Shown: one piece after another, positions 1 through 64,000 of the stretch
Numbering within the stretch: position 1 is the first letter of the stretch
Layout: the number at the start of each line of letters is the position of its first letter
NCBI GenBank assembly: GCA_041659685.1
Contig: JBAZXV010000006.1
Span: forward strand, 2,032-66,031
Direction: 5' to 3'
Source of the DNA: Parcubacteria group bacterium
Lineage (GTDB): Bacteria; Patescibacteriota; Minisyncoccia; Moranbacterales; UBA11712
Length of the DNA stretch: 64,000 nucleotides
The notes under the pieces: generated by a model
Told to the model about the DNA's origin: nothing
What the model saw: only the letters and a program-made list of their open reading frames with translations
Databases searched by the model: none
Made by a program: the position numbers and the translations under genes

Positions 1-171
1 TTCTCCTTCAACCTGGATATCCTTAACTTTTCCTTCATTGACTTGGTTGGCAAGCTCATTAAGATTCACTTCGCTGATTTTTTGGACCGGCGCGTTGTAA
101 ACCATCACAATGCCGGAAATCGCGAAAAAGATGAGAAGAATTATTGCTAAATTTTTAATGAAATTTTTCAT
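1..171 (-). CDS. ftsH: 5' end (N-terminus) of a membrane protein, probably the ATP-dependent zinc metalloprotease FtsH; the gene continues beyond the window start.
   Basis: Reverse-complement translation from the ATG at 169-171 reads MKNFIKNLAIILLIFFAISGIVMVYNAPVQKISEVNLNELANQVNEGKVKDIQVEGE. This gives a TM helix followed by the typical FtsH periplasmic start. It lies downstream of tilS (tilS-ftsH synteny is common). Confidence 0.45.
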   Translation of the reverse strand, partial: MKNFIKNLAIILLIFFAISGIVMVYNAPVQKISEVNLNELANQVNEGKVKDIQVEGE

Positions 172-208
172 ATGTTATTTATAGGAAGCTTGTTCTTAAG
201 AATTAAAA

Positions 209-1093
209 TCATGCTTTACTGATTATTAACTTATCACCTTTTTTTTTAATCTTCAACCCCGTTATCTCTGTTTCCTGTGTTTTGCTTTTGTTGCTTTTTA
301 TTATCTTCATAATTTCGTCTATGTGCCTGAACTCTATTTTTCGAAGATTTGGATTATATTCTTCTATGGCAAGGCGCAGCACTTCCTTCCGGATCGAAGG
401 ATGAAGTTTCCTCAGATCTGCCACGGACAGATTTTTTTTTGCCTTCAGCCATTCGCTGGAAAATAATCTGATAAAGCTATAGTCCTCGGCAACCGATTGC
501 GAGAGATTATACAAGGCTTCCTCGATATTGGGGTTGAAATCCTTTGCGATTTGCGGGAGCAATTGGTTTCGAATTTTATTTCGCGTGAAATTATCCTCAA
601 AATTGGTTTTGTCTGTGCGGGAACCTATCTTATTTTTACGTAAATAATCCAGTATTTCTTTGCGAGAGACATTGAGAAAGGGCCGGATGATGTTTCCGTT
701 TTTAAACTTAATCGCGCCCAGTCCGCGAAGTCCCGTCCCCCGAACGATTCTCATTATTACTGTTTCGGCTTGGTCTCCGCGGTTATGCGCAACTGCAATT
801 GCACCGGCTTTGTGTTTTTTTTGCACCTCTCGGAAAAAATTGTAGCGGAAATTCCGAAGTTTTTCTTCCAAATTTGCAGATTTCGGCGAATATCGACCGG
901 TGCGGATGATTTCAACCGGCAAAGAATATTTTTTGGCAAGACCGCTTACTAATTTTTCATCGAGTTCAGAATCTTTTTTCCGGAGGCCGTAGTTCACATG
1001 TGCGACGACAATCCCAAGGCCGTATTTGTCCTTTAATTGGCAAAAAATATCCAGAAGGCAAACCGAATCCGGTCCGCCGGAGCATCCGATCAC
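209..1093 (-). CDS. tilS: tRNA(Ile)-lysidine synthetase
   Basis: 294 aa; PP-loop motif SGGPDS near the N-terminus; classic position upstream of ftsH. Confidence 0.8.
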   Translation of the reverse strand: MIGCSGGPDSVCLLDIFCQLKDKYGLGIVVAHVNYGLRKKDSELDEKLVSGLAKKYSLPVEIIRTGRYSPKSANLEEKLRNFRYNFFREVQKKHKAGAIAVAHNRGDQAETVIMRIVRGTGLRGLGAIKFKNGNIIRPFLNVSRKEILDYLRKNKIGSRTDKTNFEDNFTRNKIRNQLLPQIAKDFNPNIEEALYNLSQSVAEDYSFIRLFSSEWLKAKKNLSVADLRKLHPSIRKEVLRLAIEEYNPNLRKIEFRHIDEIMKIIKSNKSKTQETEITGLKIKKKGDKLIISKA

Positions 1094-1179
1094 GATTTTC
1101 GCGCCTTGGGAAAATAGATCGTGGCGAAAAATATTTTCCTGGATCTTCTTTATGAGTCTTTTTATCGCAGTTTTACTGA

Positions 1180-1743
1180 CTATTTAAGGTTTTTTCTTAT
1201 AAATTCAATAACTTTTTTAAATACTTCCTCCCGGGAAAGGTCTGTGGTGTCAAGATAAAGGTCGTAATTTTTTGAATCGCGGATGTTTATCCCGTAGTAT
1301 TTTTCATATCTCAAATCGTCGGTTTTTCTCCTCTTGGAGATGTTTTTCATGATATCCTCCAGCGAGCTGAACTTCTTTATTTCGTTTCTTGAATTCCCGG
1401 CCTCCTCCTGAAGCTGTTTGAAAATTCTTCGCGCCCCTTCTCTTTCATCGACTCGCAAATATATTTTCAAAGACACCGGGATCAGGTGCCAGGCCGTCCT
1501 GCTTTCGATTATAAAATCACTCTCGTTTTTTGAAAGCTCGAGAATGTGATCATCCAACTCTTTGTCTATTTGCGGGTCAGATTCTCCCAGTTTCCCGTAT
1601 TCAACAACGGTTAAGCCTCTTCTTTTCGCCATGTCGCGAAAAATTTGGCCCATGTAATATCTTGGGTAACCGAGCGTTTCGGCGATCTTTTTTGCAATCG
1701 TGCTTTTCCCCGACCCCTCATCTCCGTTAAAAGAAACAATCAT
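1180..1743 (-). CDS. cmk: Cytidylate kinase-like P-loop nucleotide kinase
   Basis: 187 aa; Walker A GDEGSGKST; adjacent to rpsA (conserved cmk-rpsA neighbourhood). Confidence 0.55.
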   Translation of the reverse strand: MIVSFNGDEGSGKSTIAKKIAETLGYPRYYMGQIFRDMAKRRGLTVVEYGKLGESDPQIDKELDDHILELSKNESDFIIESRTAWHLIPVSLKIYLRVDEREGARRIFKQLQEEAGNSRNEIKKFSSLEDIMKNISKRRKTDDLRYEKYYGINIRDSKNYDLYLDTTDLSREEVFKKVIEFIRKNLK

Positions 1744-1816
1744 ACTGCCCTTTAAAGAAGGATTATTATTTTCTGAATACTAAATTTCGCTTCCATGTAA
1801 GCGTTAACCGAAAGAC

Positions 1817-3067
1817 TTATTTTTCTTTGCTCGCCCCCGTCAAAGCAAGCCCCATTCGGTGCTCCTTAGGTTCAATGGACAGGATTTTCCATTTGTAGGT
1901 ATCTCCGGTTTGGATGATATCCTCTATATTCTTTCCCGGGTGAGACTCAAGCAGCTCGCTTATATGGGCAAGTCCGTGAATATCGTCATCCAGGTATACA
2001 AAAGCTCCAAAATGATTGATTTTTCTCACTTGACCCTCTACTACGTCTCCCGGCTTGTATTTATTCTCCACTTCAGACCAGGGATCTTTTTGAAGCGCCT
2101 TGATGCTCAGGGACACCCTTGTATCATCAATGCCGATGATTTGGCATTTCACCTTGTCTCCGGTTTTAATGATTTCTCTGGGGTTGTCAATAAGTTGCCA
2201 GGCTAATTCCGAAATATGTACCAGTCCTTCGAGCTTGTCTTCCTCGTTATTGGAATCTTTTTTGCTTGGCGGAAGAAATTTAACGAAAGCTCCAAAATCG
2301 ACAACTCCGCTGACTTCTCCCTCGATAACATCCCCTATCTTGAGTTCTGAAATCGATTTTCTCTCCTGATCGCTGAAGGCAGCCTTTTCGCTTACGATCA
2401 GCTTTTCGCTTTCCCTGTCAGTATCAATCACTTTTACCCGCATTTCTGTCCCTATATATGAACGAAGTTTTTCTAAAATTTTGCTTTTTTCCCCTTCCTC
2501 AACGCGAGGATAGTGCTCGTTTGAAAGTTGAGAAACAGGAAGGAAACCGGTGATTCCGTTAACCTCGACGATAAGACCGCCCTTGTTGGCTTCCAATATC
2601 TTGGTATTGAATATTTCTTCGCCTATTTGCTTTTCTTCAAGATCCAGCCAGGCCTTTTCAATAGAAGCTTCGCGGATTGAGAGTTCGACATATCCCTCTT
2701 CATTCTCAAGATCTGTTACGGTCGCTGAAACGCTGTCTCCGATTTTAAGTTTGTCTGTTGCTCCGAGTCCGTCTTTGATCTCTTTTCCAAGAACAATGCC
2801 CGTTCCAAAAATACCAAGATCCAAGTAGATGGCGTTCGATCCGATTTCGATCACTTTTCCCTCAATGACGTCGCCTTCTTTGGGAAAATTGACCTTGGCT
2901 TGGTTCAAAAAATCGGCCATGCTTGAAGCCGTTTCTTCTTTTTCTTCGGTTTGAGTTTTAACTTCTTCTGATTCCTTTTCTTCCGAAACTGTGCTGATGT
3001 TATCGCTTTTTTCTTCAGAAACCTTGTCGACCTCTTTAGCCAGAGTGTCGTAAATATTATCCAGCAT
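1817..3067 (-). CDS. rpsA: 30S ribosomal protein S1
   Basis: 416 aa with four repeated S1 domains (GDVIEGKV..., GDSVSATV..., GDVIEGEV..., GDKVKCQI..., GDVVEGQV...). Confidence 0.8.
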   Translation of the reverse strand: MLDNIYDTLAKEVDKVSEEKSDNISTVSEEKESEEVKTQTEEKEETASSMADFLNQAKVNFPKEGDVIEGKVIEIGSNAIYLDLGIFGTGIVLGKEIKDGLGATDKLKIGDSVSATVTDLENEEGYVELSIREASIEKAWLDLEEKQIGEEIFNTKILEANKGGLIVEVNGITGFLPVSQLSNEHYPRVEEGEKSKILEKLRSYIGTEMRVKVIDTDRESEKLIVSEKAAFSDQERKSISELKIGDVIEGEVSGVVDFGAFVKFLPPSKKDSNNEEDKLEGLVHISELAWQLIDNPREIIKTGDKVKCQIIGIDDTRVSLSIKALQKDPWSEVENKYKPGDVVEGQVRKINHFGAFVYLDDDIHGLAHISELLESHPGKNIEDIIQTGDTYKWKILSIEPKEHRMGLALTGASKEK

Positions 3068-3409
3068 TTGATTAATGTTTAGGTTAACAATTATACTGCT
3101 AAGGAAGAATATAACATAAATGGAGTTTTAGCAAGGGGCGATCGAAGAAAACAGCTTATATCAGCAGATAATAAGGATTTTAGGAGGATAATATCGAACT
3201 CGTTGTCCTTCCGATGAAAGTGATAAATCGGCGGCCTGATAAGGTTGATATTTTATCTCCGCCGTGCTATTATTCCTTATGCAATGAGCTATAGGCTTTA
3301 TTTTTTATGTCCGGCGGCGATTTCTTCAGAGCTTCGGTCGCCGGAAGTTTAAGTTTTAATTCCAAGGTCGCCGATTTATTATTTATAGAAAGGCGAACTG
3401 ATATCAGGT

Positions 3410-4078
3410 ATGACCATTCAATGGTACGGACATTCTTGTTTTAAGATTTCAACCAAGCCCGAGGGGCGCGGTTCAGGGGAAGATGTGATTGTTTTCACCG
3501 ATCCTTTTCAAAAGGAGATCGGACTCCGCCCTCCCCAGGGAAAAGCCGATATTGTGACAATAAGCCATGACCATAATGACCACAATAACTCAGATGCTCT
3601 CAGAGGAGAGCCGGCGGTTTTGGACATACCAGGAGAATATTCTATTAAAGGAGTTTCGATTAAGGGGGTCAGTTCTTTCCACGACAAGAAGGAAGGGATG
3701 GAAAATGGCTTAAACACAATATTTATATTCGAAAGCGAAGGCGTGCGATTTTGCCATCTTGGCGATTTAGCAACGCCTCTTGACAAGAAGCAGCTTGAGG
3801 AAATAAACGGAGTTGACATTTTGGCGGTCCCGGTCGGAAACCGAAAATCTCTTAATGGAAAGGAAGCTAAAGAGGTGATCGGCCAGATCGAACCGAAGAT
3901 TATTCTGCCAATGCACTATAAAATCGAAGGATCGAAATTTCAAGGCGACGACGAGAAAGTTTTTTGCAAGGAAATAGGTTCTTGTCCAAAGGAAAAACTG
4001 GCAAAATTAATTATCAAAAAGAAGGATTTGGAAGGAAAGGAGATGGAAATAGTCATGATGGAGGCATTGAGCAGCTAA
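3410..4078 (+). CDS. MBL-fold metallo-hydrolase
   Basis: 222 aa; HxHxDH metal-binding motif (ISHDHNDHN). Confidence 0.7.
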   Translation: MTIQWYGHSCFKISTKPEGRGSGEDVIVFTDPFQKEIGLRPPQGKADIVTISHDHNDHNNSDALRGEPAVLDIPGEYSIKGVSIKGVSSFHDKKEGMENGLNTIFIFESEGVRFCHLGDLATPLDKKQLEEINGVDILAVPVGNRKSLNGKEAKEVIGQIEPKIILPMHYKIEGSKFQGDDEKVFCKEIGSCPKEKLAKLIIKKKDLEGKEMEIVMMEALSS

Positions 4079-4079
4079 A

Positions 4080-4514
4080 TTGAAAATAAAGTCAGATTTT
4101 TGTTACGAAAGTTATTTTATGGGGCTTCAGGAATACGTAAAAAATCTTCAAAAAAAGCCTCTTCGCCAGCGCGAACGGATTGCCGTTGCGGCTACTGGCG
4201 TCTCTTTTGCTATTATTCTGATCATTTGGCTCATTTCTTTTTCAGAAATGAACAGTAGCAACGCCCCTGCGGAAAGCAATACTTCAACCATCGATCAGCT
4301 GAAAAACCTGAAGGACGATATGGGAGAAGGAAAGAAATCAATACAAGAAATGTGGAGCCAGCTTCCGTCTCAGGAAGATGTTAATGCCTCCGTCCAGCCG
4401 TCCGGACCAGGAGAAGGGGGCATTAACGGCGCCGATGCTTCCGATAATCAAAATGCGGGCGAAAATGAAAAAAGTGGCGATCAGCAAAATGACGGCATAC
4501 CCCCGCTTCCCTGA
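4080..4514 (+). CDS. Hypothetical membrane protein
   Basis: 144 aa; one TM helix, then a low-complexity tail rich in acidic residues, Gly and Asn. Confidence 0.4.
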   Translation: MKIKSDFCYESYFMGLQEYVKNLQKKPLRQRERIAVAATGVSFAIILIIWLISFSEMNSSNAPAESNTSTIDQLKNLKDDMGEGKKSIQEMWSQLPSQEDVNASVQPSGPGEGGINGADASDNQNAGENEKSGDQQNDGIPPLP

Positions 4515-4632
4515 AGATTGATCAATTACGAGTCAAATATGAGTACGCGAACTGATGGCGAGGAAAGGACATTCCGATTTCGCCGGGATTAGTTCGCGTA
4601 TTGATAAAAATTAGTAATTCTCAAATAAAATC

Positions 4633-7065
4633 ATGGAAATAGGGTACATAAAACCAAGAGAAATAACGAAAGAGATGAAAGAGTCTTATCTCGCTTACGC
4701 GATGAGTGTTATCGTATCGAGAGCTCTTCCGGATGTTCGTGACGGGATGAAACCGGTCCATCGCCGGATTCTTTATGCCATGCGCGGGTTGGGTCTAACC
4801 CATGCGGCGAAATACAGAAAGTCGGCTACGGTAGTCGGAGAAGTACTCGGAAAATACCATCCGCACGGAGATTCTGCTGTTTACGACTCTATGGTGAGAC
4901 TCGCGCAGGATTTTTCCATGCGCTACCCTCTTGTCGACGGACAAGGGAACTTCGGATCAATGGATGGAGACAGCGCGGCGGCGATGCGTTATACGGAAGC
5001 CAAGCTTATGCCTCTGGCTGAAGAAATGATGGCCGATATTGAAAAGGATACGGTCGATTTTATACCCAACTATGATGCGTCAAGAGAGGAGCCCTCTGTT
5101 CTCCCGACCAAAGTTCCCCAGCTCCTTCTTAATGGTACGATGGGAATCGCAGTCGGAATGGCGACAAATATTCCTCCCCATAACCTGGGAGAATTGGTTG
5201 ACGGCCTTATCCATATTATTGAAAATCCGGATTGTGAGGTAAAAGATCTGATGAATTTCGTAAAGGGGCCCGATTTTCCGACCGGAGGATCGATTTTCAA
5301 TCAAAATGACATAAACCAGGCATATCTTACGGGGCGGGGCGGGATAGTTACGCGAGCCGAGACTGAAATTATGGAAACCAAAAACGGCCAATTCCAGATT
5401 ATCGTAACCGAGATGACCTATGCGTCAAACAAAGCAACGACCATATCAAAGATCGCCGAACTCGTGAAAACGGGAAAGATTGAGGGAATCAGAGACATTC
5501 GGGACGAATCAGATAAAGACGGAGTAAGGATTGTCATTGAACTCAAGAAGGAAGCTTTTCCAAAAAAGGTCCTTAATAAGCTTTACAGCCTTACCGATCT
5601 TCAAAAATCGTTTCATGTGAATATGCTGGCGCTTGTGGACGGAATTGAACCGAAGATTTTAAATCTCAAGGCAATATTGGAGCATTTCATCAACCACAGG
5701 CGTGTGGTTGTTACCCGCCGGACAAAATTCGATCTTCAGCGGGCCAAGGATCGCGCGCACATACTTGAAGGACTCAAAAAGGCGCTTGACCATATCGATG
5801 CCGTGATTAGCACAATAAGAAAATCACCCGACAAGGAGGCAGCCCATTCAAACCTTATGAAAAAGTTCAAGCTTTCCGATAAGCAGGCAGCCGCTATTTT
5901 GGAAATGAGGCTTCAGACGCTTGCCGGGCTTGAAAGAAAGAAAATAGAAGATGAATTGAAGGAAAAAAGAGGGTTCATAAAAGAACTCGAAGATCTTCTG
6001 AAGAGTCCCAGAAAGATTTTGGGCGTCGTGAAGAAAGAGCTTACGGAACTCAAGGAGAAATACGGAGATGAGAGAAAAACGCGCGTCGTGAAATCGGCCG
6101 TGGGCGAGTTTAAACAGGAGGATCTTATTCCCAATGAGGAGACAATCATCGTTCTTACGGAAGATGATTACATCAAACGCATGCCTCCTTCGTTTTACCG
6201 TGTTCAAAAAAGAGGCGGAAAAGGCGTGATCGGAGCGGCAACCAAAGAAGGAGATACGATTGATCGGGTGGTGACCGCCATGACTCATGACAGTCTTTTC
6301 TTTTTTACAAACACCGGCAAGGTGTTCCAATCCATGGCCTATGAAATTCCCGTTTCGTCGCGAATTGCCAAGGGTCAAGCCATTGTGAACTTTCTCCAGA
6401 TTGCGCAAGGCGAAAAAATTACCGCCATTATTTCAATCAGCAAAGACAGCCAGGCAAAATACCTGTTTATGACCACCAGACTGGGAACAGTAAAAAAATC
6501 AGCCATTTCTGATTTTGCCAAAGTCCGGCGTTCCGGCCTTATTGCTTTAAATCTGGCAAAGGATGATGAGCTTCGATGGATTGCGCCTATAGCGGGGAAG
6601 GATGAAATAATAATAACAACGGCTTCCGGTCAGGCTATTCACTTCAAGGAAACGGACGTTCGTCCGATGGGACGCGGGGCGGCTGGAGTACGCGGAATCA
6701 AACTAAAAAAAGATGATCTGGTAGTCGGAATGGATCCTGTTTTCAAGGAACAAAAGGGAAATCAACTGCTCGTTCTTACTGAGAACGGATTTGGGAAAAG
6801 AACAGACTTAAAAAGCTATAAAATTCAGCGGCGGGGCGGCTCAGGGATTAAAACCGCAAAGGTAACACCTAAGACGGGAAAACTGGTTTCAGCCCACGTA
6901 GTCAACACAGACGGACTTGAGGCGGATCTGATTGCAAGTTCCGCTAAAGGCCAGATAATCCGAACACCCCTAAAAACCATTTCTGTTTTAGGAAGAGCTA
7001 CGCAGGGGGTGCGCGTAATGAGGTTTAATCAAGACGACAAAATTGCGGCCACGACGGTTCTCTAG
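4633..7065 (+). CDS. gyrA: DNA gyrase subunit A
   Basis: 810 aa; N-terminal signature [28 protein letters not shown] with the active-site Tyr region; C-terminal beta-pinwheel repeats. Confidence 0.93.
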
Positions 7066-7085
7066 CGAAAAATTACGAAATATCA

Positions 7086-7114
7086 AAAGCGGCTTCCCTG
7101 GAAGCCGCTTTTTA
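7086..7114 (+). terminator. Rho-independent terminator after gyrA
   Basis: Hairpin AAGCGGCTTCC-CT-GGAAGCCGCTT followed by a T-run. Confidence 0.6.
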
Positions 7115-7328
7115 GATGACTTTGCATTAAATTCCCGGTTTGTATCTTTTTTCTGTTTATTGTAAAATTCAATTAACATTTCAGAAGCCACAAGGAGATT
7201 TTTAAAATAAATCGGCATTAACCTTTTCGATGCTATTGCTTGCCCGGAAATAATATTGTCAAGAAGGAGCATCCCCGTTCTCCGCCTGCCGGCGACAAGC
7301 ATCCAAAATAAAAATTAATCCAAATTGA

Positions 7329-8768
7329 GTGAATAAAAAAATATCCGTAGCGGCATTTCTTCTTATTCTGCTCATTACGTTTTCCGGTTGCGGGTGCAAA
7401 GCGCCAACCTCAAGCTATCAAGTCAGTCTCGAAGTCTGGGGTCTTTTTGACGATTCCGACGTGATGGCGAAGGTAATAAATGAATATAAAAAACGAAATA
7501 CTTTCGTCAAAGAAATAAATTACAAAAAATTGACGGTCGATTCTTACGAGAATGACTTGAGGGACGCTTTGGCATCCGGCAAGGGTCCTGATATTTTTTT
7601 AATTCATAATTCTTGGCTCTCAAAACATAAAGACAAACTGGCACCGGCGCCTGATTCGGTCATAAATGCAAAACAAATTCAGGATGCATTTGTTGATGTT
7701 GTGTCTCAGGACTTTGTAAGAGAGTCAAAAGTCTACGCCCTTCCTCTTTCCGCGGACTCTCTCGCCCTCTATTACAACAAAGATCTGCTTAATCAGGCGG
7801 GAATTTCGGTTCCTCCAAAAACCTGGCTGGAGTTTGATGATGCGGTTAAAAAAATTACAAAAATCGACACATTCGGGAATATCGTTGTTTCGGGGGCAGC
7901 CATGGGATCTTCGAGCGATGCCAGCGCGGGAGAAGGCAAAATTAACCGGGCGACCGACATCTTAACGGCCATTATGATGCAAGCAGGCGCGGAAATGTAT
8001 GATGCTGAAAGCAACACCTCCACCTTTGCGAAATTCGCCAACAAAAACATCAGTACCGGCAATCAAATACCTCCCGGACAAGCGGCGCTGAACTACTACA
8101 CAAAGTTTTCCAATCGGGATAATTTGGAATACTCATGGAATTCGACCATGCATAACTCCGTTGACAGCTTTATTGAGGGGCAAACGGCGATGACTTTGAA
8201 TTATTCGTGGCTATTGCCGAGAATTCAGTCAAAAGCGCCAAAATTAAATCTCGGAATATCAACTCTTCCGCAAAACATTGATGCAAACGGCAAGGGCCTT
8301 AATCTGAATTTCGCCAATTACTGGGGATTCGCAGTTTCGAATAATAAGGTAATCGAGAGCGGCGTGGATTCAGGCGTTTCCAACGCCCAAGCCACCAATG
8401 ACCAAAGGATCGGGGAGGCCTGGAGGTTCATACGTTACCTTACGATGCCGCCTTCGTACAGCCAGGACGCAGACTTCAAAGCCGCCCAGGACCCGAAATA
8501 TGACCCGGCGGCGGAATATGCGGCGGAGCAAAAAAAGCCGGCTGCCCGAAGGGATATTATCGAAACGCAGAAAAGCGACATTTTGATGGCGCCTTTTGCT
8601 GAAGGAAACCTAGTGGCAAAAAGCTGGCCGCAGCCGGATAATTTGGCCGTAGAGAGGATATTCGATGAAATGATCGACGATGTTGCTCTTCGGAACGCTG
8701 ATTCTCGAAAATCAATCGAACAAGCCCAGAAGGATGTCGATTTATTGATCAAGAAAGATTCTTTGTAA
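7329..8768 (+). CDS. Extracellular solute-binding lipoprotein (ABC-type substrate-binding protein family)
   Basis: 479 aa; lipoprotein signal peptide ending FSGCGC; size and composition typical of sugar-type substrate-binding proteins common in CPR genomes. Confidence 0.45.
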   Translation: MNKKISVAAFLLILLITFSGCGCKAPTSSYQVSLEVWGLFDDSDVMAKVINEYKKRNTFVKEINYKKLTVDSYENDLRDALASGKGPDIFLIHNSWLSKHKDKLAPAPDSVINAKQIQDAFVDVVSQDFVRESKVYALPLSADSLALYYNKDLLNQAGISVPPKTWLEFDDAVKKITKIDTFGNIVVSGAAMGSSSDASAGEGKINRATDILTAIMMQAGAEMYDAESNTSTFAKFANKNISTGNQIPPGQAALNYYTKFSNRDNLEYSWNSTMHNSVDSFIEGQTAMTLNYSWLLPRIQSKAPKLNLGISTLPQNIDANGKGLNLNFANYWGFAVSNNKVIESGVDSGVSNAQATNDQRIGEAWRFIRYLTMPPSYSQDADFKAAQDPKYDPAAEYAAEQKKPAARRDIIETQKSDILMAPFAEGNLVAKSWPQPDNLAVERIFDEMIDDVALRNADSRKSIEQAQKDVDLLIKKDSL

Positions 8769-8780
8769 TCTAAGGATGTA

Positions 8781-10100
8781 ATGGGATTATTCGCCTCAGA
8801 AAAAAAAAGCAAAACAAAAGCTATTTTGATAGTTGTTTTTGTTTTGGCCGCGGGGCTGTTTTTTTCCGGTAAAGCGCTAGCCTGTACATCCGGCGAATGT
8901 CGCCCCACTTGCTTTGACACGGAAAAACCGACGGGAGAAGGCTGCACCGTTTCGGCGGATGGTTTCACTCAAGAAGGATCCTGCTGTGAAAAAAAGAGCG
9001 GCACTGATCTGGTGAGCGGAAAAGTTTGTTCTGAAGACAAAGGAATGGTAGCAGGAAGATGTTACGTCAGCGGCTCAGCGGGAATGGCCGGTTGCTCGGG
9101 AATAGGCCCGGGGTTGGCATTGGGGGAAAAAGGAGAGATGGGTTGTCCAAGCGATCAAATTTGCTGCAAAACGCAGGAATATCAAGATGCAACTCAGGGA
9201 AAGCCGGAAACGTCATCAAGTTCACCGTCTTCCCCCGCGGCAGCGGTTTCGCCCTCTAGCTCAGGAATTGCGGGCGGCCTCGTTCCCTGCAAAGACGATT
9301 GCACTCTTTGCCATCTGGTAATTGGTTTCAAAAGCATTTTTGATTGGCTGATGGGTCTTCTGTTTATTGCGACAATGCTTATTATAACGGTTTCCGGAGT
9401 GTTCTATATGGTGTCAACCGGGAGCAAAACAATGATAGATAAGGCCAAAAAAGCGCTCACATATGCGCTTACCGCCTTTGTAATCGGCATGGGATGCTGG
9501 CTCATGATCAATATCATCATGACGATGCTCGGGTTTTCAAATCCTCTAGGAGGAAATTGGTGGGAGTTTACCTGCGACACGACGCAGACCAAAGGGGCGG
9601 CCCCGAGTTCTTCTCTGCCAACTTCCGGGCAACCGGCCGGGGATTACAAGCCGTCTCAATGCGCGGACGGAGCGCTCAAAAACGCTATGGCACTTAAGGA
9701 TCAGACGATTTATGATCAAGGGCCGCTCAGGGGGAAAAAGGATTCAAACGGTTACTGGCACCTGGATTGCTCGGCGTTTGTGAATAAGTGTTGGCAGGAT
9801 GCCGGGCTCAAAAGTCCCGGCGGTTCCACTAAACAAATGACAGCAAGCAGTTCCATTAATAATGGAAACAGAAACTCCTTCGGTGCCGGCGATCTGTTGT
9901 TGGTCTCCGGACATGTTGTGATGTGCATGGATCAGGGCTGCAAACAGGTTATCCACTCGTCCGGAAAAGATGATAATGTTAAAATATCAAACGGAGATTA
10001 CTATATCAGCAAAGGCGCGGGGGTTATTCGGGCGGCGGATTACGGCGGCAGCTCGTGCAAAACCACTATGCTCAAAATTTTTCCGTCGCGATATAATTAG
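8781..10100 (+). CDS. Secreted three-part protein: Cys-rich ectodomain, VirB2/TrbC-like pilin TM hairpin, and C-terminal NlpC/P60-type cysteine peptidase domain
   Basis: 439 aa. Signal peptide; more than 12 Cys in the first 150 aa. Central two-helix hydrophobic module (FIATMLIITVSGVFYMVSTGSK...KAKKALTYALTAFVIGMGCWLMINIIM) resembles the downstream pilin paralogs. C-terminus has DCSAFVNKCWQDAGL plus GHVVMC, a Cys/His catalytic pattern of NlpC/P60-like hydrolases. Confidence 0.5.
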   Translation: MGLFASEKKSKTKAILIVVFVLAAGLFFSGKALACTSGECRPTCFDTEKPTGEGCTVSADGFTQEGSCCEKKSGTDLVSGKVCSEDKGMVAGRCYVSGSAGMAGCSGIGPGLALGEKGEMGCPSDQICCKTQEYQDATQGKPETSSSSPSSPAAAVSPSSSGIAGGLVPCKDDCTLCHLVIGFKSIFDWLMGLLFIATMLIITVSGVFYMVSTGSKTMIDKAKKALTYALTAFVIGMGCWLMINIIMTMLGFSNPLGGNWWEFTCDTTQTKGAAPSSSLPTSGQPAGDYKPSQCADGALKNAMALKDQTIYDQGPLRGKKDSNGYWHLDCSAFVNKCWQDAGLKSPGGSTKQMTASSSINNGNRNSFGAGDLLLVSGHVVMCMDQGCKQVIHSSGKDDNVKISNGDYYISKGAGVIRAADYGGSSCKTTMLKIFPSRYN

Positions 10101-10112
10101 CCTGTAAAATTT

Positions 10113-10856
10113 ATGAAAAAAAGATATATCATAATATTAATCGTTATTGTTTCGGCCATTATTATTTTGGCTGCTATCAATTTTTTTAAGGAACAAAATA
10201 AAAAAACAAGCCAGCAAACGGAAGAATCAAGTGAAAGCCAGGCGGGTGACGGATTGCCTGACCTGCCGGGTATAGACAGAAAGGAATTTACGGCAGGCGG
10301 CCAAAACAGCCTTTCGGAGCAAATAGATTCCTATGTTGATTCCCAAACAGAAAGCAGGCCTTCTTCGGGAGAAAACAAAGAATTGAAAGATATCCAGTTT
10401 AAAGACAAGGAAGGAAACCCTATTCCGCTTAATGATTTTGAGAAAGCGGTTGGAATAAAAGTTGATGACCAGCTCCAGAAATACTTAAAAAGCGGAGATT
10501 ACAGCTTTATGGTATGTTCCGGCAAAGATGGCGAAGAAAATCACGGTCTGCTCCTGAATATCAGGCTTCTCAGTAAAGAAGAGACTTTTCCCGACGTCAT
10601 AAAAATATTATCAAGGTGGGAGCCGAGCATGCTTTCGGACCTCAGTGGGATACTTTTCAAAAACGCGTCTCTCGGCGAATCCGATCTCTCGAAAAAAATG
10701 GAATTTAAGGATGGAAAGTACAGGTATGCCGAACTTACCCTCGAGAACGGAAAAAAAATCAGTTTGAATTATGTTTGGGTGGATGATTATGTAATATTCG
10801 CCACCTCACTTGAATGCACGGATGAAATATATGATTATGTGTATGGCGCTGATTAA
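10113..10856 (+). CDS. Hypothetical secreted or membrane-anchored protein
   Basis: 247 aa; N-terminal TM/signal anchor; no recognisable motif. Confidence 0.4.
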   Translation: MKKRYIIILIVIVSAIIILAAINFFKEQNKKTSQQTEESSESQAGDGLPDLPGIDRKEFTAGGQNSLSEQIDSYVDSQTESRPSSGENKELKDIQFKDKEGNPIPLNDFEKAVGIKVDDQLQKYLKSGDYSFMVCSGKDGEENHGLLLNIRLLSKEETFPDVIKILSRWEPSMLSDLSGILFKNASLGESDLSKKMEFKDGKYRYAELTLENGKKISLNYVWVDDYVIFATSLECTDEIYDYVYGAD

Positions 10857-10874
10857 GTGTCTAATGGAATACAG

Positions 10875-11465
10875 ATGAAAAAATTTTTTATTTTAGTTCT
10901 CTCTCTCGCCTCCCTTTTCGCGGTTTCGAAAGGCATTTTTGCCGCTTCTATGGATTTTTCCGAAAATATCCAGACCGTAAAGACGCTTGACGAGCTTTTG
11001 ACCAGCACGTCGGGTTATCTCAACGTTGTGGCCGGAACGATTGCGGTAGTCTTTATTATCATCGGGGCGTCTTTCTATGCCGTGGCCGCTTTTGGAAAAA
11101 AAGATATGACCGATCTCGGAAGAAAAATCATAATCGTCGCGGTCGGAGGATTTGCAGTGGTTGTCGGAGCGCCGGTAATCTATAAGGAAATAATGAACAT
11201 TCTCAACGGTGATCCTTCCAGTGTGGCAGAAAGTTCTTCCATGGCGAAGATACTCCTGAGGACTCTGGAGGGATTTGCCTATTTAGTGGGACTTTACGCG
11301 ATAATGGGTTTTCTTATCGGCGGAATCACCTATTTTATATCCTTCGGGGATGAAACAAGAAACGAGCGGGCAAAAAAAATTCTGAAGTTCACGCTTATTG
11401 GAAGTTTAATCGCAATCGGTTCAATGGTTATCGCAAAACAGATAGTAACCTTGCTTGGCGGATGA
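10875..11465 (+). CDS. VirB2/TrbC-like pilin family protein with two tandem pilin modules
   Basis: Signal peptide MKKFFILVLSLASLFAVSKGIFA. Two modules of hydrophobic helix, short charged loop, hydrophobic helix (AGTIAVVFIIIGASFYAVAAFGKKDMTDLGRKIIIVAVGGF... and ...GGITYFISFGDETRNERAKKILKFTLIGSLIAIG...). The ATG at 10875 is preferred over the upstream ORF-track start. Confidence 0.5.
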   Translation: MKKFFILVLSLASLFAVSKGIFAASMDFSENIQTVKTLDELLTSTSGYLNVVAGTIAVVFIIIGASFYAVAAFGKKDMTDLGRKIIIVAVGGFAVVVGAPVIYKEIMNILNGDPSSVAESSSMAKILLRTLEGFAYLVGLYAIMGFLIGGITYFISFGDETRNERAKKILKFTLIGSLIAIGSMVIAKQIVTLLGG

Positions 11466-11496
11466 CTCGAATTGAATAACGGATAAAATTAAAGAA

Positions 11497-12276
11497 ATGA
11501 AAACGAGAAAAAAAATAATTTTATTTTTTCTGGCGGCGCTTATATTCGGAGCACTTGCCTTTTCCGGCAATGAATCCCTGGCTGCAAATTGCGCCTATAA
11601 TTGTTTTCCTTCGGTTTGTCCGGAGGGAACGAGCGGAATTTCAGGAGAATGCAAAGACAAAGACGGGTATGTCTGTTGCGCGGGAAGCCCGACTGGTTAC
11701 GTCGGGGATCCGCTTTCAGGTTTTAATCCCAATGCCTCATCGGGATCTTCCGGCGCAAACAGCGACACTGGCGTGATAAATCCAATAAGCGCCAATTCTT
11801 TTTCGGATCTTTTCCAAAGCGCAATGAATTATTTTAAGACTATTGCCGGAACCGTGGCGGTTCTTTTTATAATACTGGGCGGAGTAATGTATATGGCATC
11901 CGGCGGAAATTCCGGGATGACGGAACGGGCAAAAAATACTCTCATATACGCAATGGTAGGGCTGGTGGTCGTGGTGGCCGCTCCCCTCTTTCTTTCTGAC
12001 ATCCTGCTTGTTCTTAAGGGCAGCGGCGGAGGCGGCGGTTCAAGTCTTCTTACGATCGTAACAAATGTTCTCAAGGTTCTTTTGGCATGCGTCGGAATTT
12101 TTGGTATACTGGGAATATTGAACGGATCAGTCATCATGTTTATTTCTTCGGGGGATGAGAAAACGATCGAAATGGGAAGAAACGCGGTTAAGTATTCGCT
12201 CATCGCCATCGCTCTCTCGGCCGGCTCCCTGATTCTGGTGCAGACATTCATGGCCATGATACTGGTTAAGGACTAA
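11497..12276 (+). CDS. VirB2/TrbC-like pilin family protein with a Cys-rich N-terminal domain and two pilin modules
   Basis: 259 aa; signal peptide; Cys-rich segment NCAYNCFPSVCPEGTSGISGECKDKDGYVCCAG. Two hydrophobic hairpin modules (AGTVAVLFIILGGVMYMASGGNSGMTERAKNTLIYAMVGLVVVV and ...IMFISSGDEKTIEMGRNAVKYSLIAIALSAG...); internal Gly-rich linker. Confidence 0.5.
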   Translation: MKTRKKIILFFLAALIFGALAFSGNESLAANCAYNCFPSVCPEGTSGISGECKDKDGYVCCAGSPTGYVGDPLSGFNPNASSGSSGANSDTGVINPISANSFSDLFQSAMNYFKTIAGTVAVLFIILGGVMYMASGGNSGMTERAKNTLIYAMVGLVVVVAAPLFLSDILLVLKGSGGGGGSSLLTIVTNVLKVLLACVGIFGILGILNGSVIMFISSGDEKTIEMGRNAVKYSLIAIALSAGSLILVQTFMAMILVKD

Positions 12277-12369
12277 GAACGGGTGTTTCCCGTTTTGGCC
12301 GCAAAATAAAAACAGACATCGGAAAGTTAATTTATATATTTTTTATAATTATTGAAAGGAGGTGACGAT

Positions 12370-12723
12370 ATGAATAAAATAAAGTCAGTTATTAGAAAAA
12401 TCGGAATTGGAGCGGTAGTGATTCCCTTTACGGCCCTGGCTCAGTTTCAGCCTCCTTCCGGAACGAATCTTCCGCAATCTTCTATTTATGACATCATCAG
12501 AGGCGTTATGATGTGGGTGTTGGGACTTCTCGGTTTTTTCGCGGTTATCGGTTTTGTGATCAGCGGTATAATGTATCTTGTGGCGGCTGGAGACGAGGAT
12601 TCGCAAAAAAAGGCGAAGAAAGCCATGTATTATTCCATAACCGGGGTGATTGTCGGTTTGGTTGGTCTGGTTGTGATATATGCCGTCAACAAATTGCTGG
12701 GAACAACGTCAACTCAGTTCTAA
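12370..12723 (+). CDS. VirB2/TrbC-like pilin family protein (single module)
   Basis: SD AAGGAGGTGA 5 nt before the ATG at 12370 (the ORF-track TTG start at 12352 overlaps the SD). Signal peptide, then ISGIMYLVAAGDEDSQKKAKKAMYYSITGVIVGLVGLVVIYAVN. Confidence 0.55.
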   Translation: MNKIKSVIRKIGIGAVVIPFTALAQFQPPSGTNLPQSSIYDIIRGVMMWVLGLLGFFAVIGFVISGIMYLVAAGDEDSQKKAKKAMYYSITGVIVGLVGLVVIYAVNKLLGTTSTQF

Positions 12724-12900
12724 GGCGCGTTATATTGCCGATACTATCATTAGCGGCTCTCGACAAGAGGGTCGCTTTTCTATTTCCTGACTGAAAATAT
12801 CGATTTGGGATAAAATCCGGACTATTTCCAGTTTTTAAAATGTATTATATAATCAGGTTGGGAGAATTCTTCGCGAAATAATCAATCTAAGAGAAATAAA

Positions 12901-13269
12901 ATGAAAAACAAAATTGAAAAAACGCTTGCTTTGACAGTAGGTTTCGTTGGAAGTGTCAGCGCCGCTTTTGCTGCTCCAAGCGGATGGAGCACCTCGAATT
13001 ATTCCGGCATGGGTCTTCCGGGCGGATCTATTTATAATATAATCAGCAATACAGTGATGTGGGTTCTGGGTATTTTCGGTTTTATTGCCATAATCGGTTT
13101 TGTGATCAGCGGTATAATGTATCTCACGTCCGCCGGAGACGATGCCGCCATGAAAAAAGCTAAAAATCAGATGACCTGGTCCATAATCGGAGTCGTTGTC
13201 GGATTGGTCGGATATATAGTCATATATGCGGTTAATTCCATGCTCGGCGGGATATCCACCAGTTTCTAG
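12901..13269 (+). CDS. VirB2/TrbC-like pilin family protein (single module)
   Basis: 122 aa; signal peptide; ISGIMYLTSAGDDAAMKKAKNQMTWSIIGVVVGLVGYIVIYAVN, near-identical core to the next paralog. Confidence 0.55.
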   Translation: MKNKIEKTLALTVGFVGSVSAAFAAPSGWSTSNYSGMGLPGGSIYNIISNTVMWVLGIFGFIAIIGFVISGIMYLTSAGDDAAMKKAKNQMTWSIIGVVVGLVGYIVIYAVNSMLGGISTSF

Positions 13270-13294
13270 AAAAATTAATTAATCAGCCAGCAAA

Positions 13295-13648
13295 ATGAAA
13301 AAAACAAAGGGAGTCATTTTTTGCGCGTTAGTCATTTTTTTATTTTTCTTTATCGGAAAAGCCTCTGCTGACGGAGTACTTCTTCCGGATGTCGGGCTTC
13401 CCAGCAAGGGACTCCCGGATATTATCGAAGGTCTCGTTAAATGGCTTTTGGGAGTTTTCGGTTTTCTGGCGATTCTCTCCTTTATTATCAGCGGAGCGAT
13501 GTATTTTTTTTCCGCCGGAGACGATGCCGCCATGAAAAAAGCCAAAAATCAGATGAAGTGGTCCATAATCGGCGTTGTTGTCGGTTTGATGGGATATGTC
13601 GCTATTGCGGCCGTCGATTCGGCATTGCGGGGGAACGGCTTGGGATAA
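13295..13648 (+). CDS. VirB2/TrbC-like pilin family protein (single module)
   Basis: 117 aa; signal peptide; ISGAMYFFSAGDDAAMKKAKNQMKWSIIGVVVGLMGYVAIAAVD. About 85-90 percent nt identity to the preceding gene over ~100 bp, indicating a recent tandem duplication. Confidence 0.55.
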   Translation: MKKTKGVIFCALVIFLFFFIGKASADGVLLPDVGLPSKGLPDIIEGLVKWLLGVFGFLAILSFIISGAMYFFSAGDDAAMKKAKNQMKWSIIGVVVGLMGYVAIAAVDSALRGNGLG

Positions 13649-13748
13649 GAGTCAGCGGGCAAAAGGCGGATAAACAGAGCAACGCTTTTCCGGGCGTTGC
13701 AATTTTTTCTCCAAGCTGATATCATTTTTCATTGTCAGCGCGAAAAAT

Positions 13749-13829
13749 GCCGGGGTGGTGGAATGGCAGACACACTAGCCTTAGGAGCTAGCGGGGCAAC
13801 CCATGGAGGTTCGAGTCCTCTCCCCGGCA
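13749..13829 (+). tRNA. tRNA-Leu (anticodon UAG)
   Basis: Manual cloverleaf: acceptor GCCGGGG/CCCCGGC; anticodon stem CTAGC/GCTAG with loop CTTAGGA; long variable arm; T-arm GGAGGTTCGAGTCCTCT; discriminator A. Confidence 0.8.
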
Positions 13830-13831
13830 CG

Positions 13832-14515
13832 ATGATAAATATTGTTTTCCAAAGCGAAGATTTGATAGCTGTTGATAAGCCGGCCGGCTTAACCGTACAC
13901 GTCGGTGCCGGAGCAAAGGAAGAAACACTGGTTGATTTCCTGAAGGAAAAATTTCCGGAGATAAAAAATGTCGGAGATGATCCCGATGTTCGTCCGGGAA
14001 TCGTGCACAGACTCGACAAAGACACGTCCGGGATTATGCTGGTTGCCAGGAACCAAAAATCCTTTGAATACCTGAAGGAGCTTTTCAAAAATCGCCGGAT
14101 AACAAAAAAATATTTGGCCCTTGTTTACGGGAAAATGACTCATGCAGAGGGAAAAATCGAGGGAGAGATGGGAAGATCAAGGCGGGATTTCCGAAAACAA
14201 GCGTTAGTCCGGGGAAAGATAGACGTCAGAAAAGAGAGGTATTCCCTGTCTTACTATAAGCTCCTTCAGGAGCTTAACGAAAATTCTTTACTGGAGGTTA
14301 GCCCTAAGACCGGTCGGATGCATCAGATTAGGGTCCATCTTCACTCTATCGGGCATCCGATCGTCGGAGACAAAAAATATACCTTCAAGAAATATAAAAA
14401 TCGGGAAGATATCAGGATGTTTCTTCATGCAAGCGAAATATCCTTAACTCTGCAAAATGGCGAAAAAATCACCTTAAGAAGCGAATTACCCCAGGAGTTT
14501 AGTGGCTTATCTTGA
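13832..14515 (+). CDS. RluA-family pseudouridine synthase
   Basis: Motif HRLDKDTSGIMLVARN with catalytic Asp. True start is the ATG at 13832 immediately after the tRNA; the ORF-track start at 13697 reads through tRNA-Leu. Confidence 0.8.
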   Translation: MINIVFQSEDLIAVDKPAGLTVHVGAGAKEETLVDFLKEKFPEIKNVGDDPDVRPGIVHRLDKDTSGIMLVARNQKSFEYLKELFKNRRITKKYLALVYGKMTHAEGKIEGEMGRSRRDFRKQALVRGKIDVRKERYSLSYYKLLQELNENSLLEVSPKTGRMHQIRVHLHSIGHPIVGDKKYTFKKYKNREDIRMFLHASEISLTLQNGEKITLRSELPQEFSGLS

Positions 14516-14624
14516 CTTCTTGAGCGAATAATTATAAGATAAATAGGCTTTTAGGAGTCATTTTTTTATTTATGGGCTTCGCTCTAAATGTATTTTCGGG
14601 CGGAATGCCATATATTGTTCAACA

Positions 14625-15146
14625 ATGGAAAAGAAGAAGGCGACAACTAGCGAAGCGGAAAAGCTAGTAAAATTCAATGAAAAAGTTCGAAAATCGGCAA
14701 AGCGTCCGGATCTTCGAGCTGGCGATATCGTAAAAATTCACCGCAAAATTAAGGAAGGCAATAAGGAGCGAGTCCAGGTTTTTGAAGGAATTGTTGTCTC
14801 TATAAAGGGCAAGCAAAGCTCCTCGCCGATGGTAACGGTAAGAAAAATATCTTTCGGAGTCGGGATTGAAATAACTGTTCCTTTGTACTCCCCGGTAATT
14901 TCGAAAATTGAAGCGGTAAAAAGAGCTCAAACGAGGCAATCCAAGCTTTATTATCTTAGAAAGAGAGATTTTCGTCTGTCAAAATTAAAAATGAAAGAAC
15001 TGGATAAATTCGTAGCCAAGGAAGAAGAAATACCTGTTGAGGAAGAAGTATCTTTGGATAGCAATATTAGCGACACGGAAAAAAAGAACAATCCCTTGCC
15101 TGAAGAAGGGAAAAAAGAAGAAGATTCCGGAAAGCATGAAGAATAG
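14625..15146 (+). CDS. rplS: 50S ribosomal protein L19 with K/E-rich C-terminal extension
   Basis: RAGDIVKIHRKIKEGNKERVQVFEGIVVSIKG matches the L19 core; about 55 aa acidic/basic tail. Confidence 0.85.
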   Translation: MEKKKATTSEAEKLVKFNEKVRKSAKRPDLRAGDIVKIHRKIKEGNKERVQVFEGIVVSIKGKQSSSPMVTVRKISFGVGIEITVPLYSPVISKIEAVKRAQTRQSKLYYLRKRDFRLSKLKMKELDKFVAKEEEIPVEEEVSLDSNISDTEKKNNPLPEEGKKEEDSGKHEE

Positions 15147-15173
15147 CCAAAAATTAGAGTGGAAAAATTTTAA

Positions 15174-15257
15174 GCCGTGGTGCCGGAATCGGTAGACGGG
15201 CCAGCTTGAGGGGCTGGTGTCCATAAGGACGTGGGAGTTCGAGTCTCCCCCACGGCA
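15174..15257 (+). tRNA. tRNA-Leu (anticodon GAG)
   Basis: Acceptor GCCGTGG/CCACGGC; anticodon stem CCAGC/GCTGG with loop TTGAGGG; long variable arm; T-loop TTCGAGT. Confidence 0.8.
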
Positions 15258-15259
15258 CC

Positions 15260-15333
15260 TCGAACGGGAAAGGGGTCGGGAAAACGGGAGTTTCCCCGTG
15301 GCGGAAGAATTGAAACCGAGGGGTTTCAAAGAG
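15260..15333 (+). repeat. tRNA-associated ~74-bp repeat, copy 1 (TCGAACGGGAAAGGGGTCGGGAAAACGGGAGTTTCCCCGTGGCGGAAGAATTGAAACCGAGGGGTTTCAAAGAG)
   Basis: Starts 2 nt after the tRNA-Leu discriminator; contains an 8-bp hairpin TTGAAACC-GAGG-GGTTTCAA. It is followed at 15351-15370 by a duplicated 3' fragment of tRNA-Leu (GAGAGTCTCCCCCACGGCAC). Confidence 0.85.
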
Positions 15334-15371
15334 GCGTGAAGCGACGAAGTGAGAGTCTCCCCCACGGCACC

Positions 15372-15405
15372 TCGAACGGGAAAGGGGTCGGGAAAACGGG
15401 AGTTT
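15372..15405 (+). repeat. tRNA-associated repeat, truncated copy 2
   Basis: Identical first ~33 nt (TCGAACGGGAAAGGGGTCGGGAAAACGGGAGTT), then diverges; follows the duplicated tRNA-Leu 3' fragment. Confidence 0.7.
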
Positions 15406-15483
15406 TACCTCGGAGAAAGGTATCTGAAAGGGAATATTGATAACAATATTTATTTTTTTGGACAGTATTTTGAATTAATAAGC

Positions 15484-15557
15484 GGGCGCGTAGCTCAGTT
15501 GGTTAGAGCATCTGTCTTACAAACAGAGGGTCAGAGGTTCGATTCCTCTCGCGCCCA
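15484..15557 (+). tRNA. tRNA-Val (anticodon UAC)
   Basis: GGGCGCGTAGCTCAGTTGGTTAGAGC...; anticodon stem TCTGT/ACAGA with loop CTTACAA; T-arm GGTTCGATTCC; acceptor 3' CGCGCCC-A. Confidence 0.85.
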
Positions 15558-15558
15558 C

Positions 15559-15632
15559 TCGAACGGGAAAGGGGTCGGGAAAACGGGAGTTTCCCCGTGG
15601 CGGAAGAATTGAAACCGAGGGGTTTCAAAGAG
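15559..15632 (+). repeat. tRNA-associated ~74-bp repeat, copy 3
   Basis: Identical to copy 1; followed at 15633-15663 by a duplicated 3' fragment of tRNA-Val (CGAGGTTCGATTCCTCTCGCGCCCAC). Confidence 0.85.
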
Positions 15633-15666
15633 CGCAGCGAGGTTCGATTCCTCTCGCGCCCACATT

Positions 15667-15705
15667 GCCGGGCTAGCTCAGTCCCGCCGGGGGCGGGCAG
15701 GGTCC
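15667..15705 (+). pseudogene. tRNA-like chimera: 5' acceptor/D-arm of tRNA-Phe fused to a CCCGCC...GGCGGGCAGGGTCC GC-hairpin module
   Basis: GCCGGGCTAGCTCAGT is identical to the tRNA-Phe 5' end, then CCCGCCGGGGGCGGGCAGGGTCC. No anticodon arm or T-arm. A related module occurs at 34967-35025. Confidence 0.5.
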
Positions 15706-15753
15706 GAGCAGAGGACTTGAGTTTAAAGTAAAATTAACATCCGAATAATTCTA

Positions 15754-15825
15754 GCCGGGCTAGCTCAGTGGTAGAGCAGAAGACTGAAAATCTTTGTGTG
15801 CCCAGTTCGATTCTGGGGCCCGGCA
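15754..15825 (+). tRNA. tRNA-Phe (anticodon GAA)
   Basis: GCCGGGCTAGCTCAGTGGTAGAGC; anticodon stem GAAGA/TCTTT with loop CTGAAAA; T-arm CCCAGTTCGATTCTGGG; discriminator A. Confidence 0.85.
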
Positions 15826-15840
15826 CAGTTAATGTAATCT

Positions 15841-15912
15841 GCGGGCGTCGTATAGTGGCCATTACACGGCCTTGCCAAGGCTGAAACGGCGGTTCGATTC
15901 CGCTCGCCCGCT
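15841..15912 (+). tRNA. tRNA-Gly (anticodon GCC)
   Basis: Acceptor GCGGGCG/CGCCCGC with discriminator U; anticodon stem CGGCC/GGCTG with loop TTGCCAA; T-loop TTCGATT. Confidence 0.8.
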
Positions 15913-15952
15913 CAGAAAACGAAAGAATCCCCCCCCCTGGGGGATTTTTTTG
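15913..15952 (+). terminator. Rho-independent terminator of the tRNA cluster
   Basis: AATCCCCC-CCCT-GGGGGATTTTTTTG; the stem includes a C9 homopolymer. Confidence 0.65.
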
Positions 15953-16172
15953 TTTGGTCGACCGTGAAAGGCTGAATCGGACAAGGGATAATTAACTAAC
16001 AATGCCTCCAGATAAACTTGAACCATGTCCGATAACAATCGCAAAATTATTGCATGATGAGAGCCTTAAATAAAAAATTGTTAAGACGGCAGCATGAATT
16101 AATTGTTTCCCGGCATCGCTTGCCGCAGGTTCCCTTTGTCCTGCCGTCCCGCATTCACGTTCCATTTTAGCG

Positions 16173-16201
16173 TTGACAAAATCTTTTTTGTCAGCTATAC
16201 T
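16173..16201 (+). promoter_or_regulatory. Sigma70-like promoter (TTGACA-17-TATACT)
   Basis: Exact consensus -35 with 17-nt spacer and near-consensus -10. Downstream is a small ORF (16303-16458, 51 aa) and then the 3D-domain gene. Confidence 0.45.
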
Positions 16202-16510
16202 ATTAGAGTGCCTTGAATGAGTCAGGCGCTCAAGAAGGGCAAAAAAACTACTTTCTGACAAAGTCGTTTTTTTATTTTTAAAATGCGTGAAAAAACAAAA
16301 TCATGTCTAAATTCGAGCTGCTGAAACAACTGGAATACCTCATTGCTTTCCAGTCTAACTGCCTCGCCGGCGGGGATTGGGAAAGTTTCGATAAGACCGA
16401 GGGTGAAATAAAGAGACTGGAGGAAAAAATCATTCACTGGGATGAAGATATTCCATAAAAAGACGTGAAACATTAGATTTTTTCTGTGAAACATTGAGAT
16501 CTTTCGATAC

Positions 16511-16539
16511 TTGACTTCGCACTCCAAAAATGCTATGAT
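16511..16539 (+). promoter_or_regulatory. Sigma70-like promoter (TTGACT-17-TATGAT) upstream of the 3D-domain protein gene
   Basis: Near-consensus boxes with 17-nt spacer about 110 nt upstream of the ATG at 16647. Confidence 0.45.
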
Positions 16540-16646
16540 TGTCCGTTAAGTCCTAAAAGGGCTTTTTTATTTTCTTTTAGAAGAATTGATTCCTAAAGGA
16601 AAAAAAGCCTGAATAAGGGTTTGACGTTAACAATTCATAACATTAA

Positions 16647-17219
16647 ATGCGTATTTTGGCCAGCACGATCCTGTTAAGCCTTGTCCTTAATTTCGCGATT
16701 ATTGCCAGGGCAAAAGCCGAAGAAGTTTCAAACCAAAATACAGAACAAAAACCAAAATATCAATCTGACGAAAGAATTGCGAATGGAGAAAAGGGGGATA
16801 CGCAACTTAAGATTGTTAAGATCGCCTCGGTTAATAACAGTTTTATCGCGCCGACATATATATCCGAAGGCTCTTCGAAAAATTATAGCAGACTGAAAAA
16901 AATAAGTCCGACAGCAACACGCAATATTCCTTCAGGGAGTTTTGTCATGAATGCCAGCGCCTATACGGCTTCGGCCGATGAGTGCGGGAAAAGTGATGGA
17001 ATTACTGCTTCCGGAGCGAGAGTACAATCCGGAAGAACCCTGGCTTGTCCTTCGGTCTACCGCTTCGGAACCAAGGTTGAAATTGAAGGAATGGGAACAT
17101 ATATCTGCGAAGATCGCGGAGGCGCCATCAAGGGAAACCACTTTGACATTTATATGAAGACAAAGAAAGAGGCTTTCTCTTTTGGCCGGAGGAATCTTGT
17201 AGCATCAGTTATCGAGTAA
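16647..17219 (+). CDS. 3D-domain (MltA/YabE-like) secreted protein
   Basis: 190 aa; signal peptide; C-terminal 3D-domain pattern with conserved Asp residues (ASAYTASADECGKSDGITASGARV...GTYICEDRGGAIKGNHFDIYM). Confidence 0.6.
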   Translation: MRILASTILLSLVLNFAIIARAKAEEVSNQNTEQKPKYQSDERIANGEKGDTQLKIVKIASVNNSFIAPTYISEGSSKNYSRLKKISPTATRNIPSGSFVMNASAYTASADECGKSDGITASGARVQSGRTLACPSVYRFGTKVEIEGMGTYICEDRGGAIKGNHFDIYMKTKKEAFSFGRRNLVASVIE

Positions 17220-17221
17220 AA

Positions 17222-17250
17222 AATACCCCCCGTTTATCGGGGGGTATTTT
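17222..17250. terminator. Bidirectional Rho-independent terminator between convergent genes
   Basis: ATACCCCCCG-TTTAT-CGGGGGGTAT flanked by A-run and T-run; lies between the 3D-domain gene (+) and clpP (-). Confidence 0.7.
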
Positions 17251-17264
17251 GCTGCTGCAGAAAA

Positions 17265-17852
17265 CTATTTGATTATCTTATCGATAATGCCGTAATCTTT
17301 CGCTTCTTCGGCGCTCATAAAATAGTCTCTTTCGGTATCCGTTTCCACTTTGCTTATTTTTTGGCTGGTATGCTTGGCCAAAATATCATTAAGTCTTTCC
17401 TTTACCTTAATAATGTGATTAGCGTGAATGGCGACATCGGTGGCTTGTCCCGAAGCCCCGCCCATTACCTGATGGATGAGAACCTCGCTGTTTGGAAGGC
17501 AGAATCGTTTTCCTTTTTTTCCGGCTGCCAGAAGAAGAGCGGCGCCGGAAGCGGCCAGGCCGATGCAAATAGTGGAAACATCGGCTTTGACATATTGCAT
17601 TGTGTCGTATATCGCAAGAGCCGAACTGACTTGTCCGCCGGGAGAGTTTACATAAAGTCTGATGTCTTCTTTATTGTCTTGGCTGTCAAGGAAAAGCAGC
17701 TGGGCGATCACGGCGTTGGCCGCATTATCTTCAATGGGGCCTCCAAGAAATATTATTCTTTCCTTCAAAAGCCTTGAGTATATATCGTAAGCCCTTTCTC
17801 CGTAGGCGGTTTTCTCTATAACTGTGGGAATAAGGATTTGATTTGTTGCCAT
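17265..17852 (-). CDS. clpP: ATP-dependent Clp protease proteolytic subunit
   Basis: 195 aa; active-site Ser region [14 protein letters not shown] and catalytic His (IHQVMGG) typical of ClpP. Confidence 0.9.
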
Positions 17853-17912
17853 GTATATTTATGATAATGAGTTAATGTTGGATGATATTTATTTTTATAT
17901 TTTATCAGCATT

Positions 17913-19190
17913 CTATTTAATGCTTTCCAGGAGTTGAAAAACCTTCTCGTTGGTCAGCATGCCTTTCGTGTAATCGTATAACTTTGCCATGTCGACGCTT
18001 TTTTCCATTTCGGGAAAACTTTTGTAGTAAGCGAGAACTTTATTCATTTCTTCTTCGATTTCTTTGCTGTCGATTTCAATCTGTTCTGCTTTCGCAATTT
18101 CGCGCAAAGCCAAAGCGGCTTTAACTCTTTTCTCGGCTGTTTCCCGCCAATTATCCAGGAGTTCTTTTTTTGTCTTCTTTATCTGCTCCAGATAAGAATC
18201 AAAGTTCAACCCCATTTGAGCGATATTCTGCTCGAATTCAGCCGTCATTTTTTCAAGCTCTCCTTTGATAAGTATTTCAGGCACTTCTATTTGGCTATTA
18301 TCAACAATTTCTTCGATTGCCTTCGTTCTCCACTCCTCTTTGTTTTTTTTCTTTTGCTCCGATTCCATTCCCTCTTTTACACTGGCCTTCAGCTTTTCCA
18401 GATTTTCAAAATTACCGAGACTTTTCGCAAATTCATCATTAATTTCGGGAACCTCTTTTTCCTGAACAAGGTTTACCTTTACCTTAAAATCAGCTTCTTT
18501 TCCGGCCAAGTCTTTCTTGTGGTAGTCTTTCGGAAAATCGAGCTTAAATTCTTTCTCGTCCCCTTCCTTCATTCCAATTAAGTTGTCTTCAAAGCCGGGA
18601 ATAAAATAATCCTCTCCGACAGTAAGCGGGTGGTTCTTGCTTGTTCCGCCCTCGATTGTTTTGCCTCCGATCTTAACCTCAAAGTCTATTTCGGCTCTAT
18701 CCCCTTTTTTAATCGGCCGGTTAACAGTAATTAGCTTTGCCCGGTTTCCGGCCAGATTTTTGAGTTCCCCTTCCACCTGTTCAGCCGTGATTTCTTTATC
18801 TTCTTCCTTCTTTATCTTCTTTATTTCTTTTCTGTGATTTCCCAGAGTTATCTCGGGCATAACGCTGACAACTGCCTTGTATTCCAGATCGTTGCCTGGA
18901 GCGATTTTAGTGATCGTTATCTTCGGTTCGCCTATTGTTTCGATCTTTTCTTTTACTACGAAGTCTGCGTAGGTTTTTTTCACCGCTTTCTCGGCTGCGT
19001 GGGCCAAAACTTTTTCAGTTCCCACCTTTTGCTCCACAATTTTCCGGGGAGCTTTTCCGGGGCGAAAGCCATCGGCTTTGATGTCTTTCGAAATTTCTTC
19101 CGCTGCATGATCAAGGTAAGTTTCGAGATCTTTTGCCGGAACGGAAATGTCTATTTCAATTTGAGAATTAGGAAGTTTTTTTATCTGCAT
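17913..19190 (-). CDS. tig: Trigger factor
   Basis: 425 aa; N-terminal ribosome-binding domain with GFRPGKAPRKIVE signature; PPIase and C-terminal domains; upstream of clpP as in many bacteria. Confidence 0.85.
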   Translation of the reverse strand: MQIKKLPNSQIEIDISVPAKDLETYLDHAAEEISKDIKADGFRPGKAPRKIVEQKVGTEKVLAHAAEKAVKKTYADFVVKEKIETIGEPKITITKIAPGNDLEYKAVVSVMPEITLGNHRKEIKKIKKEEDKEITAEQVEGELKNLAGNRAKLITVNRPIKKGDRAEIDFEVKIGGKTIEGGTSKNHPLTVGEDYFIPGFEDNLIGMKEGDEKEFKLDFPKDYHKKDLAGKEADFKVKVNLVQEKEVPEINDEFAKSLGNFENLEKLKASVKEGMESEQKKKNKEEWRTKAIEEIVDNSQIEVPEILIKGELEKMTAEFEQNIAQMGLNFDSYLEQIKKTKKELLDNWRETAEKRVKAALALREIAKAEQIEIDSKEIEEEMNKVLAYYKSFPEMEKSVDMAKLYDYTKGMLTNEKVFQLLESIK

Positions 19191-19723
19191 TATTTTTTAA
19201 ATTTCTTATTATAAAGTTCAACGCTCTTTTTGACTGCTTCAAACGCTTTTTCTTTTCCTTCCGTTCCATCAATAGTAACCACTTTGTCCTCGATGGATTT
19301 ATATGTTTCGAAAAAATGCTTTATTTCCTTTATGGTATAAGGATTAATATCACCGAGGTCGTTTACGTTTTCCCATCGAGGATCCTTCACCGGAACGGCG
19401 ATAATCTTATCATCCGATTCCCCGCTGTCAACCATGTGCATAATCGCTACCGGCCTAACCTTGAGAAGTATACCGGGATGGATCGGATAAGTCGCCAGGA
19501 CAACGATATCCAGAGCATCTCCGTCTTCCCAGAGCGTTTGAGGGGCAAATCCGTAATCGAAGGGGAAGTCCTGGGCGGTCTTCATGGCTCTGTCAAGCTT
19601 TATGAGGCCGGTTTCCTTATCGATCTCATACTTGTTTTTTGATCCCTTGGGATTTTCAATGATGACATTAAACTCTTCAGGAGCTTTTTCTCCAAGCGGT
19701 AAATCGTGCCAAAGATTAGTCAT
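19190..19723 (-). CDS. ppa: Inorganic pyrophosphatase
   Basis: 177 aa; family I PPase motifs (NVIIENPKGSKNKYEIDKETG..., DGDALDIVVL). Confidence 0.85.
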   Translation of the reverse strand: MTNLWHDLPLGEKAPEEFNVIIENPKGSKNKYEIDKETGLIKLDRAMKTAQDFPFDYGFAPQTLWEDGDALDIVVLATYPIHPGILLKVRPVAIMHMVDSGESDDKIIAVPVKDPRWENVNDLGDINPYTIKEIKHFFETYKSIEDKVVTIDGTEGKEKAFEAVKKSVELYNKKFKK

Positions 19724-19743
19724 TTTTTTAAATTTAATATTTA

Positions 19744-21095
19744 TTATTTTTCGTCTTTTCCTTTTTCCGGATCATTTTTATCGGATTCTTTGTCACTTTT
19801 TTTTAACTTCGTTTCTTTTTTCTTCTTTTTCTCTCCCGGCTCCCCCTTGTCTTTTGCGCTGATATCTTTATCCTCAGAATCTTCCGAATCAGTTGCCGGC
19901 TCTTTTTCCTCATTCTTTTCTTCGCCGGACAATACGTCTATTTTCCAGCCGGTTAGTTTTGCCGCGAGTCTGACGTTTTGTCCTTGTTTTCCTATGGCAA
20001 GCGATAATTGATCGGATGGGACAGTTACGCGGGCTTCTTTTTTTGCTTCATTAATGCTGACGCCCAGAACTTTTGCCGGCGAAAGGGCGTTGGAAATGAA
20101 TTTCGCCACGTCGTCGTTCCACTCGATGATATCAATTTTCTCTCCTCCAAGTTCATCAATAACAGCCTGGACCCGTGTCCCCTTTTGTCCGACACAGGAT
20201 CCGATAGGGTCAATTCCTTCTTCGGTTGAGGCCACGGCTATTTTGGTGCGCGAACCGGCTTCTCTTGCCATTGCCTTTATTTCAACCGTTCCGGCAAAAA
20301 TTTCGGGTACCTCTATTTCAAAAAGTTTTTGCACCAGCGCCGGATGCGAACGGGAAAGAACAATTCCCGGACCTTTGGGATCAGCCTCGACTTTCATAAT
20401 ATAAACCTTGAGTCTTTGTCCGAGCCGATATCTTTCGCCCTCTACTTGTTCGGAAGGGAAAAGAACGCCTGTTGATTTTCCGAGATCAACAAAAATGTTG
20501 CGTCCTTCGATTCTTTGAATTATGCCGCTTAATACCTCGCCTTCTTTTTGCTTGTATTCGTCATACATGGCATCACGTTCCGCCTCTCTTATTTTTTGGA
20601 TAATAACTTGTTTGGCAGTTTGCGCGGCAACCCTTCCATAATCGTTTTTTGGTTCAAGTTTTTCCTCAATAATATCTCCCACCTTGGCATCTTTCTTTGC
20701 TTTTTGGGCCTCTCCCAGGGTAAGATCTCTCTCAGGGTTATAGCGGGGAATCTTAATTTGACCTTCCTCGATTTTTTCTTCATTTTTCGCAATTTCTTCC
20801 GGTGCAGATTCCTTGTCTTCCTCAGTTTCGAAAACGCGGGTAGATTCATCAACAACCTCCTTTACCAAATAAAATCGGCTCCGCCAGTAATTTCGTTGAA
20901 CTGAGCCCGGATGTGCTGGCCGCGCCGGCCGTAATCTTTCTTATAAGCAGCCGCCAGGGCAGATTCAATTGCCTCAACGACCTTATCTTTGGATATTCCT
21001 TTTTCTTCGCAAATTTGAGCGATAGCGCTTCCAAACTGGCCAAGGCGGCCGGCTGATTGCGAATCTTCCGTATTAATTTTTTTTCGTTTAGCCAT
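19744..21095 (-). CDS. nusA: Transcription termination/antitermination factor NusA, split into two ORFs (20862-21095 N-terminal domain part 1; 19744-20868 rest) by an apparent frameshift
   Basis: The upstream 77-aa ORF ends GADFIW-stop. The downstream ORF (TTG start) begins VKEVVDE. Together they align to the E. coli NusA NTD segment GDFDTFRRWLVVDEV, followed by S1 and two KH domains and a K/E-rich tail. The frames differ by one nucleotide at about 20862-20868. Confidence 0.75.
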
Positions 21096-21223
21096 ATTTC
21101 AATGTTAAAAGTAAAAATGAAGAGGAACAAAATGAATGTTTTTCCCCTTTATTTTTGCTTTTTATTTTTAAATAAAAAGTCCGATCGCTCGGACACAAAC
21201 CAACACTTCAGTACTAAGTACTA

Positions 21224-21251
21224 ATTTAGCGGAGAAAAATATTCTTGTCAA
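21224..21251 (-). promoter_or_regulatory. Candidate promoter for nusA operon (TTGACA-16-TAAATT on the minus strand)
   Basis: Consensus -35 and a weak -10, read on the reverse strand about 120 nt upstream of the NusA N-terminal ORF. Confidence 0.3.
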
Positions 21252-21283
21252 GAAAACCCCTGCCTGGACGGCAGGGGTTTAGA
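21252..21283 (-). terminator. Rho-independent terminator downstream of the 863-aa membrane protein gene
   Basis: AAACCCCTGCC-GTCCA-GGCAGGGGTTT followed by TTCTTG on the minus strand. Confidence 0.5.
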
Positions 21284-21308
21284 GCTGGCTGTTATTGATC
21301 CGGTTTGA

Positions 21309-23900
21309 CTAATTCTGAGGCGGATTTTGCTGTTCATTCGTATTCTCAATCGGCGTTTCCGGCGGAACAGGCTGCTGCTCGCGCTGGACAGAAGGTTGAT
21401 TTTGCTCGGACTGGCCGCTGGTGCTCTGGTTTACAGCACTTTCTTCAAGTCCGCTGAGGGCGCTTTTCCCTGCCTCCAAGTTTGAGACAATTTTTTTAAT
21501 ATCTTCGTTGTCAGGATTCAACTCAGCCACTTTTTTGAATTGTTCAAGGGCTTTTTGCTTGTTGTTTTGTTTGTCATAGATGAGGCCGAGAAAGTATCGG
21601 GCGTTGGAATAATTTTCGGCGAGTTTAACCGCCTGTTCGAGCTCCGCCTTGGCCTGGTCGTATTTTTCCGCTTTATAATAGAAAACTCCAAGCTGGAAAA
21701 TGATGCCCACATCCTGAGAATTCATTTGCTTGCTTTCTTCCAACTTTGCAATGGCTTCATCAATTTTACCGAGTCTGTCGAGAGTTACGGCAATCATAAA
21801 CTGGGCGGGAATGTAGTTGTTTTTTGCATCAACAGCTTTCTCGAAGTTCTGCTGAGCCGAGACAATGTACTCTTTTGCCTTATCGGAAAGCTGGGGAGTC
21901 TTGCCGGATCCTTGCTGCTGGCTGGAGTTTTTTGCGGTATCGAGATCAGCCATCATGAGATATATTTGACCGATTTGGTAATAACTCGAAGGATTTTTCG
22001 GATCGTATTTCAACGATTCCAAATATTCATCTCGCGAGGCTTCGTCGGCTCCGTCTTTTGACCCGATTACATTTTGGTTGATTTGGGCGAGTTGAACGAT
22101 ATTGTCAGGATTTTTTTGATTCAAGCTGATAGCCGTTTGGGCTTCTTGTTCGGCGGCGAAATACAAGTTGCTGATTTCCGCCCGGTCATTTTCGGATAAG
22201 TTTTCTGCTCCTTTTTGGGAAATTCTGTCATTAAGGGCGGCAAATAATGCGACAGAAAGATTGCGATGATAGAGATCGCGGTTTGGGTCAAGATTAACCA
22301 CCCGGGAAAGTTTATTCACAAGATCGTCAACCTTGGCTCCCTGTACATCGCTCGCCAGGGCTTTATTGTATGCAACAGCCGCAACATATCTTTGACCCTC
22401 AAGAAAGATGAGCGAGATAAATCCGACGATGATCAAAACAAAAACAAATGAAAGAATGAGAGATACGCGCGGGGAACTGGTTTCGCTGATAATTTCCTCT
22501 TTTTTCTGGAAAAACAGGGAGGTCAGAACAATTATGGAAGCCGTAGCCACCCACCACATGAAATCGACGGTAATGTTCGACGGGTAAAGGAAATAAACCA
22601 GAGTAAGATAGAACCACATAGCTGTGAGGCCAATAAGCATATATGTTCCTTCCTGGTTTTTTCCGAATATCTTTACGAATGAAGAGAATATATACACCAG
22701 AACTGATCCAATCAGAAAAAGAAACGCAATCGCTCCGAGAAAGCCGGTTGTGGTGGCTATGGTGAAAAATCTGCTGCTGGCCTCGTTGAATTTAACCGAC
22801 CAAAAATTAGTAAGGTTGATTTCGTTCGGCTTGCTTTTCAGGTAAGCCAAATCATAAGAAGACATTCCGGGCCCAAGAAGAAAGTCATCCTTCCAGGCTC
22901 CTTTCATGACGTCATAAGAGGCGCTTGATGACAGTCCCACTTCTACCGGAAGCTGCGCCCTTACAATTGATCCTCTTTTTCCAATAAGAGTTGCGAGCAG
23001 GATCAGGGTTAAAACTACCATAGGGAATATTAAGGCCCGATTTTTTTCTTCATTTCCGCTTGTCATGATTGCTAGCCCGAGAAGAATAGCCATGCCAATC
23101 AAGAACACGATGAGAGAAGTTCCGAAATTTACCATTATAATGGTAAAGATAAAGATCAAGGAGAAAATAATAAGAGCAATTTTAACCGGAAGGGATTGCT
23201 TCTCGAGAAGCATCGCAACCGTAAGAATCAGAATGGCTCCTACGAAAATAGCCAGAGCATAAACAGATCCTACGGAATTAAATGAATTTTGGGCGACAGC
23301 CTGATTTTTAAAGATGAACTTTCCAAATATTTGAAATATTGCGTAAATATTGGCAATGGCGGATGATCCGATGATAGTCAAGGCCAGAACATTTATTTTT
23401 TTTCTGGTGTTGAAATTATTCGTGACTACCAAAAATAACGCGATCAGCGCGACAATAGAAACCAGAGACATACTCTCTGTTCCAAAGCTTCCCCACATGC
23501 TCTGGTCCCGATAAATAGAGAAAACAGTATTAAGCGCCAAAATGAAGAGCAGTAATAGTATAGGAATAAGAAGGAAGTTTTTCTTTACTCGAATTTTTCC
23601 TTCCCAAGCAAGTTTTCCAACCCATGCCAAAAAAGCAATCCCTCCGAGAACAACGATCAGTATTTGCTTATTGAGCTCAAGTACGCTTGGAACAATCGGG
23701 AGAAAGAAGATCGGCACCAGGAAAGCGAGAAGATAAACCGCACCTGATATAATCCAGTCAATAATCTTTGGCGCCTGCGCATCTTTTTTTGGCTGGGGTG
23801 AACTTGGCGCGTTGGTCCCCTCTTCTCTTTGGCCAGCATAACGTTCCGCCGGCCTTCTCGGAGAAAGAAATTCTCCCGATCTTTTCAGATTGATTTTCAT
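21309..23900 (-). CDS. Polytopic membrane protein (O-antigen ligase/polymerase-like) with C-terminal TPR repeats
   Basis: 863 aa; more than 12 predicted TM helices in the N-terminal 500 aa; C-terminal tandem TPR-like repeats (YYKAEKYDQAKAELEQAVKLAENYSNARYFLGLIYDKQNNKQKALEQFKKVAELNPDNEDI); Q/P-rich extreme C-terminus. Confidence 0.45.
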   Translation of the reverse strand: MKINLKRSGEFLSPRRPAERYAGQREEGTNAPSSPQPKKDAQAPKIIDWIISGAVYLLAFLVPIFFLPIVPSVLELNKQILIVVLGGIAFLAWVGKLAWEGKIRVKKNFLLIPILLLLFILALNTVFSIYRDQSMWGSFGTESMSLVSIVALIALFLVVTNNFNTRKKINVLALTIIGSSAIANIYAIFQIFGKFIFKNQAVAQNSFNSVGSVYALAIFVGAILILTVAMLLEKQSLPVKIALIIFSLIFIFTIIMVNFGTSLIVFLIGMAILLGLAIMTSGNEEKNRALIFPMVVLTLILLATLIGKRGSIVRAQLPVEVGLSSSASYDVMKGAWKDDFLLGPGMSSYDLAYLKSKPNEINLTNFWSVKFNEASSRFFTIATTTGFLGAIAFLFLIGSVLVYIFSSFVKIFGKNQEGTYMLIGLTAMWFYLTLVYFLYPSNITVDFMWWVATASIIVLTSLFFQKKEEIISETSSPRVSLILSFVFVLIIVGFISLIFLEGQRYVAAVAYNKALASDVQGAKVDDLVNKLSRVVNLDPNRDLYHRNLSVALFAALNDRISQKGAENLSENDRAEISNLYFAAEQEAQTAISLNQKNPDNIVQLAQINQNVIGSKDGADEASRDEYLESLKYDPKNPSSYYQIGQIYLMMADLDTAKNSSQQQGSGKTPQLSDKAKEYIVSAQQNFEKAVDAKNNYIPAQFMIAVTLDRLGKIDEAIAKLEESKQMNSQDVGIIFQLGVFYYKAEKYDQAKAELEQAVKLAENYSNARYFLGLIYDKQNNKQKALEQFKKVAELNPDNEDIKKIVSNLEAGKSALSGLEESAVNQSTSGQSEQNQPSVQREQQPVPPETPIENTNEQQNPPQN

Positions 23901-24130
23901 TTTAATCTTTATTATTAATTATGATATTAAATTTATGGACAAAATTAACACCCCGCAATTATCGCAAGACATGGGTGAATATTAATAGATATATTTCTTT
24001 TTATTTCTGTTCTCCCACGCCAATATACGGGGCTCGTTAGGGTAATTATAGCAACTAAAAATATTTTGTCCAACACTCATGGATTTTGATATTTTGAGGG
24101 TTGAGAAAGTATATATTGACCGCATCTAAA

Positions 24131-25603
24131 CTAGCGCATGCTAGCGTGAAAAAATTTTTCTGCCGATAATTTAAGAAAAATTATTGGGATAAAGAAAACA
24201 ATCATTCCAAGCTTAATATCCCAAAAATAGTGATCAAACAAGGAAATGAAAAGAAAAGAAAATATAATACAATAAAAAGATAAGTATGTCAACTCTCCAT
24301 ATGATATGCTTTTTCTATTGATCTTCGGCCTCATGGTCACAGAAAAGAAAAGGAGTAAGAATATAACCCCAACGATTCCTAGCTCGCTAAAGACTAATAG
24401 GTAGATATTGTGAACGGGTTGGTATTGCCATCCTTCCATGTCTGGATATTTTTTAAATTCGCCAAAAACAAATTGCCCTATGCCGATTCCTGTCAGTGGA
24501 TGGTGAGAAATTGTTTCATATGAAACACGTTGGTATAAATTTCTTTCTTCAAGTGACTGCGTAGAAAATATTGAAGTTGCATTGATATGTGATTGGGCAA
24601 AGAATGTAACGGAGATTATTAAGATAAATATTAACACGATAATCTCACGCCGAAATATTTTTTTGAACAGCAATTTTCTGAACCAAAGAAGGCCAAGTAT
24701 CAGGCCAAGCAGGAGTCCAATAATTGCAGATCTCGAAAATGTTAATAATAATCCCATTAATAAGATTGCAAAGGTGATGACCAAGAATTGAGTTGGTATG
24801 TGATAAAAAAAAGTTCCACGTGAAACTTCCATATTGTTTTTTGCAAATACAAGACGTTTTAGCAGTAATGACAAAATAAAGAAAATTGTGATTATCAAAA
24901 AACCAGCTAAAATATTGGGATGCGGAAATGTTCCGTAGGCGCGAATATGCTTTTCTCCCCGTATGATTATTTTTGCTACCCCTTCGATGTTGCTGGCCAA
25001 AATACTCTCGCCCATCCAATGGATTCCGACTGATCTATTGAGGAAAAATTGTGCACTGCCTAAAATAGACTGAAAAAGACCGTTAATGATTAACGCCAAG
25101 AAGGCTACGTCGATCCAATTCGAGTTTTTTAGCGATTTAATGCTGATATAAGAGAAAACCAATATCTCTAAAAATGTTGAGAATCTGTAAAGCGCAAAGG
25201 CCTTATTTTGGGACCAAGAAATTGAGATTCCCATCCAAAAGATAAATACAGTTAACAATAATGTTTCACGTGAAACATTATTTAAACACTGTATTACACT
25301 TGATATAAATCGTATTACGTGGTCTAATAATGAATTATCAGATAAATCCCATACAAATTGACTATACAACCATTTTATAGTATAAATAATTATAACGGCC
25401 AACATCAGAAAATCCGCCCAACCAAGACTAGGCGTCAGGTATTCATTGAATGTTCCATCGAGAAAAGAATAAGGCGTTAAAAAAACCTTACGGATATTGA
25501 AAGAGAAAGCGGCCAAAAACAAAATGATCAAAATTTTTTCCGCATTTTGCCGGAAATACTGAAAATTTACGCGAATATTGCCCATATAAAATAAGTCTAG
25601 CAT
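24131..25603 (-). CDS. O-antigen ligase family-like polytopic membrane protein
   Basis: 490 aa; about 12 TM helices; central loop with RSAIIGLLLG-type region as in Wzy/WaaL-like proteins. Confidence 0.4.
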   Translation of the reverse strand: MLDLFYMGNIRVNFQYFRQNAEKILIILFLAAFSFNIRKVFLTPYSFLDGTFNEYLTPSLGWADFLMLAVIIIYTIKWLYSQFVWDLSDNSLLDHVIRFISSVIQCLNNVSRETLLLTVFIFWMGISISWSQNKAFALYRFSTFLEILVFSYISIKSLKNSNWIDVAFLALIINGLFQSILGSAQFFLNRSVGIHWMGESILASNIEGVAKIIIRGEKHIRAYGTFPHPNILAGFLIITIFFILSLLLKRLVFAKNNMEVSRGTFFYHIPTQFLVITFAILLMGLLLTFSRSAIIGLLLGLILGLLWFRKLLFKKIFRREIIVLIFILIISVTFFAQSHINATSIFSTQSLEERNLYQRVSYETISHHPLTGIGIGQFVFGEFKKYPDMEGWQYQPVHNIYLLVFSELGIVGVIFLLLFFSVTMRPKINRKSISYGELTYLSFYCIIFSFLFISLFDHYFWDIKLGMIVFFIPIIFLKLSAEKFFHASMR

Positions 25604-25661
25604 AATAATATTGACTTAAGAAAATATTTCACATTGATAGGTTCTATGGTACGATGCTTAT

Positions 25662-26342
25662 ATGAAGCGACCGAATGTGAAACAAAAAGTCTTAGAGCTT
25701 AGAAAAAGAGGAAAAACTTATAAGGAAATTTTGAATGCTTTAAAAGTCGATGTGCCTAAAAGCACTTTGTCTTGCTGGTGCCGTTCAATATTTTTGCCAA
25801 GCGGTTATCGAAGAAAAGTGCGTAAATATAATTTAATTAATTTGGAGAAAGCCCGAAAAATAGCGTTGCTGGTTAGAAAGAAAAAAAGATATGCTTATCT
25901 TGAGTTGCTGAAAAACCGCAATGTTCATCTTTCAAAATTGATACAAAATAGAAACATTGCAAAAATAGCACTTGCATCGTTATATCTCGGAGAGGGGCAG
26001 GGAAACATAAAAAGAGGTTCTTTGATGTTTGGGAATTCCAATCCATTAATAATAAAATTATTTCTTAATCTCTTGAGGCGCTGTTATGATATTGACGAAA
26101 AAAAATTTCGTTGCACGCTTCAATGCAGGGCTGATCAAAATGTTAAAAAATTGGAAATATTTTGGTCACATGCAACCGGAATTTCTGCTGGTCAATTCTA
26201 CAAAGCGCAGATAGATCCCCGTACTAAAGGTAAACCTTCAAAAAAATTAGACTATAAGGGAGTTTGCAGAATAGATTATTTTTCGGCAGAGATATTGATT
26301 GAGTTATTGCAAATTCCCGAAATAATTGGTAGGTTGATGTAA
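25662..26342 (+). CDS. HTH-domain protein with LAGLIDADG-like motif (paralog A); possible free-standing homing-endonuclease-like protein
   Basis: 226 aa. N-terminal HTH (QKVLELRKRGKTYKEILNALKVDVPKSTLSCW); LASLYLGEGQGN followed by SNPLIIKLFLNLL, resembling a single LAGLIDADG motif and its following helix. Paralogous to 26765-27475. Ends 7 nt before tRNA-Ala. Confidence 0.4.
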   Translation: MKRPNVKQKVLELRKRGKTYKEILNALKVDVPKSTLSCWCRSIFLPSGYRRKVRKYNLINLEKARKIALLVRKKKRYAYLELLKNRNVHLSKLIQNRNIAKIALASLYLGEGQGNIKRGSLMFGNSNPLIIKLFLNLLRRCYDIDEKKFRCTLQCRADQNVKKLEIFWSHATGISAGQFYKAQIDPRTKGKPSKKLDYKGVCRIDYFSAEILIELLQIPEIIGRLM

Positions 26343-26349
26343 TGATAAA

Positions 26350-26422
26350 GGGCCGTTGGCGCAGTTGGTAGCGCGTCTCGATGGCATCGAGAAGGTCACC
26401 GGTTCAAGTCCGGTACGGTCCA
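26350..26422 (+). tRNA. tRNA-Ala (anticodon GGC)
   Basis: GGGCCGT acceptor with G3:U70; anticodon stem TCTCG/CGAGA with loop ATGGCAT; T-arm ACCGGTTCAAGTCCGGT. Confidence 0.8.
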
Positions 26423-26425
26423 CAA

Positions 26426-26764
26426 ATGCAATCAAAAAAATTTCAACGCCGAATTGAAGACTTTGTCTGTGAAAAATGCGCAGTGTTAGTCAAAGGCAAT
26501 GGATACACGGACCATTGCCCGAATTGTTTATATGGAAAACATGTGGATGTGAACCCTGGTGACCGCGCGGCCAGTTGCGGAGGAATAATGGAGCCGGTGC
26601 GGGCGGAGGTAAAAGGCGGAAAATATTTGCTATATTATATATGTAAGGAATGCGGGCATAAATTTCGGGTGAAATCATCCAAGGATGATAACTTCGAAAC
26701 GCTTGTAAAAATAAATCGAAGGGTGAACCTTTCTAGTCCAATAGATAAAGCCATCTTGTCCTAG
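26426..26764 (+). CDS. RNHCP-like zinc-ribbon protein
   Basis: Starts at the ATG at 26426 right after tRNA-Ala (the ORF-track start at 26381 lies inside the tRNA). Pattern CEKC...TDHCPNC...C...CKEC with a conserved HCP motif. Confidence 0.45.
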   Translation: MQSKKFQRRIEDFVCEKCAVLVKGNGYTDHCPNCLYGKHVDVNPGDRAASCGGIMEPVRAEVKGGKYLLYYICKECGHKFRVKSSKDDNFETLVKINRRVNLSSPIDKAILS

Positions 26765-27475
26765 TTGACTAATATGGTTCGTTATGATAAAATGGACTTA
26801 ATGGCAAAAAATCCTTTAAGTACAAATCAGATAAAAAGAATTGTCCATCTTAGGAAGCGCGGGCATAGTCTTCCTGAAATTAGAAATAAAACAGGTCACG
26901 GAAAGGCTACAATTTTCAAGTACATTCAAAATGTTGAAATTCTCCCTAGATTTATAGAGCGATGGAATAATCGTAAAAAAAGTAGTGTATCCCGGATGAT
27001 TGAAAATCAAAAAAAGGCTCGAATTGAGGCGGAAGCTGTAATTAGGGAGATAACTAGAAAGGACAAAATTCTAATCATTGGATGCTTGTATTGGGCTGAA
27101 GGGAACAAAAAAGATTTCAGCCTATCGAATACTGATCCTGTTTTAATAAAAACTTTTATAGATTATCTGTCGGAAATAGGGGTCAAAAAAAATGATTTAA
27201 GGGTAACAGTCAGGGTTTACGAGGATATAAATATAAAGAAGGCGTGTAAATTTTGGGCAAGAGTCGTAGGGATTTCAGTGAATAAAATCAGAAATATTAA
27301 CATTCTTAAGGGAAAGAAGAAGGGAAAATTAAGATATGGAATGTGTAGGATCAGAGTAGCAAAAGGGTCATATTTTTTGAAACTTCTTAGAGCAGTAAAA
27401 GACATTATTGGAGAAAATGTTATTCCTCCCCATAGTTCAACGGATCAGAACAAGGGACTCCTAAGCCCTAGATGA
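26765..27475 (+). CDS. HTH-domain protein with LAGLIDADG-like motif (paralog B)
   Basis: 236 aa; HTH (QIKRIVHLRKRGHSLPEIRNKTGHGKATI); IGCLYWAEGNKKDFSLSNTDPVLIKTFIDYL. Shares FW..GIS and GxCRI blocks with paralog A. Its last ~17 codons run into tRNA-Arg, so the functional C-terminus is probably earlier. Confidence 0.4.
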   Translation: MTNMVRYDKMDLMAKNPLSTNQIKRIVHLRKRGHSLPEIRNKTGHGKATIFKYIQNVEILPRFIERWNNRKKSSVSRMIENQKKARIEAEAVIREITRKDKILIIGCLYWAEGNKKDFSLSNTDPVLIKTFIDYLSEIGVKKNDLRVTVRVYEDINIKKACKFWARVVGISVNKIRNINILKGKKKGKLRYGMCRIRVAKGSYFLKLLRAVKDIIGENVIPPHSSTDQNKGLLSPR

Positions 27476-27498
27476 AGGTTCGATTCCTTCTGGGGAGA
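27426..27498 (+). tRNA. tRNA-Arg (anticodon CCU)
   Basis: Acceptor CTCCCCA/TGGGGAG; D-stem GTTC/GAAC; anticodon loop CTCCTAA; T-arm GAAGGTTCGATTCCTTC; discriminator A. Confidence 0.65.
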
Positions 27499-27550
27499 CA
27501 AAAAGTAATCGGGTAAAATTTCTGCCAAGGGCAAAAGATAGAGAATATAT

Positions 27551-28177
27551 ATGAAAAACATCATTATTTTTGACGCGGATGGCGTGGTGGTTAAAAGAGA
27601 AATTTATTTCAATTCCCGACTTGAACGTGATTATGGAATACCTGCTGAAGAAACGGCGCCTTTTTTTAAAAATGAATATAAACTTTGCGCGGTGGGGAAG
27701 GCGGATTTGGAAGAAGAACTTGAAAAGCATATCGACGCTTGGGGATGGAAGGGGACGATGGATGAGCTAATCAAATATTGGTTTGAGAGTGAACGGGAGC
27801 TTGATGAGGAAATAGTTCAAGAAATAAAATCTCTGCAAGAATTGGGATATATGTGTTGCCTCGCGACAAACAACGAAGCCTACAGGACGAAATATCTGGT
27901 TCAGGAGGTCGGTCTCGGGAAGGTTTTTGATAAAACATTCTCTTCTTCCCAACTTGGATATTTGAAATCGCAAAAAAGATTTTGGGAAGAGCTGTCCGAA
28001 AGACTGGAGGGTGTTAAGAGGAATGAAGTTCTGGTCTGGGACAATGATGAAGAAAACATTAAAGCCGCGAAGGAGTTTGGGTTTACAGCGCGGAGATACA
28101 GAGGATACGATGATTTTCGAACAGAAATGCAAAAATTATTTCCGCAAATTTCATTCATTCAGCCATTGAAAAAATGA
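27551..28177 (+). CDS. HAD-superfamily hydrolase
   Basis: 208 aa; motif I IIFDADGVVV. Confidence 0.65.
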   Translation: MKNIIIFDADGVVVKREIYFNSRLERDYGIPAEETAPFFKNEYKLCAVGKADLEEELEKHIDAWGWKGTMDELIKYWFESERELDEEIVQEIKSLQELGYMCCLATNNEAYRTKYLVQEVGLGKVFDKTFSSSQLGYLKSQKRFWEELSERLEGVKRNEVLVWDNDEENIKAAKEFGFTARRYRGYDDFRTEMQKLFPQISFIQPLKK

Positions 28178-28680
28178 AAAAAAATATTATCCATGAACTT
28201 ATAATGTGCACGAATGTTTTTGTCCGGAAGGACGGAAAATATTTACTCTTAAAGCGCGCAGAGAATAAGAAGTGGGCGCCGGGCAAGGTGCATGCGATCG
28301 GCGGAAAGATAGACCCGAATGAAAATCCCTTGGAAGGGGCGAAGAGAGAGCTTTGGGAAGAATCCGGGATCCGGGCAAATAATTATAAACTCGAGGTGGT
28401 GTTTCTTGAGATTGCCCCTTATGCCGATGATCCCAATAATTGGCTGGTTTTTTATTTCACCGCCGATTACGAATCGGGAGAACCAAAAGGAAGCGAAGAA
28501 GGGGATCTGCTTTGGCTGTCGCCGGATGAAATATACGGGTCCGATCTTATCTCTTCGATGAAACCGGTAATTAAAAATATTCTGAACCCGAAGGACGGGA
28601 CGATTTTTGGAACATTAACCTATGATGGCAAAAACAACGTAATAATTGGGAAAAGCCGAATAAAAATATGCCCAGCCTGA
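28174..28680 (+). CDS. NUDIX hydrolase
   Basis: 168 aa; Nudix box GGKIDPNENPLEGAKRELWEESGI. Confidence 0.75.
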   Translation: MKKNIIHELIMCTNVFVRKDGKYLLLKRAENKKWAPGKVHAIGGKIDPNENPLEGAKRELWEESGIRANNYKLEVVFLEIAPYADDPNNWLVFYFTADYESGEPKGSEEGDLLWLSPDEIYGSDLISSMKPVIKNILNPKDGTIFGTLTYDGKNNVIIGKSRIKICPA

Positions 28681-28764
28681 AGATCGAAATGCTTAAATGG
28701 AGAACCTTTGTGGAGGTTCTTTTATGCTGGTAGAATATTTAAGTAAAAGCTAATAAATAATATT

Positions 28765-29847
28765 ATGTCAAAAAAAATCAACCTCGCCGTTATTTTCGGC
28801 GGAAAGTCCGGGGAACATGAAGTTTCTCTTTCATCAGCCAGGGGAGTGATGGGAAATCTCGACAAAGAAAAATACAATATAATTCCAATCGCCATCACGA
28901 AGAAAGGGAATTGGCTGATCGGGGACAAAGGGGCGGAATACATGAAGTTAAATTCAGACAAAGCCGGAAAGGAAGGAGCGATCAGTGCAGAGGAGTCGCA
29001 AAAGCTCGTCACGATTTCCGAAGAAGAGAAAAGTTTCGTGAAATACGCAGAGGGAAATATAAACGGAAAGATAGATATGGTTTTTCCGATTCTGCACGGG
29101 CCGTTCGGCGAAGACGGGCGGCTTCAGGGCATGCTTGATATGCTCGGCGTGCCGTATGTTTTCTCGGGAGTGCTTGCGCACGCACTCGGAATGAACAAAC
29201 CGAAAGCGAAAATAATTGCCGCAAAATTTGGAGTGCCGGTGCCGGATGATGTGGTGGTCAAAAGGGGAGAAGAACTCAATCTCGAAGAAATAATCGAAAA
29301 GTTGGCTCTTCCTATGATGGTAAAGCCATCGGAACTCGGATCCTCAGTCGGAATTTCTCTCGTCAAAACCAAAGAGGAGTTAGAAAGGGGAATTCGGGAT
29401 GCATTTTCTCATGGAGATGAAGTAATTCTCGAGCAATATATCAAAGGAAGAGAGTTCACGGTGACGGTTATGGGAAGTGATGATCCAAAAGTCTTGGCCA
29501 TTACGGAAATTATTCCTGTCATTTCGGAATTCTATGACTACAAGGCCAAATACGAAGACGGGGGATCAAAACACGTTTGCCCGGCCGAAATTTCAAAAGA
29601 AGACGAGGAAAAATTGAATCAATGCGCCGTGGCTACCTTCAAAGCAATTGGATGCCAGGATCTCGCCCGCGTCGATTTTCTCTGGAGCGAAAAGAATAAC
29701 GAATATTATTTCACCGACATCAACACCATTCCCGGCATGACCCCGACGAGTCTTGCCCCGGAAGCCGCCAGGCGGGCCGGCATGGACTTTTCACAGTTTC
29801 TCGACAGGCTGATTGAGGGCGCGATGAAAAGATCTAGTATTGGATGA
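28765..29847 (+). CDS. ddl: D-alanine--D-alanine ligase
   Basis: 360 aa; N-terminal INLAVIFGGKSGEHEVSLSSA and ATP-grasp fold typical of Ddl. Confidence 0.85.
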   Translation: MSKKINLAVIFGGKSGEHEVSLSSARGVMGNLDKEKYNIIPIAITKKGNWLIGDKGAEYMKLNSDKAGKEGAISAEESQKLVTISEEEKSFVKYAEGNINGKIDMVFPILHGPFGEDGRLQGMLDMLGVPYVFSGVLAHALGMNKPKAKIIAAKFGVPVPDDVVVKRGEELNLEEIIEKLALPMMVKPSELGSSVGISLVKTKEELERGIRDAFSHGDEVILEQYIKGREFTVTVMGSDDPKVLAITEIIPVISEFYDYKAKYEDGGSKHVCPAEISKEDEEKLNQCAVATFKAIGCQDLARVDFLWSEKNNEYYFTDINTIPGMTPTSLAPEAARRAGMDFSQFLDRLIEGAMKRSSIG

Positions 29848-29937
29848 ATGCAAATAATTAATGGAAAGTTTTTAAGAAGAAGATGCAACTGAGCATCTTC
29901 TTCTTGTAATAATGAATTAGCGTGTTAATATTGGAAT

Positions 29938-31569
29938 ATGATTAGCAAAATTCCTAAGCCAATCGTCGAAATTATCCAAAAACTCGAAATGGCCGGTTTT
30001 GAGGCTTTTGTCGTGGGCGGGTGCGTGCGAGACCTTCTTATGGATGTTGAGCCGAAGGATTGGGACGTGACGACGATTGCGAAGCCGGAAGAAATTGTGA
30101 AAATATTTCCAGATAGTTTTTATGAAAATAAGTTTGGGACTGTTGGGGTAAAGATTAGGAATTATGAATTAGGAATTATGAATTATGGAGATAAAGAGGG
30201 AATAAGCGTGGTTGAAGTGACGACCTATCGCGTTGAGTCGAAATATTCTGACAAGAGGCATCCGGATGAGGTGAAGTTCGCGAAGACGCTGGAAGAAGAT
30301 TTGAGCCGGAGAGACTTTACAATTAACGCTCTCGCGTTAAAAATATCCAATATCCAATATCTCCCCCTACGGGGGACCACCCGCAGGGTGGCAATATCCA
30401 ACAAAATCTCAAAATTTAAATCTCAAAATACTAAATACCGGACACTAGATGCTAAATACGAGATTATTGATTTGTATGACGGGCAAAAGGATCTCCAAAA
30501 GAAAATCATTCGCGCGGTGGGGGATCCGGATGAACGCTTTGACGAGGACGCGCTTCGAATGATGCGGGCGGTGCGGTTTGCGGTGACGCTCGGAGGAGAC
30601 ATTGCCGTTAAGAAAACCGATGGTCCAAGAAAATTGAATGAAAAACTTCCGTTTGAAATCGAAGAGAAAACCAAAAAGGCAATTGCAAAAAACGCTAAGA
30701 ATTTGAAATATATCGCTCTTGAAAGGATCCAGGATGAGCTTAATAAAATTCTGGTTTCGGATTTTGCCGCTGAAGGAATTGAATTATTAAGAGAATTGAA
30801 ACTGCTTCAATATGTCATTCCCGAACTCGAAAGAGGATACGGAGTGGGACAAAACCGCCATCACATTTACACTATTTATGAACATTTGATTCTTTCGCTC
30901 AAAAATTGTCCTTCGAAAAAAATTGAAGTGCGCCTGGCGGCTCTTCTTCATGATATCGCAAAACCGGAAACAAAGAGGGGCGAGGGCGCATATTCGACGT
31001 TCTATAACCACGATCATGTCGGAGCGCGGGTGGCCGAGAAAATTTTGCGACGGCTGAAATATTCAAACGACGCTATTCAGAAAGTCAGGCTGCTCGTTGA
31101 CCACCATATGTTTTATTACAACGTTGACGAAGTGGGTGCCTCAAGCGTGCGGCGGCTTGTTCAAAAAGTGGGGCTTGAAAATATCGATGATCTTATTGAT
31201 CTTCGCGTCGGCGATCGGCTGGGGTCGGGAGTTCCAAAGGCTGTGCCGTATAAACTCCGCCACTTCAAGTATATGGTGGATAAAGTTTCGAGCGACCCGC
31301 TTTCGGTTAAAATGCTCAAAGTGGACGGCAATGACCTCATGAAAGAGCTTAAGCTTGAACCCGGTCCGAAAATCGGCGCCGTTTTAGACGTTCTCCTTTC
31401 AGAGGTTATTGAAAATCCAAATGAAAATAAGAAGGAAATATTGCTGAAGAGAGCAAAAAAATTATCGGAAGAAAATTTGCCAAAACTTCGCGAAATGGCG
31501 AAGGAAAAAATTGAAGAAAAAAAAGAGGAGGAAGATAAGGAAATTAAGAAAAAATATTGGGTGAAGTGA
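29938..31569 (+). CDS. cca: CCA-adding tRNA nucleotidyltransferase with HD domain; carries an in-frame ~35-aa insertion that contains a genomic repeat
   Basis: 543 aa; Pol-beta head GGCVRDLLM; RDFTINALAL then inserted segment KISNIQYLPLRGTTRRVAISNKISKFKSQNTKYRTLDAKYEIIDLYDG before the usual GQKDL; HD domain LHDIAKP; K/E-rich tail. Confidence 0.75.
   Translation: MISKIPKPIVEIIQKLEMAGFEAFVVGGCVRDLLMDVEPKDWDVTTIAKPEEIVKIFPDSFYENKFGTVGVKIRNYELGIMNYGDKEGISVVEVTTYRVESKYSDKRHPDEVKFAKTLEEDLSRRDFTINALALKISNIQYLPLRGTTRRVAISNKISKFKSQNTKYRTLDAKYEIIDLYDGQKDLQKKIIRAVGDPDERFDEDALRMMRAVRFAVTLGGDIAVKKTDGPRKLNEKLPFEIEEKTKKAIAKNAKNLKYIALERIQDELNKILVSDFAAEGIELLRELKLLQYVIPELERGYGVGQNRHHIYTIYEHLILSLKNCPSKKIEVRLAALLHDIAKPETKRGEGAYSTFYNHDHVGARVAEKILRRLKYSNDAIQKVRLLVDHHMFYYNVDEVGASSVRRLVQKVGLENIDDLIDLRVGDRLGSGVPKAVPYKLRHFKYMVDKVSSDPLSVKMLKVDGNDLMKELKLEPGPKIGAVLDVLLSEVIENPNENKKEILLKRAKKLSEENLPKLREMAKEKIEEKKEEEDKEIKKKYWVK
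30360..30401 (+). repeat. Twin-hairpin ~42-bp repeat (TCTCCCCCTACGGGGGACCACCCGCAGGGTGGCAATATCCAA), copy inside the cca coding sequence
   Basis: Two adjacent hairpins CCCCC-TAC-GGGGG and CCACCC-GCA-GGGTGG; flanked by AATATCCAA direct repeats. A second copy lies at 39702-39743. Confidence 0.8.
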
Positions 31570-31640
31570 TTTTTGTATTTGGTATATATTTTTATCAATT
31601 AAATACAAGATACTAGCTACTAAATACTAGATACCAAATC

Positions 31641-32255
31641 TTGGCTTATCAAATTTCCCACGTCGTCTACGCAAAGAAATACCTTGAAAAAAATCCAAGG
31701 AGCGACGCAGACGCTTTCATGCTCGGGACGCTTTTTCCGGATGTCCGCAAAGTAGCTCCGGAGATCAGAAGGCGCGATACGCATTTTATTCTTCAGGAAC
31801 TTAATCCTGACTTTTCCAAGCTGTCTCCTTTCCGGGCCGGTTGGAAATTTCATCTTTGGTGCGACATGAGGCGGGAAGAGATTCTTAATGGATATGAATT
31901 TTATTCCCTGGGGGAAATCACCGATTATGAAGATGGGCTGACGGCGAAACTTTTGGAGGATGAGCTGGTATATGAAAGATACAATAATTGGGAAAAATTA
32001 TGTTATCTTCTCAACAATCCTCCGGCAATAGAAAGCTCCCTTCCCGTTTCACAGGAAACAATCGAGAGATGGTATGCGGTAATTGCGAAGTATTTTGAAA
32101 AAAAACCGGATGACAGGACCATAAAAATATTTCTCATGAAACAGCCATCGTTTGCGGATGACGCCGAAGGGATTATTGACTCACTTCGAAAATTGAGGAA
32201 TAATCTTAAGGTGGCGGAAATACTGACTAAAATTTCTGAAGAAATCATAATATAG
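31641..32255 (+). CDS. Hypothetical protein
   Basis: 204 aa; no recognisable motif. Confidence 0.4.
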   Translation: MAYQISHVVYAKKYLEKNPRSDADAFMLGTLFPDVRKVAPEIRRRDTHFILQELNPDFSKLSPFRAGWKFHLWCDMRREEILNGYEFYSLGEITDYEDGLTAKLLEDELVYERYNNWEKLCYLLNNPPAIESSLPVSQETIERWYAVIAKYFEKKPDDRTIKIFLMKQPSFADDAEGIIDSLRKLRNNLKVAEILTKISEEIII

Positions 32256-32277
32256 CTCCTTGCGGGCAACAAATAAA

Positions 32278-32643
32278 ATGAAAATTTATTTCGGGCATTC
32301 AAAAAAATTTGATTACAAAAATGAACTCTATGATCCGATCCGAAAAAGCATTTTAAATGAAGAACATGAGATAGTTTTTCCCCATGAAATGAGCGAAGCG
32401 CCTTCGAACTCGAAAAATTTTTTGAAAACGCGCGACTTAATGATCGCGGAGCTGTCGTATCCGGCGACGGGACTCGGAATTGAATTGGGATGGGCGGATG
32501 CTTTCAACGTTCCCATTTTGGGTGTTTATAGAACCGGTTCAAAAGTTTCGAGTTCAGCAAAACTACTGACGGATAATTTCATTGAATATTCTGACCCAGC
32601 AGATTTAGTTGAAAAAATAAAAATATTTTTTAACGGGCTGTAG
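32278..32643 (+). CDS. Hypothetical protein, possibly nucleoside 2-deoxyribosyltransferase-like
   Basis: MKIYFGHS N-terminus and GIELGWA segment reminiscent of the Rossmann-like deoxyribosyltransferase fold. The 3' end overlaps tRNA-Pro by 10 nt. Confidence 0.3.
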   Translation: MKIYFGHSKKFDYKNELYDPIRKSILNEEHEIVFPHEMSEAPSNSKNFLKTRDLMIAELSYPATGLGIELGWADAFNVPILGVYRTGSKVSSSAKLLTDNFIEYSDPADLVEKIKIFFNGL

Positions 32644-32708
32644 TGTATCGGCAACACGCGCGATTCGGGTTCGTGAGACAGAGGGTTCGACTCCCTCCAG
32701 CCCGACCA
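32634..32708 (+). tRNA. tRNA-Pro (anticodon CGG) with encoded CCA
   Basis: Acceptor CGGGCTG/CAGCCCG; D-stem GTGT/ACAC; anticodon stem CGCGA/TCGTG with loop TTCGGGT; T-arm GAGGGTTCGACTCCCTC; then ACCA. Confidence 0.75.
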
Positions 32709-32722
32709 ATTAAAATATAAAA

Positions 32723-33133
32723 ATGAAAAAAGAACCAAAAGTAGGATTTGGAGTATACATCCTGAAAGAAAACAGGGTTTTGTTCGGCAAAAGAAAGAAT
32801 TCCCATGGCGAAGGAACCTGGTGCGCGACGGGCGGGCATCTTGAATTTGGAGAAAGTTTTGAAGAGGGCGCGAAAAGAGAAACAATGGAAGAGGCGGGGA
32901 TAGAAATAAAAAATATCAGAGTTGCCGGAATCACGAATGATTTTTTTGAAAAAGAGAATAAACATTACGTCACGGTGGCGCTGGTGGCGGATTACGCAAG
33001 CGGGGAAGTAAAAATGATGGAGCCTGACAAATGGGTGGAATGGGACTGGTTTTCGTGGGATAATCTGCCGAATTCGCTCTTTCTCACGACGGAACATCTG
33101 CTTGAACAAGGATTTAATCCTTTCGAAAAATGA
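32723..33133 (+). CDS. NUDIX hydrolase
   Basis: 136 aa; Nudix box GGHLEFGESFEEGAKRETMEEAGI. Confidence 0.75.
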   Translation: MKKEPKVGFGVYILKENRVLFGKRKNSHGEGTWCATGGHLEFGESFEEGAKRETMEEAGIEIKNIRVAGITNDFFEKENKHYVTVALVADYASGEVKMMEPDKWVEWDWFSWDNLPNSLFLTTEHLLEQGFNPFEK

Positions 33134-33320
33134 TGCGAATGCCGGAATAAAATGATCAGATTTTTATTCGGCCGCATTGAATATAAAAAGTAAGACTGCG
33201 CTGAAACAAACAATACATCGTCACTGGAAAGAATAATTTCGGAATTATATTTTCCGTAAGCGGCTGGAAAAAACGATTAACTGATATGTTCATAAACCCG
33301 GAAAGCATTATAAAAATTGT

Positions 33321-33698
33321 TTGAATCTGTTTGTGTTGATAAGCACAAAGTGTATAATAAAAAGAGATAAATACAAAAATATGATGAAGAAAAACAAAAA
33401 AAGCATTTCGGAGGAGGGCGGATCGGACTGGAAAGAAAAAATCGAAGGATATCTGGGAGAATTCGCCAAAAATCTGGCGGGGGGATTTCTTGAAAGAATC
33501 AAAAGCCAGCTTCACGATATTTACATTTCCATCCAAGAGCATGCCCTGGGGATGTTTTTTATTTTAACTGGGTTTGTTTTTGCGCTGATCGGGATTGCAG
33601 ATTTCATAAACGATGTGGTAAAAATCAGCAGCGGGGTCGGTTACGCGGTTGTCGGAATCGGCGCCTTGCTTATCGGACTAATTATTATAAAGAAATAA
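33321..33698 (+). CDS. Hypothetical membrane protein
   Basis: 125 aa; two C-terminal TM helices. Confidence 0.4.
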   Translation: MNLFVLISTKCIIKRDKYKNMMKKNKKSISEEGGSDWKEKIEGYLGEFAKNLAGGFLERIKSQLHDIYISIQEHALGMFFILTGFVFALIGIADFINDVVKISSGVGYAVVGIGALLIGLIIIKK

Positions 33699-33791
33699 GC
33701 ACTGCAATAGTGCTTGAAATTGCATCGTTCGCCTCAATCTGTTCCGCCCTGGCGGTACGTTTGCAGGCCCGTTAGCAATTGCAAAAAAATT

Positions 33792-34013
33792 ATGAACAAA
33801 AAAGAGGCAAAGAAAAAAGCCGAAGAGCTTAAGAAGAAAATGAAGGTTATGGCGGCCAAGGAGCTGAAGAAAGCAAAAGCGGAATTGGTGAAAGCGGGGA
33901 AGAAAGTCGAAGAGTTTGTCAAAAAGAATCCGGAAAAGGCGGCGATTATTTCAGCTGGCATTGGTGCGGCCATCGGTGCAGCAATTGCGTCTCTTGCCCG
34001 GAAGAAAAAATAG
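33792..34013 (+). CDS. Small Lys/Ala-rich protein
   Basis: ATG at 33792 (MNKKEAKKKAEELKKKMKVMAAKELKKAKAELVKAGKKVEEF...); followed by a strong terminator. Confidence 0.35.
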   Translation: MNKKEAKKKAEELKKKMKVMAAKELKKAKAELVKAGKKVEEFVKKNPEKAAIISAGIGAAIGAAIASLARKKK

Positions 34014-34043
34014 TTTTCGCAGTTTGAAGCGAATGTTTATTTT

Positions 34044-34076
34044 CCCCGCCCCGCGCTCGTATGCGGGGCGGGATTT
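34044..34076 (+). terminator. Rho-independent terminator
   Basis: CCCCGCCCCGCGC-TCGTAT-GCGGGGCGGG followed by ATTTT. Confidence 0.6.
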
Positions 34077-34127
34077 TACATTCTGACAAAGATTCGCTAG
34101 TATTTTATTGTTGTAGCATTAATCTAC

Positions 34128-34655
34128 ATGAAAGTCATTAGAGGTAAAAAATTCATTCTTCGGCCGCTGAAGATGGGTGACGCGCAGTCAATTACAGAAA
34201 ACGCAAACGACAAAATGGTCTCGCGTGGGATGGGTCATATGCCATATCCGTATAAATTGAAAGACGCGGAGGGGTTTTTGGCTGAAGTTATGAAAGACTA
34301 CAAACGAAAAAAGCCGGATCATTTCCGCCTAGCAATTGAAATCGACGGAAAAGCGGTTGGTGTAATCGGTCTTCATGTCTGGCAAAAAAGAGAAAGTCAT
34401 CGGGCGGAAATCGGATATTGGATTGGAAAAAAATATTGGGGAAAGGGCATTGTCTCAGAAGCGGTTGGAAAAGTGGTCAAATGTGGCTTTGATAATTTGA
34501 AATTTTTCAGGATTTATGCCCACGTTGTGCCTTTCAACAAGGCTTCAATGAAGGTGCTCAAAAAAAATAAATTCAAATTTGAGGGAATACTCAAGAAAAA
34601 CGCGAAAAAAGACAATAAGTTTATTGATCATTGCCTTTTTGCAAAAGTAAAATAA
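34128..34655 (+). CDS. GNAT-family N-acetyltransferase (RimJ/RimL-like)
   Basis: 175 aa; acetyl-CoA binding region IGYWIGKKYWGKGIVSEAV. Confidence 0.7.
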   Translation: MKVIRGKKFILRPLKMGDAQSITENANDKMVSRGMGHMPYPYKLKDAEGFLAEVMKDYKRKKPDHFRLAIEIDGKAVGVIGLHVWQKRESHRAEIGYWIGKKYWGKGIVSEAVGKVVKCGFDNLKFFRIYAHVVPFNKASMKVLKKNKFKFEGILKKNAKKDNKFIDHCLFAKVK

Positions 34656-34660
34656 TATTT

Positions 34661-34954
34661 ATGAAATTCGTCATCGAAAGTCCAACAATGAGCGTCGTCA
34701 ATTTTTTCCGCCGGGCCGGTTACGCTTTCCAAAAGCGGGAAGGTGACGAGATGGCCTTTGTGCGCCGGCTCACCGATCAGCCGTTTCCCCGGCTCCATCT
34801 TTTTGTGCGAATCGCGGATTACAATTTTCATGTCAGCTTCCATATTGACCACAAAGCGGCGAGCTACGAAGGAACGAGTATGCACAGCGGAGAATACGGC
34901 GAAGACAGCAAATTGCTTCAAGAAGAAGCGGAAAGATTGAAAAAAATTGCGTAA
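34661..34954 (+). CDS. Hypothetical protein
   Basis: The ATG at 34661 (MKFVIESPTMSVV...) is preferred over the overlapping upstream start. Confidence 0.35.
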   Translation: MKFVIESPTMSVVNFFRRAGYAFQKREGDEMAFVRRLTDQPFPRLHLFVRIADYNFHVSFHIDHKAASYEGTSMHSGEYGEDSKLLQEEAERLKKIA

Positions 34955-34966
34955 AGTATTTTAGAC

Positions 34967-35025
34967 GGGCCTGTCGTATAGTCCCGCCATATTTATCCGC
35001 CTTTGGCGGAGGCGGGCAGGGTCCA
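34967..35025 (+). pseudogene. tRNA-like chimera: tRNA 5' end (GGGCCTGTCGTATAGT) plus CCCGCC...GGCGGGCAGGGTCC module
   Basis: Starts like the adjacent tRNA-Ala. The middle is replaced by CCCGCCATATTTATCCGCCTTTGGCGGAGGCGGGCAGGGTCCACA with an inner CCGCC-TTT-GGCGG hairpin. No anticodon or T-arm. Confidence 0.45.
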
Positions 35026-35052
35026 CACACGGCATTCGTAAAACATTAAATC

Positions 35053-35123
35053 GGGCCTATGGTATAGTGGCAGAACGCGACATTCGCATTGTCGAGACGG
35101 CGGTTCGATTCCGCCTAGGTCCA
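35053..35123 (+). tRNA. tRNA-Ala (anticodon CGC)
   Basis: Acceptor GGGCCTA/TAGGTCC with G3:U70; anticodon stem CGACA/TGTCG with loop TTCGCAT; T-arm GGCGGTTCGATTCCGCC. Confidence 0.75.
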
Positions 35124-35139
35124 CAAAATAACAAATAGT

Positions 35140-35559
35140 ATGAAAGTAAAATTCTACAAAGTTATAAATTTTTCAGAAGAAACGGAAGTCAGAAGCTTAT
35201 CTGATTTTTATTTGCCAGAAAAAATAAAGCTTCCTTTTTATCCGCGCCTTTTCCGCGCCATTCAGCCATCAGAATTAGCGGTAAAAAATAAATTGGTTTT
35301 AGGAAACCATTATCATCCGAAAAAATCAAAACGCTGGGAATTTTTTGCCATTTCCGGAAAGCCTAAAGTTAATCTTTTTAAATTCAGGTATAAAATTGGA
35401 AAAAAAGTGAGGGAAAGACTATTAAAGAATGGCGATGCCATCCTTGTGCCCCAAGATATTTCGCATGCATTTCTGCCACTCAGGAAGGGAGTAATACTTT
35501 TTGAGCTATCGAATATTCCGTATAACAGAAGCCAGAGCGTAGCGGACAAAATTTTGTGA
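35140..35559 (+). CDS. Hypothetical protein, possibly cupin-like (FdtA/WxcM-like sugar ketoisomerase fold)
   Basis: 139 aa; LGNHYHPKKSKRWEFFAISGKPKV resembles the RGxHxH cupin core. Confidence 0.3.
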   Translation: MKVKFYKVINFSEETEVRSLSDFYLPEKIKLPFYPRLFRAIQPSELAVKNKLVLGNHYHPKKSKRWEFFAISGKPKVNLFKFRYKIGKKVRERLLKNGDAILVPQDISHAFLPLRKGVILFELSNIPYNRSQSVADKIL

Positions 35560-35577
35560 AATTACGGGTTAAAAAAT

Positions 35578-35664
35578 GGAGAGTTGGCTGAGTGGACGAA
35601 AGCGGCAGTTTCGAAAACTGCTGTCCTGGAAACGGGACCAGAGGTTCGAATCCTCTACTCTCCG
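35578..35664 (+). tRNA. tRNA-Ser (anticodon CGA)
   Basis: Acceptor GGAGAGT/ACTCTCC with discriminator G; anticodon stem GCAGT/ACTGC with loop TTCGAAA; long variable arm; T-arm AGAGGTTCGAATCCTCT. Confidence 0.8.
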
Positions 35665-35950
35665 AATTTATAATTTTGGCGTGGTGAGGTTTCATCCTAC
35701 GGGTGACTACTCGTCAAGGCGGCGACTCCCTCCCTCTCCGCATCTATCTAAGATCAGTCTTATCGCTCACTTTTGTAAGTGTCTGGTAGGGCTGTTTTAG
35801 TTTGAAACAAGCCATATTTTATTTTCCACGGAAGCGTTCAAAGGTATTTTTTTCAGGGCTTATTTTTAGGTTGTTGACTGGAAATATCCAATTGAGCTAA
35901 TATGAGCTTAGAAATCAACAATCGCAATAATAACCAATAATTGAAAACTT

Positions 35951-36724
35951 ATGCCTTTTCGTGAACCAACCCCCAATGTAGTAGAAAAAAAAGAAAATCT
36001 CCCTAGTGTAGTTGCAATTTATGCAAAAGACATAACGAAAACACATGAAAGTAAATTTACTGAACAAGGATTTGGCCTCAGCCAAAAATTGGCCTCCCCT
36101 GAAACGACAACTATTTATTTTTGGGAAGGAAAACTCCACCCAACTAAACAAGAAAGAGAACGAAAGGCAGAGGAAACCGAAGGATACAGCAGTAGCAGCA
36201 ACAGCAAAGAAAGCTTGGAATTATTGGCACAAAATTTAGCAGCTAATCTTTTTGGCCGAAAAAACCCTGTTCTCGTTAGAGAAAATAAACCTTCCTACGA
36301 ACTCAAATTCACTCCCCCGCAAAAAGACCTTGGAGCGCAAGAAGGGACAATAATCCGAGGATTAACCCCTGAAGAAGAAAAAGAATTTCTTCAACATTAT
36401 AGAGAAGCACATCGAAGCTTACGGGAACAAAATCCTGATCCATGGGCAATGACTTCCGAAAAGTTGTATGGAAAGGTTCCAGATAAAGACCCGACATATG
36501 ATCCGGAAGGATATTATAGTCTGCTCGAAATTAATCCGCGCGAATTAGGTGGATTAGATGATCAGCAAACCGAAGCACTTATCAGAACAAATTTTCGCAG
36601 GCTAATAAAGAAACATCATTCAGATAAAGGGGGAACAAAAATTGGCTCCAGGCCGATACAAGAGGCTTACGATTTCCTGATGGACAAAGAGAAACGAGAT
36701 TCTTATGGGCTGTCTAAAACATAG
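35951..36724 (+). CDS. J-domain-like protein (DnaJ domain at C-terminus, variant HSD instead of HPD)
   Basis: 257 aa; C-terminal YYSLLEINPRELGGLDDQQTEALIRTNFRRLIKKHHSDKGG. Confidence 0.4.
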   Translation: MPFREPTPNVVEKKENLPSVVAIYAKDITKTHESKFTEQGFGLSQKLASPETTTIYFWEGKLHPTKQERERKAEETEGYSSSSNSKESLELLAQNLAANLFGRKNPVLVRENKPSYELKFTPPQKDLGAQEGTIIRGLTPEEEKEFLQHYREAHRSLREQNPDPWAMTSEKLYGKVPDKDPTYDPEGYYSLLEINPRELGGLDDQQTEALIRTNFRRLIKKHHSDKGGTKIGSRPIQEAYDFLMDKEKRDSYGLSKT

Positions 36725-36935
36725 TATGGGAAAGAATGATTTTCAAGATCTGACTTTCATCTCAAAGCGATTAAAAAGCAAAATAATATTCTTAGAAACC
36801 ATCAGCATTAAACTGGTGGTTTTTTCTGGCTAAAATATTATCTATCCAGTATTATAGCAATGTGGGGAAGCCAGCGTTCTCACTTTATCCCAGGTTTCCT
36901 GCTAATATGTTTATTGCTTCCGGGAAAGCACTAAT

Positions 36936-37385
36936 ATGAAATTAAGGATAAAAAGATTCAATAAAAATATTCCGCTGCCCCGATATGAAAAAATGGCGGC
37001 GGGGTTTGATTTTTATCTGCCGAAAAGGGTGACTTTCAATCCGGGAGAAACAAGAGCTTTGGACTGCAATGTAGCCATGGAAATTCCGGAAGGATATTTT
37101 CTGCTTATCGCGCCCCGGAGCACAACTTTTTCGAGGTTTGGGATCATCATGCCGCATTCGATCGGGATAATCGACCCAATGTACCGGGGAGACAGCAATG
37201 AATTGGTTTTGCTTTTCCATAATGTTTCCAAGAAAAAAGCGATTGTTCCCAAGGGCGCCAAAATAGCCCAGGGAATTTTTATGAAATATGAAAAAGCGGA
37301 ATTTCAGGAAGTGAAAAAACTGAATAAACCAAAAAGAGCGAAGTGGAATATCAAGGTAAAAAATAAATACAGGATGGGTAATTAA
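36936..37385 (+). CDS. dut: dUTP diphosphatase (dUTPase/dCTP deaminase family)
   Basis: 149 aa; AAGFDFYLP and GIIDPMYRGD motifs. Confidence 0.6.
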   Translation: MKLRIKRFNKNIPLPRYEKMAAGFDFYLPKRVTFNPGETRALDCNVAMEIPEGYFLLIAPRSTTFSRFGIIMPHSIGIIDPMYRGDSNELVLLFHNVSKKKAIVPKGAKIAQGIFMKYEKAEFQEVKKLNKPKRAKWNIKVKNKYRMGN

Positions 37386-37392
37386 TCAAAAA

Positions 37393-38040
37393 ATGGTCAG
37401 GAAGAATATAAATAAAATTCCGGAATTAATAATATTTGATTGGAGCGGCGTGCTTAGCGATGACAGGATGCCGGTTTTTGCGGCGAATATGAAAATGCTC
37501 GAAGATTATGGAAAACTTACAATGAATCTCGAAGGATGGCTCTCAAACACCGAAATGACCATTGTCCGCTTTATTCATAAGCGGGGAATAAAAGCAACCG
37601 CCGGGAGTATAAACAAAAAATACAAAAAATATTATAATGAATCCATAAAGTCGGGAATCACTCCTAAAATCATGCCCAGTGCAAAAAGAGTTCTTCGACA
37701 CTTAAGAAGAAAAAATATCCGGCTCGCGGTCTTAAGCAGTCATCCGCACAAAAACCTCAAAAAAGAAATGGCCGAATATGGGCTAAGTCGTTACTTTAAT
37801 GAAGTTGTCGGTGAAGTGAAAGACAAGGTTGAAAGTTTGCGAAAAATTTGCAAAGATCTGGATACGGATCCCGGTCGGTCGGCGTATGTCGGCGATATGA
37901 TCTCTGATATTCAATCGGCAAAGCAAGTTGGAGCAACTTCGATTGCTGTCAGCACCGGATATCATTCCAAAAAAAGGCTAAAAAATGAAAAACCGGATTA
38001 CCTGTTTGGAAAACTATCGGATCTGTCAAAATTGTTTTAG
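37393..38040 (+). CDS. HAD-superfamily hydrolase
   Basis: 215 aa; motif I IIFDWSGVLSDD; motif IV GDMISD. Confidence 0.65.
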   Translation: MVRKNINKIPELIIFDWSGVLSDDRMPVFAANMKMLEDYGKLTMNLEGWLSNTEMTIVRFIHKRGIKATAGSINKKYKKYYNESIKSGITPKIMPSAKRVLRHLRRKNIRLAVLSSHPHKNLKKEMAEYGLSRYFNEVVGEVKDKVESLRKICKDLDTDPGRSAYVGDMISDIQSAKQVGATSIAVSTGYHSKKRLKNEKPDYLFGKLSDLSKLF

Positions 38041-38049
38041 ATTAATATA

Positions 38050-38424
38050 ATGGAAATTGTTTCCCAAGACAAAGCGAAATTTTTTGATAATCCTGAAGGG
38101 CGGAAAGCCTGGATTTTCGGTTTTCCCGAATATGAATTTCAGTATGACGAGCAGCAGCCGGGCGCGGTCCTCAAGTGGCACCACCACGAAAAAATTTGGG
38201 AGACGATATATATCATTGAAGGTGAGCTTGCGGCGAGATGGAAAGAAAATGGAGAGGAAAAAGAACAAATTGTGAAAACGGGCGATGTGATTGAACCGGG
38301 ATACGGAACACACACATTCGAAAATCGTTCCGGAAGCACCGTAAAATTTATTGCCTTCAAACAAATGCTATCCGGAGAAGATATGGGAGAAATGATTGCG
38401 AAGGATAAGGTTTATGACGAATAA
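38050..38424 (+). CDS. Cupin-domain protein
   Basis: 124 aa; cupin His pattern (WHHHEK...E...H). Confidence 0.5.
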   Translation: MEIVSQDKAKFFDNPEGRKAWIFGFPEYEFQYDEQQPGAVLKWHHHEKIWETIYIIEGELAARWKENGEEKEQIVKTGDVIEPGYGTHTFENRSGSTVKFIAFKQMLSGEDMGEMIAKDKVYDE

Positions 38425-38612
38425 TTTTTTGCGAATTAATAATAAATTGAGCTGCTAAAGAATCCGTATTTTCTTGAAATTGAACTCGAAGCCGGTTTTT
38501 GTCCCAAAAATTTCCTAGCGATGCACACGTAAAGCGGAAATTTTTGACAAAAATCAGCTCCTCAAACAACAATTTCTGCAAAAATTCGAATTTTTCAGTA
38601 GTTTCTAACTTT

Positions 38613-39062
38613 ATGGAAATAACCAGGCATTTTACGGTGACGACAACGATAGTTCATAAAAACAAAGTCCTTTTGCATTTTCATAAAAGCTTAAAGAAGT
38701 GGCTGCCTGTCGGCGGACATATTGATCGGGACGAGCTTCCCGAGGAAGCGGCAGTAAGGGAAGCAAAAGAAGAATCCGGGCTTGATATCGAGATCTATGA
38801 TCCCGATAAAAAGGTAATCTTCAAAAAATCGAAACAACTCATCAGGCCTTCCCTCATTACGCTTCATGACATTAATCCTTACCACCAGCATATTGATTTT
38901 GCATATTTTGCAACCGCAAAAACAAACAAGTTGAAGCCGAAGAAAAATGAAACGAAGGATCTCAGGTGGTTTTCCCTGAAAGAAGTTGAGTGTTTAGACA
39001 TGCCCGAAGATGCGAAAATCCGAGCCCTTAAGGCGTTTGGTGAGCTTGGCGAAGAAAAATGA
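38613..39062 (+). CDS. NUDIX hydrolase
   Basis: Nudix box GGHIDRDELPEEAAVREAKEESGLD; start chosen at MEITRH (the upstream extension looks non-coding). Confidence 0.7.
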   Translation: MEITRHFTVTTTIVHKNKVLLHFHKSLKKWLPVGGHIDRDELPEEAAVREAKEESGLDIEIYDPDKKVIFKKSKQLIRPSLITLHDINPYHQHIDFAYFATAKTNKLKPKKNETKDLRWFSLKEVECLDMPEDAKIRALKAFGELGEEK

Positions 39063-39158
39063 AAGTCCGGCAATGTTCATAATCCGCAACTCTTCCTTTA
39101 TGCGGGGAGCTTTTCTTTACATCCGAAAAAATCAGTGTTAAGTTTAAGTAACTGAATT

Positions 39159-39677
39159 ATGCTGAATTCCATTATTCAAAACAACATGGGGCTAAGCGTT
39201 ATTGGGGCAGCCGTGGTCGCAATTTTGCTTTTGGTTTGGAATATTTTTCTTCATCTCAATGTCGGCCGCTTAAAGAAAAATCAGCAGCAGCTTTTTTCAG
39301 GGAAAAACGGCGTCGATCTTGAAAAGATAATTCTGGAACACGCGAAAAACTTAAAAGAGCTTGACCGGGACATTCAGGATCTTTACGGCATTTCGAACCG
39401 GATTCACGGTCTGGCCTTGAAATCGGTGCACAAGGTCGGCATCGTCCGCTTTAATCCCTTTAAGGACCTCGGCGGAGATCAAAGCTTTTCTGTGGCCTTT
39501 CTTGACGGAGAGAACTCCGGCGTGGTAATCTCATCGCTCCATACGCGGGAAGGGAACCGTGTTTACTCGAAACCGATTGAGAAAGGGAAGGCCGTAAAAT
39601 ATCCCCTCACGGACGAGGAGCAAGACGCGATAAAAAAAGCGGATGCCGGGGGAAGCAATGCCGGAAAAAAAGCGTAA
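39159..39677 (+). CDS. DUF4446-like membrane-anchored protein
   Basis: 172 aa; N-terminal TM; conserved IVRFNPFKDLGGDQSFSVAFLDGENSGVVISSLH block. Confidence 0.45.
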   Translation: MLNSIIQNNMGLSVIGAAVVAILLLVWNIFLHLNVGRLKKNQQQLFSGKNGVDLEKIILEHAKNLKELDRDIQDLYGISNRIHGLALKSVHKVGIVRFNPFKDLGGDQSFSVAFLDGENSGVVISSLHTREGNRVYSKPIEKGKAVKYPLTDEEQDAIKKADAGGSNAGKKA

Positions 39678-39701
39678 ACTGAGAATAGCCAATAACCAAA
39701 T

Positions 39702-39743
39702 TCTCCCCCTACGAGGGACCACCCGTAGGGTGGCAATATCCAA
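39702..39743 (+). repeat. Twin-hairpin ~42-bp repeat, intergenic copy (TCTCCCCCTACGAGGGACCACCCGTAGGGTGGCAATATCCAA)
   Basis: 39 of 42 nt identical to the copy inside cca; the second hairpin is preserved with a loop change (GCA to GTA). Confidence 0.8.
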
Positions 39744-39852
39744 ATAAGTTCCAATCACCAATGACTGAATAACCAAGATGTTCTTTATTTTGAAAAATTG
39801 GTCATTGATTATTATTTAATTATTGTTCTAGGAATTTGAAGTTTTAAAGATT

Positions 39853-41631
39853 ATGGAAGATGTAGAAAAAGTAAAAGTGAAAATTCCGTCGCTGGTGACC
39901 GTGAAGAAATTCGCGGAACTTTTGGGTCTTTCTGTAACGGATGTCATCAAGGAGCTTATGAAAAATAAAATCCTGGCGACAATCAACGATGAAATAGATT
40001 ACGAAACTGCAGCCGTAATAGCTTCCGATTTGGGGTTTGAAACTGAAGAGGATATCGAGGTGTCGGGATCGGGAGTAATGACGCTGGAACAGCTTGATGA
40101 AATTATGCGGAAGGAAAAAGAATCCGGAAAAAATCTGAAACATCGGCCGCCGGTGGTTACTATCTTGGGCCATGTTGATCACGGGAAAACCACTCTTCTT
40201 GATACGATTCGAAAAACTTCGGTTGTAGAGAAAGAAGCGGGCGGAATCACCCAGCACATCAGCGCCTACCAGGTAAAAAAGAAAGGCGAGATTGTTACGT
40301 TTGTTGATACTCCGGGACATGAGGCTTTTTCTGCTATGCGCGAGCGCGGAGTAAGTCTTGCGGATATTGCGATATTAGTCGTTGCCGCCGATGACGGAGT
40401 CCGTCCGCAGACGGAGGAAGTGATCAAGTATCTTAAGGAAAAGAAGATTCCGATGGTGGTGGCGATAAACAAAATTGACAAGCCTAACGCTAACGTCCAA
40501 AGAGTGAAACAGGAGCTGGCGGACAGAGAAATCATGATTGAGGAGTGGGGCGGAAATATAGTTTCAGCGGAAATATCTGCCAAACAAAACATTGGCATCG
40601 ACGAACTTCTTGACATGGTCCTTCTTGTTGCGGAAGTTGAGGATTTAAGAGCGGACTATAAAAGGCTGCCTCTCGGAGTTGTGATTGAATCCAACCTTGA
40701 TCCTAAAAAGGGACACATGGCGACGGTCTTAGTGCGGACGGGAACCCTGAAAGAGGGACAGGATATTATTGTCGGATCAATTTCCGGGCGGGTGAGAAGA
40801 ATTGAAGATTTTAAAGGCCGTCAGCTCAAAGAAGCCGGGCCTTCAACGCCGGTTACGGTCATCGGGCTCAATCAGTCCCCCAACGTAAACGATGTTTTTC
40901 TGGGTGTGGCTGATCTGAAGTCGGCAAGAGCCATGCAAAAGGATCTTGGAGCCAGCGGAACCGGAACAAGAAAATTCGATTCGCAAAGCATGCTGAAGAG
41001 CATTGAGGATCAGAATATGAACAGACTCAATATTATTCTTAAAACCGATGTGCAAGGGTCGCTCGAGGCCATTGACCAGATTTTGAGCACCATCAAATCC
41101 GAGGAAGTGGGAATAAATTACATAAAACAGGGAGTGGGAGATATTACCGAATCGGATGTAAAGCTTGGACAAACGGCGGGTACGGTTATTTTTGGCTTTA
41201 ACAGCCAGCCGACAACGGTTGCCAAGCGCCTTGCGGAAATGAACAACGTTGAAATAAAAAGTTATAAAATCATCTATGAATTGGTTGAGGATATCAAGAA
41301 GAGACTGGAAGACATGTTGGGAGAGGAAACCGTCAGAACCGATCTCGGAAAATTAAAAGTGCTGGCCATTTTCATGACGGGCAAAAAAGACATGATTGTC
41401 GGCGGAAAAGTGATCTCGGGGAAAATGGTCAACGGGGAAAATATAGAAGTTTTGCGCGAGGAAAAAAATTTGGGACGAGGAAAACTTTCCAATCTTCAGC
41501 AAAACAAAATCAATGTGGATGAGGTGAAAGAGGGAAACGAGTGCGGAATCACTTTTATTGGGGAAACAAAAATAAAAGAGGGAGACACCCTTGTTTGTTT
41601 TCATGAAGAGGTGGTGAAGAAAGTATTATAA
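39853..41631 (+). CDS. infB: Translation initiation factor IF-2 (short N-terminus form)
   Basis: 592 aa; GTPase motifs GHVDHGKTTLLD, DTPGH and NKID. Confidence 0.9.
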   Translation: MEDVEKVKVKIPSLVTVKKFAELLGLSVTDVIKELMKNKILATINDEIDYETAAVIASDLGFETEEDIEVSGSGVMTLEQLDEIMRKEKESGKNLKHRPPVVTILGHVDHGKTTLLDTIRKTSVVEKEAGGITQHISAYQVKKKGEIVTFVDTPGHEAFSAMRERGVSLADIAILVVAADDGVRPQTEEVIKYLKEKKIPMVVAINKIDKPNANVQRVKQELADREIMIEEWGGNIVSAEISAKQNIGIDELLDMVLLVAEVEDLRADYKRLPLGVVIESNLDPKKGHMATVLVRTGTLKEGQDIIVGSISGRVRRIEDFKGRQLKEAGPSTPVTVIGLNQSPNVNDVFLGVADLKSARAMQKDLGASGTGTRKFDSQSMLKSIEDQNMNRLNIILKTDVQGSLEAIDQILSTIKSEEVGINYIKQGVGDITESDVKLGQTAGTVIFGFNSQPTTVAKRLAEMNNVEIKSYKIIYELVEDIKKRLEDMLGEETVRTDLGKLKVLAIFMTGKKDMIVGGKVISGKMVNGENIEVLREEKNLGRGKLSNLQQNKINVDEVKEGNECGITFIGETKIKEGDTLVCFHEEVVKKVL

Positions 41632-41649
41632 TTTATACCTAGCGAAATT

Positions 41650-42006
41650 ATGAAATTAGATTCAGCAGTTTTTTATTCCAATGACATTGAAAAAGCTACT
41701 GAATTTTACAGAGATGTCATCGGGCTGGAGGTTGATTATATTCAGGAAGGAAAATATTCCTCATTCAATTTTGAAAACGCAAAATTTGGCATAAAACAGA
41801 GAAAAGAAGAGAGGGAGGTTCCAGGATCCCAAACGATATTTGTTGAAGCGAAAAATATTGAAGATCTATACTCTCTTTTGAAGGAAAAAGGAGTTTCTTT
41901 TTATAAGGAAATTGTTGAGGAGGATTGGGGAACGAATTTTAGCTTGCTTGATCCAGATGGAAATAAAATCCAATTCGTAAGAAGACGCGATGTTTTCAAG
42001 AATTGA
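41650..42006 (+). CDS. VOC/glyoxalase-family protein
   Basis: 118 aa; glyoxalase-like beta-alpha-beta-beta-beta module. Confidence 0.55.
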   Translation: MKLDSAVFYSNDIEKATEFYRDVIGLEVDYIQEGKYSSFNFENAKFGIKQRKEEREVPGSQTIFVEAKNIEDLYSLLKEKGVSFYKEIVEEDWGTNFSLLDPDGNKIQFVRRRDVFKN

Positions 42007-42319
42007 TCGTATCAACGAACTGATAAAGAATACCCTGGCGCAAGTTATCCAGGAAGAGGCCGAAATTCCCCTCGGTGTTTTTTTGACAGTAACTAAAGTT
42101 GACACTTCGCGCGACCTTCGCTATGCTAGGGTGTTTGTGAGTGTTTTTCCGGAAAAAAAATTCGGCGAGACTCTCAGAAGACTTGAGAAAAAAGTTTATT
42201 CAATTCAGGGGATATTGAATAAAAAACTGAACATGAAACCGCTTCCGAGAATTGAATTTATTTCTGACCGGACTGAAGCGCAGGCGGATGAGATTGAAAA
42301 AATTCTCAAAGATTTATAG
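41990..42319 (+). CDS. rbfA: Ribosome-binding factor A
   Basis: 109 aa; infB-rbfA synteny; KH-like fold residues. Confidence 0.7.
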   Translation: MFSRIDRINELIKNTLAQVIQEEAEIPLGVFLTVTKVDTSRDLRYARVFVSVFPEKKFGETLRRLEKKVYSIQGILNKKLNMKPLPRIEFISDRTEAQADEIEKILKDL

Positions 42320-42354
42320 GCCGGCTTAACGAATCGGGGAAACGATAATATCCG

Positions 42355-43350
42355 TTGCGATTCTTTCTTTGTATGACCAGTATTTTTTCGAAAGAATTTA
42401 TAGATATAAAAAATGAGCTGGAAAAATCCAGAAATATTTTACTTGTGGCCCATTCTAATCCGGACGGAGACACAGTCGGATCCGTTTTTGCCCTGAAAGA
42501 ATATGCAAAGAGTTTTTTGGGAAAAGAAGCGCAGGTGACTTGCGTCAATTCTCTCCCTCAGCACTTAAAAGACTTTTTGCTTGGCGATGATATTATCGAT
42601 CCTAAAACAGTGGATACGTCCAAGTATGATTTGCTGATCGGTTGTGATGCTGTGGAACGGGGTTTCGAAAAAATAGTAACTTCAAAAAATGAGGGTCAAA
42701 AAATAATTCTTCTTGATCATCACACGACATTGCGGATGAACAAGGTGAAGCCGGATATAATTATCAGCGATGAAAAATATTCCTCGGTTTGCGAAATAAT
42801 TTTTGACTTTTTCGATTTTCACCGCGTTGAAATAAATCGAAGAATTGCCGAGTTTCTCCTCCTTGGCATCATAGGAGACACAGGAATATTTCAACATGCC
42901 AATACAACGCCGAAGGTTATGGAAATAGCGGCCAAGCTCATGAAAAAAGGCGCTTCCCTCTCCAGGATAATCAGGCTGGTATTCAAAAACAAAAGACTCG
43001 AAACCCTGAAGTTATGGGGGCGGGCCATGGAACGGGCGGAAATTAGTCCGAAGACGGGGGCGATTATGTCTTATATTACCAAAAAAGATCTGGAAGATCT
43101 TCAGGGCGACATCGAAGATATTTCCGGCGTTGCAGAAATTCTCAATACGGTTTCGGGAACAAAGTTTTCTTTGGTTTTGTCCGAGCGGGGAGAAAATCGC
43201 GTTAAAGGGAGTCTCCGCAGCGAGGAATATAAAAATATGGATGTCTCGGAAATAGCCCGATTCCTAAAAGGAGGGGGCCATAAGCTCTCCAGCGGTTTCG
43301 AAATCAGAGGGCGTCTCATAAAAGATGGCGATGGCTGGAAAGTGGAGTGA
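42355..43350 (+). CDS. DHH-family phosphoesterase (NrnA-like)
   Basis: 331 aa; DHH motif region LLVAHSNPDGDTVGS; DHHA1-type C-terminus GGGH. Confidence 0.75.
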   Translation: MRFFLCMTSIFSKEFIDIKNELEKSRNILLVAHSNPDGDTVGSVFALKEYAKSFLGKEAQVTCVNSLPQHLKDFLLGDDIIDPKTVDTSKYDLLIGCDAVERGFEKIVTSKNEGQKIILLDHHTTLRMNKVKPDIIISDEKYSSVCEIIFDFFDFHRVEINRRIAEFLLLGIIGDTGIFQHANTTPKVMEIAAKLMKKGASLSRIIRLVFKNKRLETLKLWGRAMERAEISPKTGAIMSYITKKDLEDLQGDIEDISGVAEILNTVSGTKFSLVLSERGENRVKGSLRSEEYKNMDVSEIARFLKGGGHKLSSGFEIRGRLIKDGDGWKVE

Positions 43351-43414
43351 TTTTCCGTGAATTGCAAATAGGAGATAAACAATTTATTCATACGATTTAA
43401 TTTCCGCAGGTCGC

Positions 43415-44080
43415 ATGAAATTAGCAGTTCGTAAAGATATGCTTCAATATAAAAATATCGAGAAAAAGATAGTATCTTGCTGCAAGTGCCTTTTGCGGGG
43501 AACTTGCTCGCGGGTTGTTCCCGGTGAAGGCAGCCCCAACGCCGAGATTATGTTTATTGGCGAGGCGCCCGGTGCAGAAGAAGACAGGCAGGGCCGCCCG
43601 TTTGTGGGCTCAGCCGGGAAGTTTCTCGAAGAGATGATTTCTCTTATCGGAAAGAAGAGGGAAGATGTATTTATTGCAAACGTTCTCAAGTGCCGTCCGC
43701 CTGGGAATCGGGATCCTCTTCCCGAAGAAATTGAAGCCTGTTGGCCGTGGATGATTGAACAGATAAATATCATAAACCCCAAGCTTATCGTAACTTTGGG
43801 CCGTCATGCCATGGAGCGATTTCTTCCCGGCCAGAAAATTTCGCAAATTCATGGAAAAGTAATGAGGCGCGAAATTCCGGGAGTCGGGCGGCGGGTCTTT
43901 TATGTTCTCTATCATCCGGCGGCCGCCCTTTATCAGGGCAGCCTTCGCGAAACCCTCAAGGCGGATTTCAAAAAGATTCCAAAGGTTATTGAAGCAATCG
44001 AAAAAGAAAAATATGTTCCTGATAAGAAAACGGAAAAAGGAGTTGAAGTTGAGGAGAATAAACAAAAGCCTCTGTTTTGA
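43415..44080 (+). CDS. Uracil-DNA glycosylase, family 4
   Basis: 221 aa; GEGSPNAEIMFIGEAPGAEED and HPAAAL motifs; Cys ligands for the Fe-S cluster. Confidence 0.8.
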   Translation: MKLAVRKDMLQYKNIEKKIVSCCKCLLRGTCSRVVPGEGSPNAEIMFIGEAPGAEEDRQGRPFVGSAGKFLEEMISLIGKKREDVFIANVLKCRPPGNRDPLPEEIEACWPWMIEQINIINPKLIVTLGRHAMERFLPGQKISQIHGKVMRREIPGVGRRVFYVLYHPAAALYQGSLRETLKADFKKIPKVIEAIEKEKYVPDKKTEKGVEVEENKQKPLF

Positions 44081-44139
44081 ATGTTTGCCGAAAACGGACC
44101 AATATTAAGCCGGCCCAGTAATGCATAAATCCGCTTCAA

Positions 44140-44168
44140 TTGACCGTCATTTCAAATGATGCTATTTT
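44140..44168 (+). promoter_or_regulatory. Candidate promoter for tRNA-Cys (TTGACC-17-TATTTT)
   Basis: Near-consensus -35, 17-nt spacer, AT-rich -10, about 12 nt before tRNA-Cys. Confidence 0.3.
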
Positions 44169-44180
44169 TTTTATAGTTTT

Positions 44181-44251
44181 GGTCCGATGGCCGAGTGGCT
44201 AGGCAGAGGACTGCAAATCCTCGTACGGCGGTTCGATTCCGCCTCGGACCT
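44181..44251 (+). tRNA. tRNA-Cys (anticodon GCA)
   Basis: Acceptor GGTCCGA/TCGGACC with discriminator U; anticodon stem GAGGA/TCCTC with loop CTGCAAA; T-arm GGCGGTTCGATTCCGCC. Confidence 0.8.
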
Positions 44252-44282
44252 CAAAAGATGATTGCCGGGATGTTATTCGCAC

Positions 44283-44322
44283 GGCGTACTAACTGTATAT
44301 TATATACTAATTAGTATGCCGT
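44283..44322. repeat. 40-bp near-perfect palindrome (CGGCGTACTAA...TTAGTATGCCG around an AT-rich palindromic core)
   Basis: 11-bp arms with one mismatch around TGTATATTATATAC; immediately upstream of the HNH-like ORF. Confidence 0.6.
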
Positions 44323-44326
44323 TGTA

Positions 44327-44554
44327 TGAAGAAAAGAAGCTGGTCTGAAAAAAGCTAAGGCAGGCTGCCGCAGCATTGTGAATTTTGCGGATGGAAGGAA
44401 AAGTCAAAGGACGGAAGATTGCCATTGGAGCTTGATCGCATAAACGGAGTCAGTAATGACAATCGCCTAACGAATCTTCAGGTACTTTGTCCCAACTGTA
44501 ACTGCCATAGTCCGCAACCGACTCATCGGAAAAGAAACAGAAAAAAGAAATAAG
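44327..44554 (+). pseudogene. Small HNH-endonuclease-like ORF interrupted by an in-frame TAA (44357-44359)
   Basis: MKKRSWSEKS-stop-GRLPQHCEFCGWKEKSKDGRLPLELDRINGVSNDNRLTNLQVLCPNCNCHSPQPTHRKRNRKKK. Has CxxC...N...CxxC of the HNH/His-Me finger, but the first His is replaced (DR). No alternative start codon after the stop. Confidence 0.4.
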
Positions 44555-44639
44555 CCGAAGTGGCGGAACTGGCATACGCGCGACACTTAAAATGTCGTGA
44601 GATTTTATCTCTTGTGGGTTCGAGTCCCACCTTCGGCAC
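44555..44639 (+). tRNA. tRNA-Leu (anticodon UAA)
   Basis: Acceptor GCCGAAG/CTTCGGC; 3-bp D-stem with 11-nt loop; anticodon stem CGACA/TGTCG with loop CTTAAAA; long variable arm; T-arm GTGGGTTCGAGTCCCAC. Confidence 0.8.
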
Positions 44640-44648
44640 AATTATTCT

Positions 44649-45350
44649 ATGCTTCAACCAAACAGAAAAAAAATGATAATTTCCGCCGATGACTTCGGTG
44701 TAAGCAAATCGGCGAACAAAAATATATTGGAGCTGGCTAGAAGAGGAAAGCTTGACAGGGTGTCAGTGATGGCAAGCCAGGATTATCTCGGCGGAGAAGA
44801 TGTCTCGGAGCTAAAAAAAACAGGAGTTAAGCTCGATATCCACCTCGAGCTTCCGAGAGCGAAAGGCAAGAAGCATAAACTTAAAGACGGAGTTGCCCGC
44901 AGAGGACTGATTTTTCTTTTGCACTATATTCTGGGGAGAAACGGGAAAAAAAATATGAAACAGGCGTGGGCTTATCAGATCGAAAGATTCAGGGATATTT
45001 TTGGAAGATATCCGGATGGCATCAATTCCCACGAATACATTCATTTTTTTCCGCCTTATTTTAAAACAGCGCTGGAGCTTGCTCGGGATAATAAAATTAA
45101 TTTTATCCGTTTTGGAAAAGAGGGTCCCCTAAGAAAAAAAAGCAATGTTTCCAGGGTTCTTGGCAGGCTTCATAGGGTTAACAACAAGCGGTTTGTCTGT
45201 TCCGGCCTTCAATCAAGCGATTGCTTTGTCAGTCTCGACTGGATAAGGGACAGGAAAAAATTTCTGGATAATCTTCCGGAAGGAAAAACGGAGTTGATCT
45301 GCCATCCGGAGCGGGGGGAAGAGTTCGACATTATCAATAAATGGGAATAA
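44649..45350 (+). CDS. ChbG/YdjC-family carbohydrate deacetylase
   Basis: 233 aa; N-terminal MIISADDFGVSKSANKNILELARRGKLDRVSVMA typical of YdjC. Confidence 0.65.
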   Translation: MLQPNRKKMIISADDFGVSKSANKNILELARRGKLDRVSVMASQDYLGGEDVSELKKTGVKLDIHLELPRAKGKKHKLKDGVARRGLIFLLHYILGRNGKKNMKQAWAYQIERFRDIFGRYPDGINSHEYIHFFPPYFKTALELARDNKINFIRFGKEGPLRKKSNVSRVLGRLHRVNNKRFVCSGLQSSDCFVSLDWIRDRKKFLDNLPEGKTELICHPERGEEFDIINKWE

Positions 45351-46102
45351 TAATCATGACTGTTTGGATTTACACAATTTTAAGCGTGATTGCCGTAAGT
45401 CTGATTTCATTAGTCGGAATTTTCACGCTTTCTTTCGGCGAATCGAAAATCAGAAAGGTTATTCTTTTCTTTGTCAGCTTTGCAGTCGGGGCGCTTTTTG
45501 GAGATGCGCTCATTCATCTCATCCCGGAAACTTTTGAGAAAATGGAGTCGAATCTGCTGGCATCCATGCTGGTCCTGTCGGGGATCATTATTTTCTTCGC
45601 GCTTGAAAAATTTATACACTGGAGGCATTGCCATGATGCATCCTGCGAAGGCCATTTGCATCCGGTTATCACAATGAATATTGTCGGAGACATGGTCCAT
45701 AATTTGATTGACGGTATGATTATTGCCGGAAGCTTTTCCATCAGCGTTCCGCTTGGAATCGCGACGACAATAGCTGTCGTTCTTCATGAGATACCTCAGG
45801 AAATAGGGGATTTTGGCATAATGATTCATGGCGGATTAACCGTAAAAAAGGCGCTTATGCTGAACTTTCTCTCAGCCACAACGGCAATTTTGGGGGCCGT
45901 TATTGTATTGGCGGTTGGGAGCCGCATTACCGGATCTTCCGTTTTTCTTCTCCCTGTCACGGCAGGCGGTTTCCTTTATATTGCCGGATCGGATTTGATT
46001 CCGGAACTTAAACACGAAACAAAAATAACTGTCTCGATTGGACAGCTACTTGCAATGATTCTGGGTATTGCCGTGATGGCAGCGCTGCTACTGGTTGATT
46101 AA
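45341..46102 (+). CDS. ZIP-family metal transporter (ZupT-like)
   Basis: 253 aa; 8 TM helices; HNLIDGMIIAGSF and HEIPQEIGDFGIM signatures. Confidence 0.75.
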   Translation: MGIIIMTVWIYTILSVIAVSLISLVGIFTLSFGESKIRKVILFFVSFAVGALFGDALIHLIPETFEKMESNLLASMLVLSGIIIFFALEKFIHWRHCHDASCEGHLHPVITMNIVGDMVHNLIDGMIIAGSFSISVPLGIATTIAVVLHEIPQEIGDFGIMIHGGLTVKKALMLNFLSATTAILGAVIVLAVGSRITGSSVFLLPVTAGGFLYIAGSDLIPELKHETKITVSIGQLLAMILGIAVMAALLLVD

Positions 46103-46141
46103 CGAAAAAATAAGCACTAAGATATTCCCGCTTCGTTTAAA

Positions 46142-47722
46142 TCATCTTAAGAATTCCAGTAAATTTTGTCCTGTCATTTCCGGCGGGATTTTTATTTTCA
46201 TCAAGCTTAATATTGTTGGCGCAACATCGCTGAGAAATCCTCTCACATTGGTCGTGTCCTCCAAAATCTCAGATTCGCCTTTCTGGCGCTGATTGTCAGG
46301 AGAGACATACCAAAAAGGAACGGGAAACGTGGAGTGCTCGGTATCAGGTTCTTCCGTCCGGGGATTCGTAACTTCTTCGGCGTTTCCATGGTCCGCCGTT
46401 ATGAAAAGAGTTCCGCCAATTTTAAGAACCTCCGGAATTAACTTGCCCAGGCACTGGTCCACAGTTTCTATGGCGGAGATCGCAGCTTTTAAATTTCCGG
46501 TGTGTCCGACCATGTCGGGATTGGCATAATTTATCAGGACAAAGGAATATTTTCCCGTGCCTAATTCCTGAATCGCTTTTTCGGTTATGGAGGAAGCGCT
46601 CATTTCCGGGGCTTTGTCGTAAGTTGAAACTGACTGGGAAGGAATCAATACATGGTCTTCGTTGGGGAAAGGATCTTCTTTGCCCCCGTTAAAAAAATAT
46701 GTGACGTGAGCATACTTTTCCGTTTCTGCGATTCTGAGCTGGTGGAGGCCTTCGCGACTGATTATTTCACCGAGGCAATGGTCCATTTTTTCCGGAGGAA
46801 ATATAACTTTGACCGGCAGGTTGTCCTCGTATTGAACCATGCAGATGAATTCCAGATCCGGCAGATATTTCTGACGATTGAACTTGGAAAAAGAAGGAAG
46901 GACAAAAGCCTTGGTAATCTGGCGGGCGCGATCTTCCCGGAAATTAAAGAAGATAAGGGAATCTTTCTCCGTGACGAAATTTATTTCTCCCTTTTCGTCC
47001 TCAATTGCAGTCGGCTCGATGAATTCGTCGGTAATATTGGCTTTGTAGGATTTTTGGACGGCCTCTTTGGCGCTTTTTTCTTTTTTTCCGATTCCTTGCG
47101 TAAGAAGATTATACGCCTTTTCGGTGCGGTTCCAATTGTCGTTTCGATCCATGGCGAAATATCTTCCGCAAAGAGAAGCTATTTTTCCGCTGCCGAACTC
47201 GCTGAGACGCGTTTCAATGTTTTCAATCACTTCTTCTCCCGATCGGGGAGGGGAATCGCGTCCATCCAAAAAAAGATGGAGATAAACCTTCTTCAGCTTA
47301 TTGTTTTTTGCAAGCTCCAAAAGGGCAAAGAGATGACTGAGGGAGCTGTGGACTCCGCCGTTAGAGGCAAGTCCCATGATGTGGAGGGCGCTGTCATTTT
47401 TTTTTACATTTTCAATCGCGGCGTTCAAAGCTTCTTTCTTGAAGAAATTTCCTTCCTGGATGGAAAGGGTGATGCGGGGAAGGTTTTGATAGATTACCCG
47501 GCCGGCCCCCAGAGCAAGATGCCCGACTTCCGAGTTGCCCATTTCTCCCCAGGGGAGCCCGACGGAGATTCCTGATGCCTGCAAGAGCGTTTGGGGGTAA
47601 TAGCGTTGCAGTTTGTTCATTGTGGGCGTGTTTGCCTGCGCGATTGCATTTCCTTCGAAGGCCGGATTCACTCCCCAGCCGTCAAGGATTATCAAGAAAA
47701 TTGGTTTTACCATGTGTGTCAA
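46142..47722 (-). CDS. gpmI: 2,3-bisphosphoglycerate-independent phosphoglycerate mutase
   Basis: 526 aa; N-terminal LIILDGWG and metalloenzyme-domain residues. Confidence 0.9.
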   Translation of the reverse strand: MTHMVKPIFLIILDGWGVNPAFEGNAIAQANTPTMNKLQRYYPQTLLQASGISVGLPWGEMGNSEVGHLALGAGRVIYQNLPRITLSIQEGNFFKKEALNAAIENVKKNDSALHIMGLASNGGVHSSLSHLFALLELAKNNKLKKVYLHLFLDGRDSPPRSGEEVIENIETRLSEFGSGKIASLCGRYFAMDRNDNWNRTEKAYNLLTQGIGKKEKSAKEAVQKSYKANITDEFIEPTAIEDEKGEINFVTEKDSLIFFNFREDRARQITKAFVLPSFSKFNRQKYLPDLEFICMVQYEDNLPVKVIFPPEKMDHCLGEIISREGLHQLRIAETEKYAHVTYFFNGGKEDPFPNEDHVLIPSQSVSTYDKAPEMSASSITEKAIQELGTGKYSFVLINYANPDMVGHTGNLKAAISAIETVDQCLGKLIPEVLKIGGTLFITADHGNAEEVTNPRTEEPDTEHSTFPVPFWYVSPDNQRQKGESEILEDTTNVRGFLSDVAPTILSLMKIKIPPEMTGQNLLEFLR

Positions 47723-48026
47723 ATGAAAAACTTATATTTTAGCCCGCATAGCTTAGTCTTTGAATTAATTTTAGCGTGCCAGTTCGAAAGTTATTAAATT
47801 TTAACACGGTATGCTTAATTTTGACAAAAAAAACAGAATGTTTTAATATAATCTTCGTTGATTGTTAAAACGCAGCGTCAATTGATAACAAGTTAGCACC
47901 TAGTATTTGAGGTCATATCCCGTGTTTATAAGTCGGATCATTATCCTAAAAAATAAACTGCGAAAGACGTATTTCGCATAAATATCAAGATGTATAGATG
48001 TTATCAACTGAATAGCTCTCAAAATT

Positions 48027-49559
48027 ATGGAACTAAGTTTCGGTCTTCTTGCTATTGGAATTTTAAGTTTAGCGGTTGGTTCGCTGTTGGGGTATCTTGC
48101 CCGCCAGTCAATCGCTAAAAAACAACTGGGCACCGCAGAAGGGAAAGCCAACAAAATGATCCAGGACGCTGAGGTGGCGGTTCAGGCGAGTCTTTTGGAA
48201 TCCAAAAATAAAGCGGTTGAAATTCTTGAAGAAGCCAAAAAAGAGGAGAAGAAAAGGCAGGATCAAATCTTCAGGCTTGAAAAAAGACTGGAGGCAAGAG
48301 AGGTGACTCTCGACAAAAAATTGGACGAGCTGGAACGGGGAAAAGATCTTCTGATAAGAAAAGCTGAAGAAATCAAAAAGATAAAAAGAGAAACCGAAGC
48401 CGCAAAGCAGGAGCAGCTCACAAGGCTTGAAAAGATTGCAGGGCTTTCAAAAGAGGAAGCGAAAAAAATTCTTTTGCAGCTGGCTGAGGAGCAAAACAAA
48501 GATCTCGTGGCAAAGCAAATGAAGAAGCTTGAACGGGAGGGAAAAGAAGAGCTGGAAAAGAAAGCTAAAAATATCATGACTATAGCTCTCCAGCGTTATG
48601 CGGGAAGTCACGCAATGGAAACCACCACCTCGACCGTTGCCATTCCGTCGGATGAACTAAAAGGGAGAATTATCGGTCGGGAAGGGAGAAATATAAAGAC
48701 TCTGGAGAGACTGACGGGAATTGAGATCATTGTTGACGACACGCCCGAAGCCATAGTGATTTCCGGCTTTAACCCTGTGCGGCGGGAAATCGCAAGATTG
48801 GCTCTGGAAAAATTAATTGTGGACGGGCGCATTCATCCGACCCGTATTGAAGAAGCGGTTAATTTTGCCAAAACGGAGGTAAATAATAAAATCAAGGAAG
48901 CCGGAGAGGCAGCCGCTTACGATGTCGGCATTGCCGGACTTGACCCGAAATTAATTCAGCTTATCGGAAGACTTCGGTTCAGGACCAGCTACGGGCAGAA
49001 CGTTCTGCTTCATTCTTTGGAGGTGGCGCATCTTTCCGGAGCGCTGGCATCCGAGCTTGGACTTGACGTCAGTCTGGCAAAAAAAGCGGGACTTCTCCAC
49101 GACATTGGAAAAGCGATCGATCATGAGGTGCAGGGCACGCATATCGAAATCGGCGTAAGTATCCTGAAAAAATTCGGGATGGAACAAGCGGTGATTGATG
49201 CCATGAAATCCCATCACGAAGACTATCCCTTTGAAAGCAATGAATCCATGATTGTGGCCGCCGCCGACGCTCTTTCAGCTTCCCGGCCAGGGGCGCGCAA
49301 AGACACTTTGGAAAATTATCTCAAGCGCCTGACGGATCTTGAGAACGTTGCCACTTCTTTCCCGGAGGTTGAGAAATCTTATGCCATTCAAGCCGGCCGC
49401 GAGATCAGGGTGTTTGTTAAGCCCGATCAAGTGGATGATCTTGGCGCTCTGAAACTTGCCCGGACAATTGCCGACAAAATAGAAGACGAACTGAAATATC
49501 CCGGAGAAATAAAAGTTAACGTTCTTCGCGAAACAAGAGCTGTTGAAATCGCAAGATAG
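48027..49559 (+). CDS. rny: Ribonuclease Y
   Basis: 510 aa; N-terminal TM, coiled-coil, KH ([17 protein letters not shown]) and HD domain ([12 protein letters not shown]). Confidence 0.9.
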
Positions 49560-49733
49560 GGCAAAGACAAAAGAAAGAAAAATTATTGCGCCGCTGTATT
49601 GAACATCAGTAACGATAAAATGGCGGAATTTCGGCAAAATGGATCGGATCTATTGCAGTAAGGCGGATAATGGCTTAAAATAAATAAAAAAGATAGGTAT
49701 TCATTAATTCTAAAATAGAAAGAGAGGTGTATT

Positions 49734-50057
49734 ATGGCTACCGATATCAATAAAGATGCTCTGGTCGAAATGGTTGCGAATAAGACCGGCCAAACAAAAA
49801 AAGAAGTTGAGTTGACTGTTGATAATGTAGTGGATGTGATTATGGACGCTCTTCATCAGGACAGGAAGGTCACTATCGCCGGTTTTGGAACCTTTAAGGT
49901 TACGCATAGAGCGGCGCGGGAGGGGATTAATCCGCAGACCAAAGAAAGAATAACAATCGGAGCGGTTAACACTCCAAAGTTTACAGCCGGGAAACGTCTT
50001 AAGGAAACAGTGAGATCTCAAGTTGTGCCAGCACCTCAAGAAGCTCCAGCTGAATAA
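49734..50057 (+). CDS. hup: HU-family DNA-binding protein
   Basis: 107 aa; GFGTFKVTHRAAREGINPQTKERITIGAVNTPKFTAGKRLKE matches the HU arm. Confidence 0.85.
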   Translation: MATDINKDALVEMVANKTGQTKKEVELTVDNVVDVIMDALHQDRKVTIAGFGTFKVTHRAAREGINPQTKERITIGAVNTPKFTAGKRLKETVRSQVVPAPQEAPAE

Positions 50058-50247
50058 ATTATTACTTGGCTTAAGATAAACTACCTCGCGTTTTTTCTGT
50101 GCGAGGGAATCGCAAACCATCCTCTTTTCAGGATGGTTTGCATTATCAATTGCCGAACTGAAGCGGACGGTTATTCGCTCGGCAGGAATTAGAGACCGGC
50201 CAGGTCATTGCCAGGATAACAATTTTCCAATAGGATATAAAAGTGTC

Positions 50248-50318
50248 CGGGCTGTCGTATACCGGTAGTACGCATGCTTTGGGAGCATGTCGACTGGGTT
50301 CAATTCCCAGCAGCCCGA
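50248..50318 (+). tRNA. tRNA-Pro (anticodon UGG)
   Basis: Acceptor CGGGCTG/CAGCCCG; anticodon stem CATGC/GCATG with loop TTTGGGA; T-arm CTGGGTTCAATTCCCAG. Confidence 0.75.
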
Positions 50319-50320
50319 AA

Positions 50321-50393
50321 TCGAACGGGAAAGGGGTCGGGGAAACGGGAGTTTCTCCGGGGTGGAAGTATTGAAACCGAAAGGTTTCAAGGA
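50321..50393 (+). repeat. tRNA-associated ~74-bp repeat, copy 4 (variant TCGAACGGGAAAGGGGTCGGGGAAACGGGAGTTTCTCCGGGGTGGAAGTATTGAAACCGAAAGGTTTCAAGGA)
   Basis: Begins 2 nt after tRNA-Pro; hairpin stem TTGAAACC/GGTTTCAA is preserved with loop GAAA. Followed by hairpin CCGCCAGATGGCGG and a duplicated tRNA-Pro 3' fragment (ATTCCCAGCAGCCCGAAA, 50418-50436). Confidence 0.85.
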
Positions 50394-50471
50394 TCCGCCA
50401 GATGGCGGAAACGTGAAATTCCCAGCAGCCCGAAATAAGAAGAAATAGTAAATAATAAGAGTATTCGCGCT

Positions 50472-50816
50472 ATGATCGAAGATGGATCAGGCTTTGAGAA
50501 CAAGGATATCGGTTACAGAGCGGAAATCAGGCTTAGATTTGTGAAAGAGCTTGCTTGGAAGCTTCAATCGGCTAAAATTTGTTTTGATGCGTTAGAGCGA
50601 AAACCGCACGATGAATCACTGAGAGCGGATCTTGAAAACCGCAGAAAAGAATTTGCGGAGGCCGTCGATAGGTTCATTGAGGAAGAGCGCAGCCGCCCGA
50701 CTGTCAAGATAAACGCGGCATCCCTTTCGAAGCTGAAGGAATACTGCGAATTCAGCTGGGAAGAGGGAGAACGTCTTAAGGAATTAATGAGGAATGTTTC
50801 CGAGATGGCAAATTGA
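50472..50816 (+). CDS. Hypothetical protein
   Basis: 114 aa helical protein located between two tRNA-repeat units. Confidence 0.35.
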   Translation: MIEDGSGFENKDIGYRAEIRLRFVKELAWKLQSAKICFDALERKPHDESLRADLENRRKEFAEAVDRFIEEERSRPTVKINAASLSKLKEYCEFSWEEGERLKELMRNVSEMAN

Positions 50817-50874
50817 CGCGAGCGGTGGGAGAGAGTTTACTATATGTCTGGACTCCTATAATATAAAAATACCT

Positions 50875-50946
50875 GCGGGTGTTGTATAATGGCTATTACA
50901 TCAGGTTTCCAACCTGAGGACGAGGGTTCGATTCCCTTCACCCGCT
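50875..50946 (+). tRNA. tRNA-Gly (anticodon UCC)
   Basis: Acceptor GCGGGTG/CACCCGC with discriminator U; anticodon stem TCAGG/CCTGA with loop TTTCCAA; T-loop TTCGATT. Confidence 0.8.
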
Positions 50947-50947
50947 C

Positions 50948-50988
50948 ACTGAAACGAAAAATCTCCTTAAGGGGATTTTTTGTTTTGC
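50948..50988 (+). terminator. Rho-independent terminator after tRNA-Gly (ATCTCCTTAAGGGGATTTTTTG)
   Basis: Hairpin plus T-run. A 34-nt segment including it (50946-50979) is repeated at 52321-52354. Confidence 0.65.
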
Positions 50989-51006
50989 TGAATATGAGGG
51001 TGGGAA

Positions 51007-51080
51007 TCGAACGGGAAAGGGGCCGGGGAAACGGGAGTTTCTCCGGGGTGGAAGTATTGAAACCGAAAAGTTTCAAGGAG
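51007..51080 (+). repeat. tRNA-associated ~74-bp repeat, copy 5
   Basis: TCGAACGGGAAAGGGGCCGGGGAAACGGGAGTTTCTCCGGGGTGGAAGTATTGAAACCGAAAAGTTTCAAGGAG; followed by hairpin GCGAAGCGACGTTCGCTTC and a duplicated tRNA-Gly 3' fragment (CCCTTCACCCGCTCAG, 51097-51113). Confidence 0.85.
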
Positions 51081-51356
51081 CGAAGCGACGTTCGCTTCCC
51101 TTCACCCGCTCAGTTTTCGAAAAATTCAAATCAAGGCTTTCACAAAACTTTTTCCAGTTCTGACCAAAAAATTATTTTCACAAAAATTGGCTTGCTTGAT
51201 CCCTTTTTTGTGTGAATTTTCTTCATATTTAAGGCAAAATATCTCCTCAAAAACTTGGTTCTAGCTGTGTGCCCTTGCTTCTGTCGAACTTACGGAAGCA
51301 CGACTTGACAAAAATAGTGAATAGAGTATGATAATAGTATAATATTCACTAAAAAT

Positions 51357-52247
51357 ATGCCAGTGACTCGTCCTATCAAAAACCACATTCAGGCCTTGAA
51401 AAAACAGTATGATATCCTCAAAAAAGGCAAAGATTCGCTTTTGAATTTGATCGACCAGACCGAAATTCCGGAAAGCGTCTACAATTCAAATGCTATCGAA
51501 AATTCAACTTTGACATTCAAAGAGACGGAGAAAATACTTTTGGAGATGGAAATGTCTCGCGATGTCAGTGTCAGGGAAGTATACGAAGCCAAAAATCTGG
51601 CTCGCGTCATGGATTACATTAAGAAAAAGTCGGAAGAATCGGAAATCAATAGGGAGCTGATTCTTCTGCTTCATCAAATGCTTATCGGTGGCATTGATGA
51701 TAATATTTCCGGACGGTTCAGAAATACAGGCGAGTATGTTCGAGTGGGAACACATATCGCGCCGCCTCCAGAAAAAGTGAGCAGTATGATTGCGGTGATA
51801 ATAAATCAATATGTGAGTGACAAGGAAAAATATTTTCTCGATAAAATTTCCCTATTTCACCTTGATTTTGAAACTGTCCATCCGTTTTGTGACGGCAATG
51901 GCCGAATTGGCAGAGCGCTGATGTGCTATCAGCTGGTTCAATTAGGCTATCCGCCGATAATTATCCGTGATAAAGAAAAAGGAAATTACTATAATGCTTT
52001 TGGCGAGTACAGATTCAAAAAGAATACCAAGCCAATGGAAAAAATAGTTGCTCTTTCTGTGATGGAATCTCTGCACAAACGCATAGCCTATCTTTCCGGA
52101 GAAGAAATCATTACCTTGTCCGATTATGCTAAAATAAAAAACAAAAAAGCGCCAGCCTTGTTCAACGCGGCGAAGCGCCAAAACATTCCTGCTTTTCGGG
52201 AAAGGGGAGTTTGGAAAATCAGTTCCGATTGGAAAGATAGCAAATAA
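51357..52247 (+). CDS. Fic/DOC-family protein (putative AMPylase or related nucleotidyl/phosphocholine transferase)
   Basis: 296 aa; Fic active-site motif HPFCDGNGRIGRALM. Confidence 0.85.
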   Translation: MPVTRPIKNHIQALKKQYDILKKGKDSLLNLIDQTEIPESVYNSNAIENSTLTFKETEKILLEMEMSRDVSVREVYEAKNLARVMDYIKKKSEESEINRELILLLHQMLIGGIDDNISGRFRNTGEYVRVGTHIAPPPEKVSSMIAVIINQYVSDKEKYFLDKISLFHLDFETVHPFCDGNGRIGRALMCYQLVQLGYPPIIIRDKEKGNYYNAFGEYRFKKNTKPMEKIVALSVMESLHKRIAYLSGEEIITLSDYAKIKNKKAPALFNAAKRQNIPAFRERGVWKISSDWKDSK

Positions 52248-52320
52248 GAAAAGGATAAAAAAATATCTTAGCCAAGCATCTTTTCCATAAATCCGGTTCT
52301 AACCGCGTGTACTAGTCAGT

Positions 52321-52354
52321 TCACTGAAACGAAAAATCTCCTTAAGGGGATTTT
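52321..52354 (+). repeat. Direct repeat of the tRNA-Gly 3' flank and terminator (TCACTGAAACGAAAAATCTCCTTAAGGGGATTTT)
   Basis: 34 of 34 nt identical to 50946-50979. The two copies bracket repeat copy 5, the tRNA fragment and the Fic gene. It also acts as a terminator between convergent genes. Confidence 0.8.
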
Positions 52355-52376
52355 CATTTCTGTAGCAAGCACTAAG

Positions 52377-52631
52377 TCATTTTCTTATCAATTCTTTCAA
52401 CTCCTTATATTCCTTGCTTTTATCAATTATTTCTTGAAAATATTTATTGCTTTTCCAATATACTTTATATGCATTCGCACTAGATCTTGAAGAAATGATT
52501 CTGTAAGTTTTGTCTATAATTTCAAGCGCGCAATAATTATCAACTGCGACGGCGACACCGGGAGTCTTTTTCATCATTTTTTTCAAATCAGCTTTTCTGT
52601 GTATCTGCGTGTCGTAATGAAGATTAAACAT
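52377..52631 (-). CDS. Hypothetical protein
   Basis: 84 aa ORF convergent with the Fic gene. Confidence 0.35.
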   Translation of the reverse strand: MFNLHYDTQIHRKADLKKMMKKTPGVAVAVDNYCALEIIDKTYRIISSRSSANAYKVYWKSNKYFQEIIDKSKEYKELKELIRK

Positions 52632-52685
52632 CCTGGCTTTTTCCTGATATAATTAAAGCGATCAGTAAGGCTTTAGATTAATATT

Positions 52686-53723
52686 ATGAAAAGAATGGAA
52701 TTTCGTGCAGGCGAAGAATCTTTACCTGACAAAGCAGCGAAAAAAAATGCCAGTGGAGCTGATCTGAGTCCCTTCAAGGAAGGGGCGGTAGGGAAAAGTA
52801 TTTCTGAAGGTTCGCATGCGAATATTCATGAGATAAACAAGCCAAGAGAGGGTTTTCCGGATAGGATAGTTAAAATCGGGAAAACGGATGGTTATACGCC
52901 GCCTCTTTTAAGCGATAAACTGCGAATCAAATTTTCCAGAAAAAGAGTCAGTGACGCCTTGGTTAAGCTGTTCGGGCCGAGATTTCAAATTCATCCGGAC
53001 CAGGATTTTATTAAAAACGGAGTGGCGGAATACTTAATCATGAGGGAATATTTTGGGCATGACGGAAGAGAAGATAAAAATACCAGCCAAAAAAATCGCA
53101 GAGAATTATTGGCTTCGCTGGAGGATCATGGCAACCCATTCTATAAAGAGATGGCGTGCGTTCTCGGCGATAACGGATTAATTGCTGAAACCATCCAAGT
53201 TCTCAAAAATCACCAGCATGATAATTTTCTTCCTGAGGAGCAAACAATTATCGGCCATCCGCCCAATGCAGTTCATGGACAGGCGGGGAGTTTCCGGGCC
53301 AGGGGCGAGAAATTGCCGGTCACTTATTATATTTATCAGGAAAAAATCGCCGGTTCAAACACCGTTCCGCTCCGGGAGTTAAGCGACGAGGAACTATTGA
53401 AGTATCCAAAATTAATTGAAAAATTACTTACTTTTGCGATTTTAACCAAAAAAATGTATTTCGACACCGGTAAATTAATTGACACAAGGCCTGAAGAGCT
53501 GGCAAAGCATCCCTTTGAGTGGTTTCAAGAGACGGCTAATATTTTAGTGAACAAAGATGAACAGGAATTATCGTTTACTGACACTCGCTGGCTTTGGGAT
53601 GGGGACAGCCGCGTAGGAAAAGAAGGGGTGAACCTTGTAAAGCATCTTGGGATAAAGTCGGTTAACGGCGCCATAAGGAAATACGCCGGCATGCTAAAAT
53701 CACTGAGGAGGATGCGGTTATGA
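52686..53723 (+). CDS. Hypothetical protein
   Basis: 345 aa; no motif recognised. Confidence 0.4.
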   Translation: MKRMEFRAGEESLPDKAAKKNASGADLSPFKEGAVGKSISEGSHANIHEINKPREGFPDRIVKIGKTDGYTPPLLSDKLRIKFSRKRVSDALVKLFGPRFQIHPDQDFIKNGVAEYLIMREYFGHDGREDKNTSQKNRRELLASLEDHGNPFYKEMACVLGDNGLIAETIQVLKNHQHDNFLPEEQTIIGHPPNAVHGQAGSFRARGEKLPVTYYIYQEKIAGSNTVPLRELSDEELLKYPKLIEKLLTFAILTKKMYFDTGKLIDTRPEELAKHPFEWFQETANILVNKDEQELSFTDTRWLWDGDSRVGKEGVNLVKHLGIKSVNGAIRKYAGMLKSLRRMRL

Positions 53724-53852
53724 TTTTTTTCCGGCAGGGCGCTATTTACTTAACGTCCTGATCCGCCTTTGTTTGCAACGGGAGTATTCTAAAACGCCGG
53801 TTTTATGTCTGTGATATAATTATTTTATGTGATAATTCGCGATTATAGAGCC

Positions 53853-54632
53853 ATGAGAAAATACGGCGTTGATAAAAATGGATTTATTAAATCAGGGGCA
53901 GGTCTTAATGAGATAAAGGCGCCCTTTAAAAAAATCGTTACCGGTTCCAGGCGAGAAATTATCGGTAAATTTGGAGGCAAAATACACAGCATATATATTT
54001 ACGGAAGCGCGGCAACCGGAAAGGCCCGGCCCCGAATATCGGATTTAGATATCCTCGTCGCGTTCAGGAAAAAGCCGACTTCCGAAATTGAAGAACAAAT
54101 TAAGGATCTCCAGAATATATTGTCAAACAAATTTCGGCAGGCGGTTCGCAAAGTCGACATTGTTTCAATTTTTGTTAAGGAAGCAACCGGCGACAAATAT
54201 GGCTGGGGCTGCTTTATAAAACACCTCTCGGTTTGCGTTTATGGAACCGACCTTTCAAAAAATTTACCGAAATTCAAACCGTCAAAAAAAATCGCCTCTG
54301 CATTCAACAGCGATATCGGAAAATGTTTGGATGACACTCTGGAAAAATTAGAGTCTATTTCGGATGACAGGGAAGTTATAAATCTATGCAGGGAAACCAT
54401 GAGAAAAATTGTTCGCGCGGGATTCAGCCTGGTTATGGACCGGGAAGAATCCTGGACTTCTGATCTTGATAAATCCTGCGAAGTATTTTCGAAATACTAT
54501 CCGGAGCAAACTCTGAAAATGAAGAAGGCTCTTGCAATGGCCAAAAAACCGCTGGCGGATAAAAAAACATTAGCGGATTTCCTTAACGGATTTAGATACT
54601 GGCTGACGAGGGAGGCAAATAGAAAGCTGTAG
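53853..54632 (+). CDS. Nucleotidyltransferase-domain protein (AadA/ANT(3'')(9)-like fold)
   Basis: NTase motif IYIYGSAATGKARPRISDLDILVAF followed by a helical C-terminal domain, as in aminoglycoside/streptomycin adenylyltransferase family proteins. ATG at 53853 preferred over the GTG at 53829. Confidence 0.55.
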   Translation: MRKYGVDKNGFIKSGAGLNEIKAPFKKIVTGSRREIIGKFGGKIHSIYIYGSAATGKARPRISDLDILVAFRKKPTSEIEEQIKDLQNILSNKFRQAVRKVDIVSIFVKEATGDKYGWGCFIKHLSVCVYGTDLSKNLPKFKPSKKIASAFNSDIGKCLDDTLEKLESISDDREVINLCRETMRKIVRAGFSLVMDREESWTSDLDKSCEVFSKYYPEQTLKMKKALAMAKKPLADKKTLADFLNGFRYWLTREANRKL

Positions 54633-54652
54633 CTTTTTTAAAGTTAAGCATC

Positions 54653-55546
54653 ATGAAAATTAAAAAAGTCCTGGCGCATCTTCTTGGGCTTCTTGAAAAG
54701 TGGGGTATTCCTTCGGAAGATTGGATTTTGACCGGCCAATACGCAGACCGTATGCAAGGTTATGAGGTTAAGGTTCGCAAGGGTCATCTGAATATTCTCG
54801 TTCCCCGGGCAAAGATTCCCTGGAGAATCGGAAGAGCGCTTGAAGCCCATGCGCCGGCAGGAACTTCTCAAGGAAATCAATTTCAAAAATTCTTAAAGGA
54901 AACCGGCTTTGAATTCGATTTTTTGCCAATGTCTTCGGGGGAATTTAAGAAAAATGTAAAGAAAACCGTCCGATACAGTCTTCGGGACGGGAGAGAAATT
55001 TTGCTTCTGGCTCCTATCGGCGAGCTTAAATTGCTTAAAAATATCTTGGAAAAATCAAATGAAAAAGCGTGGGGTACTGAAAAGGGAAGAAGGATACTCG
55101 GCTATGTCGAAGAATTCGCGAATGAACTGAAGCGAAAAAATGAAAAAGAAGATTCCGAAGCCTATTCACGCGTTGCGGAAAAATACAAATATCTTAAGAA
55201 AACCTCAATTCAAAAGCGGGGTCGGAAAAAAGAAATCAGAGGACTGACGGCTTATGCAGGCAAAGCTAAGGGCATCGCCAGGATTATCGGTGAGGCTTCA
55301 AAGACAAAATTTGATCGCGGCAATATCTTGGTGACAAAAATGACGAGTCCTAAATTCACTCCACTCATGCTGAAAGCGGCTGCGATTGTTACGGATATTG
55401 GGGGCCAGCTATGCCACGCGGCAATTACCAGTCGGGAACTCAAGATTCCCTGCATCGTTGGCGCAAAGAGCGCTACAAAAATTATTCATGACGGTGACAT
55501 GATTAAAGTGGATGCCGGCAGGGGGATAATAAAAATTATGAAATGA
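54653..55546 (+). CDS. Protein with C-terminal PEP-utilising-enzyme mobile (swivel phosphohistidine) domain
   Basis: 297 aa; C-terminal ILVTKMTSPKFTPLMLKAAAIVTDIGGQLCHAAITSRELKIPCIVGA matches the PEP-utilisers mobile domain. N-terminal 200 aa are uncharacterised. 4-nt overlap with the next gene. Confidence 0.55.
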   Translation: MKIKKVLAHLLGLLEKWGIPSEDWILTGQYADRMQGYEVKVRKGHLNILVPRAKIPWRIGRALEAHAPAGTSQGNQFQKFLKETGFEFDFLPMSSGEFKKNVKKTVRYSLRDGREILLLAPIGELKLLKNILEKSNEKAWGTEKGRRILGYVEEFANELKRKNEKEDSEAYSRVAEKYKYLKKTSIQKRGRKKEIRGLTAYAGKAKGIARIIGEASKTKFDRGNILVTKMTSPKFTPLMLKAAAIVTDIGGQLCHAAITSRELKIPCIVGAKSATKIIHDGDMIKVDAGRGIIKIMK

Positions 55547-56286
55547 AGGAATTAAGATTAAGGAGAAATAAATTCATAGTCAAAGGCGAGAAATATACGG
55601 TTATATTTTGCCATGTGCAGAAGAAATGCGAAATAAACAAAATCTGCAAGAAATTTTCCGCTATAAAAATGGGAGACATAAAAGAGATTAGATCTTGTGC
55701 CCGTTTCATATCAAAGGTGATTATTGAAAGTATCCCTGATTATGCGAAAAACGAATGGGTGATTGCCGGAATTCCGAATGTAATGCCAAGCGCCGCGCAA
55801 TACATTGGCAAAGAGATTTCCAAGCTGCTTAAGAAAAAATATGTTCAGTTGAAAATGAAATCCTGGAAAAATTCGTTGTACTATCTCGATCTAAAGCCAG
55901 GCGATAGGATTAAGGAGTTAAGAAAATTAGTGTATTGCGATGTCAACTTATCCGGTAAGAAAATAATAATAATCGATGACGCAGTTTCTTCCGGATCCGT
56001 TTTAAGGGCTAGCGGAGAAATATTGATTGACAATGGAGCTGAGGATATACGCGCGTTTGCCTTTGTTAAATTTATGGAAGAAAAAAACGCGGAGAAAGAA
56101 GCAAGTCTCTTAAATTATAGATTGAAGGGGGTCAGATATCTGGTCAAAATTGCCGGAGACAGCAGGAATCCTGTCTTATCCCGCATGGTCTCGGTATCCA
56201 AAAACCTTTCTTCGCCGGAATTTTGTTATTTGCTAAAAAACATGACCAGCGGCAGAAGAAAAAAACTCATTCACTATTTAAAATGA
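55543..56286 (+). CDS. Phosphoribosyltransferase-domain protein
   Basis: 247 aa; PRPP-binding motif KIIIIDDAVSSGSVLRASG. Confidence 0.55.
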   Translation: MKELRLRRNKFIVKGEKYTVIFCHVQKKCEINKICKKFSAIKMGDIKEIRSCARFISKVIIESIPDYAKNEWVIAGIPNVMPSAAQYIGKEISKLLKKKYVQLKMKSWKNSLYYLDLKPGDRIKELRKLVYCDVNLSGKKIIIIDDAVSSGSVLRASGEILIDNGAEDIRAFAFVKFMEEKNAEKEASLLNYRLKGVRYLVKIAGDSRNPVLSRMVSVSKNLSSPEFCYLLKNMTSGRRKKLIHYLK

Positions 56287-56335
56287 ATTGATATAAAAAT
56301 AGAACCGGCCTTCCCGCCCCTTCTTTTTTATGGGG

Positions 56336-57055
56336 TTACTGCTTCTTCGCGGTGAGCAGGGCTTCCAAACGGCAGCGGCTGTTGATTTTTATATTCTTAA
56401 ATCCAATCTTTAGCATAACGGCGATTGATTCTTCCGCTCGCATAATAATTTCCGGTTTATTGTCAGTTTTGTAGTGCTCGATCCAGGCCGTTCTAATTTT
56501 TTCGTTCGGCGCTTTATTGAATTGGCGGAGTTGCCATGCGTATTCTTTTCCATACTCTTCTTCGTCATCCGGAACATATTTGTCGGCGTTTATGAAAATT
56601 CCCTGCGGCTGCAAAACACGAAATATTTCCCGAAGAATATTTTCGCGGTAGACTCTTTTGAAGTTATGGAGCGTCATCGCGCTCGCAAGCGAATCAACGC
56701 TTCCGCCGGGAATTCTCCTGAGGTATTTCAGCGCGTCTTCCAAAATCAATTCCAGCCTTCCGCTTGCAATAAAACTATTCAGATTTTTTTCTGCCACCCT
56801 GATCATTTTCGGTTCGTTGTCGATGCTCTCTAATATTATTCTTTTGTCAGCCTTCAGTATTTCAACAGAGGTGAGTCCGGCGCCGGTTCCGATCTCGATA
56901 ACGCTGATTCTCGGGCCGCAAAATTTTTTGAAACCATCTTTCAGTTTTTTCCCGATCATTTTTTGGAACTTGTCCTGATGAGGCGCGGAAAATCGGATGG
57001 AGGCCAGATTTTTTCCCGCCAGCGCTCCGCTGAAACGGCTGTTGTTTTTATTCAT
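56336..57055 (-). CDS. Class I SAM-dependent methyltransferase
   Basis: 239 aa; motif I VIEIGTGAGLTSVEIL. Confidence 0.65.
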   Translation of the reverse strand: MNKNNSRFSGALAGKNLASIRFSAPHQDKFQKMIGKKLKDGFKKFCGPRISVIEIGTGAGLTSVEILKADKRIILESIDNEPKMIRVAEKNLNSFIASGRLELILEDALKYLRRIPGGSVDSLASAMTLHNFKRVYRENILREIFRVLQPQGIFINADKYVPDDEEEYGKEYAWQLRQFNKAPNEKIRTAWIEHYKTDNKPEIIMRAEESIAVMLKIGFKNIKINSRCRLEALLTAKKQ

Positions 57056-57172
57056 ATATAAATTTTAGCATTATTTTAGTTTGTTAAATAGATTTGATTT
57101 CTTCTTTAAAAAATGCTATAATGACAAACAGTAAGATAGCTTAAGAACGGGTGTAAGCCCGTTTTTGCATTT

Positions 57173-57790
57173 TTGGAAAATAGCATGGCTAAAAAGAAAA
57201 AACAAAGAAAAAAAGCGGAAAAAACATTGAAAATCACTCCGAAATATCTCAAAACCCCCGAAGATATATTTTTCGGTCTTTTAGTTGTGATTTCGGTTGT
57301 TTTTGCGACCTTTTGCCTGATGAGCGCAAAAAGCTCCATGCCGGAAGCGAAATCAACGGTTCGCAGCGATAAATCTCCGGAGCTTGAAAATAATATCGAG
57401 AAAATTGTTTCCGGCTATCCGATTGATAAAATGGCGCCGTATATCGCTAAGAAAGACAACAAAGTGGCCGCTTACCTCGTGGCGATCGCCAAAAAAGAAA
57501 GCAACTGGGGAAAAAACACTCCCAAGAAAGACGGCAAAGAATGCTACAATTACTGGGGGTTCAGGGGTTCCTATAATCTGACCGCATCCGGCTATAGCTG
57601 TTTTGATTCTCCCGCCCAGGCGGTCAACGTGGTGGGAAAAAGGATCGGTAATCTGGTGGCGCAGAATATAGACACACCGAGGGAAATGGTGGTTTGGAAG
57701 TGCGGAAAGAGCTGTTCGAGCCACAGTTCGCCGGACGCTTCCAAATGGGTTCGGGACGTAGACTTTTATTACAGGAAACTTTATGATTGA
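57173..57790 (+). CDS. Secreted glucosaminidase-like (FlgJ/LytD-type) cell-wall hydrolase domain protein
   Basis: 205 aa; N-terminal TM anchor; LVAIAKKESNWGKN and YNYWGFRG resemble the ESGWG core of mannosyl-glycoprotein endo-beta-N-acetylglucosaminidase domains. Confidence 0.35.
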   Translation: MENSMAKKKKQRKKAEKTLKITPKYLKTPEDIFFGLLVVISVVFATFCLMSAKSSMPEAKSTVRSDKSPELENNIEKIVSGYPIDKMAPYIAKKDNKVAAYLVAIAKKESNWGKNTPKKDGKECYNYWGFRGSYNLTASGYSCFDSPAQAVNVVGKRIGNLVAQNIDTPREMVVWKCGKSCSSHSSPDASKWVRDVDFYYRKLYD

Positions 57791-57829
57791 AATTAGCGGA
57801 ACTTGATTTAAGGGTTTTCATCATCCAGG

Positions 57830-57851
57830 AAGCGCCGAAAGGCGTTTTTTT
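57830..57851 (+). terminator. Rho-independent terminator
   Basis: AGCGCC-GAAA-GGCGTT followed by TTTTTTG. Confidence 0.5.
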
Positions 57852-57870
57852 GTCGGCTGGGGGGGGGCTA

Positions 57871-57899
57871 TTGACAAGACTTTATTTTGGCAATATACT
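57871..57899 (+). promoter_or_regulatory. Sigma70-like promoter (TTGACA-17-TATACT) for the marR-efflux operon, preceded by a G9 homopolymer tract
   Basis: Consensus boxes; G9 run at 57859-57867 directly abuts the -35 box; AT-rich palindromic segment downstream (a possible MarR operator). Confidence 0.5.
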
Positions 57900-57931
57900 T
57901 AGAAAATCTAAATATTATATATTCTAATGAT

Positions 57932-58351
57932 ATGAAAAAGGAAGATGCCACAAATCAGGCCGTCTCCCTCATATTTTCACTGGGCAGGCAGATCAAGGAA
58001 AGGTTTCAAAACGAAAGGAAAGGCTGGATCTCGGGAATGAATCTTGAAGTGCTGCGCTATATCCGGGAACATAAACCCCTTATGAAAGACATCGCCGATT
58101 ATCTTTGCGTCACGCCTCCCTCTGCCACATCCCTTGTGAATAATTTAGTGAATGATAAGCTGGCGGAGAGAGTCTACGATGAGGAGGACCGGAGAGTTGT
58201 CAGGCTGCAGATAACTGTTCACGGAAAAAACGAACTTATGAAAGGGAAGGAAAGAATAGCGGATCGGATGAAAAAAATTCTGAGTTCGCTTTCCAAAAAG
58301 GAAAAAGAGGATCTGATAAGAATTCTCGAAAAGATATCTAATAACAATTAA
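57932..58351 (+). CDS. MarR-family transcriptional regulator
   Basis: Winged-helix region LEVLRYIREHKPLMKDIADYLCVTPPSATSLVNNLVNDKLAER; ATG at 57932 preferred because the ORF-track start overlaps the promoter -10. Confidence 0.75.
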   Translation: MKKEDATNQAVSLIFSLGRQIKERFQNERKGWISGMNLEVLRYIREHKPLMKDIADYLCVTPPSATSLVNNLVNDKLAERVYDEEDRRVVRLQITVHGKNELMKGKERIADRMKKILSSLSKKEKEDLIRILEKISNNN

Positions 58352-58362
58352 CTGAAAAGGGA

Positions 58363-59439
58363 ATGAATAAAAATATATTCGGAATGAGCCTGGTTGCAAT
58401 ATTGGTAATCGGGGCAATAGTTTCCATTTTCATTTACGGCAACCTTTCCAAGCGGCCGGATTATTCAACGATGCAGGTTGAAAGGGGGGACATTACCCAG
58501 GAAATCAGCCTTGAAGGAAAGATAAGGCCCCGGGACGGTGCCGATTTGGGCTTTGAAAGAGGGGGGAAAATTACAAAATTGACTCACAAAGTCGGAGATT
58601 TTGTGGAAGCCGGAACAGTTTTGGCTCATGCCAACGCCGTTGACCTCCAGGCTCAATACAGCGAGGCAATTGATCTGGCCAAGAGTTCCGAAGCCGATCT
58701 TTTGCAGTATCAGGAACTTTATAAAAAAGAAAAAGCCAAGCTCGATTCCCTCAAAAAAACTGATACCGCAAATTCATCCGACAAGAAAGCGCAAAAAAAA
58801 CAGATTGAAGCCAGCGAGGCGCAGGTAACTTCGCAGGAAGAAAAAGTGGCGGCGGCTTATGCGAATGTCGAAAATGCCAAAGCTCAGATTGATAAGACGG
58901 TTGTCACAGCTCCCTTTGCCGGTGTTATTTCGGCGCAGGACGTCCACGAAGGAGAGGTGGCGCAATCCAATGTCCCGATAATCACGCTTGCCAGCCAAAA
59001 TTCATATAAGATCGAAGCCTTCGCTTCCGAAACGGATGTCCGGAGTCTTAAGGCAGGCGACTCGGCGCGAGGAAATCTTGATGACAGGCCGGAAAGTTAT
59101 TTTGATGCAAAGATAACAGCGGTTGATCCGGCGGAAAGTGAAATCAACGGCATATCAAATTATAAAATTACCCTCAGTCTTTCTGAGAATATTTCCAATC
59201 TTCGATCCGGCGTAGGGGCGAATATTTCTGTTGCGATTCAGAAAAAGAATGGCGTTGTCGCTGTTCCGAAAGACGCTGTCTTTGAAGAAGGCGGGAAAAA
59301 CTTTGTTTACTTTTCGGAAAACGGACTGAGGTTAAAAAGAGAAGTCCAAACCGGCATATACGGATCGAATGGCAATGTTGAGATAATCAGCGGCCTTAAC
59401 GCCGGAGACAGTATATTCATTACGAGATCTAATTCTTAA
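58363..59439 (+). CDS. Efflux periplasmic adaptor subunit (HlyD/EmrA family)
   Basis: 358 aa; N-terminal TM, biotin-lipoyl-like and coiled-coil regions, beta-barrel. Confidence 0.65.
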   Translation: MNKNIFGMSLVAILVIGAIVSIFIYGNLSKRPDYSTMQVERGDITQEISLEGKIRPRDGADLGFERGGKITKLTHKVGDFVEAGTVLAHANAVDLQAQYSEAIDLAKSSEADLLQYQELYKKEKAKLDSLKKTDTANSSDKKAQKKQIEASEAQVTSQEEKVAAAYANVENAKAQIDKTVVTAPFAGVISAQDVHEGEVAQSNVPIITLASQNSYKIEAFASETDVRSLKAGDSARGNLDDRPESYFDAKITAVDPAESEINGISNYKITLSLSENISNLRSGVGANISVAIQKKNGVVAVPKDAVFEEGGKNFVYFSENGLRLKREVQTGIYGSNGNVEIISGLNAGDSIFITRSNS

Positions 59440-59449
59440 GCAAGTCGCT

Positions 59450-60100
59450 ATGGAAAATAACATCAAGGAAAATCGCCTGAAAGAAAAAAGTTCCGGCAGA
59501 AAAAAGCTAATGCTTCTTGCCCTCATCGCATTTGTCGTTGCGGGAGTGGTGGCTATTTTATATCTTTCCCTTTCAAAAAAGCGGATTTACGTTGAGAAAT
59601 CATCGGTTGCCGCTTCTTCAATAGATTTATCTTCGCAAAGCGGGGGAACTTTGCAGAAAATATTCGTCGAAGCGGGAGGCAGAGTCGGGGCGAACGAAGC
59701 CGTCGCCCAAATAGGAAACGATATCGTGAAAACAAAAGAAGCGGGGATTATTATTTCAGCCCAAAATGACATTGGAAAAAATTTTTCTCCCCAGGAAACC
59801 GTGGCCGCCATGGTAAAGCCGGATGATCTTCGGGTTGTCGCCCGAGTGGTGGAGGATAAGGGATTGAGCGATATAAAAGTCGGGCAAACAGCGGTTTTCA
59901 CAGTCGATGCTTTCGGTTCCAAGGAATATTCAGGGGTGGTCGATGAAGTCAGTCCTACTGCAAGAAGCGGAGATGTAGTTTTTAATATTTCCACTGCCCG
60001 GGAAAAGCAGGAGTTTGATGTGAAGATACGTTTCGACGTTAAGGAATATCCGGAGCTCAAGAACGGGATGTCTGCCGAAGCCTGGATTTATAAAGATTAG
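59450..60100 (+). CDS. HlyD-family periplasmic adaptor-like protein (short paralog)
   Basis: 216 aa; N-terminal TM; lipoyl-like half-motifs; operonic with the preceding and following genes. Confidence 0.5.
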   Translation: MENNIKENRLKEKSSGRKKLMLLALIAFVVAGVVAILYLSLSKKRIYVEKSSVAASSIDLSSQSGGTLQKIFVEAGGRVGANEAVAQIGNDIVKTKEAGIIISAQNDIGKNFSPQETVAAMVKPDDLRVVARVVEDKGLSDIKVGQTAVFTVDAFGSKEYSGVVDEVSPTARSGDVVFNISTAREKQEFDVKIRFDVKEYPELKNGMSAEAWIYKD

Positions 60101-60106
60101 ACTCAC

Positions 60107-61612
60107 ATGATCAAAAGACTGAGAAGGATAAAAAATAATCCTGATAATTTTCGCTGGCTCATTCTGCTTACCGTCATTGTTGGAACTTTTTTAGGGAGGC
60201 TCGACCAGACAATTGTCAATCTGGCTCTTCCGAAAATTATTGATGATTTTGGCATTACGGTAACCGCGGCGGGATGGATTGCCACGGCTTATATTCTGGC
60301 TAACGCCATATTTGTTCCTATTTGGGGAAAACTTGGGGATACCATCGGCCGAAAAAAGGTTTACGTTCTGGGATTTTCGATTTTTATTCTCGGATCCGTC
60401 CTCGCGGGGCTTGCCTGGAACTTAAGTTCGATGATTGCCTTCAGAATCATCCAAGCCATTGCCGGTTCGGCAGATTATCCGACAGCGATGGCGATTATTG
60501 CCGTTACATTTCGCGAAGGCAAAGAAAGAGCCCAGGCTCTTGGCATCTGGTCATCGTCTTTTGCGGCTGCCGCGGTGTTCGGTCCGCTTATTGGAGGACC
60601 GCTGATCGACAATTTCGGCTGGCGATCGGTTTTTCTCATTAATTTGCCGGTCGGTATCGTTGGCCTGTTCATGGCCATGGCTTTTATCAGTGAATCTGTT
60701 TCGGGAAAGGTCAGCAAGAAATTCGATTGGTGGGGGGCAATCACGCTTGGATTGGCGCTCTCTGCGTTAGTTCTGGTCCTTGATAAGGGATTGGATTGGG
60801 GCTGGTTTTCCGCCAAAAGCCTGCTTTCATATCTGACAATACTGATTTTTGGCTATATTTTCATTGATATTGAAAAAAAACAAGAAGAGCCGCTTGTCGA
60901 TTTCAAATTCTTCAAAATCGGAACCTTTGTGAACACTCTGGGGAATAATTTTATCGTGTTTATGGGGATGATGGGCGCGATTTTTCTTATTCCTATTTTT
61001 GCCCAAACTTTTTTGGGGTACGATGCCACTCAAACCGGATTTTTGTTTATTCCCATGGCCTTCATAATGATTTTAGCTGCGCCGATCGGAGGAAGCTTAA
61101 GCGGAAAAGTGCAACCCAGATACATCATCGCCGCCAGCACTTTCGTTGCCGCCATCGGACTCTATTTATTTTCAAATCTTGATCCGCGATCTACTGCTTT
61201 CGACATTGTCTGGCCGCTTTCGATCATGGCGTTCGGCCTTGGTTTCGGGATGGCGGAAAGGACAAATATTATCGCCTCCATTGTTCCCCAAAATGAGATC
61301 GGCGTTGCTTCATCCGTTTTGGCGCTGGCCAGGAATATCGCGGGAGCCTTTGGTATTGCCATTTTTGGAACTCTTCTCAATAATTCAATAAACGCAAATG
61401 TGCTTGAAATATCCCGCAACAGTTTTATGAACATGAAAAGCCCCTTAATCGTCAAAGAATTTGTCGGTCTCATAATTCTCAAGTCCCAGGTTGCCGCTTA
61501 CGGAAGAGTTTTTGTTGTGGCATCGATTTTTGTCCTTATTGGGGCGGTGCTGGCTCTTGGAATAGTCGTGAAAAGGAGAATTAAGCCGGCTGAAAACGTT
61601 TTTATTGATTGA
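60107..61612 (+). CDS. MFS transporter, DHA2 (EmrB/QacA) drug-efflux family, 14 TM
   Basis: 501 aa; motif LPKIIDDFGITVTAAGWIATAYILANAIFVPIWGKLGDTIGRKKV; 14 hydrophobic segments. Confidence 0.8.
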   Translation: MIKRLRRIKNNPDNFRWLILLTVIVGTFLGRLDQTIVNLALPKIIDDFGITVTAAGWIATAYILANAIFVPIWGKLGDTIGRKKVYVLGFSIFILGSVLAGLAWNLSSMIAFRIIQAIAGSADYPTAMAIIAVTFREGKERAQALGIWSSSFAAAAVFGPLIGGPLIDNFGWRSVFLINLPVGIVGLFMAMAFISESVSGKVSKKFDWWGAITLGLALSALVLVLDKGLDWGWFSAKSLLSYLTILIFGYIFIDIEKKQEEPLVDFKFFKIGTFVNTLGNNFIVFMGMMGAIFLIPIFAQTFLGYDATQTGFLFIPMAFIMILAAPIGGSLSGKVQPRYIIAASTFVAAIGLYLFSNLDPRSTAFDIVWPLSIMAFGLGFGMAERTNIIASIVPQNEIGVASSVLALARNIAGAFGIAIFGTLLNNSINANVLEISRNSFMNMKSPLIVKEFVGLIILKSQVAAYGRVFVVASIFVLIGAVLALGIVVKRRIKPAENVFID

Positions 61613-61741
61613 TATGCCAGCATCGATTCGAAAACTTTAGTGACAAAATGATAGAATACTGCTAATTTTAAAAGGCGAATATTTTTTGACGGGCTTGACC
61701 GCGAGTCGGCAAAAATTAGCTCATCTCCGTATGAAAAGTAT

Positions 61742-62032
61742 ATGCCAATGAAAATAATTTTCGAAATTAAGAGTAGTAACAAGGTGCGGCTTATGATTTT
61801 TGAATGTGGAAATGAAATTGATTCTTTAAATTGGGAGGAAAAAAATAATCTTTCCCAAAAAATGCTTTCGAAACTGGACCAGATTCTGCGTCGCAACAGG
61901 CTGGGGCTTGACAAAATTTCTGGATACGAGATAATAAGCGAAGTGCCGAAAAGCTGGACAAGCTTCAGGATAACTAAATGTACGTTTGACATTCTTGGGC
62001 TGGCAAAAAATTATCAGCATAAGGCGGTGTAA
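61742..62032 (+). CDS. Hypothetical protein
   Basis: 96 aa ORF; no motif. Confidence 0.3.
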   Translation: MPMKIIFEIKSSNKVRLMIFECGNEIDSLNWEEKNNLSQKMLSKLDQILRRNRLGLDKISGYEIISEVPKSWTSFRITKCTFDILGLAKNYQHKAV

Positions 62033-62254
62033 GGGCCTGATGAATGAAGAATATCGGATTTGCCAAAAAAAGGAAGTTGTGATAGAGTAAAAAGCACGTT
62101 ACTAAAGCACGGGGGATTTGAATAATTTATCTACAGTTAATTAAATATCTTTGCCCTGTGAAATTATTTCACGGGGTGAAACTAAAACCATTCACCAGCC
62201 AGTTTGCTTCCAAGAAATTTTCGAAGTAAACGACATGGGAATGGAGAGTCTTTT

Positions 62255-64000
62255 ATGTCTTTAGGGCCCAAAACTCTCGGGGTGAAAGAGTCTTTCAGCC
62301 CGCAATCCTCTCTCCGAAAGAGGAAATTCTTTAAGCGTCTTCCAATGGTTTCTCTTCCGAATCTCATTGAGGCGCAGATGAACTCCTATGATTGGTTTCT
62401 TAAGGAAGGACTTCGGGAACTTCTTGACGAAATCAATCCGATTAAGGATTTCACCGGGAAAGACTTGGAGCTTTCTTTCGGTGATTACTACCTTGACGAA
62501 CCGAAATACGACGAAAAAACCGCGAAATCAAAAAACATCTCCTTTGAAGCCCCTCTTCGATCCCGAGTGAAACTGCTAAACAAGCAGACGGGCGAAATTA
62601 AGGAGCAGGAAGTTTACCTGGGGGATCTTCCGATCATGACTGATCGGGGAACTTTCGTTATAAACGGTGTGGAGCGAGTCGTTGTCAGCCAGCTCATCAG
62701 GAGTCCGGGTGTGTTTTTTACTATGGATTATCAAAAGGTACAGAGACTCTTCGGCGCAAAGATTATTCCTAATCGGGGAGCTTGGCTTGAAATGGAGACG
62801 GATCTCGATGGGGTTATCTGGGTAAAAATTGACCGGAAAAGGAAAGTGGCCATTTCGTCGCTTCTCCGGGCTTTTGGCATTTCCGGCGACGAAGACATTA
62901 TAAAAACTTTTGCGGATATTAACACGGGAGAGGTGAACTATATTGAGGCGACGATTGAAAAGGACGCGGCCAAAAATCAGGGAGAAGGATTTATGGAGGT
63001 CTATAAAAGAATAAGGCCGGGGGATTTGGCGTCGGTTGATAATGCCAAGCAGATGATTGAGGCCATGTTTTTTAACTTTGACCGATATGATTTCGGAAAG
63101 GTGGGCCGCTACCGGCTTAACCAAAGGCTGGAGATCGATTGTCCCAACGACGAAGACCACAGAATTTTAAGATCGGAAGATCTGATAATGATAATAAAAG
63201 AAATTATCAACCTTAATAATGATCCGATGGCCATCCCGGATGATATCGACCATCTGGGAAACAGGAGAGTCAGATGCGTCGGAGAGTTGGTCCAAAACAA
63301 GTTCCGGGCGGGCCTTGCGCGGCTAGTAAGAAACATTAAGGACCGGATGAGTACCTGTGATCTTGCAACTGTTGTTCCGGGCCAGCTCATAAATTCAAGG
63401 CCGGTTGCGGCGGCGGTCAAAGAATTTTTTGCTTCTTCCCAGCTCTCTCAATTTATGGATCAGGTAAATCCGCTTGCCGAACTTGAACATAAAAGAAGGC
63501 TTTCCGCTATGGGACCGGGAGGACTTACTCGCGAGCGCGCCGGATTTGAGGTTCGCGATGTCCATCACTCCCATTATGGAAGGATATGTCCGGTGCAAAC
63601 GCCGGAAGGACCGAATATCGGACTGGTTAATCATCTGGCCTGTTATGCGCGTATAAATGAATTTGGTTTTGTTGAAACTCCTTATCGAAAAGTGGTTACG
63701 AAGATGGCTGGCAATTCGGAGGATCTTGCAGGAAGAATGCTTTCTCAGGACGTTAAAGATGAAAAAGGAAGCATTGTGGCTTCAAAAGGAGAAAAAATAA
63801 GCGAAGAATTGGCCCAAAAGATAAAAAAGGCGAAAGTTTCCGATGTTTCCATCCGTCCTTATATTACCAAGGAAATCGAATATCTAAATGCCACCATTGA
63901 GGATAGAAAAAGCGTTGCCCATGCGGATGTGGAATCTGATGAGGATGGCAATATTTTGAATGATAACGTGGAAGCCCGTGTTAAAGGACAGCCGGCGATG
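62255..64000 (+). CDS. rpoB: DNA-directed RNA polymerase subunit beta (5' part; continues beyond the window)
   Basis: ATG at 62255; open to the window end (582 codons). Conserved rpoB blocks: PNLIEAQMNSYDWFL, GDLPIMTDRGTFVINGVERVVVSQLIRSPGVFF, and the Rif-region FFASSQLSQFMDQVNPLAELEHKRRLSAMGPGGLTRERAGFEVRDVHHSHYGRICPVQTPEGPNIGL. Missing from the ORF track only because no stop codon falls in the window. Confidence 0.95.
   Translation, partial: MSLGPKTLGVKESFSPQSSLRKRKFFKRLPMVSLPNLIEAQMNSYDWFLKEGLRELLDEINPIKDFTGKDLELSFGDYYLDEPKYDEKTAKSKNISFEAPLRSRVKLLNKQTGEIKEQEVYLGDLPIMTDRGTFVINGVERVVVSQLIRSPGVFFTMDYQKVQRLFGAKIIPNRGAWLEMETDLDGVIWVKIDRKRKVAISSLLRAFGISGDEDIIKTFADINTGEVNYIEATIEKDAAKNQGEGFMEVYKRIRPGDLASVDNAKQMIEAMFFNFDRYDFGKVGRYRLNQRLEIDCPNDEDHRILRSEDLIMIIKEIINLNNDPMAIPDDIDHLGNRRVRCVGELVQNKFRAGLARLVRNIKDRMSTCDLATVVPGQLINSRPVAAAVKEFFASSQLSQFMDQVNPLAELEHKRRLSAMGPGGLTRERAGFEVRDVHHSHYGRICPVQTPEGPNIGLVNHLACYARINEFGFVETPYRKVVTKMAGNSEDLAGRMLSQDVKDEKGSIVASKGEKISEELAQKIKKAKVSDVSIRPYITKEIEYLNATIEDRKSVAHADVESDEDGNILNDNVEARVKGQPAM

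Follow-up and report, generated by a model that had tools for sequence, protein, structure and literature searches.

Conjugative pilins such as VirB2 of Ti, TrbC of RP4 and TraA of F are small Sec-exported proteins in which a short basic loop connects two long hydrophobic helices and both ends lie outside the membrane. In F pili and T pili, the two termini point outward, so that domains fused to them could be displayed. Multi-module or enzyme-fused forms of the classical pilins are not known to us, and to our knowledge every VirB2-type pilin depends on a VirB4 machine. The VirB1-like wall hydrolases PrgK (pCF10), TraG (pIP501), CwlT (ICEBs1) and TcpG are encoded with T4SSs, contain a CHAP or NlpC/P60 and/or a lysozyme-like domain and are required for crossing of the thick wall. 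PrgZ/TraC, pheromone-binding lipoproteins of enterococcal plasmids, and ChvE of Agrobacterium are T4SS-linked solute-binding proteins that capture a signal from the partner cell.

VirB2-like pilin arrays have been published for Patescibacteria (2023 and 2025). A total of 441 arrays with 2–11 pilin genes each occur in 383 assemblies (PMC12102498). Pilins are located near VirB4 in 1135 of the 1948 patescibacterial genomes that contain both and apart from it in about 40%, and separation is therefore common (PMC12102498). The T4SS locus of S. epibionticum contains six PF18895 pilins with lysozyme, Cys-peptidase and M15B-like proteins beside VirB4, where both the pilin and the T4SS genes proved essential (PMC10633639). 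VirB1-like wall hydrolases from monoderm systems are cited alongside the arrays, as are the tandem VirB2 paralogues of Bartonella and Anaplasma (PMC12102498).

A 64-kb stretch of DNA (the window) from a Parcubacteria group bacterium of the Moranbacterales (Moranbacteria; CPR/Patescibacteria) contains such an array. Because these arrays are published, the core of the locus is of a known kind. Like the arrays of S. epibionticum ML1 (SEML1_0014-0019) and the 'Sec-secreted array' of N. lyticus TM7x, it consists of PF18895-type, divergent, Sec-exported tandem paralogues, sometimes with a non-pilin gene between them, and it is chromosomal, lacks a relaxase nearby and is associated with peptidoglycan hydrolases of the same catalytic kinds (PMC12102498, PMC10633639). 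It differs from these arrays in its separation from any VirB4 (more than 50 kb, or on another contig), in a covalent pilin–hydrolase fusion, two fixed m1–m2 double pilins and Cys-rich heads, and in the constant partnership with a solute-binding lipoprotein and the g2 protein. The locus is probably a detached pilin module of a patescibacterial T4SS whose machine is encoded elsewhere.

Organization of the array and its two-helix modules

The locus contains the following features.

7329–8768, + strand: SBP, a family-1 (carbohydrate-type) extracellular solute-binding lipoprotein of 479 aa (Pfam)
8781–10100, + strand: g1, a 439-aa Cys-bracketed pilin–hydrolase fusion (Pfam, module HMM, AF2, Foldseek)
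10113–10856, + strand: g2, a 247-aa bitopic non-pilin membrane protein, the conserved partner after g1
10857–11465, + strand: g3, a double pilin of 202 aa (signal-like N-terminus; m1, aa 41–118; m2, aa 119–202)
11497–12276, + strand: g4, a double pilin of 259 aa with a six-Cys head (signal-like N-terminus; Cys motif, aa 32–61; Gly/Ser-rich linker; m1, aa 93–178; GGGGG linker; m2, aa 179–259)
12352–12723, + strand: g5, a single-module pilin of 123 aa (PF18895, 42.2 bits)
12752–12776, + strand: terminator-like hairpin after g5, a 10-bp stem then a T run (weak, consensus scan only)
12825–12853, + strand: promoter-like site TTTCCA-17-TATAAT ahead of g6 (weak, consensus scan only)
12901–13269, + strand: g6, a single-module pilin of 122 aa (PF18895, 38.9 bits)
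13295–13648, + strand: g7, a single-module pilin of 117 aa (PF18895, 40.6 bits)
13679–13700, + strand: terminator-like hairpin after g7 (consensus scan)
13749–13830: tRNA-Leu, downstream of the g7 terminator-like hairpin

The pilin genes g1, g3, g4, g5, g6 and g7 lie on the + strand and span positions 8781–13648. Eight two-helix modules are distributed over the six genes and align almost without gaps, and a leave-one-gene-out module HMM recovers each omitted gene (E ≤ 2e-14). These results bear out the original prediction of six same-strand genes with eight copies of one homologous module, but the genes are not consecutive as it had proposed, given that the non-pilin g2 separates g1 from g3. 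No other ORF in the 64-kb window matches the module HMM, polytopic membrane proteins included. Signal peptides had been predicted for the single-module pilins; an N-terminal hydrophobic signal-like segment that ends in an AxA-type motif is found in all six pilins, with cleavage assigned from these motifs by eye and not by a predictor.

Hydropathy and sequence display the VirB2-type layout of a signal-like segment, two hydrophobic helices and a short basic loop. The loop contains the K-rich motif KAK(K/N), and the predicted hairpin helices measure 34–37 residues, more than is needed simply to span a membrane. Five of the six proteins pass the Pfam T4SS_pilin threshold (PF18895; 26.6 bits), with g3 at 31.5 bits, g4 at 62.5 bits and g5–g7 as listed above. 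The g1 protein scores 25.3 bits, 1.3 below the cut-off, and a module HMM built with g1 left out detects it at E 2e-14. Against TrbC/VirB2 proper (PF04956; threshold 27.9 bits), sub-threshold matches are obtained for g4 (25.4 bits, E 1.6e-5) and g7 (23.6 bits, E 6.2e-5) and no match for g1, g3, g5 and g6. This HMM similarity, a likeness to VirB2, TrbC and TraA, is remote only, and the genes are therefore filed under PF18895 rather than TrbC/VirB2 proper. The proposed T4SS-pilin identity thus holds by PF18895 for g3–g7, whereas g1 falls just short and PF04956 stays below threshold throughout. The g5 protein also matches the NCBIfam Mbov_0395 pilin-like family at 35.2 bits, under its 40-bit cut-off. 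The pilin profile has no sequence-level match among solved pilins, plasmid pilins have no BLAST-level similarity to the pilins of the window, and the best Foldseek match of the hairpin among conjugative pilus structures (8dfu, E 3.5) is insignificant. In line with the abundance of paralog families originally stated, the family is very large in metagenomes, with 57,656 clusters at 50% identity.

Four conserved VirB2-like pilin classes are distinguished among the g1 type, the fixed m1–m2 double (g3 and g4) and the single type (g5–g7). The presence of two modules each in g3 and g4 is established by Pfam, which matches PF18895 in two stretches of either protein, and by the module HMM (g3 domains, 41–118 and 123–202). 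Both two-module genes represent an ancient, fixed fusion between distinct classes of pilin, m1 and m2. The g3 start is more likely the ATG at 10875, which yields 196 aa, and a 196-aa gene call is present in locus L001. The g5 start is probably the ATG at 12370, and g5 is the best-conserved pilin among relatives (53–78% identity in array-type loci). The g5–g7 proteins share 45–63% mutual identity, which exceeds the reported maximum of 54% for the published arrays (PMC12102498). A very recent duplication with 85–90% nucleotide identity had been claimed for the last two genes, which is an overstatement: g6 and g7 are 60% identical overall, and only a ∼90-nt core (loop and start of helix 2) reaches 86–88%.

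The N-terminal regions of g1 and g4 share the motif C-x2-5-C-x2-5-C-x6-14-C-x5-14-CC, in agreement with the Cys-rich domains predicted for two genes. The motif occurs in none of 1543 non-pilin ORFs of related loci.

The g1 pilin–hydrolase and the conserved partners

The g1 protein is composed of five parts.

aa 1–34: signal-like N-terminus (AF2 helix 12–28)
aa 35–131 (nt 8883–9173): two Cys-rich beta units
aa ∼134–170: Ser/Pro-rich linker (low confidence)
aa 167–267 (nt 9279–9581): pilin hairpin
aa 290–428 (nt 9648–10064): NlpC/P60 peptidase domain

The AF2 model of the hairpin contains two helices (residues 175–211 and 216–249; block-mean pLDDT 81–88), which are bracketed by conserved motifs, LVPC-x3-CTLCH ahead of the first helix and FTCD behind the second. 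The C-terminal domain is modelled with block means mostly of 81–95, scores 29.9 bits against NLPC_P60 (PF00877; cut-off 23) and is matched by Foldseek to the NlpC/P60 structure 8er5 (E 1.4e-4; target-normalised TM 0.75) and further to LytE, MepS and RipA. The putative catalytic residues C330, H378 and H392 were assigned by alignment to Spr/MepS. C330 in DCSAF aligns to the catalytic Cys in the DCSGF of Spr/MepS, and H378 (GHVVMC) and H392 (VIHSS) align to its His residues. C330 is invariant across the g1-family alignment. The predicted NlpC/P60 domain is thus real by Pfam, fold and aligned Cys–His–His triad, and the proposed fusion of a Cys-rich domain, one module and a C-terminal NlpC/P60 domain is upheld by Pfam, AF2 and the module HMM.

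The g1 family comprises 38 homologues in addition to g1. PF18895 is matched at E ≤ 0.01 in 36 of the 39 members, and the C-terminal domain is NLPC_P60 in 14 and Amidase_5, SLT or ELLD in one member each; LAS/M15-like motifs were read by eye in further C-termini.

The substrate-binding-like lipoprotein predicted immediately upstream is confirmed as a solute-binding protein that ends 12 nt before g1 and passes the thresholds for both SBP_bac_1 (86.2 bits, 5e-24) and SBP_bac_8 (85.4 bits, 7e-24). Among solved structures, it is closest to proteins that bind sugars and maltodextrin, with a match that covers the N-lobe only. SBP is conserved as the opening gene of the module: of 12 distinct loci in related genomes, 11 carry it immediately before a g1-type pilin, among them L015, where the genomic context differs. 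No ABC permease or cognate ATPase adjoins SBP. The g2 protein is predicted to contain an N-terminal TM helix, a low-confidence linker and an α/β domain of ∼150 residues, with two invariant Cys residues. VirB8 and PrgL, which are defined as bitopic with an NTF2-like extracytoplasmic domain, were considered and rejected for g2. SBP and g2 are conserved partners of the pilin module.

Relation to VirB4 clusters and alternative readings

As originally predicted for VirB4, VirB6 and VirD4, the 64-kb window contains no VirB4, VirD4, PrgI, VirB6-like or other T4SS core gene. SBP, a g1-type pilin and a double pilin are located directly upstream of PrgI–VirB4N–VirB4 in 13 metagenomic loci, and in other relatives the g1-type pilin–hydrolase and g2 lie 6.5–9 kb downstream of VirB4, inside VirB4 clusters. 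Both arrangements make a detached T4SS pilin module the most likely identity of the locus. L043 encodes a protein with the Cys-head/hairpin/NlpC-P60 architecture of g1 and, after it, a g2 homologue (E 1e-45). The L014 cluster combines PrgI and a split VirB4 with a g1-type pilin and a pilin–SLT_3 fusion. Orthologues of the g1 hydrolase belong to T4SS clusters in L014, L018, L025, L043 and L044. All 25 VirB4 loci with full flanks contain at least one pilin, and 19 contain a g1-type pilin. From these relatives only, we infer a VirB4 cluster elsewhere in this genome.

A membrane-anchored envelope complex without a filament is an unlikely alternative. The hairpins would only anchor the NlpC/P60 domain and Cys-rich heads on the external surface of the membrane, the small single-module proteins would be membrane partners or regulators, and the locus would function in wall growth or division of the cell itself. 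In this Moranbacteria lineage, the array lies between gyrA and rluA/rplS, away from VirB4 ATPase genes; its gene order and its position relative to gyrA, rluA, rplS, clpP and tig are maintained in 11 related genome loci, and such housekeeping surroundings are also compatible with a core role in the envelope. The presence of ddl in the window indicates that the organism makes peptidoglycan, which requires endopeptidases. Peptidoglycan synthesis and the conserved gene order also count in favour of the T4SS pilin module. Extensions of up to 444 aa (C-terminal) and 543 aa (N-terminal) are awkward for a tightly packed pilus, in which bulky fused domains might hinder helical packing, and the family lacks filament evidence, with no visualization of a filament built from PF18895 pilins found in the literature for any organism. 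However, other lineages carry these same genes within VirB4/PrgI clusters, and the modules are homologous to T4SS pilins rather than generic anchors. The four pilin classes have been kept distinct over the long term, a pattern that resembles a hetero-oligomeric assembly more than a set of interchangeable anchors. In S. epibionticum, the array forms part of the T4SS locus, and both are essential (PMC10633639).

The original prediction suggested a stand-alone surface-filament or adhesion locus, which would assemble without a T4SS ATPase. This reading is more doubtful still and is unsupported by the related genomes, which carry the same genes in VirB4 clusters. The absence of T4SS core genes within 64 kb and the putative promoter and terminator sites of the array speak for it, but the conserved locus has no assembly ATPase, platform or secretin-like gene, an identical module order is found beside VirB4 in relatives, and VirB2-type pilins are, so far as we know, all VirB4-dependent. 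Pilin–VirB4 separation is, moreover, common among patescibacterial genomes (PMC12102498). The reading of the locus as a leftover phage cassette for lysis or a virion lysin, with a class-II-holin-like hairpin fused to an endolysin, is already close to refuted: the N-out/C-out two-TM hairpin is similar to that of class II holins, Phage_holin_2_1 is faintly matched by g6 (E 0.016) and the NlpC/P60 domain is akin to phage tail lysins (PHROGs) and a diffocin baseplate protein, but no g1-family relative was found in 2.9 million viral contigs, the modules have no PHROG match save a weak one for g3 (E 3.4e-4), all six proteins have Sec-type signal-like N-termini, and the chromosomal position is conserved with no phage genes nearby.

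Proposed assembly of a probable detached pilin module

In the favoured T4SS pilin module, Sec would export all six pilins, which would then lose the signal peptide. Each hairpin would reside in the membrane with both ends outside and would expose its Lys-rich loop (G-D/S-x5-KAK) to the cytoplasm. The hairpins would be extracted and polymerised, into either a surface filament or a channel, by a machine of the VirB4/PrgI/VirB6 type whose genes lie elsewhere in the genome. The g5–g7 proteins would be the bulk subunits, whereas g1 and the Cys-headed double pilins would be present in low copy and would expose their N- and C-terminal domains outside. Unlike VirB2, TrbC and TraA, these pilins belong to a monoderm host and bear no sign of the head-to-tail cyclisation of VirB2 and TrbC; the g1 type has four conserved Cys residues that flank the hairpin. 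As in Bartonella and Anaplasma (PMC12102498), divergent copies stand side by side with signs of segmental exchange, but in those diderm animal pathogens pilin variation is tied to immune evasion, whereas the classes described here are conserved across genomes and not hypervariable.

SBP and g2 would work at the same extracytoplasmic site, most likely in ligand or signal capture for SBP. SBP resembles PrgZ/TraC and ChvE as an orphan solute-binding protein tied to a T4SS; PrgZ is an OppA-type peptide binder, whereas SBP is of the family-1 carbohydrate type.

The tethered g1 endopeptidase (C330/H378/H392) would cleave peptidoglycan stem peptides locally, in the cell's own wall or in that of a host cell to which the cell is attached, and would do the job of the separate VirB1-like enzymes of other monoderm T4SSs. 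By analogy with these membrane-tethered wall hydrolases, a VirB1-like role is plausible. Their anchor is a plain N-terminal TM helix or lipid, whereas that of g1 is itself a pilin hairpin between the Cys-rich head and the enzyme, so that the enzyme could exit the membrane together with the filament.

Pilin arrays are known already; the literature found contains no published description of the fused hydrolase of the g1 family, the fixed m1–m2 double pilins, the Cys-rich heads or the SBP and g2 partners. Judged by sequence, the g1 family consists of pilins whose hairpin is flanked by four conserved Cys residues and whose C-terminal domain is interchangeable among peptidoglycan hydrolases, and this interchange indicates that selection acts on hairpin-tethered wall-lytic activity.

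Organization of the pilin locus

The locus comprises eight close-packed genes, a solute-binding lipoprotein (SBP) gene and g1–g7, between gyrA (4633–7065) and the tRNA-Leu/rluA/rplS segment (13749 onward). The intergenic gaps from the SBP gene to g7 are 0–75 nt, with the exception of the g5–g6 gap (177 nt). No permease gene lies beside the SBP gene.

Features of the pilin locus (the hairpins and the promoter-like site come from a consensus scan only)
7329–8768, +, SBP, family-1, carbohydrate-type solute-binding lipoprotein
8781–10100, +, g1, 439 aa
10113–10856, +, g2, 247 aa
10857–11465, +, g3, 202 aa; the ATG at 10875 is the likelier start
11497–12276, +, g4, 259 aa
12352–12723, +, g5
12752–12776, g5–g6 gap, terminator-like hairpin
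12825–12853, g5–g6 gap, promoter-like site
12901–13269, +, g6
13295–13648, +, g7
3' of g7, second terminator-like hairpin

The pilin module of ∼80 residues consists of two hydrophobic helices and a short Lys-rich loop. Eight copies, which align nearly without gaps, are distributed over six genes (g1 and g3–g7), as in the original prediction. All six genes lie on the + strand but are not consecutive as had been claimed; they are interrupted by the module-free g2, a bitopic protein that the prediction missed. Each pilin gene was recovered by a leave-one-gene-out HMM from which it had been omitted (E ≤ 2e-14). The same HMMs did not match any other ORF of the window, including the polytopic MFS, ZIP and Wzy_C proteins, and the module repeat is therefore real rather than an artefact of hydrophobicity. 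The g3–g7 proteins exceed the curated cut-off of T4SS_pilin (PF18895), and g1 falls 1.3 bits below it. Sub-threshold matches were obtained for g4 and g7 with TrbC/VirB2 (PF04956). The NCBIfam models yielded sub-threshold matches to the mycoplasma ICE 'pilin-like conjugal transfer protein'. A tblastn comparison with plasmid pilins gave no significant similarity (best E 0.02), and the pilin profile and the g4 sequence yielded only chance matches in the PDB. Overall, the original description largely stands, including its pilin and NlpC/P60 assignments.

The N-termini of all six pilin genes contain a signal-like segment that ends in an AxA-type motif, as read by eye from the sequence. A six-Cys motif (C-x2-5-C-x2-5-C-x6-14-C-x5-14-CC) opens the mature parts of both g1 and g4. 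It was found again in relatives, and none of 1543 non-pilin ORFs from related loci contains it.

The g6 and g7 genes share 60% nucleotide identity across their whole lengths. The 85–90% identity reported earlier holds only for a core of ∼90 nt (loop and start of helix 2; 86% identity), in which 26 conserved codons contain 4 synonymous differences. The helix 1 segments of g5 and g6 are 77% identical, and identity among g5, g6 and g7 (12352–13648) is 38–66% elsewhere. A recent duplication of the whole g6/g7 gene is ruled out by the low overall identity and by this mosaic of more similar segments, which suggests, at the level of sequence, segmental exchange or gene conversion between pilin paralogues.

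Several neighbouring features were also recorded. The longest ORF of an RluA-like pseudouridine synthase (13697–14515, TTG at 13697) overlaps tRNA-Leu(tag) at 13749–13830; since its orthologues are 228–299 aa long in different calls, translation probably begins 3' of the tRNA. Behind rplS lies a cluster of four tRNA genes (Leu-gag, Val-tac, Phe-gaa and Gly-gcc; 15174–15913), and the window contains 14 tRNA genes in total. A 190-aa 3D-domain protein is encoded 3 kb downstream of the pilin locus (16647–17219, +), a position kept in all related loci that reach that far. The 3D domain is a cell-wall-binding or lytic domain of the MltA/RlpA type. A Fic/DOC-family protein (51357–52247) and a row of genes for an HlyD-like membrane-fusion protein, a 216-aa protein and an MFS transporter (58363–61612) are envelope or host-interaction candidates unrelated to the pilin finding. 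Within positions 1–4000, gene orientation and GC skew switch near 3.1–3.4 kb, between an rpsA-like S1 gene (−) and an MBL-fold gene (+). Some patescibacterial T4SS loci are reported to lie near a replication origin. Here there is no evidence for an origin: DnaA boxes show no enrichment (18 matches versus 12.8 expected), and GC skew tracks gene strand, also at 18–22 kb.

The g1 pilin–hydrolase family and multi-module pilins

The g1 protein combines a Cys-rich head, a pilin hairpin and a C-terminal NlpC/P60 domain. The predicted peptidase assignment is borne out by three lines of evidence. The C-terminus exceeds the NLPC_P60 threshold, alignment with Spr/MepS places C330, H378 and H392 at the catalytic positions, and the modelled domain superposes on solved NlpC/P60 structures (8er5, LytE, MepS and RipA). 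In the AlphaFold2 model, the block-mean pLDDT of the peptidase domain is mostly 81–95, the two hairpin helices span 37 and 34 residues, and the first Cys-rich unit forms a confident small β domain. The nearest phage families of the peptidase domain are tail-associated lysins, and a diffocin baseplate protein is also matched. This likeness fits an outward-directed role of g1, although NlpC/P60 domains share it in general.

Among 5.8 billion proteins searched, 38 homologues of g1 were found. The core of the family is near invariant, with GGLVPC-x3/4-CTLCH before helix 1, YMVS-G-K...AK..LTY in the loop region and W..FTCDT after helix 2, and the N-terminal Cys-rich part varies or is missing. At the C-terminus, different peptidoglycan hydrolases replace one another: NLPC_P60 was found in 14 of 39 proteins, and Amidase_5, SLT and ELLD in single cases. 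LAS/M15-like 'SCHYGG...D...HxH' motifs were seen by eye in several members, but a stricter regular expression did not match them. The CTLCH segment resembles a heme-binding CXXCH motif. In the VirB4-linked orthologues shown (type B, described below), its His is replaced by Asp (CTLCD or CTICD) and the four Cys residues are retained. The heme-binding reading is therefore rejected, a c-type heme site being unlikely. From the sequences, a disulfide or metal site is more likely than heme, and such a 'staple' may join the two outer ends of the hairpin.

Pilin hairpins also occur with other extracellular cargo. HExxH zincin-like C-terminal domains are present in the metagenome protein P0070 (HEMGH) and in the related locus L026 (16861–18585; HEQIGH). 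A possible Big_2 Ig-like domain was matched weakly (E 0.0024) in the set of P0070, L026, L006 (11843–13561) and L014, and L014 encodes a hairpin joined to an SLT_3 lysozyme-like domain (8484–9422).

The g3 and g4 proteins are double pilins with a first (m1) and a second (m2) module. In a comparison of 26 distinct two-module proteins and 29 single pilins from fetched loci, every m1 found its nearest match in the m1 of another protein and every m2 in another m2 (26/26), and all single pilins matched single pilins (29/29). Mean identity is 46% for m1–m1, 45% for m2–m2 and 24% for m1–m2 pairs. These values show the double pilin to be a long-established, fixed fusion of two different pilin classes rather than the product of a recent duplication within one gene. 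When 1.84 billion representatives were searched with a profile of the eight modules, 57,656 clusters (50% identity) were matched. Each of the 150 top-scoring proteins contains 2–8 modules, and 79 have at least four Cys residues before the first module; this set is not a census because the ranking favours multi-module proteins. Single metagenome proteins carry up to eight tandem modules (P0054, 820 aa); P0052 carries six, and P0056 also belongs to this set. The very similar repeats in some of these sequences suggest recent internal amplification, unlike the ancient m1–m2 fusion.

Conservation and linkage to VirB4 clusters

In a species-level genome collection, relatives of g1 are nearly all from Candidatus Moraniibacteriota/Moranbacteria. 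Eleven such loci share a gene order that runs from an MBL-fold gene and gyrA through SBP, g1, g2, one or more double pilins and three to five single pilins to rluA and rplS. Protein identity to the window is 79–89% for GyrA, 44–73% for SBP, 53–78% for g5, 31–53% for g1 and 23–33% for g2. At the L015 locus, the flanks differ, but the SBP gene still directly precedes a g1-type pilin, defined by four conserved Cys residues around the hairpin, and a double pilin.

VirB4, PrgI and other T4SS core genes were not found within the 64-kb window. A cluster on a Moraniibacteriota contig (L014) encodes a g1-type pilin with a LAS-like C-terminus, a pilin–SLT_3 fusion, PrgI, a split VirB4, an Rce1-like protease and a 950-aa surface protein. 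A metagenome scan with the L014 VirB4 retrieved 80 loci, which fall into two architectures. In type A (VirB4 mostly 76–100% identical to that of L014), the order is PrgI, VirB4N, VirB4, a small TM protein, the Rce1-like protease, a ∼900-aa protein, a pilin–SLT-like protein and a g1-type pilin, often with a hydrolase. The latter is followed in several loci by a g2 homologue (E 1e-45 to 1e-49 in three) and then by a 380-aa protein. One type A locus (L043, 17935–19245) reproduces the g1 architecture of the window with Cys head, hairpin and NlpC/P60-like domain. In type B (VirB4 71–73% identical), the order is SBP, g1-type pilin, Cys-headed double pilin, PrgI, VirB4N and VirB4, and is present in all 13 loci of the group with enough upstream sequence. 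At least one pilin occurs in each of the 25 VirB4 loci with full flanks. The module order of the window is therefore physically joined to VirB4 in another lineage, and g1–g2 pairs belong to VirB4 clusters in the window's own clade.

The Rce1-like (CAAX/CPBP) intramembrane protease is conserved in type A clusters (L014 5016–5696, L043 12429–13088, L025 12251–13003 and L022 12462–13133) and is a candidate pilin-processing enzyme; no homologue was found in the window. Wzy_C (O-antigen-ligase-like) proteins lie directly 3' of the type A VirB4 clusters in L014 (12004–14416) and 22 metagenomic loci, convergently where checked. The window has a distant Wzy_C gene (24131–25603, −) and a gene for an 863-aa TPR protein (21309–23900, −) ∼10.5 kb away from the array. 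The Wzy_C type includes pilin O-oligosaccharyltransferases, for example PglL and PilO, and the g1 linkers are Ser/Pro-rich, which makes pilin glycosylation a lead.

Proposed mechanism, alternatives and implications

The most likely mechanism builds on homology, domain composition, predicted features of topology and the conservation of linkage, all of which are established. The pilins would be exported by Sec and lose their signal peptides, and each hairpin would enter the membrane so that its two ends face outward and its Lys-rich loop faces inward. Extraction and polymerization would be the work of a VirB4/PrgI machine whose genes lie elsewhere. The g5–g7 proteins would be the bulk subunits, and g1 and the double pilins would be low-copy subunits that expose Cys-rich heads. 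In g1 they would also expose a tethered D,L-endopeptidase, which may open peptidoglycan locally, a VirB1-like task; its target would be the wall of the cell itself, given that the window contains ddl, or that of the host.

Alternatively, the same proteins may form a membrane-anchored envelope complex without any filament, which we consider unlikely. The truly stand-alone filament or adhesion locus offered in the original prediction is distinctly unlikely, because relatives carry the module order or g1–g2 pairs of the window within VirB4 clusters. The g2 protein is ruled out as VirB8/PrgL on its fold. A phage-derived cassette is highly improbable: a search of 2.9 million viral contigs found no relatives of the g1 family, and the pilin modules lack PHROG matches except for a weak one for g3.

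An extension of the pilus model, in which SBP, g1-type pilin–hydrolase, g2 and double pilin constitute a device for harvesting the host wall, is speculative and rather improbable; its only grounds are the conserved linkage of the genes and the likeness of the peptidase domain to phage-tail lysins and the diffocin baseplate protein. The pilus would carry lineage-swapped hydrolases (NlpC/P60, LAS/M15-like, SLT-like and CHAP) to the host wall, and the carbohydrate-type SBP would capture released material or host surface glycan for import or signalling. If so, the patescibacterial T4SS would, at least in part, be an organelle for uptake or feeding instead of an exporter.

The T4SS locus of S. epibionticum contains six PF18895 pilins beside VirB4, PrgI, VirB6-like, lysozyme/Cys-peptidase and M15B-like proteins, and the organism cannot grow epibiotically without its T4SS genes and pilins (Wang et al. 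2023, PMC10633639). Among assemblies with VirB4, 1,948 also encode VirB2-like pilins, and in 1,135 of these the pilins are near virB4 (Quinonero-Coronel et al. 2025, PMC12102498). A 2025 review treats the possible pilus of a monoderm T4SS as unsettled (PMC12857230). In view of the published patescibacterial arrays, a tandem pilin array is a known kind of feature. Pilin–hydrolase fusions, multi-module pilins, Cys-rich heads and a linked SBP are not mentioned in these three articles or in searchable full text, an absence that does not prove novelty. The features that set this locus apart are its family of fusions, a double pilin in fixed form and the SBP and g2 partners. They do not amount to a new kind of system, and the core phenomenon is already published.

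The locus provides testable parts for a machine that, with its pilin array, is essential for epibiotic growth in the one genetically tractable patescibacterium. A pilin is covalently joined to a wall peptidase whose enzyme type is swapped between lineages, two pilins are fixed in one fusion, and the heads are small six-Cys units. SBP and the bitopic partner travel with the pilins and adjoin VirB4 in some lineages. The specificity of the hydrolase for self versus host peptidoglycan, the ligand of SBP and antibodies to the exposed heads offer direct ways to find out if the machine serves to breach the host wall, to sense the host or to take up material.

What the first reader, a model, noticed from the sequence alone, without database searches (positions are those of the whole stretch)
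15174..15912. tRNA-associated ~74-bp structured repeat, each copy followed by a duplicated tRNA 3'-end fragment
In the tRNA cluster (Leu-GAG, Val, Phe, Gly-GCC) a 74-bp element (TCGAACGGGAAAGGGGTCGGGAAAACGGGAGTTTCCCCGTGGCGGAAGAATTGAAACCGAGGGGTTTCAAAGAG) starts 2 nt after the discriminator of tRNA-Leu and again after tRNA-Val. Each time it is followed by an approximately 20-31 nt copy of the 3' end of that same tRNA (GAGAGTCTCCCCCACGGCAC at 15351-15370; CGAGGTTCGATTCCTCTCGCGCCCAC at 15633-15663). A truncated third copy follows. This is exactly the attL/attR-like signature expected if a tiny element inserted site-specifically into the 3' end of tRNA genes and duplicated the target. The element has no coding capacity, so any mobilisation would require a trans-acting integrase. 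Alternatively it could be a structured RNA co-transcribed with the tRNAs (it contains a perfectly conserved 8-bp hairpin).
Basis: seen in the sequence. Interest (0 to 1): 0.8.

Follow-up and report, generated by a model that had tools for sequence, protein, structure and literature searches.

The report
tRNA-tail structured insertion element family
The 74-bp repeat is the conserved core of a previously unannotated family of tiny non-coding elements, found across the Patescibacteria (CPR). They insert at the 3' end of tRNA genes, copy that end so the tRNA stays intact, and fold into a conserved cloverleaf-like single-stranded structure.

Summary
The window holds five same-strand copies of the element; none are expected by chance. 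Four follow a tRNA (Leu-GAG, Val, Pro-TGG, Gly-TCC), and each of those is followed by an exact 17-25 nt copy of that tRNA's 3' end.

It is one sample of a CPR-wide family: 109 genome loci and at least 120 metagenome loci. About 90% have a same-strand tRNA or tmRNA within 300 nt upstream, and none has only an opposite-strand one.

A full unit reads: tRNA, spacer with a terminator-like hairpin, inverted copy of tRNA positions ~53-73, three-hairpin core, T-loop-like hexamer, direct copy of tRNA ~59-73. The core helices covary. G.U outnumbers A.C 58 to 16, and tandem G.A pairs show that the tRNA-sense strand is the one that folds.

Relatives of this genome have empty sites for the Val, Pro and Gly copies. 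The DNA after the Gly copy aligns by eye with the relative's flank. Units of different subfamilies stack in tandem at one tRNA.

I found no linked recombinase, no Rfam family, and no phage or plasmid match.

Best reading (about 0.5): a protein-less, structured selfish insertion element that targets the T-loop and 3' end of tRNA genes. The catalyst is unknown. Main rival (about 0.25): a resident tRNA-linked non-coding RNA.

The parts
15174..15257 (+). tRNA-Leu(GAG), intact. Host gene of copy E1.
   Evidence: ARAGORN; Rfam tRNA, 50.4 bits.
15260..15333 (+). E1 core, 74 nt. It runs: TCGAAC, then the purine-rich joining strand GGGAAAGGGGTC, then hairpin P_a, then GTGGCGGAAG, then hairpin P_b.
   Evidence: Identical to 15559-15632. 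HMM E = 1e-19; covariance model 88.5 bits.
15334..15352 (+). E1 variable P_c / linker, followed by the start of the T-loop-like hexamer GTGAGA (15349-15354).
   Evidence: Read from the sequence. The GTGAGA variant is shared by about half of the family.
15353..15371 (+). Displaced direct copy (D2) of the tRNA-Leu 3' end, GAGTCTCCCCCACGGCACC.
   Evidence: Exact copy of 15241-15259. The same 19-mer survives in relative L111 beside a replaced tRNA-Leu.
15372..15483 (+). E2, an older decayed copy. Its first 34 nt are intact and the rest is diverged. It fills the Leu-Val spacer.
   Evidence: HMM positions 1-48, E = 6e-11; covariance model 38 bits. Ortholog of the intact core-only element at L116 3072-3158.
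15484..15557 (+). tRNA-Val(TAC), intact. Host gene of E_Val.
15559..15638 (+). E_Val core (15559-15632) plus the 6-nt linker CGCAGC.
   Evidence: An orthologous abutting copy is present in L111. The site is empty in L116.
15639..15663 (+). Displaced direct copy (D2) of the tRNA-Val 3' end (25 nt), followed by ATT and the start of tRNA-Phe. That order is the ancestral Val-Phe junction.
   Evidence: Exact copy of 15534-15558. L116 reads CGCGCCCAC|ATTC|GCCGGGC with no element.
50248..50318 (+). tRNA-Pro(TGG), intact. Host gene of E_Pro.
50321..50416 (+). E_Pro: core (50321-50392), then the P_c hairpin TCCGCCAGATGGCGGA, then the T-loop-like GTGAAA.
   Evidence: Folding z-score -4.7. Absent from the syntenic loci L113 and L114.
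50417..50436 (+). Displaced direct copy (D2) of the tRNA-Pro 3' end, AATTCCCAGCAGCCCGAAAT.
   Evidence: Exact copy of 50302-50321.
50875..50946 (+). tRNA-Gly(TCC), intact. Host gene of E_Gly.
50949..50995 (+). Element-borne spacer with a terminator-like hairpin and T-run (ATCTCCTTAAGGGGATTTTTT).
   Evidence: Read from the sequence. No counterpart in L113, where the tRNA is followed by sequence that aligns by eye with the window flank after D2.
50996..51006 (+). Inverted arm (I), GAGGGTGGGAA. It is an imperfect reverse complement of the T-loop 59-60, the T-stem 3' strand and part of the acceptor 3' strand of tRNA-Gly.
   Evidence: Family rule: the 2 nt before TCGAAC equal the reverse complement of T-loop positions 59-60 in 76/86 and 69/84 loci, against about 20 expected by permutation.
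51007..51095 (+). E_Gly: core, then the GCGAAGC mini-hairpin, then the T-loop-like GTTCGC.
   Evidence: covariance model 107.9 bits. The minimum-free-energy fold is a closing stem plus three hairpins.
51096..51112 (+). Displaced direct copy (D2) of the tRNA-Gly 3' end, TTCCCTTCACCCGCTCA, continuous with the flank that resembles the relative's.
   Evidence: Exact copy of 50932-50948. Flank similarity to L113 judged by eye.

Best explanation
The repeat is the core of a small (about 100-250 bp), protein-less, structured selfish insertion element specialised on the T-loop and 3' end of tRNA and tmRNA genes in Patescibacteria.

**Anatomy of an inserted unit.** It supplies, in order:
1. a replacement copy of the tRNA's 3' end, so the tRNA stays intact;
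2. usually its own terminator-like spacer;
3. an inverted copy of tRNA positions ~53-73;
4. a conserved three-hairpin core;
5. a T-loop-like hexamer.

The hexamer joins the original tRNA 3' end, which is now displaced downstream. On the tRNA-sense strand the inverted and direct tRNA copies pair. The core's own ends also pair: TCGAAC, which is the reverse complement of G53-A58, pairs with GTTCGA or GTGAGA. The result is a long closing stem that reproduces the tRNA gene's T-loop-to-acceptor duplex, capping a cloverleaf-like junction.

**Shown.** The anatomy; insertion with occupied and empty sites; sense-strand structural selection; tandem stacking of units; absence of linked enzymes.

**Inferred.**
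- Spread between genomes needs no dedicated enzyme. The unit is bracketed by tRNA sequence on both sides, so an occupied allele taken up by these naturally competent bacteria could convert an empty allele by recombination inside the tRNA gene.
- Alternatively, a recombinase acting in trans uses the folded sense strand as a mimic of the target site. This is the logic of CTXphi attP and integron attC sites.
- Retargeting to other tRNAs would use the universal T-loop sequence carried at both ends of the core.
- When transcribed with the tRNA, the minihelix-like stem probably lets RNase P and RNase Z excise the element, which would keep the cost to the host low.
For: **Anatomy.**
- Five copies in the window, none expected by chance.
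- The family appears in 109 genome loci across many CPR lineages and at least 120 metagenome loci.
- A same-strand tRNA or tmRNA lies within 300 nt upstream in 96/105 and 94/107 copies that are not at a locus edge. No copy has only an opposite-strand tRNA. The genome set covers 37 anticodon species plus tmRNA.
- An exact tRNA 3'-end copy of 11 nt or more follows the core in 72 genome-set units and in 61/84 metagenome units.
- The inverted arm tracks the tRNA's own T-loop positions 59-60 in 76/86 and 69/84 loci, against about 20 by permutation.

**Insertion and turnover.**
- Empty sites in syntenic relatives: Val (L116); Pro and Gly (L113 and L114).
- The flank after the displaced Gly copy resembles the relative's post-tRNA flank by eye, so the spacer, inverted arm and core look like inserted DNA.
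- Tandem units of different subfamilies sit at one tRNA (L079, L098, L020), and in the same order at two tRNAs of one assembly.
- Some arms match an older tRNA allele rather than the current one (L111 Leu, L069 Thr, L020).
- Some adjacent copies within one genome are near-identical (window pairs 0.97 and 0.95 core identity).

**Structure.**
- P_a is 98.5% paired and P_b 95.7% paired, with 6 and 7 covarying pairs. Zero of 500 shuffles reach the observed covariation score, and all slid-partner controls are far lower.
- In P_a, P_b and the T-loop-like helix, G.U = 58 against A.C = 16, with 152 G.A/A.G cells in the T-loop-like helix.
- Typical units fold as a closing stem plus three hairpins, with z-scores of -3.4 to -4.3.

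**Nothing else explains it.**
- No recurrent integrase or transposase near 225 loci.
- No Rfam family.
- No match in viral contigs, phage records or plasmid records.
Against: - No catalyst, excised form or autonomous relative was found.
- How both arms come to match each new tRNA is unexplained.
- Three of the four full window copies (Leu, Val, Pro), and a few elsewhere, lack the spacer and the inverted arm. They cannot form the long closing stem, yet the Val copy is retained in two diverged genomes (window and L111).
- L116 has a well-conserved core with no arms at all, as a plain tRNA-tRNA spacer. That looks more like a retained RNA than a parasite.
- Direct repeats of about 20 nt should delete such an insert easily, so long retention hints at a function.
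- Empty sites alone cannot distinguish gain from precise loss.
- The three relatives have RNase Y 85-93% identical to the window's (L19 about 71-76%); they are not strains of the same species.
- The Gly flank homology was judged by eye, not by an alignment.
Confidence: 0.5

Rival explanations
1. A resident, functional tRNA-linked non-coding RNA. The core is a conserved small RNA made from tRNA operon transcripts. Its ends are defined by tRNA-processing enzymes: RNase Z after the upstream tRNA, and RNase P/Z acting on a flanking tRNA or on the tRNA-minihelix-like closing stem. The tRNA-derived arms would come from local duplication and exist only to recruit processing, CCA addition, or factors that inspect the acceptor stem (for example as a decoy). 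Copy turnover would be ordinary gene duplication and loss plus gene conversion.
For: - Strong sense-strand covariation, GNRA-type loops, G.U tolerance and tandem G.A pairs.
- The core sequence is nearly invariant across the phylum.
- It is always co-oriented with the tRNA and sometimes lies inside a tRNA operon (window Leu-E-Val-E-Phe-Gly).
- The core-only copy flanked by two tRNAs in L116 would be cut out precisely by RNase Z and RNase P.
- The Val copy is retained in both the window and L111 although the flanks have diverged.
- The inverted arm stops at the tRNA's acceptor end, which is where RNase P would cut.
Against: - Distribution is patchy: 4 of 14 tRNAs in this window, and different tRNAs in different genomes.
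- Close relatives have empty sites.
- Different subfamilies stack in tandem at one tRNA.
- Decayed copies exist (window E2, L027, L038).
- A terminator-like hairpin and no promoter-like site lie directly upstream of typical copies.
- No conserved partner gene was found.
Confidence: 0.25
2. A guide RNA for an unlinked RNA-guided nuclease or recombinase, analogous to a TnpB omega-RNA or an IS110 bridge RNA. The conserved scaffold would be followed by a 15-20 nt flank-derived guide (the tRNA 3' copy). The T-loop would serve as the adjacent motif. The inverted arm would address the other DNA strand.
For: - The layout is a conserved scaffold followed by a variable target-matching segment of 11-25 nt, with the junction at a motif present in every tRNA gene.
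- The two arms match opposite strands of the same target.
Against: - No tnpB, iscB, cas or IS110-type gene recurs within 3-4 kb of 225 loci.
- The supposed guide is base-paired with the inverted arm rather than free.
- No Rfam omega-RNA or bridge-RNA-like hit.
Confidence: 0.08
3. Scars of larger integrase-bearing islands or prophages that once sat in these tRNA genes. After internal deletion, only the attL-proximal and attR-proximal ends remain.
For: - Direct repeats of the tRNA 3' end flanking an insert are the classical att signature.
- tmRNA is also a target (L038).
- Accessory genes (an ORFan and a Fic-domain gene) lie near the Pro and Gly copies.
Against: - More than 200 copies share the same compact architecture and boundaries, and none has cargo between the core and the displaced tRNA copy.
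- The truncated copies break at different points, which fits decay rather than a shared deletion junction.
- Helices covary, so the sequence is under selection as a folded unit.
- No integrase remnants.
- No match in phage, viral or plasmid collections.
Confidence: 0.05
4. Neutral tandem-duplication or slippage debris in a tRNA cluster of this one genome.
For: The Leu locus has an R-A-R-B repeat layout with 112-nt spacing. In L032 and L038 the duplicated segment includes the spacer.
Against: - The same core occurs at hundreds of unrelated tRNA loci across the phylum.
- It has covarying helices and a tRNA-specific inverted arm.
Confidence: 0.02

Closest known systems
tRNA- and tmRNA-gene-targeting integrative elements (tyrosine-integrase genomic islands and prophages)
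   Same: - They insert in the T-loop-to-3' part of a tRNA or tmRNA gene.
- The element supplies a replacement 3' end.
- The original 3' end is displaced as a direct repeat.
- Successive insertions stack in tandem at the restored site.
   Different: - Here the unit is 100-250 bp with no integrase and no cargo.
- One core family sits at 37 anticodon species.
- It carries an additional inverted copy of the target.
- Its conserved part is selected as a single-strand fold.
Folded single-stranded recombination sites: CTXphi attP(+) used by XerCD, and integron attC
   Same: - Both are strand-specific imperfect palindromes whose stem recreates a double-stranded target site.
- The integrated CTXphi junction has the same order: target copy, element, inverted site, roughly 90-nt spacer, hybrid direct site.
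   Different: - No dif-like or R/L-box motifs and no IntI or Xer dependence have been shown.
- Here the loop between the arms is a highly conserved three-hairpin junction rather than a variable spacer.
- The arms are derived from the tRNA.
MITEs and cis-mobilisable elements (non-autonomous mobile DNA)
   Same: Small, non-coding and multi-copy. Mobilisation must come from factors acting in trans or from host recombination.
   Different: - No conserved terminal inverted repeats; the arms differ with each target.
- The duplication is 11-25 nt, up to about 66 nt, and variable, not a short fixed target-site duplication.
- No autonomous parent element is known.
tRNA-like or minihelix-capped RNAs processed by RNase P/Z (tmRNA tRNA-like domain, YrlA, mascRNA)
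   Same: An acceptor-plus-T coaxial helix with a discriminator closes the RNA in typical copies, and the element lies next to tRNA genes.
   Different: - The T-loop nucleotides are base-paired rather than forming a T-loop.
- There are no D-arm or anticodon-arm analogues.
- The helix copies the neighbouring tRNA, whatever its identity.
- No Rfam match. The apparent 5' similarity to tmRNA fails against a CPR tmRNA.
TnpB omega-RNA and IS110 bridge RNA
   Same: A conserved scaffold adjoining a short segment that matches the flanking target.
   Different: No associated nuclease or recombinase gene. The target-matching segment is sequestered in a helix.
Group I introns in Patescibacteria tRNA genes (PMC13011429)
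   Same: Structured, mostly endonuclease-less RNA elements that colonise CPR tRNA genes while keeping the tRNA functional.
   Different: Those introns are about 250 nt, sit in the anticodon loop, are spliced out and match Rfam RF00028. This element lies after the tRNA, duplicates its end and matches no Rfam model.

Membership tests
tRNA/tmRNA-targeting integrative elements | Insert in the 3' part of a tRNA or tmRNA gene, flanked by a restored gene end and a displaced direct-repeat copy of that end. | tested here: met
   Empty sites.
tRNA/tmRNA-targeting integrative elements | The element encodes its own integrase next to an att site. | tested here: not met
   No recurrent recombinase within 3-4 kb of 225 loci. 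The units themselves are non-coding.
tRNA/tmRNA-targeting integrative elements | One element lineage has one fixed attP and therefore one target gene. | tested here: not met
   The same core sits at 37 anticodon species plus tmRNA (genome set), with arms that change with the target.
MITE | Terminal inverted repeats conserved among copies. | tested here: not met
   The arms are copies of each local tRNA and differ between loci.
MITE | Short target-site duplication of fixed length. | tested here: not met
   Duplications are 11-25 nt, and about 66 nt in L032.
Folded-ssDNA recombination sites (attC, CTXphi attP) | Strand-specific imperfect palindrome whose stem mimics the double-stranded target. 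| tested here: met
   The inverted arm plus TCGAAC pairs with GTTCGA/GTGAGA plus the direct copy. Sense-strand asymmetry: G.U 58 against A.C 16.
Folded-ssDNA recombination sites (attC, CTXphi attP) | Recombination by IntI or XerCD at defined motifs (R/L boxes, dif-like core). | not tested
   I made no motif search for R/L boxes or dif. Enzyme dependence cannot be addressed with these tools.
Any Rfam 15 family (tRNA, tmRNA, YrlA, introns, ribozymes, omega-RNAs) | Covariance-model match at or near the gathering score. | tested here: not met
   Only the flanking tRNAs (and a group I intron in L116) score. Nothing covers the core, even at E up to 10 in the window regions.
TnpB omega-RNA / IS110 bridge RNA | Adjacent gene for the cognate nuclease or recombinase. 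| tested here: not met
tRNA-like RNAs processed by RNase P/Z | Acceptor-plus-T coaxial helix ending at a discriminator. | tested here: inconclusive
   Present in typical copies. Absent in the window's Leu, Val and Pro copies. The T-loop is paired rather than looped. Processing cannot be tested here.

The most novel reading that the evidence does not exclude
The element is a self-targeting mobile RNA/DNA module of a new kind. Its folded sense strand, RNA or ssDNA, would use the two tRNA-derived arms to recognise both strands of a tRNA gene's T-loop-to-acceptor segment. It would direct its own insertion there using only ubiquitous host enzymes or its own catalytic core. That would make it a protein-less counterpart of bridge-RNA or attC-type recombination, and perhaps a relic of minihelix 'genomic tag' biology.
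Probability: 0.15. Interest if true: 0.95.

Novelty: new variant of a known kind. Interest (0 to 1): 0.8.

Why it matters
If this holds, a whole bacterial super-phylum carries an unannotated, highly conserved structured element tied to its tRNA genes.

- **Mobile DNA.** It would show that the 'integrate into a tRNA and restore it' strategy can be reduced to about 150 bp with no encoded enzyme. That raises the question of what catalyses insertion.
- **RNA biology.** It adds a covariation-supported cloverleaf-like motif, with a tRNA-minihelix cap, that is missing from Rfam.
- **CPR genomics.** It explains contig breaks and odd tRNA fragments near tRNA genes. The arms also preserve earlier tRNA alleles, giving markers for tRNA gene replacement and horizontal transfer.
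- **Applications.** A compact, programmable tRNA-site insertion module would be of interest if the mechanism proves to be guided by the arms.

Tried and rejected
- **tmRNA relationship.** The core start resembles the E. coli tmRNA 5' region (from memory), and Rfam gave weak tmRNA hits. A CPR tmRNA 5' end (L038) shows no similarity, so I rejected this.
- **Solitary CRISPR-like repeat.** GTTTCCCCGTGGCGGAAGAATTGAAAC looks repeat-like, but there is no array and the segment is part of covarying hairpins. Rejected.
- **Phage or plasmid origin.** No hits in viral contigs, phage records or plasmid records.
- **Linked enzyme.** I clustered ORFs within 3-4 kb of 109 and then 225 loci. Only housekeeping synteny recurs (CCA-adding enzyme, RecG, IF-2, FtsH, an ABC ATPase), plus an HTH/LAGLIDADG-like ORF at tRNA 5' ends in about 5% of loci. 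No tRNA 5' fragment lies upstream of that ORF, and it is too rare to be the general catalyst.
- **Replicative template switch.** This predicts that the spacer after the tRNA duplicates the local flank. That holds only in L032, L038 and L072; 5 of 59 loci exceed the 95th percentile of random pairs. In the window's Gly copy the spacer is foreign.
- **Own promoter.** None is detected upstream of E_Gly or the other window copies.
- **Allele lacking E1.** A metagenome search for it found nothing.
- **Closer relatives.** Identical-protein look-ups gave only a 1.4-kb contig. Two JGI contigs had no retrievable DNA.
- **Literature.** Five searches and a text search of the one relevant paper found no description of this element.
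- **Origin of the inverted arm.** I asked whether it is a copy of the tRNA's own 5' strands. Where G.U pairs discriminate (L033, L053, L059, L067, L074), it is the complement of the 3' strand (read by eye).
Full report
**1. What is in the window**

Coordinates 15174-15912 hold a tRNA operon: Leu-GAG, Val-TAC, Phe-GAA and Gly-GCC. A 74-nt sequence is identical at 15260-15333 and 15559-15632. Its 34-nt 5' half occurs five times on the + strand, at 15260, 15372, 15559, 50321 and 51007, with 0-2 mismatches. Zero occurrences are expected from shuffles.

HMM and covariance-model searches find no other copy in the 64 kb. Each full copy is followed by an exact copy of the 3' end of the tRNA just upstream:
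- Leu, 19 nt, 15353-15371
- Val, 25 nt, 15639-15663
- Pro-TGG, 20 nt, 50417-50436
- Gly-TCC, 17 nt, 51096-51112

**2. It is a phylum-wide family**

I scanned one genome per species for the 21-mer TCGAACGGGAAAGGGGNCGGG. It gave 109 loci, almost all in Patescibacteria: Saccharibacteria, Parcubacteria lineages, Berkelbacteria, Doudnabacteria and others.

| Measure | Genome set | Metagenome set |
|---|---|---|
| Non-edge copies with a same-strand tRNA or tmRNA within 300 nt upstream | 96/105 | 94/107 |
| Copies with only an opposite-strand tRNA | 0 | 0 |
| Median gap from tRNA to core | 55 nt | 55 nt |

The genome set covers 37 anticodon species and one tmRNA. An exact copy of 11 nt or more of the tRNA's T-stem 3' strand, acceptor 3' strand and discriminator follows the core in 72 genome-set units and in 61/84 metagenome units.

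Rfam 15 has no matching family, even at E up to 10 in the window regions. Viral contigs, phage records and plasmid records have no match. Five literature searches found no description.

**3. Anatomy of a full unit**

The family-typical order is:
1. the tRNA;
2. a spacer of about 45-65 nt with a terminator-like hairpin and T-run;
3. an inverted arm;
4. TCGAAC, then GGGAAAGGGGTC;
5. hairpin P_a (GGGRAAAC, loop, GTTTYCCC);
6. GTGGCGGAAG;
7. hairpin P_b;
8. a variable hairpin P_c, often the GCGAAGC mini-hairpin;
9. CGACG, then a T-loop-like hexamer (GTTCGA, GTTCGC or GTGAGA);
10. a direct copy of the tRNA 3' end.

The inverted arm is the reverse complement of the tRNA's T-loop positions 59-60, its T-stem 3' strand and part or all of its acceptor 3' strand. 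The two bases before TCGAAC equal the reverse complement of that tRNA's own positions 59-60 in 76/86 and 69/84 loci. Permutation gives about 20, with a maximum of 34. TCGAAC itself is the reverse complement of G53-A58.

Where G.U pairs in the tRNA discriminate, the arm is the complement of the 3' strand, not a copy of the tRNA's 5' strands (read by eye).

In the window only the Gly-TCC copy is typical: spacer 50949-50995 and arm 50996-51006. The Leu, Val and Pro copies abut the tRNA 1-2 nt after the discriminator and lack both spacer and arm. About 10% of family members are like this.

The switch from element-type to tRNA-type sequence lies inside the T-loop: Leu GTGA|GAGT, Pro GTGA|AATT, Gly TTCGC|TT.

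**4. A folded single strand is under selection**

Typical units fold as a long closing stem plus three hairpins, with z-scores of -3.4 to -4.3. I built a covariance model from 28 compact members and used it to align 114 copies.

| Helix | Paired | Pairs with changes on both sides |
|---|---|---|
| P_a | 98.5% | 6 |
| P_b | 95.7% | 7 of 8 |

Zero of 500 column shuffles reach the observed covariation score. All slid-partner controls are much lower: 0.266 observed against 0.077 or less (the independent MAFFT alignment agrees).

In P_a, P_b and the T-loop-like helix, G.U = 58 against A.C = 16. The GTGAGA variant puts tandem G.A/A.G pairs opposite TCGAAC, giving 152 such cells. The tRNA-sense strand is therefore the one that folds. 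Terminal loops are mostly GNRA or GNNG. This fits RNA best, but sense-strand ssDNA is not excluded, because G.T pairs, tandem G.A pairs and GCGAAGC mini-hairpins are also stable in DNA (from my own knowledge).

**5. It is inserted DNA with turnover**

Three syntenic relatives were recovered. The window is a Parcubacteria / Moranbacteria-like MAG.

| Relative | Assembly | Loci | RNase Y identity to window |
|---|---|---|---|
| A | GCA_964452975.1 | L111, L112 | 93% |
| B | GCA_030679895.1 | L113, L116 | 91% |
| C | GCA_001784675.1 | L114 | 85% |

- **Val copy.** The window and A both have an abutting copy after tRNA-Val. B has the empty site CGCGCCCAC|ATTC|GCCGGGC.
- **Pro and Gly-TCC copies.** B has tRNA-Pro and tRNA-Gly-TCC 56 nt apart with no element. 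C also has no element after its tRNA-Pro and tRNA-Gly (GCC there) at the same position. The covariance model finds nothing at E up to 1.
- **Flank.** The flank after the window's displaced Gly copy resembles B's flank after tRNA-Gly by eye. On that reading the displaced copy is the original gene end, and the spacer, inverted arm and core are inserted.
- **Leu-Val spacer.** B has a well-conserved core (81 bits) with no arms as the entire Leu-Val spacer. The window's decayed E2 (15372-15483) is its ortholog. E1 plus its displaced copy is a newer, tRNA-proximal addition.

Elsewhere, two complete units of different subfamilies stack at one tRNA (L079, L098, L020). They stand in the same order at two tRNAs of one assembly. 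Truncated distal copies follow intact proximal ones (L027, L038, probably L032).

Some arms match an earlier tRNA allele rather than the present gene (L111 Leu, L069 Thr, L020). Some adjacent copies within one genome are near-identical in the core while their arms differ: the window pairs score 0.97 and 0.95, and L071 scores 0.87. That fits local copying or gene conversion.

**6. What was not found**

No integrase, transposase, Cas, TnpB or IS110 gene recurs within 3-4 kb of 225 loci. The recurrent neighbours are housekeeping genes. One exception is an HTH/LAGLIDADG-like ORF that abuts the 5' end of tRNA genes in 11 loci.

There is no promoter-like site upstream of the window copies. A metagenome search for an allele lacking E1 found nothing.

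**7. Interpretation**

The best-supported reading is a protein-less, structured, selfish insertion element specialised on the T-loop and 3' end of tRNA and tmRNA genes.

The order tRNA copy, spacer, inverted copy, loop, hybrid direct copy is the order left by integration of a folded single-stranded site such as CTXphi attP(+). It also resembles integron attC logic (from my own knowledge). The stem formed by the two arms reproduces the target duplex.

Because tRNA sequence brackets the unit on both sides, an occupied allele could also convert an empty one by homologous recombination after DNA uptake, with no dedicated enzyme. Both routes are inferences. The catalyst, and the way both arms are made for a new tRNA, are unknown.

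The main rival is a resident functional small RNA whose ends are set by tRNA-processing enzymes. It is favoured by the extreme core conservation, by the arm-less but intact copy between two tRNAs in B, and by retention of the Val copy in two diverged genomes. It is disfavoured by the patchy distribution, the empty sites, the stacking of subfamilies, the decayed copies and the upstream terminators.

The two readings are not mutually exclusive; group I introns offer a precedent for an element that is both.

Guide-RNA, island-scar and duplication-debris readings are unlikely (see the rival explanations).

**8. Verdict**

The feature is real, widespread and unannotated.

It resembles known tRNA-targeting integrative elements in strategy. 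It fails their defining tests: an encoded integrase, a fixed attP and cargo. It also matches no RNA family. I classify it as a new variant of a known kind, with about a 15% chance that its mechanism is categorically new.

Noticed in passing
window 15667-15753: A pseudo-tRNA-Phe sits just upstream of the intact tRNA-Phe (15754). It consists of the first 16 nt of tRNA-Phe, a GC hairpin (CCCGCCGGGGGCGGG) inserted in the D-loop, a diverged D-stem/anticodon-arm remnant, and an AT-rich stretch with a promoter-like TTTAAA-16-AATAAT (15722-15749). It is also present in relative B (L116 ~3233-3330) and absent in relative A (L111). It looks like a mirror-image, 5'-side counterpart of the 3'-side element.
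   Followed up: partly
L111 1484-1718: In relative A the ancestral, window-type tRNA-Leu(GAG) is split into a 24-nt 5' fragment and a 19-nt 3' fragment. Between them lie a hairpin, a complete but different tRNA-Leu(GAG) and a decayed element-like spacer. This suggests replacement of the whole tRNA gene by an incoming cassette.
   Followed up: partly
L003 (tRNA-Gln, tRNA-Thr), L078 (tRNA-Arg), L097 (tRNA-Ile): Other nested or disrupted tRNA copies lie next to intact ones. Examples: a 5' fragment with a 45-nt D-loop hairpin, a pseudo-tRNA with a 21-nt hairpin in the T-loop, and a full tRNA-Ile inserted in the anticodon loop of an older copy.
   Followed up: no
L003, L005, L033, L069, L118, L151, L157, L173, L209, L223, L229: A family of ORFs of about 155-260 aa has an N-terminal HTH and a LAGLIDADG-like motif. 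Its stop codon abuts or overlaps the 5' end of a co-oriented tRNA gene in most of these loci. It occurs in 11 of 225 element-bearing loci. In several of them the same tRNA, or the next one, carries the element downstream. It may be a free-standing homing endonuclease associated with tRNA genes.
   Followed up: partly
L116 3354-3595: Relative B's tRNA-Phe carries a group I intron in the anticodon loop (Rfam RF00028, 87 bits). ARAGORN therefore misses the gene. This matches the phenomenon described in PMC13011429.
   Followed up: yes
window 50472-50816 and 51357-52247: A 114-aa ORFan, with no homologue among 5.8 billion clusters, lies between the displaced tRNA-Pro copy and tRNA-Gly. Relative B has only 56 nt there. 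A Fic/DOC-domain gene follows the Gly copy. This tRNA pair may be a small insertion hotspot.
   Followed up: partly
window 50300-50306 and 15540-15546, versus L113, L114, L116 and L111: The window's tRNA-Pro T-loop is TTCAATT where relatives have TTCGATT. Its tRNA-Val T-loop is TTCGATT where relatives have TTCGAGT. In each case the displaced copy shares the changed base. This suggests the duplicated or exchanged tract reaches into the T-loop.
   Followed up: no
L114 ~6470-6520: After tRNA-Gly(GCC) there is a mini hairpin: TGAGCGAGG, a GC hairpin, then CCCGCTCA. It ends in an 8-nt copy of the tRNA 3' end, preceded by its complement. It could be a core-less remnant or a minimal relative of the element.
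   Followed up: no
L004, L013, L032, L055, L060, L067, L075, L076, L085, L087: A CCA-adding enzyme gene lies within about 4 kb of the element in 10 of 109 genome loci, mostly beside tRNA-Pro(CGG) or tRNA-Arg(TCG). This is probably conserved synteny, but I did not test for a functional link.
   Followed up: no
window 15174-15257: The whole-window Rfam run at gathering threshold did not list tRNA-Leu(GAG), although the tRNA scores 50.4 bits in the local run. The cause is probably the speed filter. It is a reminder that the whole-window run can drop true matches.
   Followed up: yes

Follow-up and report, generated by a model that had tools for sequence, protein, structure and literature searches.

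Two of the tRNA genes in the window (the whole 64-kb stretch of DNA that was analysed) are preceded at close range by the 5' half of a tRNA of the same specificity, interrupted in its D-loop by a GC-rich hairpin. These elements are probably relics of tRNA-gene replacement, namely the superseded 5' halves of older genes, which were colonised by a small palindromic hairpin element. The tRNA genes are usually seen as the most static of bacterial genes, whereas here they have been replaced repeatedly and the old gene has been left behind as a half. The setting is that of ultra-small CPR genomes, belonging to organisms thought to have little mobile DNA, in which some complete tRNA genes sit inside the anticodon loop of others, and tRNA remnants and protein genes alike are colonised by a small palindromic element. 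On the practical side, such halves break assemblies, as several contigs end there, and could mislead tRNA annotation.

Anatomy of the two loci

Both loci follow the same plan, on the forward (+) strand: positions 1-16 of a tRNA, a cassette, positions 22 to ~35 of the tRNA, a spacer, and then the intact cognate tRNA gene. The first three parts, when located 5' of a working tRNA gene, are called hereafter a 5' half element. The cassette, CCCGCC-loop-GGCGGG-CAGGGTCC, stands in for nucleotides 17-21 of the D-loop (GGTA or GGCA), and both strands of the D-stem are kept.

The first locus begins with 15667-15705, which reads GCCGGGCTAGCTCAGT CCCGCC GGG GGCGGG CAGGGTCC. A copy of tRNA-Phe 1-16 (acceptor 5' strand, D-stem 5' strand and AGT) occupies 15667-15682 and matches 15754-15769 at 16/16 positions. 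It is followed at 15683-15705 by the cassette, in place of GGTA, with CCCGCC at 15683-15688, the loop GGG, GGCGGG at 15692-15697 and the tail at 15698-15705. A copy of tRNA-Phe 22 to ~36 then extends over 15706-15720 (GAGCAGAGGACTTGA, against GAGCAGAAGACTGAA in the working gene). A non-conserved spacer of 33 nt (15721-15753), which contains a promoter-like TTTAAA-16-AATAAT at 15722-15749, separates this half from the working tRNA-Phe(GAA), intact at 15754-15826 according to both ARAGORN and Rfam.

The second locus begins with 34967-35024, which reads GGGCCTGTCGTATAGT CCCGCC (22-nt loop) GGCGGG CAGGGTCC. Its tRNA-Ala-type 1-16 segment (34967-34982) matches the neighbouring tRNA at 14/16 positions and the element of a related locus, L022, at 16/16. 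The cassette (34983-35024, with its tail at 35017-35024) harbors within its loop a nested hairpin, TCCGCC TTT GGCGGA, at 34996-35010. Positions 22 to ~35 follow at 35025-35038 (ACACACGGCATTCG, against GAACGCGACATTCG in the gene), then a non-conserved spacer of 14 nt (35039-35052) and the intact working tRNA-Ala(CGC) at 35053-35124, again called by ARAGORN and Rfam.

As tRNA sequence resumes 3' of the cassette, only nucleotides 17-21 of the D-loop are replaced. The half truly ends in the anticodon loop, having run through the 3' strand of the D-stem, the 5' strand of the anticodon stem and the first bases of the loop. The preliminary description, in which the hairpin module took the place of the anticodon and T-arms, has to be amended on this point: these are 5' halves with a D-loop insertion, cut in the anticodon loop. 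Their tRNA derivation and the presence of the GC-rich stem CCCGCC(loop)GGCGGG at both loci were correctly recognised, the segments matching tRNA 1-16 and 22 to ~35, and the exact identity claimed with the neighbouring tRNA holds for Phe and fails for Ala. The 14-mer GGCGGGCAGGGTCC, common to both loci, occurs exactly twice in the window and 0 times in each of 100 dinucleotide-preserving shuffles. Chance does not explain the shared loci.

Recurrence in CPR genomes and metagenomes

Exact-pattern scans were extended to 185,579 genomes, a metagenome collection and IMG/VR. The scan of one GTDB genome per species returned two true cases; they precede tRNA-Cys in two CPR genomes, one of Magasanikbacteria (L003) and the other of Yonathbacteria (L004). 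A third match, inside an ORF of 73% GC, is due to chance. The metagenomes yielded 14 true loci and three GC-rich chance matches. Two diverged versions (L028 and L038) came instead from unbiased synteny look-ups. Taken together, 12 distinct versions of the 5' half element were found in several CPR lineages (Phe 4, Ala-CGC 3, Cys 2, Val-TAC 1, Val-CAC 1 and Thr-GGT 1). The module is thus not unique to the two window loci, and the proposal of a second family, distinct from the 74-bp repeat described below, is borne out. The same applies to the idea that the tRNA loci of this genome are hotspots for small elements: among the 14 tRNA genes detected in the window by ARAGORN, six are flanked by a partial copy of themselves. 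A covariance model built on the 12 versions retrieved no additional copy in a tRNA remnant when run over 220 kb of related sequence.

The architecture is strikingly constant. Every version lies on the tRNA strand, and the working tRNA, always specific for the same amino acid, is always downstream. In 12/12 versions the cassette begins after AGT (position 16) and stops at the D-stem 3' strand, and the distance between its end and the next tRNA-like 5' end is 15-60 nt. In L016 and L022, a second 5' half stands between the element and the working gene. These junctions and the tail are identical across five tRNA specificities; random insertion is not the explanation, and this constancy counts against the relic reading. 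Identical sequences were recovered in independent assemblies (e.g. L017/L019/L024 and L038-L042), so that an assembly artefact is excluded. The window itself comes from a bacterium of the Parcubacteria group, and Moranbacteria are among its nearest relatives as judged by L19. A viral origin was rejected, IMG/VR giving chance matches only, on contigs of 67-72% GC lacking tRNAs. A solitary CRISPR repeat was rejected likewise: in the genomes, the metagenomes and IMG/VR the cassette appears as single copies and never as arrays, and its loop varies from 3 to 22 nt.

tRNA genes nested within tRNA genes

Two relatives retain more of the arrangement. In L016, a Val-type 5' half element with its cassette is followed by another 5' half and by an intact tRNA-Val(TAC); after the latter come the two matching 3' halves, that of the second gene before that of the first. 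The intact gene is bracketed by the inverted repeat CCCCATTAGATTTC / GAAATCTAACGGGG, and the acceptor strand AGCGCGC in the 3' half of the first outer gene pairs with GCGCGCT. When the insertions are removed in silico, both outer genes are called tRNA-Val(TAC) by ARAGORN; when the cassette is kept, no call is made. In L038, an Ala-type element is followed by an inner tRNA-Ala and then by the T-arm and acceptor 3' strand of the outer gene, the T-loop of which contains a CCCGCC..GGCGGG hairpin. These two arrangements identify the element as the 5' half belonging to an outer gene whose anticodon loop is interrupted by an insert carrying a whole tRNA gene.

In L016, the region 1027-1385 thereby constitutes a triple nesting, in which two outer tRNA-Val-like genes are split in the anticodon loop around the intact tRNA-Val(TAC). 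The middle gene of this locus shows the changes GG to GA in the D-loop and TTC to TTT in the T-loop, which may represent a G19:C56 to A19:U56 covariation.

No outer 3' half was found within 1.5 kb of either window locus, nor in most other cases, and nesting at these loci is therefore inferred. No tRNA is recognised when the 5' half element, cassette included, is fused to the working gene's 3' half.

On the basis of these comparisons, the following course of events is proposed. The 5' half element would be the 5' half (1 to ~35) of an older tRNA gene, superseded by a complete gene of the same specificity, which in the window starts 28-48 nt beyond the 3' end of the cassette. Where the arrangement is best preserved among relatives, the new gene sits, together with a short leader and trailer, within the anticodon loop of the old one, and the 3' part of the old gene is still present downstream. 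The resident gene would thereby have become redundant. The window loci presumably had the same history of nested insertion and afterwards lost the resident 3' half, so that the 5' half now stands with the old promoter region on one side and the new gene on the other. This half would have gained a hairpin element midway in the 34-nt repeat that it shares with the new gene. A direct repeat broken in this manner into 16 and 13 nt should hinder the precise deletion of the relic. The remaining half is unable to produce a tRNA, and is presumably either silent or transcribed as an upstream leader RNA. We infer the insertion mechanism itself from the comparison of these sequences.

The recombination scars suggested initially come near to this reading; the superseded outer halves, nested in better-preserved relatives, had not been foreseen. 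A simple tandem duplication of the leader and 5' half was considered as a general explanation and rejected: the upstream flanks and the spacers are alike only at shuffle level, and L016 and L038 are nested.

Gene turnover at orthologous loci

The locus containing tRNA-Phe lies downstream of rplS. Near-identical Phe elements are present in the window, L015 and L026, and the element of L028 is degenerate, with 7/23 positions of its cassette changed. In L030, the element is absent and a 3' fragment of tRNA-Val directly abuts tRNA-Phe. This is the state expected before the insertion, or else after a precise deletion between the 16-nt repeats.

The Ala locus follows a conserved ORF of 97 aa. In L031 and L037 an undisrupted tRNA is found directly at the end of this ORF, and in L044 the tRNA-Ala is contained within a perfect inverted repeat of 19 bp (TTCCCGCCCCGCGTCAAAA / TTTTGACGCGGGGCGGGAA). 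In the window, L022 and L038, the 5' half element is accompanied by inner genes of three different allele types. The locus of L022 is two-layered, and its second layer has a 5' half that does not differ from the working tRNA-Ala of the window. One tRNA-Ala(CGC) allele, GGGCTTATAG..., is identical at 72/72 positions in L022, L037 and L044, while the adjacent ORF is only 71-83% identical. This contrast suggests that the allele spread horizontally as a cassette. At the Leu locus, the tRNA-Leu(GAG) of the window type is represented in L015, L028 and L030 only by fragments flanking a different tRNA-Leu. The comparison of the Phe, Ala and Leu loci shows that their tRNA genes have evidently been replaced repeatedly.

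A dispersed family of hairpins

The cassette belongs to a larger family with the consensus CCCGCC-loop-GGCGGG-CA(A/G)G, copies of which occur in tRNA remnants, spacers and ORFs, one of them in frame in a protein gene. About half of the other CCCGCC-loop-GGCGGG hairpins located in spacers, ORFs and tRNA fragments continue into CA(A/G)G after the stem. The protein-coding copy was detected with the covariance model of the 12 versions in an SMC gene, where 20 nt are exactly those of the cassette core, CCCGCCAAAGGCGGGCAGGG; the contig (L027) also carries a Val-type 5' half element. The copy lies in a stretch of 36 residues which aligns to only two residues of solved SMC heads, and corresponds to an in-frame insertion of ~34 residues. 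Many dispersed copies with a conserved hairpin and conserved ends, as in REP or MITE sequences, were thus found: 12 in tRNA remnants, in addition to those of SMC, spacers and ORFs. In the 64-kb window only two copies possess the tail.

The inserts that carry tRNA genes have related ends: CCCC...GGGGCAAG in L016, CCCC...GGGGCAGG in L020, TTCCCGCC...GGCGGGAA in L044, and TCCCGC...GCGGGA around the tRNA-Leu-TAG of L028. The cassette is accordingly read as a cargo-less member of a family of hairpin-ended insertions. The hairpin element itself would be, or would once have been, mobile. No target-site duplication was recognisable, and the genes neighbouring the loci are housekeeping genes, among which no transposase was identified. 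In the tRNA remnants, the presence or absence seen concerns the whole half only (L030).

Rickettsia palindromic elements insert in frame into genes, and into RNA genes. These elements and the REP/REPIN sequences resemble the present family in their GC-rich hairpin with a short conserved extension, in their dispersal over spacers, RNA-gene remnants and, in frame, SMC, and in a loop that tolerates nested hairpins. The present family differs from them by an apparent lack of sequence relation, by its constant junctions in tRNA remnants, and in that neither a RAYT nor another transposase was identified.

Two further hairpin-containing regions deserve mention. Within the SMC insertion (L027, 11819-11926), inverted repeats GTCATTCTGAG / CTCAGGATGAC surround the copy of the core. 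In L015 (11236-11296), the rplS ORF runs through a 5' fragment of tRNA-Leu and a GC hairpin, and its product acquires a C-terminal extension ..KAVVPPAVAKALAGKESVT.

Conservation of the 5' halves and possible function

The halves are far better conserved than neutral DNA, which speaks against their being mere relics. Between lineages, identity reaches 94-100% in the 16-nt 5' part (15-16/16 positions), 71-93% in the part after the cassette and 62-100% in the cassette itself. The working tRNAs are 72-100% identical, the spacers are at shuffle level, and the four-fold degenerate sites of rplS are saturated among the window, L015, L028 and L030 (24-42% identity). At the Ala locus, the 5' part of the element, 15-16/16 conserved, surpasses the 5' parts of the working genes (10-13/16) and differs from them, so that conversion from the neighbouring gene is not the explanation. 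The changes found in the cassette hairpin preserve pairing on the sense strand (one C-G to U-A, three G.U and one break, with 98.6% of cells paired), and the surrounding D-stem is retained in every tRNA type. In the versions found at Ala genes, the 5' strand GGGCCUG is the pairing partner of the tail, one of the pairs being G3.U, and the sole change seen in the tail affects the bulged base.

These features are those on which a different explanation can be built, according to which the half-tRNA with its hairpin is a selected functional RNA, which might act as a decoy, as a structured leader or as a scaffold for processing the downstream tRNA, its tRNA origin being mere history. The cassette of L017, just 15 nt from the tRNA, is favorable to this view, since it must belong to the leader or to the promoter region. 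Other observations are less easily accommodated. The Phe copy of L028 is degenerate, as seen above, and the Ala copy of L038 has five changes in the stem and tail; L030, L031, L037 and L044 dispense with the element altogether. Beyond the hairpin, the predicted folds are inconsistent between tRNA types, with modest z-scores of -0.9 to -2.6, and no Rfam model matches. A conserved fold between the tail and the acceptor 5' strand was rejected, as it is limited to the Ala versions and inconsistent in Phe, Cys, Val and Thr. A functional RNA is for these reasons regarded as rather unlikely, even if it is the strongest competitor. A mixed account, in which hairpin-bounded tRNA-gene cassettes land in the loops of resident cognate genes to give nested genes, and selection keeps the displaced hairpin-bearing halves as functional RNAs, for instance leader scaffolds or decoys for factors that bind tRNA, is also considered doubtful.

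Two readings of the conservation may be considered: either an old relic is under selection, or a resident gene that was functional until recently has been replaced recurrently and recently. The graded decay of L028 and L038 and the loss in L030 favour weak or no selection; the orthologous hairpin inserts with diverged loops that lie within the Leu fragments of L015, L028 and L030 favour long persistence. As the halves are conserved far beyond the neutral expectation, they offer a testable case, either of the exaptation of a tRNA fragment or of a very rapid and recurrent turnover of tRNA genes.

Site-specific integration and splicing as improbable alternatives

Integrative elements typically leave partial direct repeats of the tRNA beside the gene. 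The halves could accordingly be attL/attR scars of an integrase-bearing element residing in tRNA genes and later deleted almost wholly. The resemblance is genuine, as a partial direct copy stands beside an intact gene, with breakpoints in the anticodon or T loops, and in L032-L036 a large serine recombinase element does adjoin the orthologous tRNA-Ala at its 3' end. Here, however, the repeat (16 + 13 nt) is the 5' half and not the 3' end of the tRNA, and the gap between the cassette and the next tRNA-like 5' end, which contains no gene and no integrase, is only 15-60 nt throughout. The att sites reconstructed for the local recombinase are unrelated to the cassette: attB (L031, ..CAGGTCCAC/GTTTAGGG, where the slash marks the junction), attL (L032, ..CAC/CATATTGAATTA..) and attR (L043, ..ACACCAC/GTTTAGGG) contain neither cassette-like sequence nor a duplicated tRNA half. 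Furthermore, the nested loci L016 and L038 are impossible to obtain by a single crossover. An att scar is consequently a very improbable origin. The narrower proposal that the cassette is the attP/attR end of the serine recombinase element at tRNA-Ala was rejected, the cassette being absent from attB, attL and attR.

The serine recombinase element itself (attL in L032-L036, attR in L043 at 1-50, empty site in L031) is located exactly at the 3' end of tRNA-Ala(CGC), with a crossover at ..GTCCAC/. L037 has the same CCATA junction, followed by masked sequence.

Descriptions of disrupted tRNA genes come mainly from Archaea, the tRNA introns of bacteria being reported as self-splicing (PMC4390854). 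The halves might in principle be exons that are spliced to a tRNA, belonging either to a split or multi-intron gene as in Archaea or to a bacterial gene with a group I intron. The interruptions of the D-loop, anticodon loop and T-loop do match those of Thermoproteales tRNA genes with their multiple-intron, split, tri-split and "translocatable" intron forms, in which short hairpin inserts likewise recur at one position across tRNAs and gene halves are separate (PMC4390854), and deletion of the insertions restores complete outer genes in L016. The present loci differ in being bacterial (CPR), in having no bulge-helix-bulge, and in that the insert of the anticodon loop is a complete working tRNA gene while the interrupted gene is usually incomplete and redundant. 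This explanation is hardly credible: ARAGORN, with introns of up to 400 nt allowed, called no intron-containing tRNA over the window loci, L016 or L038 (the preliminary description had named such a call as the outcome that would speak against it); a matching 3' exon is absent within 1.5 kb in the window; the succession of D-stem, 3 nt (AGT), 6-bp hairpin, 8 nt (CAGGGTCC) and D-stem does not provide a pair of 3-nt bulges offset by a 4-bp helix; Rfam detected no group I intron, either in the window at gathering score or in 15100-16000 at E<=10, and the inserts (a spacer of 14-33 nt plus a tRNA) are too short for one; an intact working gene is always present; and the outer genes have uncompensated defects, such as a T-stem mismatch in the first of L016 and an A.C pair in the Leu gene of L030.

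In the window, only ordinary tRNAs reach the Rfam gathering threshold. The weak matches to tmRNA models over 15532-15707 (15 bits, the thresholds being 47 and 84, in the search of 15100-16000 at E<=10) are due to the tRNA fragments present there. Searches of the accessible literature for introns in CPR tRNA genes, disrupted tRNA genes of bacteria, and tRNA remnants or nested tRNAs brought up no description of this arrangement.

The 74-bp family and other repeats

A second family forms the mirror image of the 5' half elements. The 74-bp element is found on the 3' side of tRNA-Leu, Val, Pro and Gly, and the sequence after it invariably repeats the 3' strands of the T-stem and acceptor stem of the tRNA concerned. 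Both families are conserved modules joined to a one-sided copy of the adjacent tRNA. One such element, with the last ~25 nt of tRNA-Val (15559-15665, + strand), abuts the first locus. Other copies are located in the window at 15260-15371 (with a partial one at 15372-~15420), 50321-50436 and 51007-51115, and in relatives at ~3841-3947 of L028, at ~1818-1943 of L030 and after tRNA-Ser in L038.

For seven copies of this family, RNAalifold predicts a long-range helix between GGGAA on the 5' side and UUCC(C/U) in the tRNA fragment, enclosing two conserved GNRA hairpins, CGGGAAAAC-GNRA-GUUUUCCCG and UUGAAACC-GNRA-GGUUUCAA. HDV-like theta ribozymes of gut phages directly follow tRNAs (PMC10879173). 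The 74-bp family shares with them this position directly 3' of tRNAs, a conserved structured RNA and GNRA-capped hairpins; it departs from them by the tRNA 3'-strand copy that comes next and by the absence of a match to the HDV or any other ribozyme model, or indeed to any family, in Rfam. On the basis of the predicted structure, the 74-bp element could be a processing RNA or a ribozyme.

Further repeats were noted in passing. In L004, an inverted copy of the T-arm (3009-3024) lies in the spacer between the Cys half and tRNA-Cys, and at 3840-4230 a tRNA-Leu(TAG) has its own cassette-free 5' half upstream and its own last 17 nt downstream. In the window, a 71-nt repeat composed of two adjacent GC hairpins is present at 30342-30412 and 39684-39754 (85% identical), and the terminator of tRNA-Gly(TCC) is duplicated exactly over 34 nt (50946-50979 and 52321-52354). 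Finally, three tandem paralogous genes for small membrane proteins are found at 12352-13648, upstream of rluA-rplS, and the genes at the syntenic position in relatives bear the annotation T4SS pilin (TrbC/VirB2-like).
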